Shown: positions 1-64,000 of the stretch, one piece after another
How positions within the stretch are numbered: position 1 is the first letter of the stretch
Layout: every line of letters starts with the position of its first letter
From: Clavibacter sp.
Lineage (GTDB): Bacteria > Actinomycetota > Actinomycetes > Nanopelagicales > Nanopelagicaceae
Reading direction: 5' to 3'
NCBI GenBank assembly: GCA_003569145.1
Contig: BGOH01000006.1
Coordinates: 19,129 to 83,128 of the forward strand
DNA length: 64,000 bases
Made by a program: the position numbers and the translations under genes
Notes under the pieces: model-generated
The model's database searches: none
What the model was told of the DNA's origin: nothing
The model's input: only the letters and a program-made list of their open reading frames with translations

Positions 1-2
1 TC

Positions 3-1898
3 TTTAATGAAGTTCTTCCTGAGTCATTCCCATATGTTGATTACGATGTAACTAAGAAAGCACTTGGTTTAATCGTTGACAATTTAGCTGAAGGCTATCC
101 AAAGGTAGTTGTAGCTCAAGTACTAGATGCCTTGAAGGAACTTGGTTTCACCTGGGCAACTAGAGCTGGAGCAACGATTGGAATTGTTGATGTAGTAACT
201 CCAGGAAGAAAGCTTGAAATCCTTGAGGGCTATGAGACAAAGGCCGATAAGGTCCAATCTCAATATGAGAAGGGTCTAATTACTGATGATGAACGTCGTC
301 AGGAGCTAATTGAGATCTGGACTCAGGCAACAAATGAAGTTGCTAAGGAGATGGAAGATAATTTCCCAAGAACAAATCCAGTTTGGATGATGGTCTTCTC
401 TGGAGCCCGCGGAAATATGATGCAGATTCGCCAGATTGCAGGTATGCGCGGACTTGTAGCAAATCCAAAGGGTGAAATTATCCCTCGTCCGATTAAATCT
501 AACTTCCGTGAAGGACTCTCAGTTCTTGAGTACTTCATCTCAACTCACGGTGCTAGAAAAGGACTTGCAGATACTGCTCTTCGCACCGCAGATGCTGGTT
601 ATCTAACTAGACGCCTCTGCGATGTGGCTCAAGATGTGATCATTAGAGAAGAGGATTGCGGAACTGATCGCGGTCTAACTCTAAAGATTGGAAATATCGT
701 TGCAGGAAAACTTACCCGCGATGATTATGTTGAGACTTCAATCTATGGCCGAACCCTTGCAGATGATGTTGTAGTAGATGGCAAGACCATCGTTACATCA
801 GGTGCTGATCTTGGCGATCGCTTAATCAATGAGTTAATTGATGCTGGCGTTAGCGAGATTAAAGTTCGCTCTATTCTTACCTGCGATAGCAAGGTTGGAC
901 AGTGCGCTAAGTGTTATGGCCGCTCAATGGCATCAGGCAAGCTAGTTGATGTGGGCGAAGCAGTGGGAATCATCGCAGCGCAATCAATTGGTGAACCAGG
1001 AACTCAGTTAACAATGCGTACCTTCCATACTGGAGGAGCGGCAACTGCATCAGGTGATATCACCCATGGTCTGCCTCGCGTAGTTGAGCTCTTTGAAGCG
1101 CGCACTCCAAAGGGCGTTGCTCCAATTGCAGAAACTGCTGGAGTTGTTAGCTTCCTTGAAGATGCTAAGGGTAAGAAGATAATTGTTACCCCAGAAGATG
1201 GTTCAGAGGCTGTTGCTTATCCAATTACTCGTCGTCAGAAACTTCTAGTTGAAGATGGCCAGAAGGTAAGCGTTGGTCAACAGATGGTTGTGGGCGCAAT
1301 TGATCCTAAGCAAGTACTTAAGATCCTAGGAGCAAGATCAACCCAGACCCATCTAGTCCATGAAATTCAAGAGGTTTATCGCACCCAGGGTGTTGGTATT
1401 CACGATAAGCACATTGAAATTGTGGTTAAGCAGATGCTTCGTCGCATCACTGTTCTAGAGCCAGGAGATACTGATCTATTGCCAGGTGAATTAGTTGATC
1501 ACCTAAGGTTCCAATCTGCTAACCGCGAAGCGGTGCAGAAAGGTGGCAAGGCTGCAAATGGTCGCCCAGAACTTATGGGAATTACCAAAGCATCACTTGC
1601 TACTGAATCTTGGCTATCAGCAGCTTCCTTCCAGGAGACAACTCGCGTCCTAACCGATGCAGCCCTTTCTGAAAAGAGTGATCCACTTCTTGGCCTTAAA
1701 GAGAACGTCATCATTGGAAAACTCATCCCAGCAGGAACCGGCCTTGCTCGTTATCGCAACGTTCGAGTCGAACCTACTGAAGAGGCAAAGGCTGCGGTCT
1801 ATGCAGCTTATGAAGAGTATGACTATGCGCCATTTGATACCACAGGATCAGGAGAGGCAGTTCGCCTTGATGATTACCAAGTTGGAGAAAATCGCTAG
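3..1898 (+). CDS. rpoC: DNA-directed RNA polymerase subunit beta' (C-terminal ~630 aa; the 5' end lies outside the window)
   Basis: The frame-3 ORF is open from the window edge. It contains conserved beta' blocks [41 protein letters not shown] and [21 protein letters not shown]. Confidence 0.97.
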
Positions 1899-1917
1899 TT
1901 AATAATTTAAAAATTAT

Positions 1918-1947
1918 CCCCGGCCGTTATGGTCGGGGATTTTTTTT
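1918..1947. terminator. Bidirectional rho-independent terminator between convergent rpoC and the Zn-ADH gene
   Basis: An 8-bp stem pairs CCCCGGCC (1918-1925) with GGTCGGGG (1931-1938), including one G-U pair, around a 5-nt loop. It is followed by T8 (1940-1947) and preceded by an A-run, so it reads as a terminator on both strands. Confidence 0.8.
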
Positions 1948-2929
1948 AAGGTTTTAGAACAATACGAATTGGATTGCCGATTTTTTTCTCAAGTGTTTCT
2001 AGTGCAAGAGCTGCTTGATCAAGTGAGAGAACTTGAGTCACTGAATCAGAGAGCTTTAATTTTCCATCCTTAACCATCTCGACAAGTTCTTGGGTGTGAT
2101 GGCGCTCAGATCCATAATGTCCTAGGAGCTGGGTTCTCATATAGGTAAAGGCCATATCATTTGGAATAGTGATGGCTTCATTAGCGATTCCAATAATTAC
2201 CAATCTGCCCATCTCGCCAAGAAGTGAGAGCCCCTGCTTTCTTACCGATGCCACTCCTGCAAAATCAAAGACAGCGTTTAGGCCCCGATGTTTTTTTAGC
2301 TCTTCATCACTTGGGTCAAAGGCGAAATGGGCCCCTACTTTTAAGGCCTTTTCACGGGCCTCTATCCGAGGGTCAATGGCAATTATTTTGCTACAACCTA
2401 TGATTTTAAGGAGCTGGATTGCGTGAATTCCAAGGCCGCCAATTCCAAATACTGCAGCGCTCTCACCTGCTTGCATCTTTGCAGTTGAGGAGATTGCAGC
2501 CCATGGAGTTGATACTGCATCGGGAATGATGGCAGCTTCTTCAAAGGCAAGTGAGTCAGGAATCTTCACAACTAGCGCTGCCTTAGTAATTACATACTCG
2601 GCATAACCACCATCGTAATCAAAACCTAGTGTTGTAATTTGATTTGCTTCATTGCGCTGGCCAGCGATAACAATTACTCGATCTCCAACTTGGTATCCAA
2701 ATACTTCACTACCGAGTTGATCAATTGTTCCTGCCACCTCATGGCCGATAGTTACTTCATCACCTTTTAGATATCCTGGCGAGAGCGTGCCATCAAGTAA
2801 GTGAACATCAGAGAGACAGACTCCAGCTGCGCCTACTTTTATGCGAACCTCACCAATACCAGGAGTTGGAGTTGGAACTTCCTTAACTTCAAACTTTCTA
2901 GTTGAAATTGTGATCCGTCCAGCTCTCAT
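1946..2929 (-). CDS. Zinc-dependent medium-chain alcohol dehydrogenase/reductase family protein
   Basis: The 327-aa ORF has the MDR motifs GHEVAGTI and GIGGLG (Rossmann). Its start overlaps the stop of the upstream kinase gene (ATGA). Confidence 0.85.
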   Translation of the reverse strand: MRAGRITISTRKFEVKEVPTPTPGIGEVRIKVGAAGVCLSDVHLLDGTLSPGYLKGDEVTIGHEVAGTIDQLGSEVFGYQVGDRVIVIAGQRNEANQITTLGFDYDGGYAEYVITKAALVVKIPDSLAFEEAAIIPDAVSTPWAAISSTAKMQAGESAAVFGIGGLGIHAIQLLKIIGCSKIIAIDPRIEAREKALKVGAHFAFDPSDEELKKHRGLNAVFDFAGVASVRKQGLSLLGEMGRLVIIGIANEAITIPNDMAFTYMRTQLLGHYGSERHHTQELVEMVKDGKLKLSDSVTQVLSLDQAALALETLEKKIGNPIRIVLKP

Positions 2930-3951
2930 GAGATCAATCCTTGCGCACGATTAATCAAAATGTTAACTCCCATGCCGAATCCTTTAAAGGCAGGATTTGT
3001 AGTCTGACCTGCTCTATATCGAGCCCAGATTTGTTGGATGATCACTGTTAATCTAAATAAACCAAAGACTTCATAGAATGTGAAGTCATCACACTTTCTA
3101 TTACTTAGCTCTAGGTATTTTGCAATAAATTCTCTACGAGTAGGCATTGCTTCAAGATGGCTAGGTTGACGGCGAAGTGAGGCAAACATTGGCTCATCAT
3201 CCCTATCGACCCAATAAGCAAGGGCAGAGCCCAAATCCATAAGCGGATCGCCAACTGTTGCTAGCTCCCAATCCAGCACTCCCACTAGCTTTTTCTTGCC
3301 TAAATCAAAGACCATGTTATCTATCCGCCAATCACCATGGATGATGCATGAACCAACATCATCTGGTTTATTAGCATCAAGCCAGGCCATTACATCTTCG
3401 CCATCATAAACATCATCAGTTAGTGCGTTTCGATATCGTCTAGACCATCCCTCAACTTGGCGAGCTACATAGCCTGCTCCCTTATTTAGTTCTGCCAGGA
3501 CAGAGGCATCTACGAAGTGAAGCTTGGCAAGGCCAGAAACTAGAGAGTCAGCCATGATGGAAATATCTTCCTTTGTTAGCGTCTCTGGAACATCTCTTCG
3601 AAATATTTCGCCCTTGACTCTTTCCATTACATAGAAGTCAGAGCCGAGAATTTCATGATCCTCGCAGAGCGCAATTACATTGGGTACTAAATCAAAGACC
3701 GGCTTTAGACGAGATTGAATTAGAAATTCTCGCTTCATATCATGGGCAGAGACTGCTTTTGTTCCAACTGGGGGACGGCGAAGGACTAACTCACGATCAG
3801 GATATTTAAGTAGATAAGTTAGATTTGATGCGCCAGATCTAAATTGAAAAACTTCTGGCAAGTGACTTTGATCTATATATGGCGCAAGCCAGGTGTGAAC
3901 TTTGCCGATATCAAATGCATCTTCATCTCTTACTGGAGTGAGATCACTCAT
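2926..3951 (-). CDS. APH-fold phosphotransferase, resembling the ACAD10/11 N-terminal domain and LvaA (putative hydroxyacyl-CoA kinase)
   Basis: The 341-aa ORF has the kinase catalytic loop [12 protein letters not shown] and [10 protein letters not shown]. The N-terminal stretch [22 protein letters not shown] is typical of the ACAD-associated APH family. ATGA overlaps occur on both sides. Confidence 0.8.
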
Positions 3952-5159
3952 GGCAGATAGGACTTGAGCTCTAACCTTGCAACATCGCGTAGATGCACTT
4001 CATCTGGTCCATCAACAATTCTTAAAGTTCGAACTCCTGCATACATAGCTGCAAGGGGAGTATCTTGGCTAACACCTGCTCCGCCATGGGCTTGAATGGC
4101 ATTATTTATTATCTCCTCTGCCATTCTAGGAACTACTACTTTAATAGCAGCAATTTCTTTGCGCGCAGCTTTAGCCCCTTGATTATCAATGATCCACGCT
4201 GTTTTTAAGACAAGTAGGCGAGCCTGCTCAATATCAATACGCGCCTTTGCAATCCATTCTTGAATAACTCCTTGGCGAGCTAACTCTTTTCCAAAGGGAG
4301 ATCTAGTAAGGCTTCGTTTAATCATTAACTGCAGCGCTCGCTCTGCCATTCCAATAGCTCGCATGCAGTGATGGACCCGGCCAGGTCCAAGGCGAGCTTG
4401 AGCAAGAGCAAAACCTTCACCTTCTTTGCCAAGAAGATTACTTGCCGGGATTCTTACATCTGTAAATGAAACCTCGGCATGGCCATGTTGATCAACATAT
4501 CCAAAGACAGTTAAGTTTCTAACTACTTTTACTCCCGGGGTATCAATTGGAACCAATATCATCGATTGTTGGTGATGATCATCTGCTTCAGGATTAGTTT
4601 TTCCCATCACAATTAAAATCCTGCATCGCTCATCCATAGCGCCAGTGGTCCACCACTTAACGCCATTTATTACATAGTCATCACCATCTCGCTTAATGCT
4701 AGTTCTAATATTTCTTGCATCACTTGATGCAACATCAGGCTCGGTCATGGCAAAGCCAGAGCGAATCTCACCTGCTAATAGCGGCTCAAGCCATTGCTTT
4801 TTCTGCTGCGGTGTTGCAAACATATCTAGTAATTCCATATTTCCAGTATCAGGAGCTGCGCAATTAATTGCCTCTGGAGCGATATCTGGCGACCAACCAG
4901 TTATCTCAGCAAGGGTTGCATAATCTGTAACAGTTAAACCATGGTCAAGATGAGGCAGGAAAAGATTCCATAGCCCCTCAGCTTTTGCTTTACGTTTTAA
5001 CTCTTCAATAACTGGTGGCAACTTATGTGGCGTTGCCGCTTTCATAAATTCTTCGCGCTGGCTGTAATAAGTGGCCTCGGCTGGAAAGACCTGCTGATCC
5101 ATGAAAAGTTGAAGTTTCTCGGCGTATTTGCTGGCCTTGTCAGTGAGGCTAAAGTTCAT
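3948..5159 (-). CDS. Acyl-CoA dehydrogenase family protein (ACAD10/ACAD11/LvaC-like)
   Basis: Motifs are [58 protein letters not shown] and DGPDEVHL. I place the start at MNFSLTDK (5159). The ORF-track start at 5237 would overlap the divergent SDR gene. Confidence 0.85.
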
Positions 5160-5202
5160 GCCTATACCGTACGCATACTTGCTCGAAATTAGGAGAGGGA
5201 AA

Positions 5203-5964
5203 ATGGGTGTTCTTGATCGCTTTCGCCTTGATGGCAAGGTTGCTGTTGTTACTGGAGCTTCATCAGGTCTTGGAGTTGCCTTCGCTAAAGCACTCGCTGA
5301 GGCTGGAGCGGATCTTGTCTTAGGCGCCAGGCGCGAGGAGAGATTGCCTGAGACTGGAAAGTTAGTAGAAGCTGCGGGCAGAAAATATGCCTATCGAAAA
5401 ACAGATGTCACAAAGCCAGAGGATTGTGATGCGTTAATTGCTCTTGCAATTGAGAAATTTGGCAAAGCAGATATCTTGGTTAATAACGCAGGCGTTGGAA
5501 CTGCAGTGCCAGCAACTAGAGAAACTCCAGAGGCATTTAGAAGTGTTATTGATGTTAATTTGATGGGCGCTTATTGGATGGCTCAAGCATTTGCTAGAGC
5601 AAATAAAGATGGCGGAGTGATAGTAAATATCTCAAGCATTCTTGGAATTAAACCTCAAGGACTTCCGCAAGCTGCCTATGCTTCAAGTAAAGCGGGGCTA
5701 ATTGGATTAACTCGAGATCTGGCAGCGCAATGGACTGGGCGAAAGAAGATTCGCGTAAATGCACTTGCGCCAGGATTTTTCCCATCCGAGATGAGTGATG
5801 AGCTACCAAAAGATATGGTTGAGATGGTAAAGATGTTTACTCCAGCGGCTCGTCTTGGAGAGCCAGAGGAGCTAGCAGCAACTCTAATTTGGTTAGTTAG
5901 CGATGCCTCAAGCTACGTCACTGGAATTACAGTTCCAGTTGATGGCGGCTTAGTAATGCCTTAA
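5203..5964 (+). CDS. Short-chain dehydrogenase/reductase (SDR), divergent from the ACAD operon
   Basis: SDR motifs are [12 protein letters not shown] and YASSK. AGGAGAG precedes the ATG at 5203 ([18 protein letters not shown]). The longer ORF-track start at 5128 has no RBS. Confidence 0.88.
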
Positions 5965-5968
5965 GAAA

Positions 5969-6670
5969 TTAGCCGTTAAGTGCGGCATGGAGGGCAACTT
6001 CAACCATATCGTTTAAGGTGCGCTCACGAGCAGCTGAATCCATAGCTTCATGAGTAAAGACATGATCTGAGATAGTCATAATTGCTAGTGCGCGGCGCCC
6101 TTTTCTAGCTGCAATTGAGTAGAGCTGGCTAGCCTCCATCTCAAGTGCTAAAACGCCATGGGCTGCAAGTTTCTTTGCAGAATCTGTTTCATCATAGAAA
6201 AAGTCCATCGATGAAACCCCTCCGACATGGACTCGCTCAAACTTCTTTGATGCTTCATAGGCAGCCATAAGTAATTTGAAATCACAGTGCGGAGCAAAAT
6301 CAAGGCCATTGGTCATGCGTCTATTGATATTGGAATCAGTTGATGCGCTCATAGCAAGGATTAAATCGCCAACTTTAGTTTTATCTTGAATCCCGCCTGC
6401 AGTGCCAATTCGAATCGCGACTTGAACATCATATTCATTAAAGAGCTCAGTGACATAGATTGAGGCAGAGGGAAGTCCCATACCAGTTCCTTGCACTGAA
6501 ATTTTCTCGCCCTTATATGTTCCAGTGAAGCCAAACATATTTCTTACCGAGTTATATTGCTTAACATTTTCTAGATAATTTTCAGCAACCCACTTAGCTC
6601 TTAATGGATCTCCAGGAAGAAGGATTCGCTCGGCGATTTCGCCTTTTTCTGCTCCGATATGTACGCTCAT
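5969..6670 (-). CDS. deoD: Purine nucleoside phosphorylase, DeoD type
   Basis: The 233-aa ORF aligns by eye along its whole length with E. coli DeoD (LPGDPLRAKW, FTGTYKGEKISVQGTGMG.PS.SIY, EMEA). Confidence 0.92.
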   Translation of the reverse strand: MSVHIGAEKGEIAERILLPGDPLRAKWVAENYLENVKQYNSVRNMFGFTGTYKGEKISVQGTGMGLPSASIYVTELFNEYDVQVAIRIGTAGGIQDKTKVGDLILAMSASTDSNINRRMTNGLDFAPHCDFKLLMAAYEASKKFERVHVGGVSSMDFFYDETDSAKKLAAHGVLALEMEASQLYSIAARKGRRALAIMTISDHVFTHEAMDSAARERTLNDMVEVALHAALNG

Positions 6671-6672
6671 AG

Positions 6673-7311
6673 TTAGCCAACTATAACCAGAATTGCAGCA
6701 ATAAAGTGTGAGATGAATGCAGCAGCAGTCATGGCGTGAAATAACTCATGGAAGCCAAACCAGTTGATAGAAAAATTAGGCCACTTAACGGCATAGATAA
6801 TCGCGCCCAGTGAATAGAGAATTCCGCCAAAGGCAATAAGCAGAAGGACTGCAAGCCCGCCATTTCGATAGAAGTCAGGAAGATAAATGAGTGCGGCCCA
6901 ACCAAGTGCTAGATAGATCGGCACATAGAGCCAGCGCGGAGCGTTAAGCCAGAAGACTCTAAATACTCCAGAGAGCAGGGCCCCGCCCCAGACCAGCGAG
7001 AGCAGTATTACCGCTTGGCTCTTATCTAATAGATAGATCGCAAAAGGGGTGTAGGTGCCAGCTATTAGAAATGGAATATTGGCATGATCAATTCTGCGCC
7101 AGATTGCTTTAGCAGAAGGCCCCCAAGGCACGCGGTGATAGATCGCGCTACAAGTAAATAGCGAGACTGCAGTGAGAGTAAATATTGTTAGCGTAACTCT
7201 TCCGCGAAGCTCAGTTGTGATTGTGATTAAAACCAGTCCAGCAACTAGTGCAAGTGGGGACATCACTAAATGAATAATGCCGCGCAGCTTTGGTCTATTT
7301 AACACGTTCAT
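6673..7311 (-). CDS. Hemolysin III / PAQR family membrane protein
   Basis: The 212-aa ORF has seven predicted TM segments. It carries the family signatures YHR..W, RIDHANI and FGFHELFH. Confidence 0.8.
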   Translation of the reverse strand: MNVLNRPKLRGIIHLVMSPLALVAGLVLITITTELRGRVTLTIFTLTAVSLFTCSAIYHRVPWGPSAKAIWRRIDHANIPFLIAGTYTPFAIYLLDKSQAVILLSLVWGGALLSGVFRVFWLNAPRWLYVPIYLALGWAALIYLPDFYRNGGLAVLLLIAFGGILYSLGAIIYAVKWPNFSINWFGFHELFHAMTAAAFISHFIAAILVIVG

Positions 7312-7678
7312 AGATACCCATCATCTTGCGATCAAAGGAGAGCAAAGTTAGATCATTGACAATCGCAGTAGCGATAATGATTGCATCTGAGATTCTAGTT
7401 TTCTGACTAGCTCTAATTTTAGCGGAAAGATTTGCTGCCTCAGAATTAAAGGCGTAGATATCTCCAATCAACTCTTTTATTTTTGACTCGGCCCGAGTGG
7501 CATGAATCGCGCCAAGTGCGTGTGGGCGAATTAGCGCTTCAGTTAAAGTCATAGCGCTAATGGCTAGGCTTGATTTGCTGCTTGCCATAAAGATCTCACG
7601 AGCCTGTTGATAGTGAGCATCACCTTCGCGAAGTGCTGCAATTAAAACTGTGGTATCTAGAAGTATTTGCTGTCCCAC
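7295..7678 (-). CDS. vapC: PIN-domain ribonuclease toxin (VapC family)
   Basis: The 127-aa ORF has acidic PIN residues in LLDTTVLI, TLTEAL and ISDAIIIATA. It overlaps the upstream antitoxin gene by 22 nt and starts with GTG. Confidence 0.8.
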   Translation of the reverse strand: MGQQILLDTTVLIAALREGDAHYQQAREIFMASSKSSLAISAMTLTEALIRPHALGAIHATRAESKIKELIGDIYAFNSEAANLSAKIRASQKTRISDAIIIATAIVNDLTLLSFDRKMMGIYERVK

Positions 7679-7971
7679 TCTTGCCTTTCTTTCTCCAAAT
7701 CAAAGCCCTCATAAATTTCACTCATACTTCCTAAGATTTCATCGAGTGTTTTTAGCCATTCAGAGTCAACTGGAGTAATTACTAGGCGATTTTCTTTACT
7801 AATATGAAATTCAACTTGATCGCCAGGGGTTAAAGACATCTCGCGCAGTACCTCCACAGGAATAGTTATCTGGTTTTTGGAACTTATCCGAGAAGTAGTG
7901 GCCCGCCCGCGCCGGGGGTTCTTAATTGTGGATTTCTTGCCTGCCTTCTTAGCCTTTACTTTGCCTGCCAT
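7657..7971 (-). CDS. vapB: AbrB/MazE/SpoVT-fold antitoxin (VapB) with a Lys/Arg-rich N-terminal tail
   Basis: The 104-aa ORF has a swapped-hairpin motif, QITIPVEVLREMSLTPGDQVEF. Its N-terminus is MAGKVKAKKAGKKSTIKNPRRGR. It sits immediately upstream of a PIN gene. Confidence 0.75.
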   Translation of the reverse strand: MAGKVKAKKAGKKSTIKNPRRGRATTSRISSKNQITIPVEVLREMSLTPGDQVEFHISKENRLVITPVDSEWLKTLDEILGSMSEIYEGFDLEKERQEWDSKYF

Positions 7972-8043
7972 AAGTAAAGGCTAGTGCTATTTTGCTCGGC
8001 GTGTTGCCCCCAAAAATCGGCGTGTTTGGCTCACTTACCCGTT

Positions 8044-8071
8044 TTGACCTGCAGTAGATCTTTCCTATAAC
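8044..8071 (+). promoter_or_regulatory. Candidate sigma-70-type promoter of the str operon
   Basis: TTGACC (8044-8049), a 16-nt spacer and TATAAC (8066-8071) lie about 75 nt upstream of the rpsL GTG. The leader contains a 6-bp hairpin, CCGACC (8104-8109) paired with GGTCGG (8115-8120). Confidence 0.45.
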
Positions 8072-8143
8072 CTCGCGCCCTTGCGCTCAAAGTAGCGACA
8101 CACCCGACCGCGTGGGTCGGATAAGCGAGATGGAGATGAAGTA

Positions 8144-8518
8144 GTGCCAACAATCCAGCAGTTGGTCCGTAAGGGCCGGGTTGATAAGTCAGATAAGACA
8201 ACAACTCCGGGTCTTAAAGGAAGTCCGCAACGTCGTGGCGTCTGCACACGCGTTTACACCACAACGCCAAAGAAGCCGAACTCAGCTTTAAGAAAAGTTG
8301 CACGTGTTCGTCTAACTAGCGGTATGGAAGTAACGGCATACATTCCTGGTGAAGGACATAACTTGCAAGAGCACTCCATTGTTTTAGTTCGTGGTGGTCG
8401 CGTTAAAGATCTTCCTGGTGTTCGTTACAAAGTAGTACGCGGTTCTCTTGATACTCAAGGTGTTAAAGATCGTAAACAATCTCGCTCTCGTTATGGCGCT
8501 AAGAAGGAGAAGAAGTAA
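8144..8518 (+). CDS. rpsL: 30S ribosomal protein S12
   Basis: The 124-aa ORF starts with GTG and reads [12 protein letters not shown]...[10 protein letters not shown]. Confidence 0.98.
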
Positions 8519-8988
8519 TGCCACGTAAAGGCCCTGCTGCTAAATCTCCAGTTATTGCCGATCCGGTATATAACTCTCCAGTTGTCACCGCACTTATTAA
8601 TAAGTGTTTAGTTCATGGCAAGCGCTCAACTTCAGAGGCTATTGTTTATAAAGCGCTAGAAAATTGCCGCGCCAAGACTGAGGTAGATCCAGTTATTACT
8701 CTTAAGAAAGCTCTAGATAATGTAAAGCCAGCTGTTGAAGTTAGATCACGCCGAGTTGGCGGCGCTACATATCAAGTTCCGGTTGAAGTTAAAGCTGCTC
8801 GCTCTATGACACTTGGCCTTCGTTGGTTAGTTGATAACGCTCGCCTACGTCGTGAAAAATCTATGGCAGAGCGGTTAGCAAATGAAATGATCGATGCCTC
8901 CAATGGCCTCGGCGCTGCAGTTAAAAAGCGTGAAGACACCCACAAGATGGCAGAAGCTAACAAGGCTTTTGCACACTATAGGTGGTAA
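8518..8988 (+). CDS. rpsG: 30S ribosomal protein S7
   Basis: The 156-aa ORF has an S7 signature and sits at the syntenic position after rpsL. Confidence 0.98.
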
Positions 8989-8993
8989 TTAAT

Positions 8994-11100
8994 ATGTCGA
9001 CAGCGACTGCAATTGATCTAGCCAAGGTGCGAAATATCGGCATCATGGCCCATATCGATGCTGGTAAAACCACCACCACAGAGCGCATCCTTTTTTATAC
9101 CGGTATTAACTACAAAATCGGCGAAGTTCATGAGGGCGCAGCCACCATGGACTGGATGGAGCAGGAGCAAGAGCGAGGCATCACAATTACCTCAGCTGCT
9201 ACAACTTGCGAGTGGCGTGGCCACACCATCAACATCATTGATACCCCTGGTCACGTTGACTTCACAGTTGAAGTTGAGAGATCACTTCGAGTTCTAGATG
9301 GCGCAGTAACTGTTTTTGATGGCGTAGCTGGCGTTGAACCACAATCTGAAACTGTTCTGGCGCCAAGCTGATAAGTACAGCGTCCCTCGTATTTGTTTTG
9401 TTAACAAACTAGATCGCACTGGCGCAAACTTTGATCGCTGCGTTGAGATGATCGGTTCGCGTCTTGGCGCAACTGCTCTTGTGCTTCAAGTTCCAATTGG
9501 AGTTGAAGGTGACTTTATTGGAGTTGTTGATCTAATTGCTATGAAGGCACTCACCTGGAGAGGTGAGACCCAAAAGGGTGAAGATTATGTAATTGAAGAA
9601 ATTCCTGCAGACCTCAAAGAAAAATGTGATGCAGCTCGTTTTGCTCTGATTGAAACTCTCTCTGATGCAGATGATGCAATTATGGAGAAATACCTAGAGG
9701 GCGCAGCTATAAGTGAAGATGAAATTATCGCTGGAATTAGACGAGCAACTCTTGCTTATAAGTTAACTCCAGTTCTAACTGGTTCTGCCTTTAAGAATAA
9801 GGGCGTTCAACCAATGCTTGATGCCGTTACTCGCTATCTGCCATCACCTCTTGATGTTGAGGCGATTAAGGGAACCAAGATGGGTGATAAGAGCGTTGAA
9901 ATTGATAGAAAGCCAGATCCAAAAGAGCCTTATTCATCACTTGCCTTTAAGATCATGAGCGATCCACACCTTGGAAAGTTAACTTTCGTAAGAATTTACT
10001 CAGGTGTATTAGAGGCTGGAAGCGGCGTTCTAAACTCCACAAAAGATCGTAAAGAGCGCATCGGCAAGATCTATCGCATGCATGCCAATAAGAGAGAAGA
10101 AATTCCTCAGGCATCAGCCGGAGATATCATCGCTGTGATGGGTCTTAAGGACACCACCACCGGAGATACGCTCTGCGATATTGATAAGCCGGTGATCTTG
10201 GAGTCGATGGATTTCCCAGCTCCAGTTATCCACGTTGCTATTGAGCCAAAGACCAAGGGCGATCAAGAAAAACTTGGCGTTGCGATTCAAAGACTTGCTG
10301 AAGAAGATCCAACATTTCATGTTAGAACTGATGAAGAGACCGCACAGACCATCATTGGTGGAATGGGCGAGCTCCATCTAGAAATTCTTGTTGATCGTAT
10401 GAAGCGTGAATTTAAAGTTGAGGCAAATGTTGGAAAGCCACAAGTTGCTTATCGCGAGACTCTAAGAAAGCCAGTTGCTCGCTATGACTACACCCATAAG
10501 AAGCAGACCGGTGGATCTGGACAGTTTGCAAAGATTCAGATCGCACTTGAGCCACTTCCAGTTGGCGAAGTTGAAGGCGGATATGAATTCGTAAATAAAG
10601 TAACCGGTGGTCGTATCCCTAAGGAGTACATCCCTTCTGTTGATGATGGTTGCCAAGAGGCGCTACAAAATGGCCCACTTGCTGGTTATCCATTAACTGA
10701 TGTACGAGTAACTCTTCTTGATGGCGCTTATCACGATGTTGACTCATCGGAGTTGGCCTTCAAGATTGCTGGTATCGCAGCATTTAAGGAAGCGGCAAAA
10801 CTTGCCGGTCCGGTATTGCTCGAGCCAATGATGAGCGTTGAAGTCACCACCCCTGAAGATTTCATGGGCGATGTCATCGGCGATCTCAATAGCCGTCGTG
10901 GCCAAATCCAGGCCATGGATGAGCGAGCCGGTGCTCGCATCGTAAAGGCGCTAGTTCCACTCTCGGAGATGTTCGGCTATGTCGGAGATCTGCGCAGTAG
11001 AACTCAGGGCCGCGCGAGTTACAGCATGCAATTCGATTCCTATGCTGAAGTTCCAGCTGCGGTTTCGAAAGAAATCATCGCGAAGATTCGCGGCGAGTAA
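8994..11100 (+). pseudogene. fusA: Elongation factor G, reading frame broken by one extra nucleotide near 9355-9357 (probable sequence error)
   Basis: The N-terminal G-domain ([15 protein letters not shown]...DTPGHVDF) ends at a TGA at 9369-9371. The remainder ([20 protein letters not shown]...) continues in the +1 frame. Removing one base from GTTCTGG restores ...QSETVWRQADKY... Confidence 0.93.
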
Positions 11101-11138
11101 GTCAAATCCAATAACGAAATAAAGAAGGAGAAACCACA

Positions 11139-12332
11139 GTGGCAAAGGCAAAGTTCGAGCGGACGAAGCCGCACGCAAACATTGGCACCATTGGTCACAT
11201 CGACCACGGTAAGACCACTCTTACTGCTGCGATTTCCAAGGTGCTGCACGACAAATACCCAACCCTCAATGAGGTAAGCGCATTCGATCAGATCGATAAG
11301 GCTCCAGAGGAGCGCGCAAGAGGTATTACCATTTCGATTGCACATATCGAATACCAGACAGAGAAGCGTCACTACGCACACGTTGACTGTCCAGGCCATG
11401 CTGACTACATCAAGAATATGATCACTGGTGCAGCTCAGATGGATGGAGCAATTCTCGTAGTTGCTGCAACAGATGGACCAATGCCACAGACCAAGGAGCA
11501 CGTTCTCCTTGCTCGCCAAGTTGGCGTTCCATCAATTGTTGTCGCTCTTAATAAGTCTGACATGGTTGATGACGAGGACATCCTTGGTCTAGTTGAGGAA
11601 GAAGTCCGCGATCTACTAACTAAATATGAATTCCCAGGAAAAGACACTCCAATCATTCGCATCTCAGCTCTCAAGGCTCTCGAAGGAGATGCTGCATGGG
11701 GCGAGAAGATCATGGAACTTATGAATGCTGTTGATACATTCATTCCTCAGCCAGTACGCGAAGTTGATAAGCCATTCTTGATGCCAGTAGAAGATGTATT
11801 CACAATCACTGGTAGAGGAACTGTTGTAACTGGTCGTATTGAGCGCGGTATCGTCAAGGTCAACGAAGAAGTTGAAATTGTTGGTATCCGCACCGATTCA
11901 CAGAAGACCACAATCACCGGAGTTGAAATGTTCCGCAAGCTTCTTGATGAAGGTCAAGCTGGCGAAAACGTTGGTCTACTTCTTCGTGGTCTAAAGCGTG
12001 AAGATGTTGAGCGTGGACAGGTTGTTTGCAAGCCTGGCAGCGTTACACCACACACTGACTTTGAGGCATCTTCTTACATCCTTTCAAAGGATGAAGGCGG
12101 ACGTCACACACCATTCTTTAACAACTACCGTCCTCAGTTCTACTTCCGCACTACGGATGTAACTGGCGTAGTAACACTTCCATCAGGAACCGAAATGGTT
12201 ATGCCTGGTGACAACACTGCAATGACTGTGACTCTAATCCAGCCAGTTGCGATGGAAGAGGGTCTGCGTTTTGCTATCCGCGAAGGTGGACGCACTGTTG
12301 GCGCAGGTCGTGTAACAAAGATCGTTAAGTAG
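11139..12332 (+). CDS. tuf: Elongation factor Tu
   Basis: The 397-aa ORF starts with GTG after AAGGAG. It appears nearly identical in its conserved blocks to actinobacterial EF-Tu. Confidence 0.99.
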
Positions 12333-12350
12333 AGAAAAAAAGAAGTAATT

Positions 12351-12377
12351 AAATGGGGCGCGACAAGCGCCCCATTT
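12351..12377 (+). terminator. Stem-loop after tuf (terminator/attenuator without a long U-tract)
   Basis: A perfect 11-bp stem pairs AAATGGGGCGC with GCGCCCCATTT around a 5-nt loop. Only TTT follows. Confidence 0.5.
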
Positions 12378-12415
12378 AAAACAAGAAGCACTTAAGTAGA
12401 AGCGAGGGAATGAAA

Positions 12416-12724
12416 ATGGCGGGACAGAAGATCCGCATCAGGCTCAAGGCCTATGACCATGAGGTGATTGACTCTTCAGCGAAGAAAATCGTTGAAACAG
12501 TTGAGCGCACAGGGGCAACGGTCGCAGGCCCAGTTCCGCTGCCTACTGAGAAGAACACCTATTGCGTGATTCGCTCGCCACATAAATACAAAGATAGCCG
12601 CGAACATTTTGAGATGCGCACCCATAAGCGCCTAATCGACATCATCGATCCAACTCCTAAGACAGTTGATTCTTTGATGCGTCTTGATCTTCCTGCTGGC
12701 GTCGATATTGAGATTAAGCTCTAA
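12416..12724 (+). CDS. rpsJ: 30S ribosomal protein S10
   Basis: The sequence reads [15 protein letters not shown]... GAGGG lies 7 nt upstream of the ATG at 12416, and the ORF track starts two codons earlier. Confidence 0.96.
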
Positions 12725-12740
12725 GGGGACCTCGACAACT

Positions 12741-13433
12741 ATGACAACTACTCAATCAAAGAGCAGCGCCATCAAGGGAATCCTTGGCGTCAAGCTCGGC
12801 ATGACTCAAGTCTTTGATGAAAATAGCCAAGCTATTCCAGTAACTGTTGTTCAGGCAGGTCCATGTGTTGTGACTCAGATCCGCACTCTGGAAAAAGATG
12901 GATATGAAGCTGTGCAATTGGCATTTGGCGCAATTGATCCAAGAAAAGTTTCCAAGCCAGAATCTGGTCAATTTGCTAAAGCTGGAGTTACTCCAAGAAA
13001 GTTTGTCGCAGAGCTAAGAACAGCTAGCGCTTCTTCCTACACAGTGGGACAAGAAGTTAAAGCAGATATTTTCACAGCCGGCGAAATCGTTGATGCCCAA
13101 GGAACATCTCTGGGTAAGGGATCTGCTGGTGTTATGAAGCGCCACAATTTCAGAGGTTTTGGCGATGGCCATGGTGTTGAGAGAAAGCACCGCACCTCAG
13201 GATCGATCGGTAACCGCACCACACCTGGACGCGTATTTAAAGGAAAGCGCATGATGGGTCGTATGGGCGTTGAGACTGTTACGGTTCAAAACTTAACTGT
13301 GCAAGCAGTTGATGTTGAGAAATCACTAATTCTTATTAAAGGCGCAATTCCTGGAAGAACTGGAGCGCAGGTCTTTATTCACTCAGCTTCAAAGAAGGCT
13401 CTTAGTGAAGTTATCAATAAGGCAGGTGCATAA
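12741..13433 (+). CDS. rplC: 50S ribosomal protein L3
   Basis: The sequence reads [25 protein letters not shown]... The ORF-track extension back to 12684 overlaps rpsJ and is not credible. Confidence 0.95.
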
Positions 13434-13435
13434 AG

Positions 13436-14115
13436 ATGTCGTTAACTATTGAAATTAAAGATGCAAAGGGTGCAAAGGCTGGAACCTTTGATCTTCCTGC
13501 AGAAATTTTTGATGTCCAGGTAAATGTGCCACTAATTCATCAAGTAGTAACTGCTCAGCTAAATGCAGCAAGAGCTGGAACTGCTAAGGCAAAAAACCGC
13601 GGTGAGGTTAGCGGTGGTGGTAAGAAGCCTTTCAAGCAGAAGGGAACTGGTAGAGCTCGTCAGGGTTCAACTCGTTCTCCAAATCAGCGCCATGGTGGTG
13701 TTGCTCAAGGACCAGTTCCTCGTAAATACGATGAGCGCACTCCTAAGAAAATGATTAAGGCAGCACTTCTGGCGTTCTCTCAGATCGAGCAAGAAATGAG
13801 CGAATCCATATCGTTTCAACCATCGTTGAAAGCGTAAATAGCAAAGCTGCTATCGCTGCAGTTCGCCAATTCTCAGATCGTCGCCGAGTACTTGTTGTTC
13901 TAGCTCATGGCGAAGAGGCTTCATGGCGCTCACTTCGCAACGAAGAAGATTTACATCTAATCCGTCAGGATCAGTTAAATGCCTACGATGTTGTAGTTGC
14001 TGATGACTTGGTATTTTCCAAAAAAGCTATCACTGATTTTGTTGCAGGCCCTAGCAAAGGCAAGAGCGTTACAGCCAGAGCTTTTGAATCAGAGTTAGAG
14101 GAGGCCTTGGCATGA
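13436..14115 (+). pseudogene. rplD: 50S ribosomal protein L4, frame broken by one missing nucleotide near 13771 (probable sequence error)
   Basis: The N-terminal 112 aa are typical L4. After ...KKMIKAALL the conserved continuation (G)[19 protein letters not shown]...ELEEALA lies in the -1 frame. It ends at 14113-14115, overlapping the rplW ATG. Confidence 0.9.
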
Positions 14116-14405
14116 GAGATCATCGCGAAGTTCTAATTGCTCCAGTGGTTTCAGAGAAGTCATACGGCATGCTCGATGAGAATAAGTACACCTTCATCGT
14201 TGCACCTGATGCCAATAAGACTGAGATCAAGATTGCAGTTGAGAAGATTTTCAAAGTTCGCGTTCTCAAGGTCAACACAATGAACCGTGAGGGCAAGAGC
14301 AAGATCACTCGTTATGGAGTTGGAAAGCGAAGCGATACTAAGCGCGCGATTGTGCAAATCGCAGCTGGAGATCGCATCGACATCTTTGGAGGCCCTGTCT
14401 CCTAG
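14112..14405 (+). CDS. rplW: 50S ribosomal protein L23
   Basis: The 97-aa ORF is at the syntenic position. Confidence 0.95.
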
Positions 14406-14442
14406 TAATAGGCGATGGGATTAATAAGAAAAGGGATATGAC

Positions 14443-15276
14443 ATGGCACTTCGTAAGTTAAGACCGGTAACGCCGAGCTCTCGTGGCCAGAGCGTTTCCG
14501 ACTTTGCTGAGATCACCCGATCTACTCCAGAGAAGTCACTTATTCGTCCGATTAACTCTCGCGGTGGTCGTAACGCCTCAGGCAAGATCACAACTCGCCA
14601 TCAAGGCGGCGGACATAAGCGCGCCTATCGCGTAATTGATTTCTTGCGTAATGATAAAGATGGCGTTCCTGCAGTAATTGCACAAATTGAATACGATCCA
14701 AATCGCTCTGCCCGCATTGCACTTGTGCACTTTGCTGATGGCGAGAAGCGCTACATCATCGCTCCTCTTGGCGTTGAGCAGGGAACAAAGATTGAAAATG
14801 GCCCAACTGCAGATATTAAGCCTGGCAATAACTTGCCGCTAAGAAACATTCCAGTTGGAACAATGATTCATGCAATTGAAACTCGCCCAGGTGGGGGAGC
14901 AAGAATTGCAAGATCTGCTGGAGCATCTGTGCAGTTAGTTGCAAAAGATGGTCCATATGCCCAGCTCCGTATGCCATCTGGCGAAATTAGAAATGTTGAT
15001 GTCAGATGCCGCGCAACAATCGGCGTGGTTGGTAATGCTGAGCAATCAAATATTAACCATGGAAAAGCAGGACGTATGCGCTGGAAAGGCCGTCGTCCAA
15101 CGGTTCGTGGTGTTGTTATGAACCCAGTTGATCACCCTCATGGTGGTGGAGAAGGAAAGACCTCTGGAGGTCGCCATCCTGTTTCACCTTGGGGTAAACC
15201 TGAGGCTCGTACTCGTAAGAAAAAATCTAGTGATCAATTGATCATTCGTCGTCGTCCAGCTAATAAGAGCCGATAA
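14443..15276 (+). CDS. rplB: 50S ribosomal protein L2
   Basis: The 277-aa ORF contains the [19 protein letters not shown] and [14 protein letters not shown] motifs. Confidence 0.98.
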
Positions 15277-15292
15277 GGAGCCCTGAAACCAA

Positions 15293-15580
15293 ATGCCACG
15301 TAGTTTGAAGAAGGGTCCCTTTGTGGATCTACACCTGGAAAAGAAGGTGGATGAACAGAATGCGAAGAACACCAAGACAGTTATTAAGACTTGGTCACGT
15401 CGCTCAATGATCACGCCATCAATGATTGGTCACACCATTGCAGTCCATGATGGACGCAAGCATGTTCCGGTCTATGTCACAGAGGCAATGATTGGTCACA
15501 AGCTCGGTGAGTTTGCACCAACAAGAACATTTAGAGGACACGTCAGACAAGAAGATCGGACGGTGACCCGTGCCGAGTAA
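15293..15580 (+). CDS. rpsS: 30S ribosomal protein S19
   Basis: The 95-aa ORF reads [12 protein letters not shown]... Confidence 0.97.
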
Positions 15581-16103
15581 TACTCCTTTAGTAGCTAAAG
15601 CATCACTTAGCTCAATTCGTGTAACTCCTCAGAAAGCTCGTCGCGTAGTAAATATGATCCGCGGCCAGAGAGCTGATGAGGCGCTAAGAATTGCTAAGTT
15701 CTCACCACAGATTGCAGTAAGTGAAGATCTCTATTCACTACTTAACTCTGCTGTGGCAAATGCTAAGCAGAAAAATCCTGCAATTAGAGATGCCTCAGAG
15801 CTCTGGGTAACCGAGGCTCTAGTTGATGAGGGCATCACAATGAAGCGCTATCGCCCGCGCGCCCAGGGCCGTGGCTATCAGATCTTGAAGCGCTCTTCAC
15901 AGATTTCTGTAGTTCTATCTGATGATAAGAATTATCGAAAGCCAACAAAAGAGCAGGCAAGAAAATTAGCAGCAGCAGCTCTTGCAGCAGCTAGTGAAGT
16001 TGTGGCAGATGAGAAACCTGCAGCAGCAAAGAAAGCTCCGGTTAAAAAGGCTAGCGCCAAAAAGGCAGCAGCTAAGAAAACTACAGAGCAGGAGGCGAAG
16101 TAA
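15570..16103 (+). CDS. rplV: 50S ribosomal protein L22 with an Ala/Lys-rich C-terminal extension
   Basis: The 177-aa ORF has an L22 core followed by ...[20 protein letters not shown]... Confidence 0.93.
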
Positions 16104-16922
16104 ATGGGTCAAAAAATCAACCCTCATGGCTTCCGCCTAGGAATCACCACTGAGTACAAGTCTCGCTGGTATGCCGAGAAGCTTTATAAAGATTATGTAA
16201 AAGAAGATGTGATGATCCGTCGCATGATGGAGAAGAACATGGAGAGGGCTGGAGTATCTCGAATTGAAATCGAGCGTACTCGTGAGCGCGTCCGTATCGA
16301 TCTTCACACCGCTCGTCCTGGAATTGTGATTGGACGTAGGGGAACTGAAGCAGATCGTCTCCGTCTTGATCTTGAGAAATTAACTGGCAAGCAAGTTCAG
16401 TTAAATATCTTGGAAGTTAAGAATCCTGAAATTGATGCCCAACTAGTAGCGCGCGGTGTTGCAGAGCAATTAGCAGCTCGCGTCTCTTTCCGCCGGGCAA
16501 TGCGTAAAGCAATGCAGACTGCATTTAAAGCAGGAGCAAAGGGTGTTCGTATCCAATGCGGTGGACGTCTTGGTGGGGCAGAAATGTCGCGCTCTGAGTT
16601 CTATCGCGAAGGAAGAGTTCCACTTCATACCCTAAGAGCTGATATTGATTACGGCTTTGCTGAAGCCCACACCACATTTGGTCGCTTAGGTGTGAAGGTC
16701 TGGATTTATAAGGGCGAAGTTATCGCTTCAAGAACTGAGCGCGAAGCAGCTGCTCTTGCGCAAGTTCAAGCAGCTAAGGCTGAGCGCGCACCAAAGCGTG
16801 CACCTCGCGCGCCAAAGGGTGAAGTGACAAAGACATCTGTTGCAGAACGAGCAAATGAAGCTGCAGCTGCCGTTGAAAGCGAAGTAAGCCCTGAAGTTAA
16901 AAGCGAAGGAAGTGATGCATAA
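16104..16922 (+). CDS. rpsC: 30S ribosomal protein S3
   Basis: The 272-aa ORF reads [15 protein letters not shown]... and has a C-terminal acidic/Ala-rich extension. Confidence 0.97.
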
Positions 16923-17335
16923 TGTTAATTCCACGTCGCGTTAAGCATCGCAAGCAACATCGTCCAAAGCGTTCTGGAAATGCTAAGGGCGGAACAGCGG
17001 TTGCATTCGGTGATTTTGGTCTGCAAGCAACTGAGGGTGGTTATGTAACTAACCGTCAGATTGAAGCAGCTCGTATCGCAATGACTCGTCATATTAAGCG
17101 CGGTGGAAAGGTTTGGATCAATATCTATCCAGATCGCCCACTAACTAAGAAGCCTGCTGAAACCCGTATGGGTTCTGGTAAGGGATCTCCAGAATTCTGG
17201 ATCGCAAATGTGAAACCAGGAAGAGTTTTATTTGAAATATCTGGCGTAACGCTAGATGTTGCAAATCAAGCGCTCTCTCGCGCAGCTCATAAACTCCCAG
17301 TCAAATCTCGCGTAGTAATTCGCGAGGAGGTATAA
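16922..17335 (+). CDS. rplP: 50S ribosomal protein L16
   Basis: The 137-aa ORF reads [14 protein letters not shown]... Confidence 0.97.
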
Positions 17336-17337
17336 CC

Positions 17338-17556
17338 ATGGCAAAGATGATCACTACTGAAGAACTTAGAGCTCTAAGCACTGAAGATCTTGCAGAGAAG
17401 TTAAAGGATTCAAAGGAAGAGTTATTCAACCTTCGTTTCCAAGCTGCAACCGGTCAACTTGAGAGCCATGGACGCCTAACTGCGGTCCGTAAAGAGATTG
17501 CCAAGATCTATACCGTTATTCGTGAACGCGAACTAGGAATTGGAGGAGCGGCATGA
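17338..17556 (+). CDS. rpmC: 50S ribosomal protein L29
   Basis: The 72-aa ORF is at the syntenic position and contains [11 protein letters not shown]. Confidence 0.93.
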
Positions 17557-17813
17557 GTGAGGATAGAAAGTTTCGCAAGACTCGCGAAGGCGTAGTTGTT
17601 AGCGACAAGATGGATAAGACTGTGGTGGTAAAGGTTGAAGACCGCGCTGCTCATGGCCTCTATTCCAAAGTTATTACCAAGAATAAGAAGTTTAAGGCTC
17701 ACGATGAAGATAACACCGCCGGTGTTGGAGATCGCGTGCGCATTATGGAAACCCGTCCACTTTCGGCAACTAAGCGTTGGCGTGTAGTGGAGATTATCGA
17801 GAAGGCTAAGTAA
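17553..17813 (+). CDS. rpsQ: 30S ribosomal protein S17
   Basis: The 86-aa ORF is at the syntenic position. Confidence 0.94.
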
Positions 17814-17815
17814 CC

Positions 17816-18184
17816 ATGATCCAAGCAGAGTCACGACTACGAGTCGCCGATAACACAGGAGCTAGAGAGCTTCTCTGTATTCGCGTGCTAGGTGGAACCC
17901 AACGTCGCTATGCCTCAATCGGTGATGTCATTGTCTGTTCCGTTAAGGATGCAATTCCTGGCGGACAGGTTAAGAAAGGTGAAGTCGTTAAGGCTGTCAT
18001 CGTTCGAACTGTTAAAGAGAACCGTAGAGCTGATGGTTCCTACATTAAATTTGATGAGAATGCTGCAGTAATTATCAAGGAAGATAACGAACCAAGAGGA
18101 ACCCGTATTTTCGGACCTGTTGCTAGAGAGCTTCGTGATAAGCGCTTTATGAAGATCATCTCACTTGCCCCGGAGGTGCTGTAA
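17816..18184 (+). CDS. rplN: 50S ribosomal protein L14
   Basis: The 122-aa ORF reads [16 protein letters not shown]... Confidence 0.98.
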
Positions 18185-18498
18185 TGAGAATAAAGAAAGG
18201 TGACACAGTTCTAGTCATCGCAGGAAAAGATAAAGGTGTAACTGGCAAAGTATTGGCCGTTAATACCGTTACTGCCCGCGTAACTGTTGAAGGTGTTAAC
18301 CGCGTCAAGAAGCATACGAAAGAAGATACTTCACAGCGCGGCGCCAAAGTTGGCGGAATTCTCACTATTGAAGCCCCAATTGCTTACTCCAATGTGATGT
18401 TGCTAGATGATGATAATAAGGCAACCCGGATTGCAGTTCGCAAAAATGAAGAAGGCAAGAACATTCGTATCTCTAGAAGAACTGGAGGGGATCTATAA
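18184..18498 (+). CDS. rplX: 50S ribosomal protein L24
   Basis: The 104-aa ORF has a KOW motif, [16 protein letters not shown]. Confidence 0.96.
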
Positions 18499-19065
18499 AT
18501 GAGTACCGCTATTGCACCTCGTTTAAAAGAGATCTATAAATCTCAGATCGCTCCTGCCCTACAGAGCGAATTTAACTTCTCAAATAGAATGCAGATTCCA
18601 ACCCTTTCCAAGATTGTGGTCAATATGGGCGTTGGCGAAGCAGCTAAGGATTCAAAGTTAATTGAAGGCGCAATTAGAGACCTTGCCGCAATTACTGGAC
18701 AGCGTCCATTAGTTACTAAGGCGAGAAAATCAATTGCTAACTTCAAACTCCGTGAAGGCCAGCCAATTGGCGCCCATGTCACCCTAAGAGGGGACCGGAT
18801 GTGGGAGTTTATGGACCGGCTATTAACAGTTTCTCTGCCAAGAATCCGCGATTTCCGCGGCCTTTCTCCAAAGCAATTTGATGGCAAAGGAAATTACACC
18901 TTCGGTCTAACTGAGCAAGTCGTCTTTCTTGAAATTGAGCAAGACAAGCTAGATCGAGTCCGTGGAATGGATATCACCATCGTAACTTCAGCCAAGAACG
19001 ATAACGAAGGCCGTGCGCTACTTAAGGCGCTTGGTTTTCCGTTTAAGGATCAAGGGGAGAAATAA
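18499..19065 (+). CDS. rplE: 50S ribosomal protein L5
   Basis: The 188-aa ORF is at the syntenic position. Confidence 0.97.
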
Positions 19066-19068
19066 ATA

Positions 19069-19254
19069 ATGGCAAAGACATCACTGAAGGTTAAGGCAAG
19101 CCGCAAACCTAAATTTAAGGTTCGTGGATACACACGTTGCCAACGTTGTGGCCGACCACATTCGGTCTATCAGAAATTCGGCATCTGCCGAGTCTGCTTC
19201 CGCGAGATGGCACACCGCGGTGAACTTCCTGGTATTACGAAAGCTTCCTGGTAA
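19069..19254 (+). CDS. rpsN: 30S ribosomal protein S14, zinc-binding type Z
   Basis: The 61-aa ORF has CQRC...CRVC zinc-ribbon cysteines. Confidence 0.95.
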
Positions 19255-19315
19255 CAACTATTGGAAAGGTCCCTTGTATGAGGGAAACCAGCCAAAGAAA
19301 GGCGATGAGCCAACT

Positions 19316-19720
19316 ATGACAATGACCGACCCGATCGCAGACATGCTCTCTCGTTTGCGTAACGCCAATATGGCCTACCATGAAGTGGTTTCTATGCCAT
19401 CTTCATCGGTGAAGGTTCGTATTGCCGAAATTTTGCAGAGAGAGGGATATATCGGTGGCTATAAAGTCAGCGATAACCCTGAAGGTTTTGGAAAAACCTT
19501 AACTCTTGACCTTAAATATGGTTCAAATCGTGAGCGATCAATTGCTGGTCTGCGCCGCGTTTCAAAGCCAGGTCTTCGCGTTTATGCCAAATCAACTGGA
19601 CTTCCTAAAGTATTAGGCGGACTTGGTGTGGCAATTATTTCCACATCACAAGGATTACTCACTGATCGACAAGCTAACAAGAATGGCGTAGGCGGAGAAG
19701 TTCTCGCTTACGTATGGTGA
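19316..19720 (+). CDS. rpsH: 30S ribosomal protein S8
   Basis: The sequence reads [17 protein letters not shown]... The ORF-track start at 19124 is an out-of-frame overlap with rpsN. Confidence 0.95.
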
Positions 19721-19725
19721 TTGCT

Positions 19726-20268
19726 ATGTCACGTATCGGAAAAATGCCAGTGGCCATTCCTTCAGGGGTTGAGGTAAATATCTCTGGTCAATCAGTCTCT
19801 GTTAAAGGTCCTAAGGGAACGCTAAGCCATGTGCTTCCTGAGTTAATTACTCCTAAGAAAGAGGAGAGCTCAGTAGTACTAACACGCGCTAATGATGAGC
19901 GCGCAGCAAAGAGCCTTCATGGCCTTTCTCGCACTCTGATTTCAAATATGGTTACTGGCGTTACAGCTGGTTACTCAAAGAAAATTATGATTGTTGGAGT
20001 TGGATATAAAGTAGCGGCAAAGGGCAAAGATCTAGAGTTTGCACTGGGCTACTCACACCCAATTAATTTCGCAGCTCCTGCCGGAATTACCTTCACTGTT
20101 GAATCACCTACTGATCTAATCGTTTCAGGCGTTGATAAGCAGCTAGTTGGAGAAGTTGTTGCCAAGATTCAAAAACTTCGCAAAGCCGATCCATATAAAG
20201 GCAAGGGTCTGCATCTACAAGGTGCGCGCATTCGCCGCAAAGCTGGAAAGACAGGTAAGAAGGCATGA
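19726..20268 (+). CDS. rplF: 50S ribosomal protein L6
   Basis: The sequence reads [15 protein letters not shown]... The ATG lies four codons inside the ORF-track start. Confidence 0.95.
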
Positions 20269-20642
20269 ATATCTCTAAGAAGATTGTTAAGGGCTCTACT
20301 CAAGTTGCCCGCGCCCGTCGCCACTTTAGAGTGCGAAAGAGAGTTACCGGAACATCTGAGCGTCCACGCTTAGTTGTTACTCGCTCTGCTCGCCACTTAG
20401 TTGCGCAAATCGTTGATGATTCACGTGGCCATACTCTGGCCTCTGCTTCAACTATGGAAAAAGAGCTAAGAGCAACATCTGCAGATAAGACTAAGAAGGC
20501 AAGAAGCGTTGGCCAATTAGTTGCAGATCGCGCAAAAGCAGCTGGAGTTACCACAGTGGTCTTTGACCGTGGTGGAAATCGTTACACCGGGCGAGTAGCA
20601 GCGCTTGCCGAAGGTGCTAGAGAGAATGGGTTGGACTTCTAA
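20265..20642 (+). CDS. rplR: 50S ribosomal protein L18
   Basis: The 125-aa ORF is at the syntenic position. Confidence 0.95.
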
Positions 20643-21250
20643 TGGCCGATAAAGAAGTAGTAAGTACTGAGGCAGAGAAGCCAAAGCGCGGACGCGATAA
20701 GCGCGAACGTCGCGATGATCGCCAATCTGAGAAGTCTCCCTATATCGAGCGCGTGGTATTTATCAACCGCGTAGCAAAAGTTGTCTCTGGAGGTCGTCGT
20801 TTCTCATTCACCGCACTTGTTGTTCTAGGTGATGGCAATGGAATGGTTGGCATTGGTTATGGAAAAGCAAAAGAAGTTCCACAAGCCATTGCTAAAGCTG
20901 TTGAAGAGGCGAAGAAATCATTCTTCAAAGTTCCAAGAATTCAAGGCACTATCCCGCACCCAGTTCAAGGCGAAGATGCAGCCGGCGTAGTTCTACTTCG
21001 CCCTGCAGCTCCTGGTACTGGAGTTATCGCTGGTGGTCCGGTGCGCGCAGTTCTTGAGTGCGCAGGAATTAGTGATGTTTTAACTAAGTCACTTGGATCT
21101 AATAATCCAATTAACATGGTTCATGCCACAGCAAAAGCGCTAAAGATGTTGGAAGATCCAGCAGCAATTGCTGCACGTCGCGGGCTTCCACTTGAGCGCG
21201 TTGCTCCAGCTGCAATCATCCGTGCTATGAGCGCAACGGCAGGTGCATAA
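20642..21250 (+). CDS. rpsE: 30S ribosomal protein S5
   Basis: The 202-aa ORF contains [22 protein letters not shown]. Confidence 0.97.
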
Positions 21251-21251
21251 A

Positions 21252-21434
21252 ATGCCACGTCTAAAAGTTACTCAAGTTCGCTCAAAAGTTGGCAATCCTC
21301 CTGATCAACGAAACACTCTTCGCTCACTGGGCCTTAAGAGAATCGGTGATGTTGTAGTTAAGGAAGATCGTCCAGAGATTCGCGGAATGGTTCATAGCGT
21401 TCGTCATTTGATTAAGGTTGAGGAGGTCGAATAA
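21252..21434 (+). CDS. rpmD: 50S ribosomal protein L30
   Basis: The sequence reads [11 protein letters not shown]... and the ATG lies three codons inside the ORF-track start. Confidence 0.93.
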
Positions 21435-21436
21435 CT

Positions 21437-21877
21437 ATGGTGCTAAAAGCTCATCATCTCCGTCCCGCTCCTGGTGCTAAAAAAGCAAAGACCCGTAAAG
21501 GTCGAGGCGAAGGCTCCAAGGGAAAGACTGCTGGTCGTGGTGGTAAAGGAACTAGGGCTAGAAATGTAGTTCGCGCAGGTTTTGAAGGTGGAGCGATGCC
21601 TCTTGTGCAGCGCTTGCCAAAACTTCGTGGCTTTAAAAACCCTGAGACCGTTACCTATCAGGCTGTTAATGTCTCAACTATCAATGCGCTATTTCCAAAA
21701 GGTGGAGAGGTTTCCATCGATGATCTTTATAAATTAGGCGCTGCTCGTAAGGGCCGCCCAGTTAAGGTCCTAGGAAATGGCGATATCTCCGTTAAGGTAA
21801 ATGTCACAGTCCATAGCTTCTCATCATCGGCATCAGAGAAAATCTCTGCCGCCGGCGGAAGTATTAAGACGCTCTAG
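21437..21877 (+). CDS. rplO: 50S ribosomal protein L15
   Basis: The 146-aa ORF is at the syntenic position. Confidence 0.96.
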
Positions 21878-21910
21878 ATAATATCTAGTTGAAAGTAAGA
21901 GGAGAAGATA

Positions 21911-23209
21911 ATGTTGCTATCAGTTTTTGCTAAGGCTTTCAAAACTCCTGATCTGCGCCGTAAAATCTTCTTCACTCTTGGAATCATGGCTCTATTTCGC
22001 TTTGGTTCTGTTATTCCAACTCCAGGTGTTTCCTATGGCGCGGTTCAGCGCTGCCTAGCAAATGTTGATACTGGCGGCCTATTTGGACTGATTAACTTAT
22101 TTAGCGGCGGGGCGCTCTTGCAGCTCTCAGTATTTGCTCTCGGCATCATGCCTTACATCACCGCTTCAATTATCGTTCAGCTATTAACTGTTGTTATTCC
22201 TCGCTTTGAAACTCTAAAGAAGGAAGGCCAATCAGGAACGGCTAAGTTAACGCAATACACCCGCTATCTAACTATCGGTCTTGCAATTATGCAGACCACA
22301 GGTTTGATTGCAGTTGCTAGAACTCCAGGTCGTCTAATTAATGGCTGTACTGAAGCGATCATCCCTGATACTTCTTGGCAGCGTATTGTCACCATGATCT
22401 TTGTAATGACTGCAGGAACATCGGTAATTATGTGGCTAGGTGAGTTAATTACAGATCGCGGCGTTGGTAATGGAATGTCAATCTTGATCTTCACCTCGAT
22501 TGCGGCTTCATTTCCTGGTCAACTCTGGTCAATAAAGCTCTCACGCGGCTGGGCAACATTCCTATTTATTATGGCGGTAGGAGTTTTGATTGTGGCGGCG
22601 GTGGTATTTGTTGAACAATCTCAGCGCAGAATTCCAGTTCAATATGCCAAGAAGCAGGTTGGAAGACGCCAATATGGTGGAACTACAACTTATATTCCGA
22701 TAAAGGTTAATCAATCAGGAGTTATCCCAGTTATCTTTGCTTCATCACTTCTCTATATTCCATCTCTGGTTGCTAACTTCACCAACTCCCAAGCGCCATG
22801 GGCGGTTTGGATTTCAACTAACTTTGTTCAAGGCGATCACCCGATTTATATCAGTCTTTATGCCTTACTAATTATCTTCTTTGCCTACTTCTATGTAGCG
22901 ATTACTTTTAATCCAGAAGAGACTGCAGAGAATATGCGTAAGTATGGCGGCTTTATTCCAGGCATTCGTGCTGGAAAGCCAACAAGTGATTACCTTGCAT
23001 ATGTATTAAATAGAATTACTGCTCCTGGTTCGCTCTATCTAGCACTTGTTGCAATTATTCCAATCATTGCACTGGTGTTATTTGGCGCATCTCAGAACTT
23101 CCCATTTGGTGGAACTGCTATTTTGATCGTGGTTGGTGTTGGTCTTGATACTGCTAAGCAGATCGAGAGCCAGCTGCAGCAACGCTCTTATGAGGGGTTC
23201 TTGCGCTAA
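21911..23209 (+). CDS. secY: Preprotein translocase subunit SecY
   Basis: The 432-aa ORF has 10 TM segments and sits at the end of the spc operon. Confidence 0.97.
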   Translation: MLLSVFAKAFKTPDLRRKIFFTLGIMALFRFGSVIPTPGVSYGAVQRCLANVDTGGLFGLINLFSGGALLQLSVFALGIMPYITASIIVQLLTVVIPRFETLKKEGQSGTAKLTQYTRYLTIGLAIMQTTGLIAVARTPGRLINGCTEAIIPDTSWQRIVTMIFVMTAGTSVIMWLGELITDRGVGNGMSILIFTSIAASFPGQLWSIKLSRGWATFLFIMAVGVLIVAAVVFVEQSQRRIPVQYAKKQVGRRQYGGTTTYIPIKVNQSGVIPVIFASSLLYIPSLVANFTNSQAPWAVWISTNFVQGDHPIYISLYALLIIFFAYFYVAITFNPEETAENMRKYGGFIPGIRAGKPTSDYLAYVLNRITAPGSLYLALVAIIPIIALVLFGASQNFPFGGTAILIVVGVGLDTAKQIESQLQQRSYEGFLR

Positions 23210-23769
23210 TGCGCTTAATCCTGGTTGGACCACCAGGTGCCGGTAAAGGAACTCAGGCAGTTCATCTTGCTGAGCATTACAAAATTCCACACATTTCAAC
23301 TGGCGATATTTTCCGTGCAAATTTACAAAATGGCACAGCTCTTGGCCTTAAAGCAAAGGCTTTTATGGATAAAGGCGAGCTAGTTCCAGATTCACTAACT
23401 AATGAGATGGTTAAAGATCGCCTGGCAAAAGATGATGCCAAAGCTGGATTCTTGCTAGATGGTTTTCCAAGAAATGTCTCTCAAGCAGAAGTATTAAATG
23501 CGATGCTTGCTGAATCTGGCGTCTTACTTGATGCCGCACTTGAACTATCCCTTGATAACGAGGAGATTGTTAAGCGCCTCTCCATTAGAGGGCGCGATGA
23601 TGACAAGGAAGAGATAATTAGAAGGCGCCTTGAGGTTTATAGCGAGCAAACCGCGCCAATTATTAGCTTTTATCGAGATGCCAATCTCTTGGTAACTATT
23701 GCAGCAACTGGTGAGATTTCAGATATCACCTCAGCTGCCATAGCAGCTCTTAGTAAGAAACTGAGTTAA
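23209..23769 (+). CDS. adk: Adenylate kinase (short-lid form)
   Basis: The 186-aa ORF has a GPPGAGKGTQ P-loop. Confidence 0.97.
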   Translation: MRLILVGPPGAGKGTQAVHLAEHYKIPHISTGDIFRANLQNGTALGLKAKAFMDKGELVPDSLTNEMVKDRLAKDDAKAGFLLDGFPRNVSQAEVLNAMLAESGVLLDAALELSLDNEEIVKRLSIRGRDDDKEEIIRRRLEVYSEQTAPIISFYRDANLLVTIAATGEISDITSAAIAALSKKLS

Positions 23770-23772
23770 GTA

Positions 23773-24585
23773 ATGGCGATCCAGATAAAGACCTTGGATC
23801 AACTAAAGAGTATGCGCCAGGCAAATCTCTTGGTGCGAAGCACTTTAGAGTTAGTAAGAGCTAATATCAAAGCAGGTATTACAACTAGCGCACTTGATGC
23901 AATTGCTGAGGCAAATATCAAACGCGGTGGGGGAAGTTCAAATTTTAAGGGCTATCACGGCTATCCAGCAGTAATTTGTGTTTCAGTAAATGATGAAATT
24001 GTTCATGGAATTCCTGGTGATCGCATGCTTATGCCTGGAGATATTGTCTCAGTTGATTGCGGAGCAATCATTGATGGCTGGCATGGCGATGCAGCATTTA
24101 CCATGATTATTGATCCAGTTGATAGTGAGCATGCCAAGATGTTGGAAGTTTGCGAAGAATCACTCTGGCATGGAATTGCTGCCGGAGTTATGGGAGCAAA
24201 GATTTCCGATATTGGCCATGCCATTGAGAAATATATTAACTCGCAAGGAAAGTATGGAATTTTGCGAGAGTATGGCGGCCATGGCATTGGAAATGCAATG
24301 CATATGGAGCCGCATATTCTCAACTTTGGTAAAGCTGGCCATGGTCCAACGATTGAGGCTGGAATGGTCTTTGCTATTGAGCCGATGATTACTCTTGGTT
24401 CTGAAAAAACTAAAGTCCTTGATGATAACTGGACTGTTGTAACACAAGATAAGTCCTATGGCGCTCACTTTGAAAACTCTTACTGCATAGCCCCAGATGG
24501 CAAGCCATTTGTCCTCTCCGTTGAAGATGGCGGGAAAGCCCAGCTTGCCCGATTCGGCATAGAAGTTTCGTCGCTTCTTTCATAA
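23773..24585 (+). CDS. map: Type I methionine aminopeptidase
   Basis: The 270-aa ORF has all five M24A metal ligands recognisable (VDCGA, HGDAAFT, GHGIG, FAIEP, HFEN). Confidence 0.96.
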   Translation: MAIQIKTLDQLKSMRQANLLVRSTLELVRANIKAGITTSALDAIAEANIKRGGGSSNFKGYHGYPAVICVSVNDEIVHGIPGDRMLMPGDIVSVDCGAIIDGWHGDAAFTMIIDPVDSEHAKMLEVCEESLWHGIAAGVMGAKISDIGHAIEKYINSQGKYGILREYGGHGIGNAMHMEPHILNFGKAGHGPTIEAGMVFAIEPMITLGSEKTKVLDDNWTVVTQDKSYGAHFENSYCIAPDGKPFVLSVEDGGKAQLARFGIEVSSLLS

Positions 24586-24594
24586 GTTATCCCT

Positions 24595-25669
24595 ATGACT
24601 AGAGCCTTAGAGCAACGCGAAAAGCGAGCCAGAATCAAGGCTTTACTTGAATCAAAAGGCCTTGATGCTCTCATTTTAAAGAAGGGAGCCAATGTTGCTT
24701 GGATTATTGGCGGCAGAGCTCATATTCCAACAACTCTTGAACTAGCTTGTCTTGATGTAATTGTTTATAAGGATCGAATCGTTGTTGTAACTAACAAGAT
24801 AGAGGCGCCAAGGCTTGAGGCAGAAGAGTTATCAGGTGATGAAGAGTTAATTGTCATTAATTGGTTTGAGGGTAGAGATCAACAGCTGCCATCAGGTGAA
24901 AAGATTGGTATTGATGGTCCTGACAATAATCGCATTAATTTATCGGCTGAGGTTGAAGAGTTAAGAAGATCTCTAAATTCTTTTGAAGTTGATCGCCTAA
25001 AGAAGATTGGTAGCGATGCGGCTAAGTCTTTAGGTGAATCAATGTTGAAAATCTCACCAAAGATGAGTGAGGTTGCAGCAGCTGGAGTGATTGCAGAAAA
25101 TCTCTGGGCACATAATTTAGAGCCAGTGGTTTTATTAGTTGCTGGTAGTGAGCGTATTGAAAGTTTTAGACATCCACTGCCAACTACCAGTCTTATCGGC
25201 TCGCTTTTTATGGGAGTTATTTGTGCTAGAAGAAAAGGTTTAATTGCTAGCGTGACGAGAATTCTTTCATTTAATTCTCTTTCTAAAGAGATAGAGCAGA
25301 GATATCAGGGACTTCTAAATGTTGAAGCAGCATTTTTTAGCGGCACAAAGGTTGGAGCTACATATGGCCAAGCTTTCAAATCTGGTGAGGTTGAATATCT
25401 AAAGCAAGGATTTGCAAGAGATGAATGGAGTAAGCATCATCAAGGTGGTCCAACTGGATATCTGCCAAGAGACTTTCCCCGCTCATGAAAAGAGCTCTCA
25501 AGTAATAGGTGTTAATAACGCCATTGCCTGGAACCCAAGTGCTGCCGGGATTAAGGTTGAAGACACCTTGATCACCACCCCTACCGGCTTTGAGATTATT
25601 ACCTCTGATCCAAGCTGGCCCAGCGTTGAAATAGCTGGCAGAGAGCGCCCAGATATCGCTCGCCCTTGA
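24595..25669 (+). pseudogene. M24 (creatinase/prolidase)-fold protein, frame broken in a C4 run (25477-25480)
   Basis: ORFs 24595-25488 and 25412-25669 join into one about 357-aa protein if one C is removed (...GYLPRDFPAHEKSSQVIG...). The canonical M24 metal ligands seem mostly substituted, judged by an eye alignment against map. Confidence 0.7.
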
Positions 25670-25701
25670 CCTAAAAGTTATAAAAAAGAGGTAAAAAAGC
25701 G

Positions 25702-25729
25702 TTGACCGAGCTCGTTTAGGGCATAAGAC
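25702..25729 (+). promoter_or_regulatory. Candidate promoter of the sugar/sulfonate island
   Basis: TTGACC (25702-25707), 16 nt and TAAGAC (24-29). The -10 element is weak. Confidence 0.35.
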
Positions 25730-25742
25730 TCAGGCAATTGAG

Positions 25743-25755
25743 GTGGTCTGACCAC
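25743..25755. promoter_or_regulatory. Perfect FadR/GntR-type palindromic operator GTGGTC-T-GACCAC
   Basis: The 6-1-6 perfect palindrome contains the TGGTnnnACCA core typical of the FadR subfamily. It lies just downstream of the putative -10 and 33 nt before the first island gene. A FadR-type regulator is encoded in the same cluster (31550-32269). Confidence 0.6.
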
Positions 25756-25787
25756 TTCAATAACGGCCGGAAGGAAGTCTTATTTAG

Positions 25788-26894
25788 ATGCTCCGCTACG
25801 GAATTATCGGCATGGGCGCCATGGGCCGTGAGCATGCCGAAAACTTATCTTTTATCGAGGGCGCATCAGTTACTGCAATCAGCGATCCAGATTCTGGTTC
25901 CAGAGAACTAGCAATTAAGCAGCTAGGAGAGTCAGTAAAAGTATTTACCGATCATAGGCAGCTTCTAGATTCCGGCTTAGTGGATGTAGTGATCATTGCA
26001 ACCCCAAACTTTACTCACGTTGATATTTTGGAAGATGCGCTTAAGACATCACTTCATGTCTTTATTGAAAAACCACTCTGCACCACAATTGAAGATTGTT
26101 TAAAAGTTATTAAGTGGTCAGAAAATAGAAGTGGCTTAGTTTGGATGGGCCTTGAATATCGTTACATGCCGCCAGTTGCTGAGTTGATCTCTATTGTCCA
26201 TAGTGGGGGAGTTGGGCAAGTTCAACAAGTCTCTATCAGAGAACATCGCGAACCTTTCTATCCAAAAGTTGGCAATTGGAATCGATTCACATCTAAAACT
26301 GGTGGAACTCTCGTTGAGAAGTGCTGCCATTACTTCAATCTCATGGATTACATCGCTAATGAGCGCCCAAATCGAGTATTTGCCTCCGGTGGGCAGAGAG
26401 TTAATTACCTCGATGAGAGCTATGACGGAGTTAAGGCAGATATGCTCGATAGCGCTTATGTGATTTTGGAATATCCAAGTGGAAAAAGAGCGATGCTAGA
26501 TCTCTGTATGTTTGCTGAAAATACCGTTGATAAAGAACATATCTCAGTAACGGGAAGTGAGGGCAAAGTTGAATCATTTCTGCCATCACTTGAGCTGCGT
26601 TATGGCAAGAGAAGCGCAGTTGGAAACTTTAAGCAGTGGAGCCATGATGCTTCAAAGCCAAAAGTTGAATCAAGAAAAGTTTGGGATGAGAGCATTAAAT
26701 ACAATGGATTTCACTATGGGGCTTCATATCTTGAACACTTAAAGTTCTTTAACGCGATTAAGAGCGGAAAAGGCCCAGATGTGAGCCTGGAGGATGGACT
26801 TAGAAGCGTTGCATCAGGTCTAGCGGCTCAGATGAGTATTGCCCAGGGGCGCCCGGTAGCAATGAGTGAAGTATTGCCAGAGGGGTGGAATTAA
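25788..26894 (+). CDS. Gfo/Idh/MocA family NAD(P)-dependent oxidoreductase
   Basis: The 368-aa ORF has an N-terminal Rossmann motif (MLRYGIIGMGAMGREHA) and the EKP motif (FIEKPL). Confidence 0.85.
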   Translation: MLRYGIIGMGAMGREHAENLSFIEGASVTAISDPDSGSRELAIKQLGESVKVFTDHRQLLDSGLVDVVIIATPNFTHVDILEDALKTSLHVFIEKPLCTTIEDCLKVIKWSENRSGLVWMGLEYRYMPPVAELISIVHSGGVGQVQQVSIREHREPFYPKVGNWNRFTSKTGGTLVEKCCHYFNLMDYIANERPNRVFASGGQRVNYLDESYDGVKADMLDSAYVILEYPSGKRAMLDLCMFAENTVDKEHISVTGSEGKVESFLPSLELRYGKRSAVGNFKQWSHDASKPKVESRKVWDESIKYNGFHYGASYLEHLKFFNAIKSGKGPDVSLEDGLRSVASGLAAQMSIAQGRPVAMSEVLPEGWN

Positions 26895-28303
26895 TGTCTA
26901 GCTGCACTCTCATTCCTCTTGCTCGTCCTACATTTGATGTCTTAGCTGCGCAGAAGTTCTTTGATTCTGCTCGTGATCTATTAGGTGAAATTGGCGCTAC
27001 TGTAAATGGCCCAACATCACTTGTAATGACTCCAGAGGACACCGCTGGCGCTGAGGCAAATCTAAAAACTGATGAGAAGTTATACATTCTATTTAATGCA
27101 TCTTTTGCTGATGCCTCTGCAGCTGTATCTCTTCTTTCTAAAGTTTCAGGTGATGTGCTTTTGTGGTCGGTTAGAGAGTTTGGCGAGATAGGAGATCGAC
27201 TTCTACTTAATTCAATGTGTGGATCAAATCTTGCAGCCCATGCACTTCGAGTAAATGGAAAGAGGATTACTCATCTTCATGGAAATCCTGATGAGGCGCA
27301 TGTTAGAGATGCTCTCTCATCTGCTCTTGCTGGAAAGATGCCAGATGTTGGTCAACCGCAGAAAGTCAGCGGTCAATTAGCAGATTTAGATAAGGTTAAA
27401 GCAGCCCTTTCTAAGTTGAGTGGTTTAACGATTGGGGCAATTGGTGATGCGCCGGCTGGTTTTACTCCCTGCACCTACGATGAAGAGGCGCTGAAGAAAT
27501 CATTTGGCTTAAATATCATTAATAAATCAATTCCTGAAATCTTTGCAGATATTGCAGCTGTGCCACTTGATAAAGAGAGCGCAGAATATAAGGATGCTTG
27601 TCAGGCTCAGCCATCTCTTAAAAATGTTCCTGAGAAAGAGGCTCGAGTTAATGCCAGCACTAGGGTTGCGCTGGATAATTGGATAAGGGCTAATGATTTA
27701 TCAGCAATTGCTATGCGCTGTTGGCCTGATTTTGCAGTTGATTTAGGAGCTTGCCCTTGCGGGGCGATGGGAAGAACGGCAACGAGTGGAACTCCAGCAG
27801 CCTGTGAGCGCGATGTCTATGGCGCAGTAACTATGCTGCTTTTAGAGGCGCTTGGCTCTGGAACAAATTACTTAGTAGATACCGTGGATTTAGAAGAAGA
27901 TGAGAACATTATTCGAATCTGGCATTGTGGTTCTGCTTCAACCACTCTTGCTGTTGATCCAGATAATGCAACGCAGTTCATACACTGCAATAGAAAGCTA
28001 GGTGTGGCCGGGAACTTCCCCTTGAAGACCGGTCCGGTTGTTCTGGTAAGGCTGGATACCGATATCGATCCAGCAAATCAGAGCAAACTCCGATTAGTAA
28101 TGACTAGTGGTGAATCACTATCTGCTCCTAATCGGTTCCAAGGTAATACCGCAACAGTTCGTACATCTGCGCCAGCACGGCAATTGATAAATGGGCTAAT
28201 CCATAATGGATTTCCTCATCACACAGTTGTAGCTTGGAAAGACATACGAGCAGAAGTCCGCAGGATGGCGGAATATTTGGCCATTCCGCTAACCGAGTGG
28301 TAA
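26894..28303 (+). CDS. L-fucose/L-arabinose isomerase-like protein (substrate unknown)
   Basis: The about 469-aa ORF is called from size and general FucI/AraA-like features, recognised by eye only. Its ATG overlaps the upstream stop (TAATG). Confidence 0.5.
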   Translation: MSSCTLIPLARPTFDVLAAQKFFDSARDLLGEIGATVNGPTSLVMTPEDTAGAEANLKTDEKLYILFNASFADASAAVSLLSKVSGDVLLWSVREFGEIGDRLLLNSMCGSNLAAHALRVNGKRITHLHGNPDEAHVRDALSSALAGKMPDVGQPQKVSGQLADLDKVKAALSKLSGLTIGAIGDAPAGFTPCTYDEEALKKSFGLNIINKSIPEIFADIAAVPLDKESAEYKDACQAQPSLKNVPEKEARVNASTRVALDNWIRANDLSAIAMRCWPDFAVDLGACPCGAMGRTATSGTPAACERDVYGAVTMLLLEALGSGTNYLVDTVDLEEDENIIRIWHCGSASTTLAVDPDNATQFIHCNRKLGVAGNFPLKTGPVVLVRLDTDIDPANQSKLRLVMTSGESLSAPNRFQGNTATVRTSAPARQLINGLIHNGFPHHTVVAWKDIRAEVRRMAEYLAIPLTEW

Positions 28304-28343
28304 TCACATGATTCACCACAGACCCTCGAATAAGGAGAAATAA

Positions 28344-29783
28344 ATGAAACAAAAGATGAATGCAAAAGCATTCAAAGCTCTGATTGCAATGGCTTTTGCA
28401 ATTAGCGCATCTGTTGTTCCACTCTCCCAGAGCTTTGCCGCTGGCGAATCTCTTGGAAAGTCATGTCCAACAGCGGGAGTTATGACTGGAACTAAGTCAA
28501 CTTCTCTTATCTGCGTTAAAGGTGAAAATGGAAAGCAAACATGGCAGCGTGTAAGGCTTGCTGCTGGTAATGGCCGTCCAGTTGCTAACTTAACGCCACC
28601 AAAAGGTGAAATTGAATTCTGGCACTATCGCCCAGAGGACAAGGTTCACTTCGAAAAAATAATTGGTAATTTCGAAGCGAAGTACCCTGGAACAAAGATC
28701 ACCCAAGTAATCAAGACCACTACTGATTACAACGCCACTGCGCGTGTTCAAATTCTTGCCAACCCAAAGGCAGCGCTATTTGCTGCTGCTAGAGGCTCTA
28801 TTTTCAATGACTTTGTAAATAGCGGTCTTCCACTTGATTTAAGCAATCAAAGATGGGTAAAGCAGAATCTAGTTGCCAAGGGCCTAACAGCAGGAACAAT
28901 TGATGGAAAAGTTCTTGGTATTCCTTATCACTATCTCTTCAACAACCCGGTCTATAACACAGATCTATGGGCTAAAGAGAAGTGGACAACTCCAACCAAT
29001 CTTTCAGGATGGGTTGCTTGGTGTAAGGATGCAAAAGCGAAGGGATATGTACCTCTAGCATGGCCAGGGGCAACTCGTGGACAAGCTGCACAGATCTCCA
29101 ACTCTGCACTCATGAACTCAGCAGGAAGCTATGATGAACTTGCTAAAAATCTTGCGGATCTAAACTCAGGCAAGATTGATCTGACTTCAACTTGGTTTAA
29201 AGGCGTAGCTGATATTTATGTCAAGCTTCGTAACGCAGGTTGCTTCCCAGATAATCCAACAGGTGTTACCGAAGCAGCTGCATATAACTTGTTTGCAACA
29301 GGAAAGTCGCCAATTCTTCCAATTGGAACATTTGCGATGGGTTCCATAAAGAATCTCAACCCTGCGCTAACTGGCAAGATGCAGTTGATGAGCATGATTC
29401 TTACCGACGGCAAAGTTGTTGCTGAGGGAATTATGAACAACACCTTCAACCTAAGCGTGAATTCAAAGTCAAGTTCTCGTGATCAAAAGATTGCGACAGC
29501 TTTCTTGTCCTATCTCGCAACTGGACCAGTGGCTCAGATTTATGCAAATGGAACCACACAGCATCTCAACGTTCTGGATATTGATTATTCATCAAACGTT
29601 GACTTGCTAAACACTTCTTCATTCCAGGCCAAGAACACCATGTTGGCACCTCGCTTCTTGATTCTGAATACCGCTGTCTCTGACTTAACTCAGGATGCAC
29701 TTATTCAGATTGTGGGAGGCAAGAGCCCAGATGATGTTCTGCCTGATTTCTCTAAGCAGATCAAGCAGAAATTGGCTGGCTGA
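28344..29783 (+). CDS. ABC transporter extracellular solute-binding protein (CUT1 sugar family) with an extra Cys-containing N-terminal segment
   Basis: The 479-aa ORF has a signal peptide ending SFA-AG, followed by about 45 aa containing two Cys, and then a family-1 SBP fold. It precedes two MalF/MalG-type permease genes. Confidence 0.85.
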   Translation: MKQKMNAKAFKALIAMAFAISASVVPLSQSFAAGESLGKSCPTAGVMTGTKSTSLICVKGENGKQTWQRVRLAAGNGRPVANLTPPKGEIEFWHYRPEDKVHFEKIIGNFEAKYPGTKITQVIKTTTDYNATARVQILANPKAALFAAARGSIFNDFVNSGLPLDLSNQRWVKQNLVAKGLTAGTIDGKVLGIPYHYLFNNPVYNTDLWAKEKWTTPTNLSGWVAWCKDAKAKGYVPLAWPGATRGQAAQISNSALMNSAGSYDELAKNLADLNSGKIDLTSTWFKGVADIYVKLRNAGCFPDNPTGVTEAAAYNLFATGKSPILPIGTFAMGSIKNLNPALTGKMQLMSMILTDGKVVAEGIMNNTFNLSVNSKSSSRDQKIATAFLSYLATGPVAQIYANGTTQHLNVLDIDYSSNVDLLNTSSFQAKNTMLAPRFLILNTAVSDLTQDALIQIVGGKSPDDVLPDFSKQIKQKLAG

Positions 29784-29806
29784 TTAGCTCGCCAACAAAA
29801 ATCGGA

Positions 29807-29833
29807 ACCGCTCCCACTTCACGTGGGAGCGGT
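29807..29833 (+). other. Intercistronic stem-loop between the SBP and permease genes
   Basis: A perfect 11-bp stem pairs ACCGCTCCCAC with GTGGGAGCGGT around a 5-nt loop, with no U-tract. It resembles the mRNA-stabilising hairpins common after ABC SBP genes. Confidence 0.6.
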
Positions 29834-29884
29834 ATTCGAGCTGCCGGCAAGAGGCGAAGAAAAGATGCTCCTATCTATTATCTG

Positions 29885-30733
29885 ATGGGAGCGCCAGCAC
29901 TTTTTCTCTTTCTTGCCTTCTATCTCTATCCTGCTCTACAAAATCTACAATTTGCGACAAGGAGATGGGATGGAATCTCAGAGCCCGAGGCAGTTGGATT
30001 TAGAAACTTTACAAATCTCTTAACTAATGATGATCTTTTCTACAAGACACTTGGAAATAATTTAGAATTCACTTTTTTAGTAGTACTTTTTCAAACCGCT
30101 TTTTCATTACTTTTTGCAATATATTTAGTAAATAATTCAAAGATAAATGTATTTCTAAGAACATTATTTTTCTTTCCCACGATTCTCTCATCGGTATCTG
30201 TGGGTATGATTTGGCTCTTTCTTTATGACCCAAATTTTGGTGCGATTAATCTTTTCTTTAACAAATTAGGCTTAGAAAGTTTTGCGCTAAATTGGTTGGG
30301 CAGTGAAACCAGCGCCTTATACGCCATTGCGTTTTCGCAAGTTTGGTTTCATACAGGCCAGATGATGGTGGTTTACATCGCAGGATTGCAACAAATTCCT
30401 AAAGAGCTGTATGAAGCAGCAGAGGTAGATGGAGCCTCACGCTGGAAGCAGTTCACCAGTGTTACCTGGCCAATGGCTATGCCAACAACCTTAGTGGTTA
30501 TGGCATACACCACAATTCAATCATTTAGAGCCTTTGATTTGATCATGGTGATGACTAACTCAACAGCTGGGCCAAATAACTCAACAAGTATTTTTAGTAC
30601 TTTGGTCTACTTCACATTGTTTAATGAGTTGCGTTTAGGATATGCCGCCGCTCAGACGATATTTATGGTTATAACTATGTTGCTAATTACCTGGATTCAA
30701 CGCCGATCCTTCGGCAGAAGGTATGAGAGATAG
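29885..30733 (+). CDS. Sugar ABC transporter permease (MalF/UgpA-like); the start codon is uncertain
   Basis: The 282-aa ORF has 6 TM segments and an EAA loop (ELYEAAEVDGASRWKQF). The in-frame upstream sequence encodes a typical R/K-rich N-terminus but has no canonical start (see finding). Confidence 0.85.
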   Translation: MGAPALFLFLAFYLYPALQNLQFATRRWDGISEPEAVGFRNFTNLLTNDDLFYKTLGNNLEFTFLVVLFQTAFSLLFAIYLVNNSKINVFLRTLFFFPTILSSVSVGMIWLFLYDPNFGAINLFFNKLGLESFALNWLGSETSALYAIAFSQVWFHTGQMMVVYIAGLQQIPKELYEAAEVDGASRWKQFTSVTWPMAMPTTLVVMAYTTIQSFRAFDLIMVMTNSTAGPNNSTSIFSTLVYFTLFNELRLGYAAAQTIFMVITMLLITWIQRRSFGRRYER

Positions 30734-31550
30734 CATGTTATATAGGTTTTCGCGCTTCACCTCACTCTTTACTTTTGCTTCTCTCATTTTGGTGCCTTCA
30801 ATGATTGTGATCATGGGCTCTTTTAAGACTGATGCTGAGGTATATAACAAGCCTCTCTCTTTGCCGGATACCTGGAATCTAGATAACTATAGACGGCTAC
30901 TAAGTGAGAGTGATCTTGAGATAAGCTTCCGTAATAGCGTTGTAGTCACAGGTTTATCAGTGTTAATTACATTGATATTTGCAAGTCTAGCTTCTTTTGC
31001 AATTGCCAGGATGATTACTGTGACAGGGAAAGTATTAGCCGCTCTCTTTGCTTTGGGATTAGCTATTCCAGCACAGATAAATATTGTTCCAGTTTATTAC
31101 ATATTCCGTGATTTAGGATTGACAAATTCTTTCTTTGGATTAGTGATTATAAATGTGACTACCACGCTTCCAATATCAATCTTCATTTTAACGGCTTTCT
31201 TCCGAGAAATTTCCAGGGAGATGTATGAGGCATCAGAGGTTGATGGAGCTTCGCCACTGCGAATTTATCGTTCCATAGCTCTACCTCTTTCTCGGCCAGC
31301 AATGGGAGCCACTGCAATATTTCTGTTTGTCATTAATTGGAACGATCTATTATGGCCACTTTTATTGATTCAAGAATCGGATAAGAAGACTCTGCCACTT
31401 GCGATGCTGGCCTATCGTGGCGAGTATTTTGTGAGTTTCTCAATGCTATTCACGGCAGTTATGGTCGCCTCGCTTCCGATGGTAATTATGTATTTAATGA
31501 TGCAGAAATCATTTGTTGCAGGTCTGACAGCCGGGGCGGTTAAAGGCTAA
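30723..31550 (+). CDS. Sugar ABC transporter permease (MalG/UgpE-like)
   Basis: The 275-aa ORF has an EAA loop (EMYEASEVDGASPLRIY). No ATPase gene lies in the cluster. Confidence 0.88.
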   Translation: MRDSMLYRFSRFTSLFTFASLILVPSMIVIMGSFKTDAEVYNKPLSLPDTWNLDNYRRLLSESDLEISFRNSVVVTGLSVLITLIFASLASFAIARMITVTGKVLAALFALGLAIPAQINIVPVYYIFRDLGLTNSFFGLVIINVTTTLPISIFILTAFFREISREMYEASEVDGASPLRIYRSIALPLSRPAMGATAIFLFVINWNDLLWPLLLIQESDKKTLPLAMLAYRGEYFVSFSMLFTAVMVASLPMVIMYLMMQKSFVAGLTAGAVKG

Positions 31551-32269
31551 TGAGCAACATTGCGCCGATAATCGGTAATCCGCCAAGACTGCAAGGACAA
31601 GTGCGCTTGCTTCTTGATCATATTGAGAGCCAAGGCCTAAAAGGTGGTGACCGTCTGGAATCAGAGCGAGAACTAGCCAAAATCCTTGGGATTAGCCGCC
31701 CATCACTTCGAGAAGCGATTCAGATTCTGCAAGTTCAGGGACGCCTTAGAGCTAAACATGGAATTGGAATTTTCGTTCTAGATCAAGCAGACGGGGAGAA
31801 ATTAAGAGAGTCTTTAAGGGCTGCGCAACATCGCATTGAAGAGTTGTTTCAAATGCGCGAAATTTTGGAAGCCCCAGCTGTTGAGTGGGCTGCTGAGAGA
31901 AGAAGCGAAGAGCAATTGGCTGAGATGATATTGGCAGCAAAAGCACTTAATCAGGCTATTGCAAGAAAACCTGTTGACTTTGAGAATTTAAGACGTCTAG
32001 ATATGGAATTTCATTTAACAATTGTCAGAAGTGCTCAGAATCAATTCTTGAATCAAACGCTTGGAACTTTGCAAGAAATTATGTATCACTCAATGGATAA
32101 CACTTTAAAGCTTCCTGGTCGTGTGGATAGCTCAGAGCATGAACACGGAATGATCTTGGATGCGATTGAAAAGCAAGATTCAATTACTGCTCGCTTGATG
32201 ATTATTCAACATATCCATAATGCCCGTGATGCTTGGCAGAAGTACTTAAAGAAACAGAGTGATATATGA
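31550..32269 (+). CDS. GntR-family transcriptional regulator, FadR subfamily (FCD domain)
   Basis: The 239-aa ORF has a winged-helix N-terminus (ESERELAKILGISRPSLREAIQIL) and an all-helical C-terminal domain. Confidence 0.85.
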   Translation: MSNIAPIIGNPPRLQGQVRLLLDHIESQGLKGGDRLESERELAKILGISRPSLREAIQILQVQGRLRAKHGIGIFVLDQADGEKLRESLRAAQHRIEELFQMREILEAPAVEWAAERRSEEQLAEMILAAKALNQAIARKPVDFENLRRLDMEFHLTIVRSAQNQFLNQTLGTLQEIMYHSMDNTLKLPGRVDSSEHEHGMILDAIEKQDSITARLMIIQHIHNARDAWQKYLKKQSDI

Positions 32270-33111
32270 GCCAAGTTCTATGCGTGGGTGTAGCAACAGT
32301 GGACAATATAGTTTTGGTGGATAAATACCCTGCTGCAAATCAAAGAGTTGTAGCACTTGATTCAACTCGAGCAGTAGGGGGCCCTGCAACAACTGCTGCA
32401 GTAACACTAGCAAGGCTAGGTATTGAGGTTTCGCTATCTTGTGTAATCGGAGATGATGAAGAGGGAAGATTTATCCTTGAAACTCTAAAAAATGAAGGTG
32501 TAGATACAAGTCATGTTGTAGTCGATGCAAATGTTAGAACTGCTAGAGGAACGATAGTTGTTTCAAAGAGCGAACAGAGCCGAGCGATAATGGTTATGCC
32601 TCATGATCAAATTCCTAAAAAGCCCCTTGATACCAGCAAATATCAATGGATTCACGTTGATCAAGCTGGAATGAGGGCGCTAAAGACTTGGGGAATTAGC
32701 AGAGGTGGATCTGCCAAGCTTTCCATCGATATTGGCTATGCCACTGAAGGATTAAATCCTGGTGATTATGATCTTTATGCGCCATCTGAAAATATAACAA
32801 CAGATACAACAAGCGCAGTCAAAGATAAGAACGTTGTTGTTATTTCCCAAGGCGAAAAAGGAAGTCTTTACTGCGATGGCCTTAGCTCTGGAAGTGTTCC
32901 TGCAATCAATACAGAAATTTTGAGCACACTTGGTGCTGGTGATGTTTTTCATGGCGCACTTGTTGCTGCGCAAGTTTGGAATAAAGAAATTAGCGAAGCA
33001 GTATTGATAGCAAATACTGTGGCAGGTCTTTCATGTAGAGGCCTTGATGGACAAAGTGGAATTCCTAGAAAGAGTGAGCTGGATGCCTATTTGGCTAAGG
33101 CGAAGATCTGA
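32266..33111 (+). CDS. PfkB/ribokinase-family sugar (acid) kinase
   Basis: The 281-aa ORF has the GAGD motif (TLGAGDVFHGAL) and an N-terminal GG dipeptide region. Confidence 0.85.
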   Translation: MSQVLCVGVATVDNIVLVDKYPAANQRVVALDSTRAVGGPATTAAVTLARLGIEVSLSCVIGDDEEGRFILETLKNEGVDTSHVVVDANVRTARGTIVVSKSEQSRAIMVMPHDQIPKKPLDTSKYQWIHVDQAGMRALKTWGISRGGSAKLSIDIGYATEGLNPGDYDLYAPSENITTDTTSAVKDKNVVVISQGEKGSLYCDGLSSGSVPAINTEILSTLGAGDVFHGALVAAQVWNKEISEAVLIANTVAGLSCRGLDGQSGIPRKSELDAYLAKAKI

Positions 33112-33148
33112 CGGGGATAATGGGTAATCGAGATATGGAAAGGAAGTA

Positions 33149-33451
33149 ATGATGGCCAAGGTGCCTGACTTTCTCCTCCACCATGATGGCGATTCAGTTG
33201 CTGTTGCAAATGATGATTTGCAACCTGGCACACTGCAAGGGCTATCAGTGAAGGAGCAGACTGCACATACTGCAGTATTAAATGAGCCAATTCCCTTAGG
33301 GCATAAGTTCGCACTTCGCGATCATGCAGAGGGCGAGGCGATAGTTAAATATGGAATTAAAGTAGGGATTGCATCTAAGGCAATCAAGAAGGGCGATTAC
33401 GTTCACACACACAACATGAGGAGTTATCGATGGGAAGCAAGCCGCGCTTAA
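33149..33451 (+). CDS. UxaA-family small subunit (SAF domain), SuyA-like
   Basis: The 100-aa ORF has the SAF signature IPLGHKFAL...GEAIVKYG..IG.A...I.KGDYVHTHN. Confidence 0.8.
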   Translation: MMAKVPDFLLHHDGDSVAVANDDLQPGTLQGLSVKEQTAHTAVLNEPIPLGHKFALRDHAEGEAIVKYGIKVGIASKAIKKGDYVHTHNMRSYRWEASRA

Positions 33452-34596
33452 CTGGATACCGTCGCCCTGATGGGTCGATGGGTATCCGTAATCACGTCAT
33501 CATCTTGCCAGTTGATGACTTATCAAATGCTGCTGCAGAAGCGGTAGCAAAAGTAGTGCCAGGCACTCTTGCCTTGCCTCATAGCTATGGACGCCTGCAA
33601 TTTGGCGAAGATCTTGAACTTACTTTCCGCACACTTATCGGCACCGGCCTAAATGGCAATGTCGCAGCGGTAGTAGTTATTGGAATTGAACCTAATTGGA
33701 CCCAGAGAGTTGCCAATGGCATCGCTAAATCTGGAAAACCGGTTGCTTCATTTTCTATTGAAGGCAAAGGCGATCTTCAGACAATTGCTGATGCAGCAAG
33801 AGTTGCTCAAGTCTTCTTGCAAGATGCATCAGAGATTGTCCGCGAGAGCGCAAGTGAAGGTGATCTAATCCTTTCAATTAAATGCGGAGAGTCAGATACC
33901 ACATCAGGTCTTGGCTCATGTCCAACCACATCAGAGGCAGTAGATCGTTGGGTTGCAGCTGGAGGAACAGTTTTCTTTGGAGAAACTTCAGAGCTAACTG
34001 GCGGCGAACATCTAATTGCAGATCGCTGCATAGATGATGCTTGCCGAAATCTCTTCCAAACTACCTATGACAACTACATCAAAGTAATTGAATCAACCGG
34101 TGCCAACTTGCTTGGTTCACAACCAACGCAAGGAAATATCGCAGGTGGTCTAACAACTATTGAAGAAAAAGCTCTAGGAAATATCGCTAAGACCGGATCT
34201 GTTCCAGTGGTTGGCGTATTAGCACCAGCTGAGGCGCCACCAAGAAATAAGCCAGGTCTTTATTTCATGGATACTTCATCAGCTGCTGCTGAATGTGTAA
34301 CTCTTATGGCGGCAGCAGGGGCTGTGATTCACCTATTTCCAACCGGACAAGGAAATGTGATTGGTAATCCAATTGAGCCAGTTTTGAAGTTAACTGCCAA
34401 TAAGAAGACCGCTGCATCAATGCCAGAACACATCGATCTTGATGTCTCTGGTCTATTGCGTCAGGAATACAACTTGACCAAAGCTGGCGACATGATGATG
34501 GATGTAATTGAGCGAACTGTTAATGGAAGACTCTGCGCTGCAGAGGCTCTTGGACATCGCGAATTCACCTTCACCAAGCTCTATATCAGCGCCTAG
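33430..34596 (+). CDS. UxaA/GarD-family large subunit, SuyB-like (dehydratase or sulfo-lyase)
   Basis: The 388-aa ORF starts GYRRPDGSMGIRNHVIILP. AGGAG precedes the ATG, and the gene overlaps the small-subunit gene by 22 nt. Confidence 0.8.
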   Translation: MGSKPRLTGYRRPDGSMGIRNHVIILPVDDLSNAAAEAVAKVVPGTLALPHSYGRLQFGEDLELTFRTLIGTGLNGNVAAVVVIGIEPNWTQRVANGIAKSGKPVASFSIEGKGDLQTIADAARVAQVFLQDASEIVRESASEGDLILSIKCGESDTTSGLGSCPTTSEAVDRWVAAGGTVFFGETSELTGGEHLIADRCIDDACRNLFQTTYDNYIKVIESTGANLLGSQPTQGNIAGGLTTIEEKALGNIAKTGSVPVVGVLAPAEAPPRNKPGLYFMDTSSAAAECVTLMAAAGAVIHLFPTGQGNVIGNPIEPVLKLTANKKTAASMPEHIDLDVSGLLRQEYNLTKAGDMMMDVIERTVNGRLCAAEALGHREFTFTKLYISA

Positions 34597-34634
34597 AAAT
34601 AACCCTCGATTACCCGAAGAAAAAGGACTGGTTC

Positions 34635-35588
34635 GTGATATTAATTAGTGAAGATGTTTGGAGCGCAGACTTTGAAGCGCTTGCTAACTCCTTTCCATTA
34701 ATTCGCGAACCAGAACTTTGGAGCAACGCAGAAGAGTTAAAGGCAAAGCTTGAATCTGCAACAGCATTAGTGGTTAGAAATCGAACTCAAGTAAGTAGAG
34801 ACTTGATTGCATCTGCTAAGAATTTAAAAATTATTGCAAGGGCCGGCGTAGGTCTAGATAATATTGATGTAAAAGCTGCCGATGAATTTGGCGTGGTGGT
34901 GAGCGCTGCTCTTGGCATAAATGCCACCGCTGTGGCTGAAGAGACGCTAGCTATGGCGCTTGCTCTATCTAGAAAGTTAATTGAACTAGATTCAAGCACA
35001 AGAGCAGGGCAATGGAATAGAAAAGCAGGAGTTGAGATCTCAGGAAAAACCTGGGGACTTTTAGGATTTGGCGCAACGGCTAGAGCAACTGCAGAACTTC
35101 TAAGAGGTTTTAAAGTAAAAGTCTTGGCCTATGATCCATTTGCAAAACCAGAGCAGAGTTATCTAGATTCCATAAATTGCCAGATGAGCTCACTTGATGA
35201 TGTGATTTCAAACTCGGACTTCATATCCGTCCATCTGCCAGCTACTAGTGAGACTAAAGAGATTATTGATAGTAAGAAGCTCTCGGTTATGAAAAAGAGC
35301 GCTCTGCTAATTAGCGTGGGGCGCGGTGAGGTAATTAACGAAGCTGACCTAGAGCAAGCTCTAAGAGATGGCGTTATTGCAGGAGCTGGCCTTGATGTTA
35401 GAGCTCAAGAACCTCCAAAGGATAAGCGCTTTATAGATCTTGATAACGTTGTTTTAGCTCCGCATATCGCTGGTATTACCCATGAAAGTCAGGCTGCAAT
35501 AAATAGAGTGTTAGTAAGTGAGATAAGAGCAGCCCTAAGTGGCCAGGTGCAAAGTTATGCCGTTGGCGCAGTAAAGCAGGCAAAGTAA
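34635..35588 (+). CDS. D-isomer-specific 2-hydroxyacid dehydrogenase (PGDH/GyaR-like)
   Basis: The 317-aa ORF starts with GTG. It has a GLLGFGATA Rossmann motif and the catalytic R/E/H pattern (SVGRGEV...APHIAG). Confidence 0.85.
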   Translation: MILISEDVWSADFEALANSFPLIREPELWSNAEELKAKLESATALVVRNRTQVSRDLIASAKNLKIIARAGVGLDNIDVKAADEFGVVVSAALGINATAVAEETLAMALALSRKLIELDSSTRAGQWNRKAGVEISGKTWGLLGFGATARATAELLRGFKVKVLAYDPFAKPEQSYLDSINCQMSSLDDVISNSDFISVHLPATSETKEIIDSKKLSVMKKSALLISVGRGEVINEADLEQALRDGVIAGAGLDVRAQEPPKDKRFIDLDNVVLAPHIAGITHESQAAINRVLVSEIRAALSGQVQSYAVGAVKQAK

Positions 35589-36598
35589 TGGCAATCTCTA
35601 TAGCTAGAGCCCTTGCTCATGCCACATCACTTCTTATTAAAGCCGGAGTCAATGAAGTTAATTCAGAAAAAACTGCTCGCGCCATAGTCACCTCTGATGT
35701 TTGGGGTAATCCCAGCCATGGACTTATGCGACTTCCTTTCTACTTGCAGAGATTGAGTCAGGGCGGGGTTAATCCAAAGGCTGAATTAAAAGTAATTTCA
35801 GAATTTGGCTCCACAATTTCACTTGATGGTCAAGATGGATTAGGACACTGGCAACTTCTTGATGGCGCGCAGATTGGCGTAGCTAAAGCAAAGCAGAGCG
35901 GAATCTCACTTGTTTCAATTGCTAACTCAAGCCACTGCGGGGCTCTTGGGGTTTATCTCTATCCGGCACTTGATGCAGAAATGATTTCAATGATTTTTAC
36001 CAATGGCCCAGCGGTGATGCCAGCAGTTGGTGGAAATTCACCAATTCTTTCCACCAGCCCTATCGCTTCAGGAATCCCATCAAATCCTCCAATGATTATT
36101 GATCTTTCAACATCTGCTGTTGCAAGAGGAAAAATAGCTAGCGCTGCTAAAGCTGGAGGATCGATTCCAGCGGGCTGGGCAGTTAATGAAAAAGGGGAAG
36201 CAATTACTGATGCCAAGCAAGCTCTTATGGGAATGCTTGCTCCACTTGGTGGAGCAAAGGGATTTGCACTTGGTTTGATGGTTGAGTCACTCTCAGCTGG
36301 CCTGAGTGGAGGATCTTTATCTAGAGCTATTCCAGATATGTTTAATCCAGAGGATGATAAAAAAGCGCAGGGGATTTCTCACACGGTAATAACTATTAAT
36401 CCTGCAAGCATCGGAAAAGATTCTAAAGAGGGGCTTGATGAACTTGCCGCAAGTATTACCGCAAGTGGGGGAAGAGTTCCAGGAAGCAAGCGAGTAAGTC
36501 CTAATAATTTAGGAAGTGGTGAGATAACCCTTGCTGATGCGGTAATTAGCGATCTTAACTCTTGGAGCCAAAAGCTTGGCTTAGAGAACATCTCATGA
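35588..36598 (+). CDS. Ldh_2 (malate/L-lactate/sulfolactate dehydrogenase) family oxidoreductase, ComC-like
   Basis: The 336-aa ORF has the motifs PSHGLMRLP, NSSHCGALG, DLSTSAVARGK and GGAKGFAL. Confidence 0.85.
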   Translation: MAISIARALAHATSLLIKAGVNEVNSEKTARAIVTSDVWGNPSHGLMRLPFYLQRLSQGGVNPKAELKVISEFGSTISLDGQDGLGHWQLLDGAQIGVAKAKQSGISLVSIANSSHCGALGVYLYPALDAEMISMIFTNGPAVMPAVGGNSPILSTSPIASGIPSNPPMIIDLSTSAVARGKIASAAKAGGSIPAGWAVNEKGEAITDAKQALMGMLAPLGGAKGFALGLMVESLSAGLSGGSLSRAIPDMFNPEDDKKAQGISHTVITINPASIGKDSKEGLDELAASITASGGRVPGSKRVSPNNLGSGEITLADAVISDLNSWSQKLGLENIS

Positions 36599-37563
36599 AG
36601 TTAACATCTAGCAATCTAAAGCATTTTTCAGTCATCTCTATATTTGTTGCTCTGGCATATGGGATAAGTCAATTGCAGGGCGCAATTTCTCCGCTATTTA
36701 TCTCACTGCTCTTTGGATTAGCTTTAGTTAATAGTGGTCTCTGGGGCGATGGCGGCAGAGAGGCTGCAAACTTTGCAGCAAAGAGATGTATGCGCCTTGG
36801 GGTAGTACTTCTTGGCTTTCAGATCTCAATTGACAAGTTCATTGAAGTTGGCCTAAAGGGGCTCTTGGCAGTAATTATTATTGTTGCCGTTGTTTTTCTA
36901 GGTCTTAGATATGCAGCTATGAAAAGTGGCTCCAGTGAATCTCTCTCTACTCTTATTGCAGGCGGCTTTGCAATCTGCGGTGCTACTGCAATAGCTGCGA
37001 TTAGTTCAACTCGAAAGAGTGAAGAGCGAGATGTTTCCTATGCTGTGGCACTTGTTGCCCTCTGTGGCACACTATCGGTTTTTGTCATTCCACCACTTGC
37101 AAATCTCTTATCGCTAAGTGATGCAACTGCAGGTGCTTGGATTGGCGCTGCAGTTCACGATGTTGGGCAAGTTATTGCCACCGCATCACTTATGGGCCCT
37201 GCCGCACTTGATAGCGCGGTGATTGTAAAGTTAACAAGAGTTGTTCTACTTATTCCACTAATTCTCTTGCTTTCCTATAAAACAAGTGAGAAGAAATCCT
37301 TAAAGAGCGCTACTCCAGTATTTGTTATTGGCTTTGTTGCCTGCGCCTTAATTGTTAATGCCCTCGCACTTCCAGAGAGCGCAATTAATCTAGGAAAAGA
37401 GAGTTCAAAGATCTTCTTATCTCTTGGTTTATTAGGAATGGGTCTTTCGGTGAAGTGGGCATCAATTAAGGCTCTTGGGGCAAAACCACTTGTTTTAGGG
37501 CTGCTTGCCTGGGTGGTTTGCGGGGGATTTGCCTTGGCTGTCATCACCTCCGTTGGGCTCTAG
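36595..37563 (+). CDS. YeiH/UPF0324 (putative sulfate exporter, PSE) family membrane protein
   Basis: The about 322-aa polytopic membrane protein has an ATG overlapping the upstream stop (ATGA). The ORF-track TTG at 36562 is less likely. Confidence 0.75.
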   Translation: MKLTSSNLKHFSVISIFVALAYGISQLQGAISPLFISLLFGLALVNSGLWGDGGREAANFAAKRCMRLGVVLLGFQISIDKFIEVGLKGLLAVIIIVAVVFLGLRYAAMKSGSSESLSTLIAGGFAICGATAIAAISSTRKSEERDVSYAVALVALCGTLSVFVIPPLANLLSLSDATAGAWIGAAVHDVGQVIATASLMGPAALDSAVIVKLTRVVLLIPLILLLSYKTSEKKSLKSATPVFVIGFVACALIVNALALPESAINLGKESSKIFLSLGLLGMGLSVKWASIKALGAKPLVLGLLAWVVCGGFALAVITSVGL

Positions 37564-37649
37564 GCGCGAATTTCCCTTTTCCAACCCCCTCTCATAAACT
37601 CCCCCTCTGCCCAAATGAGGGCTCGAGGCAAACAAAACGAGGTTAACGC

Positions 37650-37871
37650 TTGGCTAAAAAAGACGGTGCAATCGAAATCGAAGGCACTGTAGCTGAAGCG
37701 CTACCGAATGCGATGTTTCGCGTAGAGCTCACCAATGGACATAAAGTGCTTGCACATATCAGCGGAAAGATGCGACAGAACTACATTCGTATCTTGCCTG
37801 AAGATCGTGTGATTGTAGAACTTAGTCCATATGACCTCACCAGAGGTCGCATCATTTATCGGTATAAGTAA
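37650..37871 (+). CDS. infA: Translation initiation factor IF-1
   Basis: The 73-aa ORF starts with TTG and reads [29 protein letters not shown]. Confidence 0.97.
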
Positions 37872-37887
37872 GAAAGGGAGTCTGATC

Positions 37888-38001
37888 GTGAAGGTTAAAC
37901 CAAGCGTGAAGAAGATTTGCGATAAGTGCAAAGTCATTCGTCGTAATGGTCGCGTTATGGTTATTTGCGACAATCTCCGACATAAACAACGCCAGGGTTA
38001 A
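37888..38001 (+). CDS. rpmJ: 50S ribosomal protein L36 (zinc-binding form); not in the supplied ORF track
   Basis: GTG-started 37 codons read [37 protein letters not shown], preceded by GGGAG. Confidence 0.95.
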
Positions 38002-38044
38002 ACCTGGTTATAAAAAAAACTAAATATAAGAACGCGTGGCGCGA

Positions 38045-38124
38045 CAGTAAGTAATTACTGACCTCCTGACTGAAAGCGGGAGCCAGAGAAAATTCTCTGG
38101 ATAGGCGTTGCGGAGGACTTTCAG
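38045..38124 (+). ncRNA. Structured 5' leader of the alpha operon (candidate r-protein autoregulatory element)
   Basis: Two hairpins are present: 38045-38060 (a GTAA loop) and 38083-38100. Two crossing helices also form, 38062-66 with 38112-16 and 38070-76 with 38118-24. Confidence 0.4.
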
Positions 38125-38144
38125 ATTATGGAAAGAAGTTATAG

Positions 38145-38522
38145 ATGGCACGTCTAGTTGGCGTCGATCTGCCGCGTGAAAAACGGCTTGAGGTCGCGCT
38201 TCAATATATCTTCGGCATTGGCCAGACCAGGGCGCAAGCAACTCTTGCTGCAACCGGCGTCTCACCAGATGTTCGAGTAAAAGATCTACAAGAGCCCGAT
38301 CTAATAAAGCTTCGTGAATTTATTGAAGCTAATTACAAGATCGAAGGTGATCTCCGCCGTGAGATTGCAGGCGATATTCGCCGCAAAGTTGAAATTCAGT
38401 GCTACCAAGGAATTCGCCACCGTAAGGGGCTTCCAGTTCGTGGTCAGCGCACCCATACCAACGCACGTACTCGTAAGGGTCCACGCGTTGCCATCGCTGG
38501 TAAGAAGAAGGAGACCAAGTAA
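38145..38522 (+). CDS. rpsM: 30S ribosomal protein S13
   Basis: The 125-aa ORF reads [14 protein letters not shown]... Confidence 0.98.
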
Positions 38523-38953
38523 TGGCCGCGCCAAAAGCTAAACCTGCAGCTACTGCTGCTGCTGCCCCTAAGGCAAAAGTAAAGGCACGTAAGAAAGAGA
38601 AGAAGAACGTTGCCCTTGGAAATGCCTATATAAAGAGCACTTTTAACAACACCATCGTGACTATCACTGATCCATCTGGAGCAGTTCTTGCTTGGGCATC
38701 ATCTGGCCAAGTTGGATTTAAAGGTTCACGTAAATCAACTCCTTTTGCTGCGCAGCTAGCTGCTGAATCTGCTGCTAAGAAAGCGCAAGAGCATGGAGTT
38801 AAGAAAGTTGATGTCTACGTCAAGGGCCCAGGCTCAGGACGCGAGACTGCAATTCGTTCACTACAAGCAGCTGGGCTAGAAGTTGGTGCCATCTCTGATG
38901 TCACACCTCTTGCTCACAACGGCTGCCGTCCACGTAAACCACGTCGAGTATAA
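38522..38953 (+). CDS. rpsK: 30S ribosomal protein S11 with an Ala/Lys-rich N-terminal extension
   Basis: The 143-aa ORF has an S11 core after [28 protein letters not shown]. Confidence 0.97.
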
Positions 38954-38970
38954 GGAAGGGAGAAGAGAAC

Positions 38971-39597
38971 ATGGCCCGTTATGCAGGAGCAGATTGCAAG
39001 AGATGCCGCCGCGAGAAAGTGAAACTTTTCCTCAAAGGCTCGAAGTGCGATGGACCTAAGTGTCCAATTGAGTCACGCCCTTATCCACCAGGACAACATG
39101 GTCGTGCCAGAGCCAAGGAATCTGAGTACTTACTCCAGATGCGTGAGAAGCAGAAATGCGCACGTATCTACGGTGTATTGGAAAAGCAATTCCGTAACTA
39201 TTACACCGAAGCAAGCCGTTTAGCTGGCAAGACTGGTGAGAACCTTCTTGTTCTTCTAGAGACTCGTCTAGATAACGTGATCTATCGCGCTGGCTTTGCA
39301 AAGAGCCGCGATATGGCCCGCCAGATTGTTCGTCATGGACACATTCTGGTTAATGGTCGCAAAGTTGATATTCCATCTTTCCATGTCAGCCAATTCGACA
39401 TCATTGATGTGAGAACAAAGTCGCAAGACCTAACTCCATTCATTGTTGCATCTGCTGAATTTGGTGAGAAGTCAGTACCGGCTTGGCTTGAAGTTGTGCC
39501 ATCAGCGATGAGAATCATCGTTCATGGTCAACCAACTCGCGCCATTATCGATACTCAAGTTCAGGAACAACTTATCGTTGAGCTTTACTCCAAGTAA
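38971..39597 (+). CDS. rpsD: 30S ribosomal protein S4
   Basis: The 208-aa ORF has an N-terminal Cys cluster (CKRCRREKVKLFLKGSKCDGPKC). Confidence 0.97.
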   Translation: MARYAGADCKRCRREKVKLFLKGSKCDGPKCPIESRPYPPGQHGRARAKESEYLLQMREKQKCARIYGVLEKQFRNYYTEASRLAGKTGENLLVLLETRLDNVIYRAGFAKSRDMARQIVRHGHILVNGRKVDIPSFHVSQFDIIDVRTKSQDLTPFIVASAEFGEKSVPAWLEVVPSAMRIIVHGQPTRAIIDTQVQEQLIVELYSK

Positions 39598-39603
39598 TTA
39601 ATA

Positions 39604-39621
39604 AGGCAGAGCAATCTGCCT
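39604..39621 (+). other. Stem-loop immediately after rpsD
   Basis: A 7-bp stem pairs AGGCAGA with TCTGCCT around a GCAA tetraloop. No U-tract follows. Confidence 0.45.
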
Positions 39622-39677
39622 CAATTAATCATCTGGCTAGCAAGGATTTAAAAACTTCATAAAAGTAGGTACTAAGT

Positions 39678-39701
39678 GAGAGATCAAATAGTGGATCTCT
39701 C
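39678..39701 (+). other. Stem-loop upstream of the rpoA RBS
   Basis: An 8-bp stem pairs GAGAGATC with GATCTCTC around an 8-nt loop. It lies 8 nt before the GGAGG (39710-14) that precedes the rpoA GTG. Confidence 0.45.
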
Positions 39702-39720
39702 AAGATAATGGAGGAAAGAA

Positions 39721-40719
39721 GTGCTAATTGCACAGCGCCCCGTACTATCCGAGGAAGTAGTAAACGAGAGCCGTTCCCGTTTCATAATTGAACCGTTGGA
39801 GCCTGGCTTTGGATACACCCTAGGAAATTCACTGCGTCGAACCCTGCTCTCATCTATCCCAGGAGCGGCTGTTACAAGCATCCGCGTTGCTGGAGCCTTG
39901 CATGAGTTCACCACTTTAGAAGGTGTTAAAGAGGATCTGACAGATATCGTTTTAAATATCAAGAACTTAGTTCTTTCATCTGAAAATGATGAGCCATCTG
40001 TGGCCTATATTCGCAAGAATGGCTCAGGAGTTATTACTGGCGCAGATGTTGCTGTTCCAACTGGAGTAGTAGTTCATAACCCAGATCTTCATATCGCTAC
40101 TTTAAATACCAAAGCGAATGTGGAGATTGAACTAACTATTGAGCGCGGCCGCGGCTATGTCACAGCAGTGCAGAACAAGTTAGTAGGAGCAGAGATTGGT
40201 CGCATTCCAGTTGACTCCATCTACTCGCCAGTGCTTCGCGTGACCTATAAGGTTGAAGCAACTCGTGTTGAGCAGAGAACAGACTTTGATCGCTTAATTG
40301 TTGATGTTGAGACAAAGCGTTCTATGAGCCCAAGAGATGCGCTCGCTTCTGCTGGAAAGACTTTAGTTGAGCTCTTCGGTCTTGCTCATGAGCTTAATTA
40401 CGCAGCTGAAGGAATTGATCTTGGACCATCTATTCAAGATGCCGCACTTGCTGCAGATCTTGCTCTTCCAATCGAGGATCTAGATCTAACAGTTCGTTCT
40501 TATAACTGCCTAAAGCGCGAAGGAATCCACACCGTTGGAGAGCTTCTCTCACGTAGTGAGGCTGATCTATTAGATATCCGTAACTTTGGTTCTAAATCAA
40601 TTGATGAAGTTAAGGCAAAGCTTGTCTCAATGGGCATGCAACTTAAGGATTCACCAGTTGGCTTTGATCCGACACAACATCAGAACTATGGCGTCGATTA
40701 CTCCGACGACCAGGCTTAA
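39721..40719 (+). CDS. rpoA: DNA-directed RNA polymerase subunit alpha
   Basis: The 332-aa ORF starts with GTG and contains [16 protein letters not shown] and the C-terminal-domain sequence [12 protein letters not shown]. Confidence 0.98.
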
Positions 40720-40730
40720 GGAGAGAGCTA

Positions 40731-41180
40731 ATGCCACGTCCATCTAAAGGTCCGCGTCTTGGAAGCGGTCCATCCCATGAAAGATTGCTCCTAAGAACTC
40801 TTGCAGAGCAACTCTTTGAAAATGGCAAAGTTCGCACCACCGAAGCTAAAGCTCGTCGTCTGCGTCCACTTGCTGAAAAGTTAATCACCACTGCCAAGAA
40901 GGGTGATCTAGCTGCTCGTCGCCAAGTAATGGCCGCTATCTCAAATAAGGGCGTAGTTCATACTCTCTTTACTGAGATTGCGCCACGCTTTGAATCCAGA
41001 AATGGCGGCTACACAAGAATTACCAAGATTGGTCCACGTAAGGGCGATAACGCTCCTATGGCAATCATTGAAGTAATAGCTGAAGGAACTCCTGCTAAGA
41101 AAGCGGTAGTTAATGAAGCAGAGAAAGCAGCTAAGAAGGCAGCGCCAAAGAAGAAGGCTGCCGCCGCTAAAGCGGAGTAG
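40731..41180 (+). CDS. rplQ: 50S ribosomal protein L17 with an Ala/Lys-rich C-terminal tail
   Basis: The 149-aa ORF reads [19 protein letters not shown]... Confidence 0.97.
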
Positions 41181-41210
41181 CTCTTTCTAATAAAAAAAGT
41201 AAAAAAAGAA

Positions 41211-42065
41211 GTGTCAATCGAGCAACCCACTCTCAAAGTTGAGAGTGGGTTTCTTCGTTTTAGGATTGATTTTTCCTATGATGGAAGCGCCTTTAGTGGT
41301 TGGGCTAAACAGCCAGATCAGAGAACTATTCAAGGTGAGATGGAAGTTGCTCTTAGCGGTTTAGTTAGAAATAAAGTTGATTTAATCGTTGCTGGAAGAA
41401 CAGATGCTGGCGTTCATGCCAGTATGCAAGTCGCTCACTTTGATCTGCCAGAGCGCGATAAATATGGAAAGCCTTGGAACACTCAAGATCTGCAATATCG
41501 CCTTAATAGAATGCTAAGTGAAGAGATAGTTGTTAGAGCAGTTAGTAGAGCTCCAGATCATTTCCATGCTCGCTTTTCAGCGCTGCGCCGAACTTATATT
41601 TATAAGATTGCAGATGGTCAACAGCATATTGATCCGTTAAAGAGATTTGATATCACGCCTTGGTATCGACACCTTGATTTAAGTAGGTTAAATGAGGCAA
41701 GTAGGAGATTGCTCGGAGATCATGATTTTGCAACGTTTTGTAAACCTGGTGGCTCTGGAACTACCTTAAGAAGGCTTGAGGAATTTAGCTGGCAGCGAAT
41801 GGCTGATTCAACCCTTCTAGCAAGAGTTACTGCTGATGCTTTCTGCTATTCAATGGTGAGAAATCTAGTTGGAGCAGTAGTCTGTGTTGGAGAGTCTCGC
41901 TTTGAGCCAGAGTGGATTTCATCGCTACTTGCCAATAAAACTAGAGTTAGTGAGAGCATGGTATTTCCAGCACGAGGTTTAACCCTGATTGCTATTGAGT
42001 ATCCAGCTGATGATTTACTTGAAGCTCGCTCTAAAGTAACTGCTCGCAGAAGAGATGAAGAGTAA
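41211..42065 (+). CDS. truA: tRNA pseudouridine(38-40) synthase
   Basis: The 284-aa ORF starts with GTG and contains FSYDGSAFSGWAKQ and the catalytic GRTDAGVHA. Confidence 0.93.
   Translation: MSIEQPTLKVESGFLRFRIDFSYDGSAFSGWAKQPDQRTIQGEMEVALSGLVRNKVDLIVAGRTDAGVHASMQVAHFDLPERDKYGKPWNTQDLQYRLNRMLSEEIVVRAVSRAPDHFHARFSALRRTYIYKIADGQQHIDPLKRFDITPWYRHLDLSRLNEASRRLLGDHDFATFCKPGGSGTTLRRLEEFSWQRMADSTLLARVTADAFCYSMVRNLVGAVVCVGESRFEPEWISSLLANKTRVSESMVFPARGLTLIAIEYPADDLLEARSKVTARRRDEE
41224..41261 (+). terminator. Strong terminator-like hairpin plus T-tract lying inside the first 17 codons of truA
   Basis: A stem of about 12 bp pairs AACCCACTCTCA (41224-35) with TGAGAGTGGGTT (41240-51). It is followed by TTTCTTCGTTTT. 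Confidence 0.55.
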
Positions 42066-43666
42066 ATGGGGCAGATAAATGTAGTTGGAATTGAGTATGC
42101 CCTCTCAGATGGTCGGGTTTTACTTAGCGATGTTTCTTTTCGGGTCGGCGAAGGATCAAAGGTTGCTCTGATTGGGCCTAATGGATCTGGCAAGACAACT
42201 CTTTTTCGAATGATTGCCGGAGATATAACTGCTGATGCTGGTCAGATAATTATTAATGGCGGCCTTGGTGTGATGCGCCAATTTATTGGCTCGATTCGAG
42301 ATGAATCAACGGTGAGAGACTTATTGATTTCAGTATCACCGCTTCGAATCAGGCAAGCTGCAGAGAAACTTAAAGAGGCTGAAATTGCAATGGCTGCTAA
42401 TAACTCTGAGAGGCAGCAGATGGCATATGCCCAAGCACTATCGGATTGGGGAGATGCTGGGGGATATGAACAAGAAGTGCTCTGGGATATTGCAGTTAAT
42501 AACGCGCTAGCAAGAGCTTTGATCGAGTATCTGATCGATTAGTTAATTCACTCTCTGGTGGAGAGCAAAAGCGCCTTGTCCTTGAAGTATTACTTAATGG
42601 ACCGGAGGAGGTATTAATCCTTGATGAGCCTGATAACTATCTAGATGTTCCAGCAAAGAGATGGCTTGAGGAGCAGATAAGAATTTCAAAGAAAACAATC
42701 CTATTTATTAGCCATGATCGTGAGTTATTAGCAGCAACTGCTACCAAAGTTGTCACTCTTGAACAAGGTGTTAGTGGCAATAGCGCCTGGATTCATGGTG
42801 AGGGCTTTAATACTTGGCATGATGCAAGAAAAGCTCGTAATGCTCAATTCGCTCAAGTACTAGAGCGTTGGCAAGATGAACATAAGCGTCTAAAAGAACT
42901 AGTTCTAACGCTGCAATGGCAAGCAGCTTCATCGCCAGATATGGCTTCAAGATATCGAGCAATGCAAACCAGGCTTAGAAAGTTTGAAGAGATCGGCCCG
43001 CCGCCTCCGCCGCCTCTAGAACAAGATGTGAAGGTTAATTTAAAGAGCGGGAGAACTGGCGAGCGCGTAGTGACCTGTAAGGATTTAACTTTAGAGAATC
43101 TAACTGAACCATTTACCTTTGAAATCTATTATCAAGACCGGGTAGCAATTCTTGGAAAGAATGGCTCTGGAAAATCTCACTTTTTAAGAAGGCTTTCAGG
43201 TGATGAGAGCGTTAGATATAGCGGTGAGTTTAAACTCGGTGCAAGAGTAATTCCAGGTTTTTTTGCCCAGACTCATGCCCATCCTGAATTTGTAGGAAAG
43301 ACTTTGTTAGAAATCTTGTGGCAGGAAAACTCCTTGCAACTAGGGGCAGCTAAATCTGTTCTTGGTAGATATGAATTGGCCCAACAAGCAGAGCAGCAAT
43401 TCACATCTTTATCTGGCGGACAGCAGGCGCGTTTCCAAGTTTTATTATTAGAACTTGCCGGCGATACTTTGTTATTACTAGATGAGCCAACCGATAACTT
43501 AGATCTGGCAAGTGCTGAAGCGCTAGAGCGAGCACTCGATGCTTATCAAGGAACTGTTATTGCTGTGACCCATGATCGCTGGTTTGCTAAAGGATTTACT
43601 AGATTTTTGATATTTGGCGCAGAGGGTGCGGTCTATGAGAGCCCTGAACCAGTCTGGAGCCATTAA
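42066..43666 (+). pseudogene. ABC-F family ATPase (two ABC domains), frame broken by one missing nucleotide within 42502-42540
   Basis: Domain 1 has Walker A (GPNGSGKTT) in frame 3. Its signature LSGGEQKR, Walker B (LILDEPDNYLD), the linker and domain 2 (GKNGSGKSH...LSGGQQAR...LLLDEPTDNLD) are in frame 2. Confidence 0.88.
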
Positions 43667-43678
43667 TCAGGCTCGATT

Positions 43679-43707
43679 TTGACCCCTTTGCATAGTGCAG
43701 GTAATCT
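43679..43707 (+). promoter_or_regulatory. Candidate promoter of rplM-rpsI
   Basis: TTGACC, 17 nt and TAATCT lie about 68 nt upstream of the rplM GTG. A small hairpin (CTCCGC/GTGGAG) sits in the leader. Confidence 0.5.
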
Positions 43708-43775
43708 TCGCCTTCTGTCTCCGCTAGCTGTGGAGCGGCACTAAATAGAAAAGTAAGAAGAAAGAGAGTCTGCCC

Positions 43776-44234
43776 GTGCGCACCTTTTCACCGACCCCGA
43801 AGGATGTTGCGCGTCAATGGTATGTAATCGATGCCGCTGATGTCGTCCTTGGTCGCCTTGCTAGCCATGCCGCTATCTTGCTTCGCGGAAAACATAAACC
43901 AACATTTGCTCCTCATATGGATATGGGAGATTTCGTAATCGTAATTAATGCCGAAAAAATCGTTTTAACTGGATCAAAGATGGCTAACAAGATGGCTTAT
44001 CAGCACTCACAATATCCAGGTGGCTTAACAGAGCGCAGCTATGAACTATTGATGGAGAAGTTCCCAACTCGCGCTGTTGAAAAGGCAATTAAGGGAATGC
44101 TTCCTAAGAACTCTATCGGCAAGCAGATGGCCTCTAAGTTAAAAGTTTATGCTGGCCCTAATCATCCTCATGGATCACAAGGACCAATCCCATATGTCTT
44201 TACCCAGATCGATCAGATGAAGGTTGGTAAGTAA
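43776..44234 (+). CDS. rplM: 50S ribosomal protein L13
   Basis: The 152-aa ORF starts with GTG and reads [20 protein letters not shown]... Confidence 0.97.
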
Positions 44235-44237
44235 AAG

Positions 44238-44702
44238 ATGAGCGAAAAAGAAGAGAACGCAACCGCCTTTAGCTCTGCAACCCCTGCTGCTGCAACTAAC
44301 CGCGCTGCTGTAATTGCAGCTGGCGCAGGTATTGGTCGACGCAAGGAAGCTGTTGCTCGCGTTCGTCTAACCCCAGGAACTGGTCGCTGGATTGTTAATA
44401 ATAAGAATTTAGAAGTTTATTTCCCAAATAAAGTTCACCAACAGGCAGTATCTGAGCCACTTCGCACCGTTGGCGCTGAGGGCAAATATGATGTTATTGC
44501 CCGCATTGATGGTGGCGGAATTTCAGGACAAGCCGGAGCGCTTCGCTTAGGCGTTGCAAGAGCTCTAAATGAGATTGATACCGATGCAAATCGCCCAGCT
44601 CTAAAGAAGGCAAAATTCCTAACCCGTGATGCTCGCGTGATTGAACGCAAGAAATATGGTCTAAAGAAAGCACGTAAGCGTTCTCAATACAGCAAGCGTT
44701 AA
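44238..44702 (+). CDS. rpsI: 30S ribosomal protein S9
   Basis: The 154-aa ORF ends in ...[12 protein letters not shown]. Confidence 0.97.
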
Positions 44703-44719
44703 TTAACAAAGAGGGAAAA

Positions 44720-46046
44720 ATGGCGCTCTTTGGCACCGATGGTGTCCGAGGCGTTGCTGGCGTTGATCTAACTGCTGAACTAGCTTTTAACCTCTCAACT
44801 GCTGCCGCATCAGTTCTGGCAGATCTTGGTGAGTTTGCTGGCCATCGCCCAACTGCAATTGTTGGCCAGGATTCAAGAGCCTCAGGACAGTATTTAGAGG
44901 AGGCAATCTGTCGCGGTCTTTCAAGTGCTGGTATTGATGTTTATCGAGTTGGGATTCTTCCAACCCCTGCTATCTCATTTCTTGTTAAAGATCGAGGAGC
45001 AGATCTTGGTGTGATGATTAGCGCATCTCATAACCCAGCAAGTGATAACGGAATTAAGTTCTTTGATAGAACTGGATCAAAGCTAGCTGATCAAATTGAA
45101 GCAAAGATTGAGGGCGTGTTAGGCAAAACAGTAGTAAGCACTAATGGCGCTGGCAGAGTAATTGAAGATTTTGAGGCTAAAGAGAGTTATATTAAAAATC
45201 TTCTAAAGAGTCTTGATGGCAATTTAAGTGGGATAAAAGTAGTTGTTGATTGCGCCAATGGAGCTGCCTCATTTGTTGCACCTGATGTACTTAAAAGAGC
45301 AGGGGCAGAAGTTGTTGCCATTTCAGCATCTCCCAATGGTTTAAATATTAATGATAACTGCGGCTCTACTCATCTAGAAAACTTAATTGCAGCTGTTAAA
45401 GAAGAGGGAGCAGATATTGGAATTGCTCATGATGGCGATGCTGATCGGGTCCTAGCTATTGATGATAAAGGATCAGTTATTGATGGTGATTTCATATTAG
45501 GAATTCTTGCTCAAGATATGGAGCTACCAACAAAGACTGTGGTGGGAACTGTTATGACAAATCTTGGGCTTATTAAAGCTTTAGAGGAAAAAGGTATTAA
45601 GTTCATTGCAACAGCTGTTGGTGATCGCTATGTATTAGAGGAGATGCTTGCTGGCGGACATCTTCTAGGCGGAGAGCAATCAGGCCATATCATCATGAGT
45701 AAGTATGCAAATACTGGCGATGGTTTATTAACCGCGCTTCAGCTTATTTCAAAACTTAAGAAGAGTGGAAAAAGTGCAAGTGAATTAGCCTCCTTTATGA
45801 AGCGTTATCCGCAAGTTCTAATCAATGTCTCAGGAGTAGCGAAAGAAAAATTGGCATCAAACCAAGTCATTGCTAAAGCAGTAAGTGATGTAGAGAAAAA
45901 ATTGTCAGATAAAGGTCGAGTTTTGCTCCGCGCCTCTGGAACTGAGGCTCTTAATTAGAGTGATGATTGAGGCCCAAGATCTATCTCTTGCTCAGGAATT
46001 AGCCTCAGAACTGGCAACGCTAGTAAAATCAGAGCTCTCACTTTAA
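44720..46046 (+). pseudogene. glmM: Phosphoglucosamine mutase, frame broken by one extra nucleotide at about 45953-45954
   Basis: The active-site sequence SASHNPASDNGIKF is present. After ...LLRASGTEAL the conserved IRVMIEAQD...SELSL tail continues in the +1 frame and ends at 46044-46046. Confidence 0.92.
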
Positions 46047-46060
46047 GGGAGCCAATTTAA

Positions 46061-47887
46061 ATGTGCGGAATCATCGGTTATACCGGAGCCTCACCTGCCC
46101 TTTCAATGGTGATTGATTCGCTTCGAAAGTTGGAATATCGGGGCTATGACTCAGCTGGAATTGCTCTTACTGGCAAAGTGGGCGAGAAGTTAATTGTGGC
46201 AAAGCGCGCCGGGAAGTTAAGCAATTTGGAGAGCGCGCTAACTTCAGATCATGCTGATTCTCTAAGTGGAATTGGCCATACTCGCTGGGCAACTCATGGC
46301 GGACCAACTGATGAAAATGCCCATCCGCATATCTCAAGTGATGGAAAAGTAGCTGTTATTCATAATGGAATTATTGAAAATTACTTAGAACTAAAAGTTG
46401 AGCTAGAAAAGCGTGGCCATAAGTTCTCATCTCAAACCGATACTGAATCAGTTGCTCATCTCTTAAGTGATGAATTTAATTTGAGCAAAGATTTGGCAGA
46501 TGCGATGCGCAAGGTTTGCAAGCGACTTCGTGGCTCTTTTACTCTCCTTGCTATCTCATCAGATAGCCCTGAGGTAATAGTTGGTGCAAGGCGTAATTCA
46601 CCGCTAGTTGTGGGTCTTGGCAAGGGTGAGAACTTTCTAGCATCTGATGTCTCGGCATTTATCGCTCATACCAAGAGCGCTTTAGAGCTTGGGCAGGATC
46701 AAGTGGTGCAGGTAAGTCCTGACTCAGTTCTAGTAACAGATTTAGATGGCAAGCAAGTCAGCGCTAAGCCTTTTGAGATTACCTGGGATGCAAAGGCAGC
46801 AGAGCGCGGGGGATATACCCACTTTATGCTCAAGGAAATCTTCGAACAGCCGAAAGCTATATCTGAAACCCTACTTGGAAGATTTAGCGATGACTCAAAA
46901 GTAATTTGCAGCGAGCTTTCAAGCCTTAATCTAGATATTGACCGAATTTTGATTTTAGCTTGCGGCACTGCATATCACGCAGGATTAATCGGAAAATATG
47001 CCATAGAGCAATGGTCAAAAATTGCTGTTGATGTTGAACTAGCCTCTGAGTTTAGATATCGAAAGCCTTTTCTAACTCCAAAGACATTGGTAATTACGAT
47101 CTCTCAATCTGGGGAGACTATGGATACTTTGATGGCTGCTCGCCATGCCAAAGATCTTGGAGCGGCAACTCTTTCTATCTGTAACACGATGGGTTCATCA
47201 ATTGCCAGAGAATCTGATGCAGTCTTTTATACCCATGCCGGCCCTGAGGTTGCAGTGGCATCAACTAAGGCGCTTCTAACACAGATTGTGGCGCTTAAAG
47301 TTATCGCTCTTTATTTGGCTCAGAACAATAAGAGTTTAAGTGGCGCGCAGATTGCAGCAATTATTTCTGAGTTACTTGCCTTGCCAAATAAAGTTGAGGA
47401 GATTTTAGAAACAGTTGAACCACTTCGTGAAATGACCAGAGGCTTTAAAGATGCAACTTCAGTTCTTTTCCTGGGAAGAAATGTGGGATATCCAGCCGCG
47501 CTAGAAGGCGCTCTTAAACTAAAAGAGCTTGCTTATATGCATGCTGAAGGTTTTGCCGGCGGAGAGCTGAAGCATGGACCAATTGCACTCATTGAAGAGG
47601 GAACGCCGGTAATTGCAATTCTGCCTCCTGCATCATCGCCGATAGCCGAGAAAATGCTTAGTAATATTCAAGAAGTTAGAGCGCGCGGGGCTAATGTGAT
47701 TGCTATTGCAGATTCTTCGATTTCGCTAGATGTTAAAAATATTATTAGAATTCCAAGCTGTGATGAATTATTACAATCAATACTTGCAATCGTTCCCTTG
47801 CAAGTCTTTGCCTATGAAATGGCTGTTGCAAGGGGAAATGATGTTGATCAGCCAAGAAATCTCGCTAAATCGGTGACAGTGGAATGA
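46061..47887 (+). CDS. glmS: Glutamine--fructose-6-phosphate aminotransferase
   Basis: The 608-aa ORF starts MCGIIGY and ends KSVTVE. Confidence 0.98.
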   Translation: MCGIIGYTGASPALSMVIDSLRKLEYRGYDSAGIALTGKVGEKLIVAKRAGKLSNLESALTSDHADSLSGIGHTRWATHGGPTDENAHPHISSDGKVAVIHNGIIENYLELKVELEKRGHKFSSQTDTESVAHLLSDEFNLSKDLADAMRKVCKRLRGSFTLLAISSDSPEVIVGARRNSPLVVGLGKGENFLASDVSAFIAHTKSALELGQDQVVQVSPDSVLVTDLDGKQVSAKPFEITWDAKAAERGGYTHFMLKEIFEQPKAISETLLGRFSDDSKVICSELSSLNLDIDRILILACGTAYHAGLIGKYAIEQWSKIAVDVELASEFRYRKPFLTPKTLVITISQSGETMDTLMAARHAKDLGAATLSICNTMGSSIARESDAVFYTHAGPEVAVASTKALLTQIVALKVIALYLAQNNKSLSGAQIAAIISELLALPNKVEEILETVEPLREMTRGFKDATSVLFLGRNVGYPAALEGALKLKELAYMHAEGFAGGELKHGPIALIEEGTPVIAILPPASSPIAEKMLSNIQEVRARGANVIAIADSSISLDVKNIIRIPSCDELLQSILAIVPLQVFAYEMAVARGNDVDQPRNLAKSVTVE

Positions 47888-48587
47888 GTGGTCCTAGTAG
47901 CCTCTTTGATGATGTTGTAGATCAAAGAATTGAGATTCGTCGTCGGGAGATGAATATTGCCCTTACTTGGTGCGCAGTATTACTTCTTGGCTTTGCTTTA
48001 GTAACTCTTGATGTCATCAATAAGGGCCTGCTCTATAGATTTGATCAATTTGTAGCAGATCTAAGTCGCCCTAAGCTCTCTGGATTTACTAACTTTTTAG
48101 TTCTTCGAATCGATGACTTAGGTCTTAGATGGATTACCGCGCTTATCTTGCTGATTACCGCAGGACTGATCAGTAGAAGATTTAAATCTTTTAGACCTTT
48201 AAATTTAGCTTTTCTATCTTTGGTATTTTTAAATATCTTTGTAGGCGCTTCTAAGATTTTCTTTGGAAGATGTAAAGCAAAAGAAGATTTTGACCTCTGT
48301 ATGTTTAGCGATGGTATGGCATATCCCAGTGGCCATATTTCAAATGCCCTTGTAACTTGGGGGCTCTTTGCCTACATAATCTTTCGTTATACCCATAGAG
48401 CTCCATTTGAAGGTTTAAAGCTCTATTGGTTGGTAGCTGTTATCACTATTGCAGTAGGAGCTGTTTCGCTAATCCGTAATACCCACTGGTTTACCGATCT
48501 TCTTGGTGGAATGTTTTAGGTGGAGCTATATTGGTTTTAGTAGTTGCAATTGATCGCTTTATTCCCTCGACCCGTCAGCCCTCATAG
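47884..48587 (+). pseudogene. PAP2-family membrane phosphatase, frame broken in a T4 run (48514-48517)
   Basis: PAP2 motifs PSGH and IRNTHWFTDLLGG are present. The last TM segment (LGGAILVLVVAIDRF...) continues in another frame to 48585-48587. Confidence 0.75.
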
Positions 48588-48614
48588 GTATATAGGAAAA
48601 AGTAGCGATTAACT

Positions 48615-49756
48615 ATGGAGAATCGGGCAGAAGTACTTATCGATCTTGGAGCCATTAGAGATAACATCAAATACTTAATGGCTAAAAGTGGTAAACCAGC
48701 TCTGGCTGTAGTGAAAGCAGATGGTTATGGCCACGGCCTCCTTCCAGTAGCAAAGAGCGCGCTTAGCGCTGGCGCTAGCTGGCTTGGGGTTGCACTACTT
48801 GAGGAGGCAAGAGCTTTAAGGCAAGGCGGAATAAGTGCGCCAATTATTGCTTGGTTAACCCCGATTACAGATGATTTCAAATCTGCCATAAATGAAGATA
48901 TAGATATTGCAATTGCATCACTTGCTCACCTTGAGGCAATTACTAGCGCTTCCAAATCTTTAGGAAAGTGCGCCAGGGTTCATCTAGAAGTTGATACTGG
49001 AATGTCTCGCGGCGGGGCGCTTGGTGAGTGGAGTGACTTAGTGCGCAGCGCCAAGGCTTATCAAGACTCTGGGCTTATTGAAGTAATTGGTATTTGGTCG
49101 CATTTTGCAAGAGCTGATGAAGCAGGACATGAATTTAACAAAAAGCAATTAGAAAACTTTAAGAGCGCAGTAGCGAAGCAAAGAGTGTTGGTATTACTCC
49201 GCAGGTAATTCACTTGAGTAACTCAGCAGCTGCGATTAATGATGTTGATTCACATTTTGATCTGCTTCGTTTAGGTATTGCAATCTATGGACTATCGCCA
49301 GATTTTTCACATATGGGAAGTTCCGAAAAACTAAATTTAAAACCTGCAATGAGTATCCGTGCCAGAATTCATTTAGTCAAAGATGTCCCAGCAGGCTCTC
49401 AGGTTGGTTATGGAGGAAGTGCTATAACAAAAGTTGATACCAAACTTGGAGTTATTGCAATGGGTTATTCGGATGGAATTCCAAGAAATGCAAATAGTGA
49501 GGCGGGAGTACTGGTAGGTAATAAACGAGCACCAATTATTGGTCGAGTATCAATGGATCAATTTGTGGTTGATTTGGGCAGAGATAGCTCGGCAAAGGCT
49601 GGAGATTGGGCATACATTATTGGAAGTAATCCTTTGGATAGTTATACTTCGGCAAGTTCTTACACCGCCGATTCGTGGGCTAGCGCTAGCGCAACGATCA
49701 ATTATGAGATCGTGACGCGAATAGCAGCTAGAGTAAAGCGAATCTATCAAGGCTAA
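48615..49756 (+). pseudogene. alr: Alanine racemase, frame broken by one missing nucleotide within 49163-49208 (likely G at 49178)
   Basis: The N-terminal part has the PLP-lysine motif VVKADGYGHG. The C-terminal part (..HLSNSAAAI...YGLSP...GYGG...VSMDQ) lies in the -1 frame. Confidence 0.92.
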
Positions 49757-49766
49757 AGGAGGGCGC

Positions 49767-50540
49767 ATGACAGAAGGCGTTGTGCTCTCTGTTAATGATC
49801 TCTCAGTAAATTTTGGCGGCCTTAAAGCTCTAAACGGCGTCAACTTTGAATTAAGAAAGGGCGAAGTCTTAGGACTTATTGGCCCTAATGGCGCCGGAAA
49901 AACTACCGTCTTTAATGCGCTCTGCGGGATTGTCACTCCAGATTCGGGCTCTCTTTCTTTAAATGGCAAAGAAATTAAATGGCCAAAGCCTCATAAATTA
50001 GCGAAGTTAAAAATTGCTAGAACTTTGCAAGGTGTTGGACTCTTTCCAGATTTAACTGTCTATGACAATGTGATGATTGGCGCCAATAAATTTTCTGAAA
50101 CAGGTTTACTTCGCGCAGCCTTTGGAACAAACCATAAAGATGAAAAGCGCTTAAAGGAGCGGGCGCAAGCAGCTCTTGAGCGAGTTTATGTTGGCGCAGT
50201 TGCAGATAGAAGAGCAGACACTCTTGCCTATCCTGATACTAAGCGAGTTTCTATTGCTAGAGCATTGGTAGCAGAGCCAGAAATATTATTACTAGATGAG
50301 CCTGCTGGAGGGCTAGGCCCGCAAGATATTGAATGGCTCAATAGCCTTATTAATAATCTTAAGTCTCGCACTTCAATAATTATCGTTGAGCATCACATGG
50401 ATGTTGTTATGTCAGTCTGTGATCGAATCTATGTTTTGAACTTTGGTGAAATAATCGCATCTGGAACACCAGCAGAGGTTAGAGATAATGAAGCAGTTAT
50501 CCAGGCATATCTTGGAACCAAATCAAAGGCCAAGTCATGA
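49767..50540 (+). CDS. livG: Branched-chain amino acid ABC transporter ATP-binding protein (LivG type)
   Basis: The 257-aa ORF has Walker A (GPNGAGKTT) and the LivG-type insertion after the Q-loop. Confidence 0.85.
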   Translation: MTEGVVLSVNDLSVNFGGLKALNGVNFELRKGEVLGLIGPNGAGKTTVFNALCGIVTPDSGSLSLNGKEIKWPKPHKLAKLKIARTLQGVGLFPDLTVYDNVMIGANKFSETGLLRAAFGTNHKDEKRLKERAQAALERVYVGAVADRRADTLAYPDTKRVSIARALVAEPEILLLDEPAGGLGPQDIEWLNSLINNLKSRTSIIIVEHHMDVVMSVCDRIYVLNFGEIIASGTPAEVRDNEAVIQAYLGTKSKAKS

Positions 50541-51250
50541 GTGGATTAGTAGTTAATAGACTTAGCGTCTCCCATGGGGCAATTGAGGCGCTTCGTGCAG
50601 TTTCCTTTAGCGTTGAGGTTGGTCAACTTGCAGCAATTATTGGTTCAAATGGCGCAGGAAAGACAACACTGCTTCGCGCCCTCTCTGGTCTAAATACTCA
50701 AACTTCAGGAAGTGCGCAGTGGAATGAGCGAGAAATCCTTGGGGCAAGGCCTGATGCGCTAGTAAGAAGAGGTATTAGCCATGTCTCTGAAGGTAAATCT
50801 GTAATTGCAGAGCTAAGCGTTAAAGAGAATTTGATCTTAGGTGGAATCTGGAGAAACAAAAAGAGTGATACCAGCGCAGCTATTGCAGAGGTAGTTGAGC
50901 TCTTTCCAGTTTTGGGACAGAGAATGAATCAGAGCGCCGACTCTCTCTCAGGCGGCGAGCGACAGATGCTCGCTATTGGTAGAGCGCTAGTTTCAAGACC
51001 AAAATTATTACTACTGGATGAACCATCACTTGGACTTGCACCACTTGTTATTGAACAGATTTTTGCAACTATTGATCAACTTCGAAGAAAACTCGGGCTA
51101 ACTGTTGTTCTAGTTGAGCAGAATGCAATGAGCGCGTTAGAGATTGCTGATATCGGAATCATTATTAATCTTGGCGAAGTTGTTGCCTCCGGCAAAGCCA
51201 ATGAGCTAATTGATGATCCCGCCCTACGAGCTGCTTACTTGGGATACTGA
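50537..51250 (+). CDS. livF: Branched-chain amino acid ABC transporter ATP-binding protein (LivF type)
   Basis: The 237-aa ORF contains GSNGAGKTT, LSGGERQML and LLLDEPSLGLAP. Confidence 0.85.
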   Translation: MSGLVVNRLSVSHGAIEALRAVSFSVEVGQLAAIIGSNGAGKTTLLRALSGLNTQTSGSAQWNEREILGARPDALVRRGISHVSEGKSVIAELSVKENLILGGIWRNKKSDTSAAIAEVVELFPVLGQRMNQSADSLSGGERQMLAIGRALVSRPKLLLLDEPSLGLAPLVIEQIFATIDQLRRKLGLTVVLVEQNAMSALEIADIGIIINLGEVVASGKANELIDDPALRAAYLGY

Positions 51251-52146
51251 TGCAAAAAGTTATTGAAACTCTATTAATCGGGCTATCAACGGGATCTATC
51301 TATGCCCTTATGTCATTAGCACTTGTCTTAGTCTGGAGATCAACGCGGGTTGTTAACTTTGCGCAAGCAGGACAGGCGATGCTCTCCACCTATATTGGCT
51401 TTGAGATTGCATCTAGATCTGAGATTTTCTGGTTAGGACTTGTCTTTGCAATTGCAGCAGGAGCGCTAGTTGGTGCAGGCGTTGATTACTTCTTTATGCG
51501 CGTGCTCTTCAAACATGCAACTTCTGGACCTGCAGCAGTTGTTGCACCTGTCATTGCCACTCTAGGTTTACTTGGACTTATCAGAAGTATTGTCGGGCTA
51601 ACTTGGGGCGGAGAATTTAAATCTATTGAAGCACCAGCCTCAACAGATGGCTTTACTGTTGGAGATGGCACAATTCCATTTTCAAATCTTGATGTTTTAA
51701 TTATTGCTACAGTTTCAATAATTCTCATTGCTCTTGCCTATATCTTCCAGCGCACCAACTTAGGTCTTGCCCTTAGGGCCTCGGCTTATGCCCCTGAAAT
51801 TGCTCAATTAGCTGGCATTAGAACAGCACGGACTAGAACTATCGGATGGTCAATCGCGGGAGCAGTAGGAGGGGTTGCTGGAATGTTAGTAACTTCAAAT
51901 AACTTCCTCTCTCCTTATTCGTTGGATCTCTTACTTGTCTTTGGATTTATTGCAGCTGTTATTGGCGGTCTTGAAAGTATGGTCGGATCTGTTATCGGAG
52001 CACTTGTACTTGGAATTGGCCTTACATTTATTTTGAATTATGTCGGAACTTCTCTAGTCTTTATTGGCGGATTTAGCGTTTTGATTTTAGTTCTGCTCAT
52101 TAAGCCAGATGGAATCATGGCAAAAGGCAAGGCCCGCCGTGCGTAA
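51250..52146 (+). CDS. livH: Branched-chain amino acid ABC transporter permease (LivH type)
   Basis: The 298-aa ORF is a polytopic membrane protein. Confidence 0.82.
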   Translation: MQKVIETLLIGLSTGSIYALMSLALVLVWRSTRVVNFAQAGQAMLSTYIGFEIASRSEIFWLGLVFAIAAGALVGAGVDYFFMRVLFKHATSGPAAVVAPVIATLGLLGLIRSIVGLTWGGEFKSIEAPASTDGFTVGDGTIPFSNLDVLIIATVSIILIALAYIFQRTNLGLALRASAYAPEIAQLAGIRTARTRTIGWSIAGAVGGVAGMLVTSNNFLSPYSLDLLLVFGFIAAVIGGLESMVGSVIGALVLGIGLTFILNYVGTSLVFIGGFSVLILVLLIKPDGIMAKGKARRA

Positions 52147-53110
52147 GAAAATAGCTATCTTTGTTCTCATTGGTTGGGTATTACTAATCATTGGTGATCG
52201 CGTTGATGAGCTTCGCGTATATCAAGGAGCTCAGATGGCGATGTATACCATCGCACTTGCTTCAATTGTTTTGTTAACTGGCTATTCTGGTCAAGTTTCA
52301 CTAGGTAATGGTGCGATGATGGCTGTTGGTGGTTATGGCGCAGCTCTTACCCTAAATAATTTAGGCACTCCAATTTGGTTTGCATTCTTAATGGCAATTG
52401 TTACGGCCTCGCTATTTGGTGCACTTCTTGGAGCAGCAGCAGCAAGAGTTTCTGGGCCTTATTTAGCCGGAACAACTCTTGCGCTAGCTGTTGGTCTTCC
52501 AGCAATTGCAAATCAATTTGCTTTCCTTGGGGGAGAGCCAGGACTTTTATTTGATGTTGGCTTTCCACCAGAGAGATTTGGTGATGAATTCACGCAATAT
52601 AAATGGTTCTTCTGGATTGCTTGCTTTGTCGCTTTAATTGCAATATTTGTGACTTCAAATATTCTTTCATCGCGCTTTGGTCGCACCTGGCGCGCAATTC
52701 GCGGAAATTCTTTAGCAGCAGAGCTCTGCGGAGTTCATTCAGCTCGCATGAAGGTTCTAGCCTTCACAGTTAGCTCTGGCCTTGCAGGTCTTGCCGGAGC
52801 AGTTCTGGCAATGACTATAAGCCTTGTTGCCCCTGGGGCATATGGCCTGGCCCTTTCCTTTGCCCTGGTGACCGGGGCAGTTCTTGCTGGAATCTCAAGC
52901 CTTCCTGGGGTAGTCCTGGGAGCCTTCATTCTCGTGGTCATTCCTGAGATATCTGTGGCCCTTGCCGACAGGCTGGGTGACGCAGATAAACTAAACAACT
53001 ATCTACCAGGTCTAATTGTGAGCGTATTGCTGATTCTCTCAGTGATATTCACCCCAAATGGGCCTGGCGAGAACTTGCGTAAGCATCGTCATAAGAAGCC
53101 TGCGCATTAA
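52139..53110 (+). CDS. livM: Branched-chain amino acid ABC transporter permease (LivM type)
   Basis: This polytopic membrane protein most likely starts at the GTG at 52139 (VRKKIAIFV...). The ORF-track ATG at 52109 would overlap livH by 38 nt. Confidence 0.8.
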   Translation: MRKKIAIFVLIGWVLLIIGDRVDELRVYQGAQMAMYTIALASIVLLTGYSGQVSLGNGAMMAVGGYGAALTLNNLGTPIWFAFLMAIVTASLFGALLGAAAARVSGPYLAGTTLALAVGLPAIANQFAFLGGEPGLLFDVGFPPERFGDEFTQYKWFFWIACFVALIAIFVTSNILSSRFGRTWRAIRGNSLAAELCGVHSARMKVLAFTVSSGLAGLAGAVLAMTISLVAPGAYGLALSFALVTGAVLAGISSLPGVVLGAFILVVIPEISVALADRLGDADKLNNYLPGLIVSVLLILSVIFTPNGPGENLRKHRHKKPAH

Positions 53111-53175
53111 CTGATTACCGCTAGGTAACCAGTAGATTAATAGCACCTAGCCAAACCCTCGATGGAAGGAAAACA

Positions 53176-54471
53176 ATGATCAGAAAGACTCGTATAAAGC
53201 GAACCTGGCTCGCTGCTGCGGTGATTGCCTCTGGCTCTCTCCTAGCAACAGCGCTTCCAGCAAACGCAGAGACGGGCGTTAGCGCAAGTGAGATCAAACT
53301 TGGTATCACTCTGCCTCTAACTGGAGCAGCATCACCAGGCTATAACAAGATCGGTAATGCAATTAATGCTTACTTCAAGTATGTCAATGACAATGGCGGC
53401 GTCTATGGACGTAAAGTCACTCTCATTCAGAAAAATGATGAGTACTCACCACAGTTGTCGATTGCTAAGACAAACGAATTAATTTTGCGAGATAAAGTTT
53501 TCGCTCTAGTTGGCCCACTTGGAACTGCAAACTTCACCGCAGTCCACAAATCAGTTGGCCTTGCTAAGCGCGGAGTCCCAAGCCTTTTCCTAAACACTGG
53601 CTTCAGCGGATTTTCAAATAAGAAGAGCTATCCATCTTCTTTCATGATTCTTCCTTCCTACGCCATGGAAGCAAAGATCATCGCCCAATTCCTCAAAGAG
53701 AACCATGCTGGAAAGAAACTCGGCATTGTTTATCAAAACGATGAATTTGGTATTGATGGTCTAGGGGCTTTCAAGGCAGCTGGAACTAAGTTTGATGTTT
53801 CAATTCCTTACACCTCAGGAACACAGAGCGCCGCAACCGCGCAAACCTGGGTCTCCCAGCTTGCAGCAGGCGGAGCTCAAGTAGTGGTCTTCTTTGGCGT
53901 AACTTCAGCAACTGCTCCACTTCTTGCTGTAGCTGCTGCTGCTAAGTACGCACCACAGTGGATTCTTGGATCAGTTGGTTCAGATCCATTAACACTGCGC
54001 GCTCTTGGTGTTCCAGTAGCGGTGCTAAATGGCGCACAGACTCCAGCTGGTAATCCATCACCAAATGACACTAGCGATGAGTATGTAAAGCAGTTCCAAG
54101 AGATCAATACCAAGTACAACACAGGTACTACCTTTGATGACTATGTATTGCAGGGCATGAATATCGGTCTAATGACCGTTCAAGCTCTAAGGGCTGCAGG
54201 AAAGAACTTAACCCGTAAGGGTCTAATTCGTGCGATGGAGACAAAGGGCTCAACCTTTGCATCTGTTGCTTACTCTCCTCTCGGTTATTCAGGAACAAGC
54301 AATGTTGGCCATACCGGCTACTACATGGCAGTAATGGACGCCAATGGAGATAGAAAGCCATTCGGTGGCAAAGTAACGCTTTACACCACTGACAGTGGCT
54401 CCGGTCCAGTTGTGGTCTCTACCTTCAAACGTCCGGCAATGCCAGCGAAAGGATTACCAAGTAACTCATGA
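53176..54471 (+). CDS. Periplasmic-type amino acid/amide binding protein (LivJ/K-like, family 4 SBP)
   Basis: The 431-aa ORF has a signal peptide ending ANA-E, followed by IKLGITLPLTGAAS, which is typical of the Leu/Ile/Val-binding family. Confidence 0.82.
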   Translation: MIRKTRIKRTWLAAAVIASGSLLATALPANAETGVSASEIKLGITLPLTGAASPGYNKIGNAINAYFKYVNDNGGVYGRKVTLIQKNDEYSPQLSIAKTNELILRDKVFALVGPLGTANFTAVHKSVGLAKRGVPSLFLNTGFSGFSNKKSYPSSFMILPSYAMEAKIIAQFLKENHAGKKLGIVYQNDEFGIDGLGAFKAAGTKFDVSIPYTSGTQSAATAQTWVSQLAAGGAQVVVFFGVTSATAPLLAVAAAAKYAPQWILGSVGSDPLTLRALGVPVAVLNGAQTPAGNPSPNDTSDEYVKQFQEINTKYNTGTTFDDYVLQGMNIGLMTVQALRAAGKNLTRKGLIRAMETKGSTFASVAYSPLGYSGTSNVGHTGYYMAVMDANGDRKPFGGKVTLYTTDSGSGPVVVSTFKRPAMPAKGLPSNS

Positions 54472-56091
54472 GAACCTTTAAATTCAAGCGTTCCTTAACG
54501 CTCGTAGCAGTTTCATCACTGCTCTCAATTACCGTTGTATCAATTCCAACGGCAGCGCAGGCAAACCCTGTTTGTACTACAGCAAGCGGTGTAACAACTT
54601 GCCTTGGTGCAACATCAGATACTGCGCCATATATGCTGATGACTCCAGCAAACTTCAATGGAACCGTTTATCTATATTCACATGGATATCGTCCAAACGT
54701 TCCAGTCCCTGCCGGAATTCCTGGATATGGTGGCTACACAGTTACTAATACTCCAGAGCCAGCACCTGGCGGAATGCCAAATTATTGGCACACTTCTTGC
54801 TAAGGGATATGCGGTTATGGGATCTGGCTTTGCCCGTCAAGGCTGGAATGCAGATTCAGCAATTAAGACAAATGTTGAGCTAATTGGGGTCTTTAAGAAG
54901 CAATATCCAAAGACAACAAAGGTTGTTGCTTGGGGTAATTCACTTGGAGGCTTTATTACGCAGGCACTTGCTGAGCAATATCCAAATCTAATTAGCGCAG
55001 CAGCGCCTCTTTGTATGGCAAGTGATCTAACGCCACTTATGACAATGGCTGGAGATGCACTTTGGGGAATCAAGACTTTCTTTGATCCAACCATCAAAGG
55101 TGGAGGCTATAGCGCAGGAACAGCTGGTTATGCCGAAGCAATGGGAGATCTAGTAAAGGTCTTTACCGTTATCGGTGCAATGCAAGCTGCAATTGCTGCA
55201 AATCCATCTGCGCCAGCATGGCCAGCGACATCAAAGGTTCCAGATGCACTTAAAGCAGTTCCATCAAGAAGTGCTTTAGTTCTGATCGCTTTGATGTCTG
55301 GTGTTCCAATGCAATCGGCACACTTTGATTCAACTTCAGCGCCAGCAGGCCTTCCAGCCTCAAACGCTCTCTCGTTCCAGTTGGCTATCAATCCAGCTCT
55401 TGCTGCTCTAGAAAACCTTGCAAATGCTGCAGCTCTTGCAGTGCTTGCAACACATGATGTTGAGCAACAAGCAGGCGGGGCAGTATTTGATAACACTGCA
55501 ACTGACTACTCAGCGCGTGTTTCAGCTGAACAATTTATCTGGAGCTCAGCTCTTTCTGGCAATGCTGGAGTAGGCGCTCTGCTTGGATATCTTGCAGCGG
55601 TACCAAGAGTTAAGGGAAATCCTGCAGCTATTGCCAAGATGGCATCACTGACATCACATACTGGCAAGGTTGAGATTCCAACAATTCTCTTCACCGGAAC
55701 TGCTGATCCAGTAACAACACCTGGAAATCAGCAAGCGGTGATTGATAAATATGCAGCATATTCTGCTGGGAAGTGGGCAGCTGCAAAGAAGGAAGGAACC
55801 CGTAAGAAACCAGCTAATAATCAATTGGCTCTATGGAACTTCCCACCAGAGAAGTACACCAAGTTCACCGCTACCGGTTCACCAGATACAACGGTTGCCG
55901 CAGCGACAGGAACTAACCACTGTAACTTCACCGTTTCTCAGTACTTAGCAATTGCAGATCTACTTGCATATGCTGCTGATAACGGTAAGAACATGTCAGG
56001 TGGCGCGCTCTATACCAAGATCCGTAAGGCAGGAAATATGACTTACGATCGTGGCTATAGCGCTCCTAAACTGAAGTATTACGGAGAATAA
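54468..56091 (+). pseudogene. Secreted alpha/beta-hydrolase (serine hydrolase), frame broken in an A3 run (54779-54781)
   Basis: A signal peptide ends AAQA. The nucleophile elbow is GNSLGG, with likely Asp (GTADPV) and His (GTNHCNF). ORFs 54468-54803 and 54658-56091 join if one A is removed (...PGGMPIIGTLLAKGYAV...). Confidence 0.75.
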
Positions 56092-56120
56092 TCTTCCGTA
56101 ATCCATCGAGAAGGTAGTAA

Positions 56121-56158
56121 AGAGAGGGTCTGGGAAACCAGGCCCTCTCTTACTTTTA
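56121..56158 (+). terminator. Rho-independent terminator after the hydrolase gene
   Basis: A 13-bp stem pairs AGAGAGGGTCTGG with CCAGGCCCTCTCT (one G-U pair) around a GAAA tetraloop, followed by TACTTTTAT. Confidence 0.85.
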
Positions 56159-56163
56159 TAGGT

Positions 56164-56183
56164 AGATATTCATCAGATATTCA
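56164..56183. repeat. Tandem direct repeat AGATATTCA x2 at 11-nt spacing, upstream of the DUF1800 gene
   Basis: Exact 9-mers lie at 56164-72 and 56175-83, one helical turn apart. This is a possible regulator binding site. Confidence 0.3.
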
Positions 56184-56192
56184 GGTAAAGCG

Positions 56193-56221
56193 TTGGTTAA
56201 GTAGCAGCTACGCCTTACTCT
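56193..56221 (+). promoter_or_regulatory. Candidate promoter producing a leaderless DUF1800/DUF1501 transcript
   Basis: TTGGTT, 17 nt and TACTCT, with the -10 ending 7 nt before the ATG at 56229 and no SD. The spacer contains the palindrome GTAGC-A-GCTAC (56201-11). Confidence 0.3.
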
Positions 56222-56228
56222 TGTCGCC

Positions 56229-57530
56229 ATGGCAAGCCTTGCAGAGCGCAGAAGAATTGCTAGATTAACCCATCGCTTTGGCTTTGGCCCGCTTCCTGGA
56301 GAATTCACAAATCTCTTAGCTGGTGGTTTTGATCAAGCCGCAGAGAAATACTTAAACATTCCTAGCCAAGATACTTTTGCAGATAACCAAGATGAGCCAG
56401 TAGTTCGCGATCAAGGAAAGCGTCCAGCACCAAATAGCCCCGATGTTGTCGCTTATGCAACCGAAAAAAGAGCACAGTTAACCTCACTTACTTTCTGGTG
56501 GCTAGATCGTATGGTTTTATCAGAGCATTCATTACCCGAGCGAATGACATGGTTCTGGCATGGACATTGGGCCACCTCGTATCAAAAAGTAGATGATGCT
56601 CTGCCGATGTATCTGCAGAATCAAACTTTGCGAAGAAATGCCTTAGGAAACTTTGCTCAGATGTCTAGAGAGATGGTTAATGATGCTGCCTTAATCTTCT
56701 GGCTAGATGGACAGTCAAATACTGTTAAAGCTCCCAATGAAAATCTATCGAGAGAGTTAATGGAGCTCTTTACTCTTGGGGTTAATCGTTATAGCGAAGA
56801 TGATGTGAAAGAAACTGCCAAAGCTTTAACTGGATATAAAGTTGATAAATCTAGTGGAAAAGTAATCTTCTATCCCAAGCAACATTTTGCCGGTTCTATC
56901 AGGGTTTTGGGAACGCAAGGTTCATTTGATGCCAGTTCTTTAAGTGACTTTCTAGTTGCTAGAAGTGATTGCGCGCTATTTATTACTGAGCGAATTTGGT
57001 ATCGCTTTATTTCAAGTATGAATCCACTAGCTGATACCACCCTTACTTCAAGCTTTGCCTCAAGAGATATTGCAGCTTTAGTAAAGGCAATTGGTAGACA
57101 CTCTGCTTTAGATAATCCCGATAATTCAATGGTTAAAAGTCCTATAGATTGGTTTGTCTCTGCCGCTAGAGCTTTATCAATTACGCCATCGAAATTCTCT
57201 AATCCCAATACCATCCGCAACTACCTTGATTTACTGGGCCAGCGTCCATTCTTCCCGCCAAATGTTGGGGGATGGCCGGCTGATCAAGCTTGGCTTTCAA
57301 CTTCATCTGCGCAATATCGAATTCAATTTGCTACTCAATTAGTCAAAGAGGCAGATCTAACGCCAATTTCATCCCTTGCTCCGCAAGCAAGAATTGATGG
57401 CCTTGCTGATTGGCTCGGAGTTGTGGAGTGGAGTTCTAGAACAAAGATGGCGCTAAATGGCGCAGTCAAAGATCCGGCGCGCTTGGCTTTGCTAGCGCTC
57501 TGTTCACCTGAATATGTTGTGAGCGCATAG
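56229..57530 (+). CDS. DUF1800-family protein (function unknown)
   Basis: The 433-aa ORF contains the characteristic MTWFWHGHWATS block. It is paired with a DUF1501 gene, as is usual for this family. Confidence 0.7.
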   Translation: MASLAERRRIARLTHRFGFGPLPGEFTNLLAGGFDQAAEKYLNIPSQDTFADNQDEPVVRDQGKRPAPNSPDVVAYATEKRAQLTSLTFWWLDRMVLSEHSLPERMTWFWHGHWATSYQKVDDALPMYLQNQTLRRNALGNFAQMSREMVNDAALIFWLDGQSNTVKAPNENLSRELMELFTLGVNRYSEDDVKETAKALTGYKVDKSSGKVIFYPKQHFAGSIRVLGTQGSFDASSLSDFLVARSDCALFITERIWYRFISSMNPLADTTLTSSFASRDIAALVKAIGRHSALDNPDNSMVKSPIDWFVSAARALSITPSKFSNPNTIRNYLDLLGQRPFFPPNVGGWPADQAWLSTSSAQYRIQFATQLVKEADLTPISSLAPQARIDGLADWLGVVEWSSRTKMALNGAVKDPARLALLALCSPEYVVSA

Positions 57531-57539
57531 GAGCACGCC

Positions 57540-58766
57540 ATGGACACAATAACTCGTAGACAATTTCTAAAGGCAACAGGCGCTGGAGCAATAGGCGCTG
57601 CTGCTATGAGTCTTTCAATCGAGGAGATTGCAAATGCAGCCATTACAAGGCCGCTGCCGCTTGGAACTCCAATACTTGTTGTGGTCACGCTCTATGGCGG
57701 CAATGATGGGTTAAATACTGTTGTTCCAGTTAATGATCCGATTTATCAATCACTTCGCCCAGGTATTGCATATAAACCAGAGGATGTTCTCCCACTTGGA
57801 GAGAACCTATATCTCAATGGATCAATGAGCGGGATGCATTCACTTTGGAATAAGAATCAAGTAGCAATTGTGCGCGGCGTTGGCTATCCAAACTCTGATC
57901 GTTCTCACTTTTCATCTATGGCGATCTGGCAATCGGCAATCATTGGAGCTGCTAAAACCGGATGGCTAGGAAGATGGGTTGAGAGCCAACCAGAGGATCC
58001 ATTTCTTGCAATTAGCCTTGGATCAATACTTCCGCCCCTTCTTGCTGGAAGTAAGAGATCAGGTTCAGTTCTTCCACTTGGCGGCTTACAAGTTCCAAAC
58101 GGATCACTTGCTAGCGATTGCATAAAGCTTGCGATTGAGAGTCGCAGCGATAATTTGCTTCAAGCAATGGCTGCAAAAACTATGCGAAATCTCTTTACCG
58201 TCTCCTCAGATATCACGCCAATTCTAAAATCACCTGCCCCAGCGGCGCCAGATCTACCAACAACGATAGGTGGAAATGCTGGAGGGGATACAAATTTAAG
58301 TCAGCAGTTAGATATTGTGGCAAAGCTTGTATCTGCTGGTGCTCCAACGAGGGTCTGGTCAGTTTCACTCGGTGGTTTTGATACTCACGCAGATGAAAAG
58401 GGATCTCAAGCAATTCTTCTTGGAGTTGTGAGCCAAGGAATTTCTAAATTTATGTCGCAGATGAGAGCTACAAATAGAGCAAAAGATGTTGTGGTTCTGG
58501 TCTATAGCGAATTTGGTAGAAGAGTTCGCGGTAATGCATCAGATGGAACAGATCACGGCACCTCAGGCCCAGTCTTTCTTCTAGGCGAGCGGGTCAAAGG
58601 TGGTTTCTATGGCGAGCAACCATCACTAAATAACTTGAAAAATGATGACTTAGCTGTCACTACTGATTTTAGAGATATCTACGCCAGTGTTTTAGAGAAA
58701 GTTCTTTCAACCCCTGCCGAGAAAATACTTGGCAATTGGAAGGGTCGCACTCCGCTCTTTAACTAG
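57540..58766 (+). CDS. DUF1501-family protein with a twin-arginine signal (sulfatase/alkaline-phosphatase-like fold, function unknown)
   Basis: The 408-aa ORF has a Tat motif (TRRQFLKATGAGAIGAAA) and the conserved blocks GGNDGLN, DTHA and SEFGRR..N...GTDHG. Confidence 0.72.
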   Translation: MDTITRRQFLKATGAGAIGAAAMSLSIEEIANAAITRPLPLGTPILVVVTLYGGNDGLNTVVPVNDPIYQSLRPGIAYKPEDVLPLGENLYLNGSMSGMHSLWNKNQVAIVRGVGYPNSDRSHFSSMAIWQSAIIGAAKTGWLGRWVESQPEDPFLAISLGSILPPLLAGSKRSGSVLPLGGLQVPNGSLASDCIKLAIESRSDNLLQAMAAKTMRNLFTVSSDITPILKSPAPAAPDLPTTIGGNAGGDTNLSQQLDIVAKLVSAGAPTRVWSVSLGGFDTHADEKGSQAILLGVVSQGISKFMSQMRATNRAKDVVVLVYSEFGRRVRGNASDGTDHGTSGPVFLLGERVKGGFYGEQPSLNNLKNDDLAVTTDFRDIYASVLEKVLSTPAEKILGNWKGRTPLFN

Positions 58767-58782
58767 TCGGTAATATGACTAA

Positions 58783-59241
58783 GTGTTAATTCAATCGCCA
58801 GAGCAGATGCGAGATTTTGGTATCTCGCTATCTAAGAAATTTAGAGCTGGTGATGTCATTGTTCTTAAAGGCGATCTTGGGGCAGGAAAGACAGCTCTAG
58901 CATCAGGAATTGGTATTGGGCTTGGGATAGAGGGAGTTAGCTCGCCTACCTTTATTATTTCAAGGGTTCATAAAGCAAAGGTGCCCTTAATTCATATCGA
59001 TGCCTATCGCCTCTTATTAAGTAGTGCTAAAGGTTTTGAATTTGATGATTTAGATATCGCAACCTCAAAAGATCACGCAATAACAGTTATTGAGTGGGGC
59101 GAAGGCCTAGTTAATCGGCTAAGTGATGAGTATCTAGTAATTGATATTGCTTTTGGCGCAGATGAAAATGAAAGATTACTAAGCGCTACAGTATCGGGCC
59201 AAGATGGGCTGGATTTAGCCTATGAACTACCTAGTAATTGA
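58783..59241 (+). CDS. tsaE: tRNA t6A37 biosynthesis ATPase TsaE
   Basis: The 152-aa ORF starts with GTG and contains GDLGAGKT and SPTF. Confidence 0.9.
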   Translation: MLIQSPEQMRDFGISLSKKFRAGDVIVLKGDLGAGKTALASGIGIGLGIEGVSSPTFIISRVHKAKVPLIHIDAYRLLLSSAKGFEFDDLDIATSKDHAITVIEWGEGLVNRLSDEYLVIDIAFGADENERLLSATVSGQDGLDLAYELPSN

Positions 59242-59776
59242 TACTGCAACAGATCGCAGCTCACTAGCCCTTTTTAATAATAACGAATTGATCTATTCAG
59301 GTTTTCATGATGGGGCAACCGAGCATGCAGAGGCGCTACCAAAACTTCTTAAAGAGTGTTTAAGTGTTGAGAGCCAAGTGGATCAAGTAGTTGTTGGTAT
59401 GGGGCCAGGGCCATATACCGGACTTAGAGTTGGAATTATCTTTGCTATGAGCTTTGCAAACGCTAGGCAGATTCCCTGGATTGGGGTCTGCTCACTTGAT
59501 GGAATAGATATTGACTCAGATTCATATCTTGTGGCAACTGATGCTAGACGAAAAGAAATTTACTTCGCTCGTTATCAGGATGGTATTCGAACCCAGGGAC
59601 CATCAGTCTGCGCGCCAAGTGAGATTAAAGATTTAGATATCAAGAAGTTTGGTTTTGGATTTGGCGATCCCCTCTATCCCTCAATGGCTCTTCTCCTTGC
59701 TAAATCTAAGACACAAGATGTTAAGCAGCCTTTTTATTTGAGGCGACCTGATGCGATTGAAAGTAGCGCAAGATGA
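59222..59776 (+). CDS. tsaB: tRNA t6A37 biosynthesis protein TsaB
   Basis: The 184-aa ORF reads LVIDTAT... and contains GPGPYTGLRVG. Confidence 0.9.
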   Translation: MNYLVIDTATDRSSLALFNNNELIYSGFHDGATEHAEALPKLLKECLSVESQVDQVVVGMGPGPYTGLRVGIIFAMSFANARQIPWIGVCSLDGIDIDSDSYLVATDARRKEIYFARYQDGIRTQGPSVCAPSEIKDLDIKKFGFGFGDPLYPSMALLLAKSKTQDVKQPFYLRRPDAIESSAR

Positions 59777-60225
59777 AGGCCACCTTTCGCCAGATGATTT
59801 CTTTAGATATTCCACTTCTTGTCTCAATGGAGCGCGAGATATATCCAGAGAGTCCCTGGAGCGCTAATCAATTTAAAGAAGAGTTAGCTGGGATGCCAAA
59901 GACGAGAGAGTATTTAGTAGCGCTAGATGAGATAGAAGTTGTTGGTTATGGCGGAGTTGCCCTACTTGGTGATGTGGCAGATATTCACACGCTAACTATT
60001 AAGCAGAGCCATAGAAGGCTTGGTATTGCCTCAAGCATGCTAGAAAAACTTGAAACTTGGGCAATTCAGCGCGGCGCAAAAGCGCTAATGCTTGAGATGC
60101 GTGAGGGCAATGAAGCTGCGATGAGCCTCTATCAAAAGGCTGGATATCAACTGATTTCACGGCGTGATAATTACTATGCCAAGGGCATTCACGCGCTAAT
60201 CATGCGAAAAGAGGTGGAGCAATAG
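59773..60225 (+). CDS. rimI: Ribosomal-protein-alanine N-acetyltransferase (GNAT)
   Basis: The 150-aa ORF has the GNAT motif RRLGIASSML and sits at the syntenic position between tsaB and tsaD. Confidence 0.85.
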   Translation: MKATFRQMISLDIPLLVSMEREIYPESPWSANQFKEELAGMPKTREYLVALDEIEVVGYGGVALLGDVADIHTLTIKQSHRRLGIASSMLEKLETWAIQRGAKALMLEMREGNEAAMSLYQKAGYQLISRRDNYYAKGIHALIMRKEVEQ

Positions 60226-61260
60226 ATGAGCGAGCCTTTAGTCCTTGGTATTGAGAGCTCCTGTGATGAGACCGCGATTGGAATTGTTAGAGGGAGAAAA
60301 CTTCTAGCAAATGTCATCTCATCAAGTGTTGATGAGCATGCAAGATTTGGTGGGGTAGTTCCAGAGGTTGCCTCAAGGGCTCATCTAGAGGCGATGCAAC
60401 CTGCAATTACTCAAGCTTTAAATGAATCTGGAGTGAAGCTAAAAGATCTTGATGGCATTGCAGTTACTGCAGGACCAGGTCTAGTTGGCACTCTTCTTCT
60501 AGGCATTTCAACTGCTAACGCTCTCTCACTCGCTCTTGATAAACCACTCTATGGAGTCAATCACTTAGCGGCCCATATTGCTGTTGATCTATTAACTGAT
60601 GATAGAAAAATTAGCCCTGCAATTGCTCTGCTAGTTAGCGGGGGACACTCATCAATATTGCAAGTAAATGATTTAACTAAAGATATAAAACCACTTGGAA
60701 GAACTCTTGATGATGCAGCAGGTGAGGCCTTTGATAAAGTGGCGCGCCTGCTTAACCTAGGTTTTCCGGGTGGTCCATTAATTGATAGAGATGCAAAAGA
60801 TGGGCGAGGTGATGCAATTAATTTTCCTCGCGGCCTTAACCAAGCAAAAGATATGGCAGAGCATCGATTTGATTTCTCATTCTCTGGTCTTAAGACTGCA
60901 GTTTCAAGATATTTAGTAGCTAATCCTTCCTATAACCGCTCTGATGTCTCTGCCTCTTTTCAAGAAGCAGTTGTTGATGTCTTACTCGATAAGGCGGTTA
61001 AGGCCTGCCTATCAAGCGGAATCCAAACCTTGATAATTGCTGGAGGGGTTGGGGCAAACTCTCGCCTTAGAAGCCTTGCAGCTTCCAGATGCGAGAAGGC
61101 AGGCCTTGAGCTTCGAAGCCCCCCTGCCAATCTCTGCACCGATAATGGGGCGATGGTGGCTGCCCTTGGCTCCCTTGCCATCTCAAGCGGGATTGAGCCT
61201 TCAAAGCTTGGTATCCAGGTCGCCTCTGAGATCAGCCCTTCGGTAGCTATCTGGGCCTAG
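60226..61260 (+). CDS. tsaD: tRNA N6-adenosine threonylcarbamoyltransferase TsaD
   Basis: The 344-aa ORF contains [17 protein letters not shown] and SGGHS. Confidence 0.96.
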
Positions 61261-61271
61261 AGCCTGCGGAT

Positions 61272-61300
61272 TTGAGAACGGGAATAGAGGCCTCTAGGCT
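61272..61300 (+). promoter_or_regulatory. Candidate groESL promoter
   Basis: TTGAGA, 17 nt and TAGGCT lie immediately upstream of the CIRCE element. Confidence 0.4.
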
Positions 61301-61305
61301 TGGCG

Positions 61306-61332
61306 TTAGCACTCAGCGGGTGAGAGTGATAA
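61306..61332 (+). promoter_or_regulatory. CIRCE element (HrcA operator)
   Basis: The site reads TTAGCACTC-N9-GAGTGATAA. This is one mismatch from the consensus TTAGCACTC-N9-GAGTGCTAA, and it lies 46 nt upstream of groES. Confidence 0.9.
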
Positions 61333-61377
61333 AACACCCGAAGTAGGAAAAAACTCGATGAAGAAGGAGCAATAACG

Positions 61378-61671
61378 ATGGCCATTGCCATTAAGCCGCT
61401 TGAAGATCGTATCGTTATCAAAATTAACGAAGCTGAAGAGAAGACCGCATCAGGTCTAGTTATTCCAGATACTGCAAAAGAGAAGCCACAAGAGGGCACA
61501 GTAGTTGCAGTTGGTCCAGGACGATTTGATGATGGAGTTCGCGTGCCAATGGATATCAAAGTTGGCGATGTAGTTCTCTATAGCAAATACGGTGGAACTG
61601 AAATCAAGCACGGTGGCGAGGAATATTTAGTTCTCTCAGCCCGTGACATTCTTGCAGTAATCGCGAAGTAA
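61378..61671 (+). CDS. groES: Co-chaperonin GroES
   Basis: The 97-aa ORF reads [11 protein letters not shown]... Confidence 0.98.
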
Positions 61672-61692
61672 TTAAAGAAGAAGAGAAGATAA

Positions 61693-63333
<1,641 letters not shown>

Positions 63334-63355
63334 TTTAAGTGATAAAAAGAGTAAG

Positions 63356-63395
63356 GAAAGAGCCTTGATGGAAAACATCAGGGCTCTTTCTCTAT
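63356..63395 (+). terminator. Terminator stem-loop after groEL
   Basis: A 15-bp stem pairs GAAAGAGCCTTGATG with CATCAGGGCTCTTTC (one G-U pair) around a 5-nt loop. The T-tract is weak (TCTAT). Confidence 0.7.
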
Positions 63396-63407
63396 AAACT
63401 CACCGCC

Positions 63408-64000
63408 ATGGTTAGCGAATCTCTCAATATCTCAACCCATATCTGGGCGATAACTCTTGGTGTAATTTTCTTGGTAACCCTGGGAGATTTGATCTGGGCT
63501 TGGTTTAGGCGAAACACAATTACCACTCTAAAAGAGGCGGCGATTTGGACCGGAATTTATGTCTCAGCTGCCATTGCCTTTGGAATCTCACTGCGCAGTT
63601 GGGGCGGGCAGACCAAGTCAGCTGAGTTTTTTGCTGGCTGGATAACAGAGTATTCACTATCAATCGATAATCTCTTTGTATTTCTTATTATTTTAGCAAG
63701 GCTAAAGATTGAAAGAGAGAAAGAGCAACTAGTTCTTCTGCTAGGCATCTTGATGGCTCTTGTAATGCGCGGAATATTCATAGTTATTGGCGCCGCCGTT
63801 GTTGAAAGATTTGTCGCCGTATTCTTCTTCTTTGGCGCAATCTTGATTTGGACTGCATATAAGTTAATTACCGAAGATCCAGAGCGAAGATGAGTGGCAA
63901 GAAAATCGAGTAATTACTGCTCTTAGAAAGCGCGGTTATTCCACATTCACCATCGCACTAGTTGCTCTTGGAACCACTGATCTACTCTTTGCTCTTGACT
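63408..64000 (+). pseudogene. TerC-family integral membrane protein, frame broken by one extra nucleotide within 63868-63890; the 3' end lies outside the window
   Basis: The TerC blocks EY.LS.DN.FVF and GAAVVERF are present. After ...KLITED the protein continues in the +1 frame (..SEDEWQENRVITALRK...TDLLFALD) to the window edge. Confidence 0.75.

Follow-up and report, generated by a model that had tools for sequence, protein, structure and literature searches.

Sulfoquinovose (SQ) is a plant sulfo-sugar and by far the commonest of the sulfo-sugars. Its sulfo-EMP breakdown is represented by the yih system of Escherichia coli (YihQ, R, S, V, T, U), with its isomerase, 1-kinase, and class I aldolase chemistry, and by that of Arthrobacter sp. 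AK01/AK04, in which a GH188 SqgA, an ABC importer, a YihS-type isomerase, a PfkB kinase, a YihT-type class I aldolase, and a GabD/SlaB sulfolactaldehyde dehydrogenase are found and sulfolactate is excreted (PMC8873060, PMC10755693). In Thermotogae and Chloroflexi, sulfo-TAL clusters with a SqvD-type isomerase, whose transaldolase cleaves sulfofructose with no kinase being needed, have been noted bioinformatically to be extended by SuyAB (PMC9594981). SlcC/ComC-SuyAB(-SuyZ) modules accompanied by a C3-sulfonate or cysteate transporter are known from Chromohalobacter salexigens, Paracoccus pantotrophus, and Paracoccus wurundjeri (cluster 2), with a tandem sulfofucose/SlcC-ComC-SuyAB pathway having been shown experimentally in the last of these (PMC12421959). 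As SQ yields sulfolactate in its S (D-configured) form while SuyAB acts on the R form (PMC13436972, PMC12421959), a pair of dehydrogenases, one D-specific and one L-specific, is exactly what joining the two halves calls for.

The window, by which we mean the whole 64-kb stretch of DNA analysed here, carries at 33149-37563 five plus-strand genes, namely suyA, suyB, slcC, comC, and the gene of a YeiH/SuyZ-family exporter, with overlaps of 22, 1, and 4 nt. The ORF listing and Pfam matches confirm the co-directional, overlapping arrangement described in the initial annotation, and all of the upstream neighbours that it named are present: the Gfo/Idh/MocA protein, the isomerase, the solute-binding protein, two permeases, the GntR/FCD regulator, and the PfkB kinase (Table 1). 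This block is probably the terminal sulfur-releasing module of one ~13-kb operon, 24595-37563, for SQ catabolism, the host of which is a freshwater Nanopelagicaceae (acI) bacterium, a member of a group that is very abundant in freshwater. The identical gene string was seen on many independent metagenome contigs and is therefore not an assembly artefact; within the assembly collection, 454 blocks list precisely this SuyB sequence, and purifying selection acts on all operon genes (dN/dS 0-0.12).

Table 1. Features of the candidate SQ operon, in window coordinates
Feature	Coordinates	Strand	Evidence or remark
M24-fold protein	24595..25669	+	island's first gene; frameshifted
SqgA, GH188 NAD+-dependent sulfoquinovosidase (predicted)	25788..26894	+	phmmer vs PDB, residue conservation
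FucI-like sulfoquinovose isomerase, SftI/SqvD type (predicted)	26885..28303	+	NF048012 match
Solute-binding protein, CUT1-type sugar ABC importer	28344..29783	+	SBP_bac_1
Hairpin, perfect 11-bp stem	29807..29833	.	between binding-protein and permease genes
ABC permease 1	29885..30733	+	BPD_transp_1 in orthologues on near-identical contigs; tblastn to L004 permease
ABC permease 2	30723..31550	+	BPD_transp_1 in orthologues on near-identical contigs; tblastn to L004 permease
GntR/FCD (FadR-subfamily) regulator	31550..32269	+	GntR + FCD; inside operon
PfkB-family kinase, most likely sulfofructose 1-kinase	32266..33111	+	PfkB
SuyA, SAF-domain small subunit, (2R)-sulfolactate sulfo-lyase, 100 aa	33149..33451	+	SAF
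SuyB, large subunit, (2R)-sulfolactate sulfo-lyase, 388 aa	33430..34596	+	GD_AH_second + GD_AH_C
SlcC-type D-2-hydroxyacid dehydrogenase, 317 aa	34635..35588	+	PF00389 + PF02826; GTG start
ComC-type Ldh_2 dehydrogenase, 336 aa	35588..36598	+	PF02615
YeiH/PSE-family membrane protein, SuyZ-like sulfite/sulfate exporter (predicted), 322 aa from ATG	36595..37563	+	PF03601

In the pathway that we propose, the ABC importer would bring in SQ or sulfoquinovosyl glycerol, SqgA would free SQ in an NAD+-dependent reaction, the FucI-like SftI/SqvD isomerase would convert it to sulfofructose, and the PfkB kinase would form sulfofructose-1-phosphate, which an aldolase, the gene of which is absent from the window cluster, would split into DHAP and (S)-sulfolactaldehyde. 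Oxidation of the latter to (S)-sulfolactate, for which the cluster likewise holds no dehydrogenase gene, would be followed by conversion to sulfopyruvate by SlcC, reduction to (R)-sulfolactate by ComC, cleavage to pyruvate and sulfite by SuyAB, and export of the sulfur oxyanion by the YeiH/SuyZ-family protein. Sequence evidence establishes what SqgA and SuyB are and, for SlcC, ComC, and the exporter, their family membership and synteny.

All parts of the operon belong to known families, and the combination of sulfoglycolysis with SuyAB has both bioinformatic and one experimental precedent, so that the layout does have counterparts among described pathways (PMC9594981, PMC12421959); automatic annotation already labels these proteins 'suyB' and 'sulfofructose kinase', and our literature search found no paper tying sulfoglycolysis plus SuyAB to Nanopelagicales. 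Compared with Arthrobacter, the acI cluster shares SqgA, the ABC importer, and the PfkB kinase, and in its sister clusters, though not in the window, the YihT-type aldolase, but it has an SftI/SqvD-type isomerase, no sulfolactaldehyde dehydrogenase gene, and an added SlcC-ComC-SuyAB module with exporter, so that the sulfonate should be mineralised rather than excreted. With the Thermotogae and Chloroflexi clusters it has in common the SqvD-type isomerase and the presence of sulfoglycolysis genes and SuyAB in one cluster, from which use of all six SQ carbons is predicted, but it is a hybrid, with sulfo-EMP chemistry (the kinase and the sister-cluster YihT aldolase) alongside SqgA, SlcC/ComC, and a PSE exporter. 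Unlike the E. coli system, it lacks the GH31 YihQ, the YihR mutarotase, YihS, and YihU, its kinase is without the sulfonate residues N109 and R138, and its predicted end product is sulfite rather than DHPS.

The initial annotation had found no sulfoquinovosidase in the window, which was wrong: what it listed as a Gfo/Idh/MocA oxidoreductase is an SqgA of family GH188, matching 8QC3 (ArSqgA) with 344 bits (E 1e-101) and 8QC2 (FlSqgA) with 339 bits in a phmmer search of the PDB, with the next unrelated match at 121 bits (for the PDB codes, see PMC10755693). Residues K107, Y136, R166, K172, E189, H193, and H321 are all conserved, and those binding O2, O3, O4, and the sulfonate in the ArSqgA-SQ complex are kept, so the enzyme is predicted to free SQ from sulfoquinovosyl glycerol and other glycosides. 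The sole NCBIfam match of the isomerase is NF048012, sulfoquinovose isomerase SftI (E 1.6e-81), at 274 bits against an equivalog cut-off of 700, with an equal outcome for its Type 1 orthologue; from its context it would convert SQ to sulfofructose, and its dN/dS is 0.03. The binding-protein importer is presumably, again from context, one for SQ or SQ-glycerol, the place of the solute-binding protein in the cluster being conserved; this protein has no detectable similarity to a solved SQ-binding protein and no close solved structure, and the cluster contains no ABC ATPase gene. Together with the sister-cluster YihT aldolase, SqgA and the SftI match support the suggested coupling of desulfonation to sulfo-sugar uptake in one putative operon.

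As the initial annotation rightly stated, the window lacks genes for the aldolase and the sulfolactaldehyde dehydrogenase, our search of its 64 kb having turned up neither any type of aldolase nor an aldehyde dehydrogenase. The same cluster with a YihT-type sulfofructose-phosphate aldolase, placed between the kinase and sqgA, occurs in 63 of the 80 best 'Ca. Planktophila'/Nanopelagicaceae genome loci, and this Type 1 aldolase shows 44-45% identity to YihT of E. coli, Lys193 and Arg253 being invariant; the gap in the window is thus best read as a lineage-specific loss. Cultured Planktophila strains, IMCC19121 and IMCC26103 among them, have the cluster as well. Among those 80 loci, YihT-type genes always lie inside the cluster and never alone, which gives no positive evidence of such a gene elsewhere in window-type genomes, and no acI cluster examined, with its 10-kb flanks, contains a sulfolactaldehyde dehydrogenase. 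Both steps must therefore be supplied from elsewhere in the genome, for example by a housekeeping class II fructose-bisphosphate aldolase and a GabD-like aldehyde dehydrogenase. It is unlikely that loss of YihT has instead crippled the sugar half, leaving only hydrolysis or isomerisation of SQ, or a suyAB-slcC-comC-exporter module working on sulfolactate or DHPS otherwise obtained, in place of full SQ mineralisation. Such a state would fit the absence of an aldolase present in most related loci, the existence of half-only variants (Type 3 acI clusters are without sqgA and suyAB), the single-base frameshifts in several window genes, and the situation in Rhodococcus and Arthrobacter, where the same lyase module is accompanied by an aldehyde dehydrogenase and an MFS transporter and apparently serves C3 sulfonates. 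Against it, the kinase, isomerase, and SqgA of aldolase-less clusters are under strong purifying selection (dN/dS 0.03-0.08 at low divergence), also between aldolase-less lineages with saturated synonymous sites, which argues that the aldolase-less layout is old and maintained; moreover, the kinase retains its catalytic GXGD motif, and the sole importer in the operon is a sugar-type ABC system, with no sulfolactate or DHPS transporter.

The kinase (dN/dS 0.08) is most likely a sulfofructose 1-kinase, as its public annotation also has it, the substrate being suggested by its context. It is 29% identical to E. coli YihV (29-34% when the acI cluster is compared with the yih system), with the motif TGAGDVFHGAL invariant between them, but in the alignment the sulfonate triad K27-N109-R138 of YihV is not conserved, with R, V, and a gap at these positions and two of the three residues lacking. 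That the kinase acts on something other than sulfofructose, the operon serving another sulfonated sugar or SQ derivative by a route that departs from sulfo-EMP in its upstream steps yet still ends in sulfolactate and SuyAB, seems quite improbable. This triad is conserved in no acI kinase, the isomerase is far under the SftI cut-off, a conserved M24-fold protein heads all three acI cluster types, and a sulfofucose pathway is known that finishes with SlcC/ComC-SuyAB (PMC12421959), all of which would suit such a substrate; yet SqgA keeps the SQ-binding residues listed above, and the sister-cluster aldolase is closely homologous to YihT and has the Arg253 that binds the sulfonate. SQ is, besides, by far the most abundant of such sugars.

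For the terminal module of the proposed SQ operon, phylogeny, signature residues, and synteny shared with clusters of Cupriavidus, Paracoccus, Rhodococcus, and Arthrobacter bear out the proposal of a SuyAB-type C-S lyase. The SAF domain of SuyA scores 22.7 bits, barely over the Pfam cut-off of 21, and SuyB matches GD_AH_second (E 5e-32) and GD_AH_C (E 6.5e-79); on the galactarate dehydratase model the small subunit covers residues 6-79 and the large one residues 108-477, so that the pair represents a true split of a GarD/UxaA-type protein. SuyA is 41% identical to that of Cupriavidus and 48% to a Rhodococcus protein, and SuyB shows 57-60% identity to its counterparts in Cupriavidus pinatubonensis, Paracoccus, and Sinorhizobium, the references being stand-ins from the same species or genus (C. 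pinatubonensis HN-2, P. versutus, P. aestuarii) for the purified proteins; other split UxaA hydrolases in sugar-acid contexts reach 41% or less. The large-subunit phylogeny groups the window protein with SuyB, apart from the sugar-acid dehydratases, in 100/100 bootstraps. At three positions where UxaA, GarD, and the split dehydratases have a conserved cysteine, the window SuyB has L, R, and I, and every member of its clade L/I, R, and I, in agreement with PMC6336799. These results support its identification as SuyB, predicted to convert (R)-sulfolactate to pyruvate and sulfite. The split dehydratases of an E. albertii plasmid and Bacillus sp. F19 share the two-gene SAF + GD_AH architecture but, at 40% identity or less, differ in their retained Cys set, sugar-acid gene contexts, and separate clade. 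We reject as highly improbable an oxidative route in which the Gfo/Idh/MocA protein oxidises a neutral sugar, the UxaA-type enzyme dehydrates the acid, and PfkB phosphorylates a KDG-like product, since, for all that split SAF + UxaA hydrolases adjoin a KDG permease in E. albertii and, in Bacillus sp. F19, genes of the SDR, lactonase-like, FAH, and fucU types, and that PGAP labels all these proteins just 'UxaA family hydrolase', the window SuyB is only 40% identical to those enzymes, outside their group and missing three cysteines that they have in common with UxaA and GarD, the supposed dehydrogenase is the SqgA glycosidase with an intact sulfonate pocket, the isomerase matches SftI only, and no KDPG/KDG-type aldolase is present.

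The suggestion of two sulfolactate dehydrogenases of opposite stereospecificity is likewise supported, by families and by synteny. SlcC matches 2-Hacid_dh + 2-Hacid_dh_C (E 1.4e-55), the families of the validated C. salexigens SlcC; its identity is 36% with the homologue in the P. aestuarii cluster and 48% with that of Rhodococcus. ComC matches Ldh_2 (E 1e-85), has M. jannaschii ComC (2X06) as its best PDB match, and has L-sulfolactate dehydrogenase as its best NCBIfam match, at 191 bits against a cut-off of 500, with the P. aestuarii homologue scoring alike (193 bits). The exporter matches Cons_hypoth698 (E 6.9e-61) and, at 170 bits against a cut-off of 233, TIGR00698; its proposed SuyZ-family membership is supported by 28-29% identity (E 1e-23) to 'putative sulfate exporter' genes adjoining suyAB in Paracoccus, and it is 32% identical to its Arthrobacter counterpart. 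Both the families of these two dehydrogenases and the order of the genes agree with clusters that are validated or were seen to be induced in proteomics: suyAB with a hydroxyacid dehydrogenase, an Ldh family gene, and in some cases the exporter recurs in Rhodococcus, Arthrobacter, and P. aestuarii, the known modules comprise the same five protein families, and P. wurundjeri cluster 2 has the suyA-suyB-slcC-comC order of the window. The reference suyB of C. pinatubonensis neighbours hpsN-hpsO, and that of Paracoccus a GntR-family regulator and a PSE-family exporter, as in the window, the regulator of which is 45% identical to one divergently transcribed from suyAB in Rhodococcus koreensis. In contrast to the known modules, the window genes are joined to SQ uptake and sulfoglycolysis genes, the suyA/suyB overlap is 22 nt (kept in Actinobacteria), and identity to the Paracoccus proteins is no higher than 28-36% for SlcC, ComC, and the exporter, the window lineage being actinobacterial.

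Single-base frameshifts were observed in several window genes. In the M24-fold gene, a 1-nt insertion at 25473 causes a frameshift, and the protein is intact (357 aa) in near-identical contigs, with a dN/dS of 0.07. Other residues stand in place of the metal ligands Asp, Asp, and His, and its AlphaFold model (pLDDT 84) resembles the folds of prolidase, creatinase, and DoeA, with TM ~0.7.

The module at the 3' end of the island is built as the initial annotation had described it, with coordinates and overlaps that agree with the ORF listing and Pfam searches: five genes, all on the + strand and overlapping by 22, 1 and 4 nt, encode in order proteins with the domains SAF (suyA), GD_AH_second plus GD_AH_C (suyB), 2-Hacid_dh plus 2-Hacid_dh_C (slcC), Ldh_2 (comC) and Cons_hypoth698 (a YeiH/SuyZ-family exporter). 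Eight genes lie upstream on the same strand, for an M24-like protein, a Gfo/Idh/MocA protein, a FucI-like isomerase, a binding protein, two permeases, a GntR/FCD regulator and a PfkB kinase, and the whole string sits between map and infA/rpmJ, within an otherwise conserved ribosomal-protein gene array. This position is retained in L013, a contig from a lineage at synonymous saturation. A scan of the window for promoters and terminators was uninformative, promoter-like sites being fewer than in shuffles, and the hairpin listed below may be an mRNA-stabilising or attenuating structure.

Coordinates of features in the window and of the related loci discussed in the text
Feature	Sequence	Positions	Remark
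Flanks of the 13-kb island	window	23773-24585; 37650-38002	island interrupts the string secY-adk-map-infA-rpmJ-rpsM
Inserted gene string	window	24595-37563	
M24-fold protein gene	window	24595-25669	reading frame shifted by one inserted nt at 25473, compared with near-identical contigs
Binding-protein and permease genes	window	28344-31550	
Hairpin	window	29807-29833	perfect 11-bp stem, GC-rich; follows the binding-protein gene and precedes the first permease gene
Five-gene module	window	33149-37563	
ABC-F ATPase gene	window	42066-43666	broken into two ORFs; 1 nt deleted at 42512 compared with L025, a relative's contig
Alanine racemase gene	window	48615-49756	separate N- and C-terminal ORFs
suyAB cluster	L003 (Rhodococcus koreensis)	8830-17199	
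suyAB cluster	L007 (Arthrobacter sp. CG_A4)	8836-18441	
Isomerase cluster	L109 (Ca. Chlorohelix allophototropha plasmid)	3413-19262	
Type 3 cluster	L043 (Planktophila)	10882-20847	

The lyase is heteromeric, with an SAF small subunit separate from a GD_AH large subunit, and on the galactarate dehydratase model the two match residues 6-79 and 108-477 respectively, so that together they form a split GarD/UxaA-type protein. SuyAB is the sole heteromeric member among those characterised (PMC6336799). Split UxaA genes of about 40% identity nevertheless also occupy sugar-acid contexts, adjoining a KDG permease gene in E. albertii and SDR, FAH and fucU genes in Bacillus sp. F19, and the split architecture is therefore not diagnostic by itself. 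The discriminating evidence comes from the large subunit. In tblastn searches of annotated plasmids and chromids, window SuyB is 75% identical to its Rhodococcus counterpart and 56-60% identical to those of Cupriavidus pinatubonensis, Paracoccus, Sinorhizobium and Methylobacterium, with a sharp step down to at most 41% for all other split UxaA hydrolases; against the proxies for characterised SuyB the figure is 57-60%. A neighbour-joining tree, with support counted on bipartitions and with same-species or same-genus proxies standing for the organisms whose enzymes are characterised, recovers, with support from 100 of 100 bootstraps, a clade that joins the proteins of the window, other acI (Nanopelagicaceae freshwater Actinobacteria), Rhodococcus and Arthrobacter with SuyB of Cupriavidus, Paracoccus and Sinorhizobium, and this clade leaves out the sugar-acid split enzymes, UxaA and GarD. 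Four cysteines are conserved throughout the superfamily with the exception of sulfolactate sulfo-lyase (Watanabe et al., PMC6336799); alignment columns 148, 187 and 223, which hold C in UxaA, GarD and two bacterial split dehydratases, hold L/I, R and I in every member of the SuyB clade, the window's included.

The initial annotation had weighed a SuyAB-like lyase against an oxidative sugar-acid route with a UxaA-type dehydratase. Since the window protein lies in the SuyB clade and has the cysteines replaced, it does not nest among sugar-acid dehydratases; the clade and the cysteine signature contradict the sugar-acid route, which we reject, and together with the identity step they support the reading of the large subunit as SuyB of a (2R)-sulfolactate sulfo-lyase, whose Fe2+-dependent release of sulfite and pyruvate from (R)-sulfolactate is predicted from sequence. 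The surroundings of the homologous genes suit a sulfolactate lyase. The P. versutus homologue lies in the context GntR-suyA-suyB-'putative sulfate exporter'. P. pantotrophus reportedly carries a suyAB-suyZ pair (so the title of Rein et al. 2005), to which the P. versutus locus corresponds. The C. pinatubonensis suyB homologue adjoins hpsN, hpsO, an MFS transporter gene and an hpsP-like gene, a setting that belongs to the DHPS pathway, in which SuyAB was identified (PMC9594981, PMC12890257).

The product of slcC, encoded together with comC and suyAB, carries PF00389 and PF02826, and that of comC carries PF02615 (E 1e-85) with M. jannaschii ComC as its best PDB match; these are the families of the validated C. 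salexigens enzymes (SlcC, PF00389 plus PF02826; ComC, PF02615; PMC12421959 supplement). The order suyA-suyB-slcC-comC is that of P. wurundjeri, in which the induced cluster reads regulator-SuyA-SuyB-SlcC-ComC (PMC12421959 supplement). The trio of lyase, hydroxyacid dehydrogenase and Ldh-family enzyme also occurs in P. aestuarii, with a 'putative sulfate exporter', in Rhodococcus koreensis, and in Arthrobacter sp. CG_A4, with Cons_hypoth698; window SlcC and ComC share 36% and 31% identity with the P. aestuarii pair, and 46-48% with the Rhodococcus and Arthrobacter pairs. The proposed kinship of the Ldh_2 protein with ComC holds for its Pfam family and for its best curated match, L-sulfolactate dehydrogenase (NF040650), but the score of 191 bits falls under the cut-off of 500, as does the 193 bits of the ComC homologue in the Paracoccus cluster. 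Sulfolactate derived from sulfoquinovose (SQ) has the S (D) configuration and SuyAB needs the R (L) configuration (PMC13436972); a pair of dehydrogenases, one specific for D and the other for L, would convert S to R sulfolactate through sulfopyruvate, and the two enzymes of opposite stereospecificity envisaged in the initial annotation fit the families, the gene order and this difference between the configuration supplied and the one required. The exporter protein (PF03601, E 7e-61) scores 170 bits on TIGR00698, under the cut-off of 233, and is 28-29% identical (E 1e-23) to the suyAB-adjacent exporters of Paracoccus; it is thus related to SuyZ, as had been anticipated, which supports its placement in the SuyZ family with a predicted role in sulfite export.

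Two soil-actinobacterial loci, in R. koreensis and Arthrobacter sp. CG_A4, combine suyAB with genes for a GntR regulator, an MFS transporter and a beta-hydroxyacid dehydrogenase as well as with slcC-like and comC-like genes; suyB is followed immediately by an aldehyde dehydrogenase gene, and the Arthrobacter locus also has the exporter gene. This looks like a DHPS/sulfolactate mineralisation cluster and is the nearest relative of the acI suyAB module.

The upstream genes point to a sulfo-sugar as the source of the sulfolactate. The Gfo/Idh/MocA protein matches ArSqgA (8QC3; E 1e-101, 344 bits) and FlSqgA (8QC2; 339 bits) in the PDB, with the next unrelated match at 121 bits and with PDB codes that agree with PMC10755693, and it keeps all seven functional residues of ArSqgA (Lys107, Tyr136, Arg166, Lys172, Glu189, His193 and His321), Arg166 and Lys172 being both of the sulfonate-binding side chains. 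We accordingly annotate it as a GH188 NAD+-dependent sulfoquinovosidase, SqgA, and not a sugar dehydrogenase, an assignment by homology that overturns the earlier statement that the window lacks a sulfoquinovosidase. For the isomerase, the sole curated family match is the sulfoquinovose isomerase SftI (NF048012; E 1.6e-81), at 274 bits against a cut-off of 700; a PDB search gave no match and the plasmids yielded only distant ones (at most 33% identity). The cluster context agrees with the family match and supports a putative SftI/SqvD-type SQ isomerase. The PfkB kinase shares 29% identity with E. coli YihV and has an identical catalytic motif (TGAGDVFHGAL), but at the aligned positions of the YihV sulfonate triad K27-N109-R138 the window kinase has R, V and a gap, and other acI kinases have R, A/T and a gap; lacking two of the three triad residues, it probably works like an SF kinase and is not a canonical member of the YihV family.

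In the PDB the binding protein matched only generic sugar-binding proteins, at no more than 43 bits. The binding protein and permeases share 69-83% protein identity with those of a relative's contig, L027, the flanking genes of which are 95-100% identical, while a second contig, L025, carries the window's allele, so that two alleles occur within one species-level population; because these alleles differ while the flanks are near-identical, replacement of the transporter cassette by recombination is suggested. A locus on the Ca. Chlorohelix allophototropha plasmid combines an SqvD-like isomerase gene (33% identical product) with genes for sulfite reductase and siroheme synthesis, two dehydrogenases (GabD-like and PGDH-like), a PPi-phosphofructokinase, a Gfo/Idh/MocA protein and a threonine-synthase-like protein, and may serve a sulfo-sugar route linked to the assimilation of sulfite.

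The genes around SuyB homologues, together with a genome scan using the acI aldolase alignment, define three acI layouts. Type 1 comprises genes for the M24-like protein, isomerase, binding protein, two permeases, GntR, PfkB and a DeoC-family aldolase, then sqgA on the opposite strand, suyA, suyB, slcC, comC and the exporter gene; Type 2, the layout of the window, has sqgA moved to the front and is aldolase-less; Type 3 retains the sugar half only (M24, isomerase, ABC importer, GntR, kinase and YihT aldolase), followed by an unrelated GH88/KduI/glucuronyl-esterase locus. Type 3 occurs in some Planktophila genomes (L043, L033, L037-L039, L073 and L081), which have no sqgA/suyAB there, and Type 1 islands occupy several unrelated insertion sites. 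The aldolase of Types 1 and 3 is 44-45% identical to E. coli YihT, with the Schiff-base Lys193 and the sulfonate/phosphate Arg253 invariant. Among the best 80 of 113 aldolase loci retained, nearly all from 'Ca. Planktophila' or other Nanopelagicaceae and including complete genomes of cultured strains, 63 have sqgA next in the Type 1 order, with the suyAB module after it wherever the contig reads on, 7 are Type 3 and 10 are truncated.

As encoded in the window, the sulfo-EMP set includes neither a sulfofructose phosphate (SFP) aldolase (YihT/SqiA) nor a sulfolactaldehyde (SLA) reductase or dehydrogenase, which confirms two of the three gaps named in the initial annotation: tblastn of the sister-cluster YihT-type protein against the whole window gave no match, and Pfam annotation of roughly 30 other window ORFs revealed neither an aldolase nor an aldehyde dehydrogenase nor a sulfite oxidase. 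No SLA dehydrogenase gene appears in any acI cluster type with 10-kb flanks read, and the same gap has been reported experimentally in P. wurundjeri (PMC12421959). The aldolase-less layout is kept between lineages with saturated synonymous sites, and comparisons at low divergence show purifying selection on every gene (dN/dS 0.08 for the kinase, 0.03 for the isomerase, 0.04 for SqgA, 0.05 each for SlcC and ComC, and 0.11 for the exporter). A kinase so constrained in this layout must, by this reasoning, be functional and be served by some other aldolase. Supply in trans by a stand-alone YihT-type enzyme was not confirmed, since all 80 aldolase loci lie within SQ clusters. The class II SFP aldolase SqiA is an FbaA family member (PMC9594981), which makes a housekeeping class II aldolase a reasonable candidate for serving the window-type kinase. 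The M24-fold protein, encoded by the first gene in every acI SQ cluster type, does not keep the Asp, Asp and His residues that bind metal in prolidases, and it is under purifying selection; a structure search matched it to the generic fold of prolidase, creatinase and DoeA, and a homologue search returned acI sequences only. The acI SQ clusters hold no mutarotase gene (YihR or SqvB).

Taken together, the genes make it probable that the window's organism mineralises SQ completely, a confidence that we hold below certainty because the pathway as encoded in the window is incomplete at two steps. A stronger version seems to us improbable: that window-type acI mineralise SQ fully with neither a dedicated SFP aldolase nor a recognisable SLA dehydrogenase, at least one step being carried out by an enzyme new to sulfoglycolysis, and that SQ also serves as a sulfite source for bacteria unable to reduce sulfate. 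Candidates for the missing step or steps would be the metal-ligand-less M24-fold protein and a recruited housekeeping class II aldolase.

A sulfolactate desulfonation module joined to sulfo-sugar genes, as first proposed, is thus upheld, but a sulfoquinovosidase is present and the layout, then thought unfamiliar, has precedents. Coupling to SuyAB has been noted from genomes in sulfo-TAL clusters of Thermotogae and Chloroflexi (PMC9594981) and shown for sulfofucose in a Paracoccus, where the authors call coexistence in one bacterium 'unusual' (PMC12421959). Reviews likewise describe sulfoglycolysis and desulfonation genes as rarely co-inherited and unusual in a single bacterium, and SQ acquisition by freshwater bacteria as largely unknown (PMC13436972, PMC12421959); one published account places secondary degraders mostly in the Alpha- and Betaproteobacteria. 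The Arthrobacter sulfo-EMP pathway ends at sulfolactate, which is excreted, whereas the acI cluster adds SlcC/ComC-SuyAB. Every enzyme family in the acI cluster is already described and it is the combination that is new: GH188 sulfoquinovosidase, SqvD-type isomerase, PfkB kinase, YihT-type aldolase or none, SlcC/ComC-SuyAB, PSE exporter and M24-fold protein. We found no paper in which Nanopelagicales, Planktophila or Nanopelagicus is connected with SuyAB, sulfolactate or sulfoquinovose; work from 2025 on Nanopelagicales in culture deals with sulfur auxotrophy and not with an SQ/SuyAB pathway.

Sulfoquinovose output amounts to about 10 billion tonnes a year, and the prediction from the cluster is that Nanopelagicaceae, the most abundant bacterioplankton of fresh water, turn SQ glycoside into pyruvate, DHAP and sulfite via one operon. 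If true, this would change which lake bacteria count as SQ mineralisers, and it matters for bacteria that have no assimilatory sulfate reduction, as is the case for acI/Nanopelagicaceae (PMC12817590). The weight of the finding is mainly ecological because the host lineage is abundant, together with the aldolase-less variant and the M24-fold gene; the natural variants (full, sugar half only and aldolase-less) lend themselves to comparison, and the full cluster is present in several strains in culture, among them IMCC19121, IMCC26103 and the OZ2541xx isolates.

The same gene order recurs on four independent contigs, and the exact window SuyB sequence is listed in 454 blocks of a public assembly collection. 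The closest homologues of the window proteins come from MAGs of 'Candidatus Nanopelagicaceae' and the acI cluster; the proteins themselves have the accessions GBL22987-GBL23003, under a MAG wrongly labelled 'Clavibacter sp.', with automatic annotation that already reads 'sulfofructose kinase' and '(2R)-sulfolactate sulfo-lyase subunit beta'. The breaks in the M24, ABC-F and alanine racemase genes listed in the table suggest assembly indel errors or several pseudogenes.
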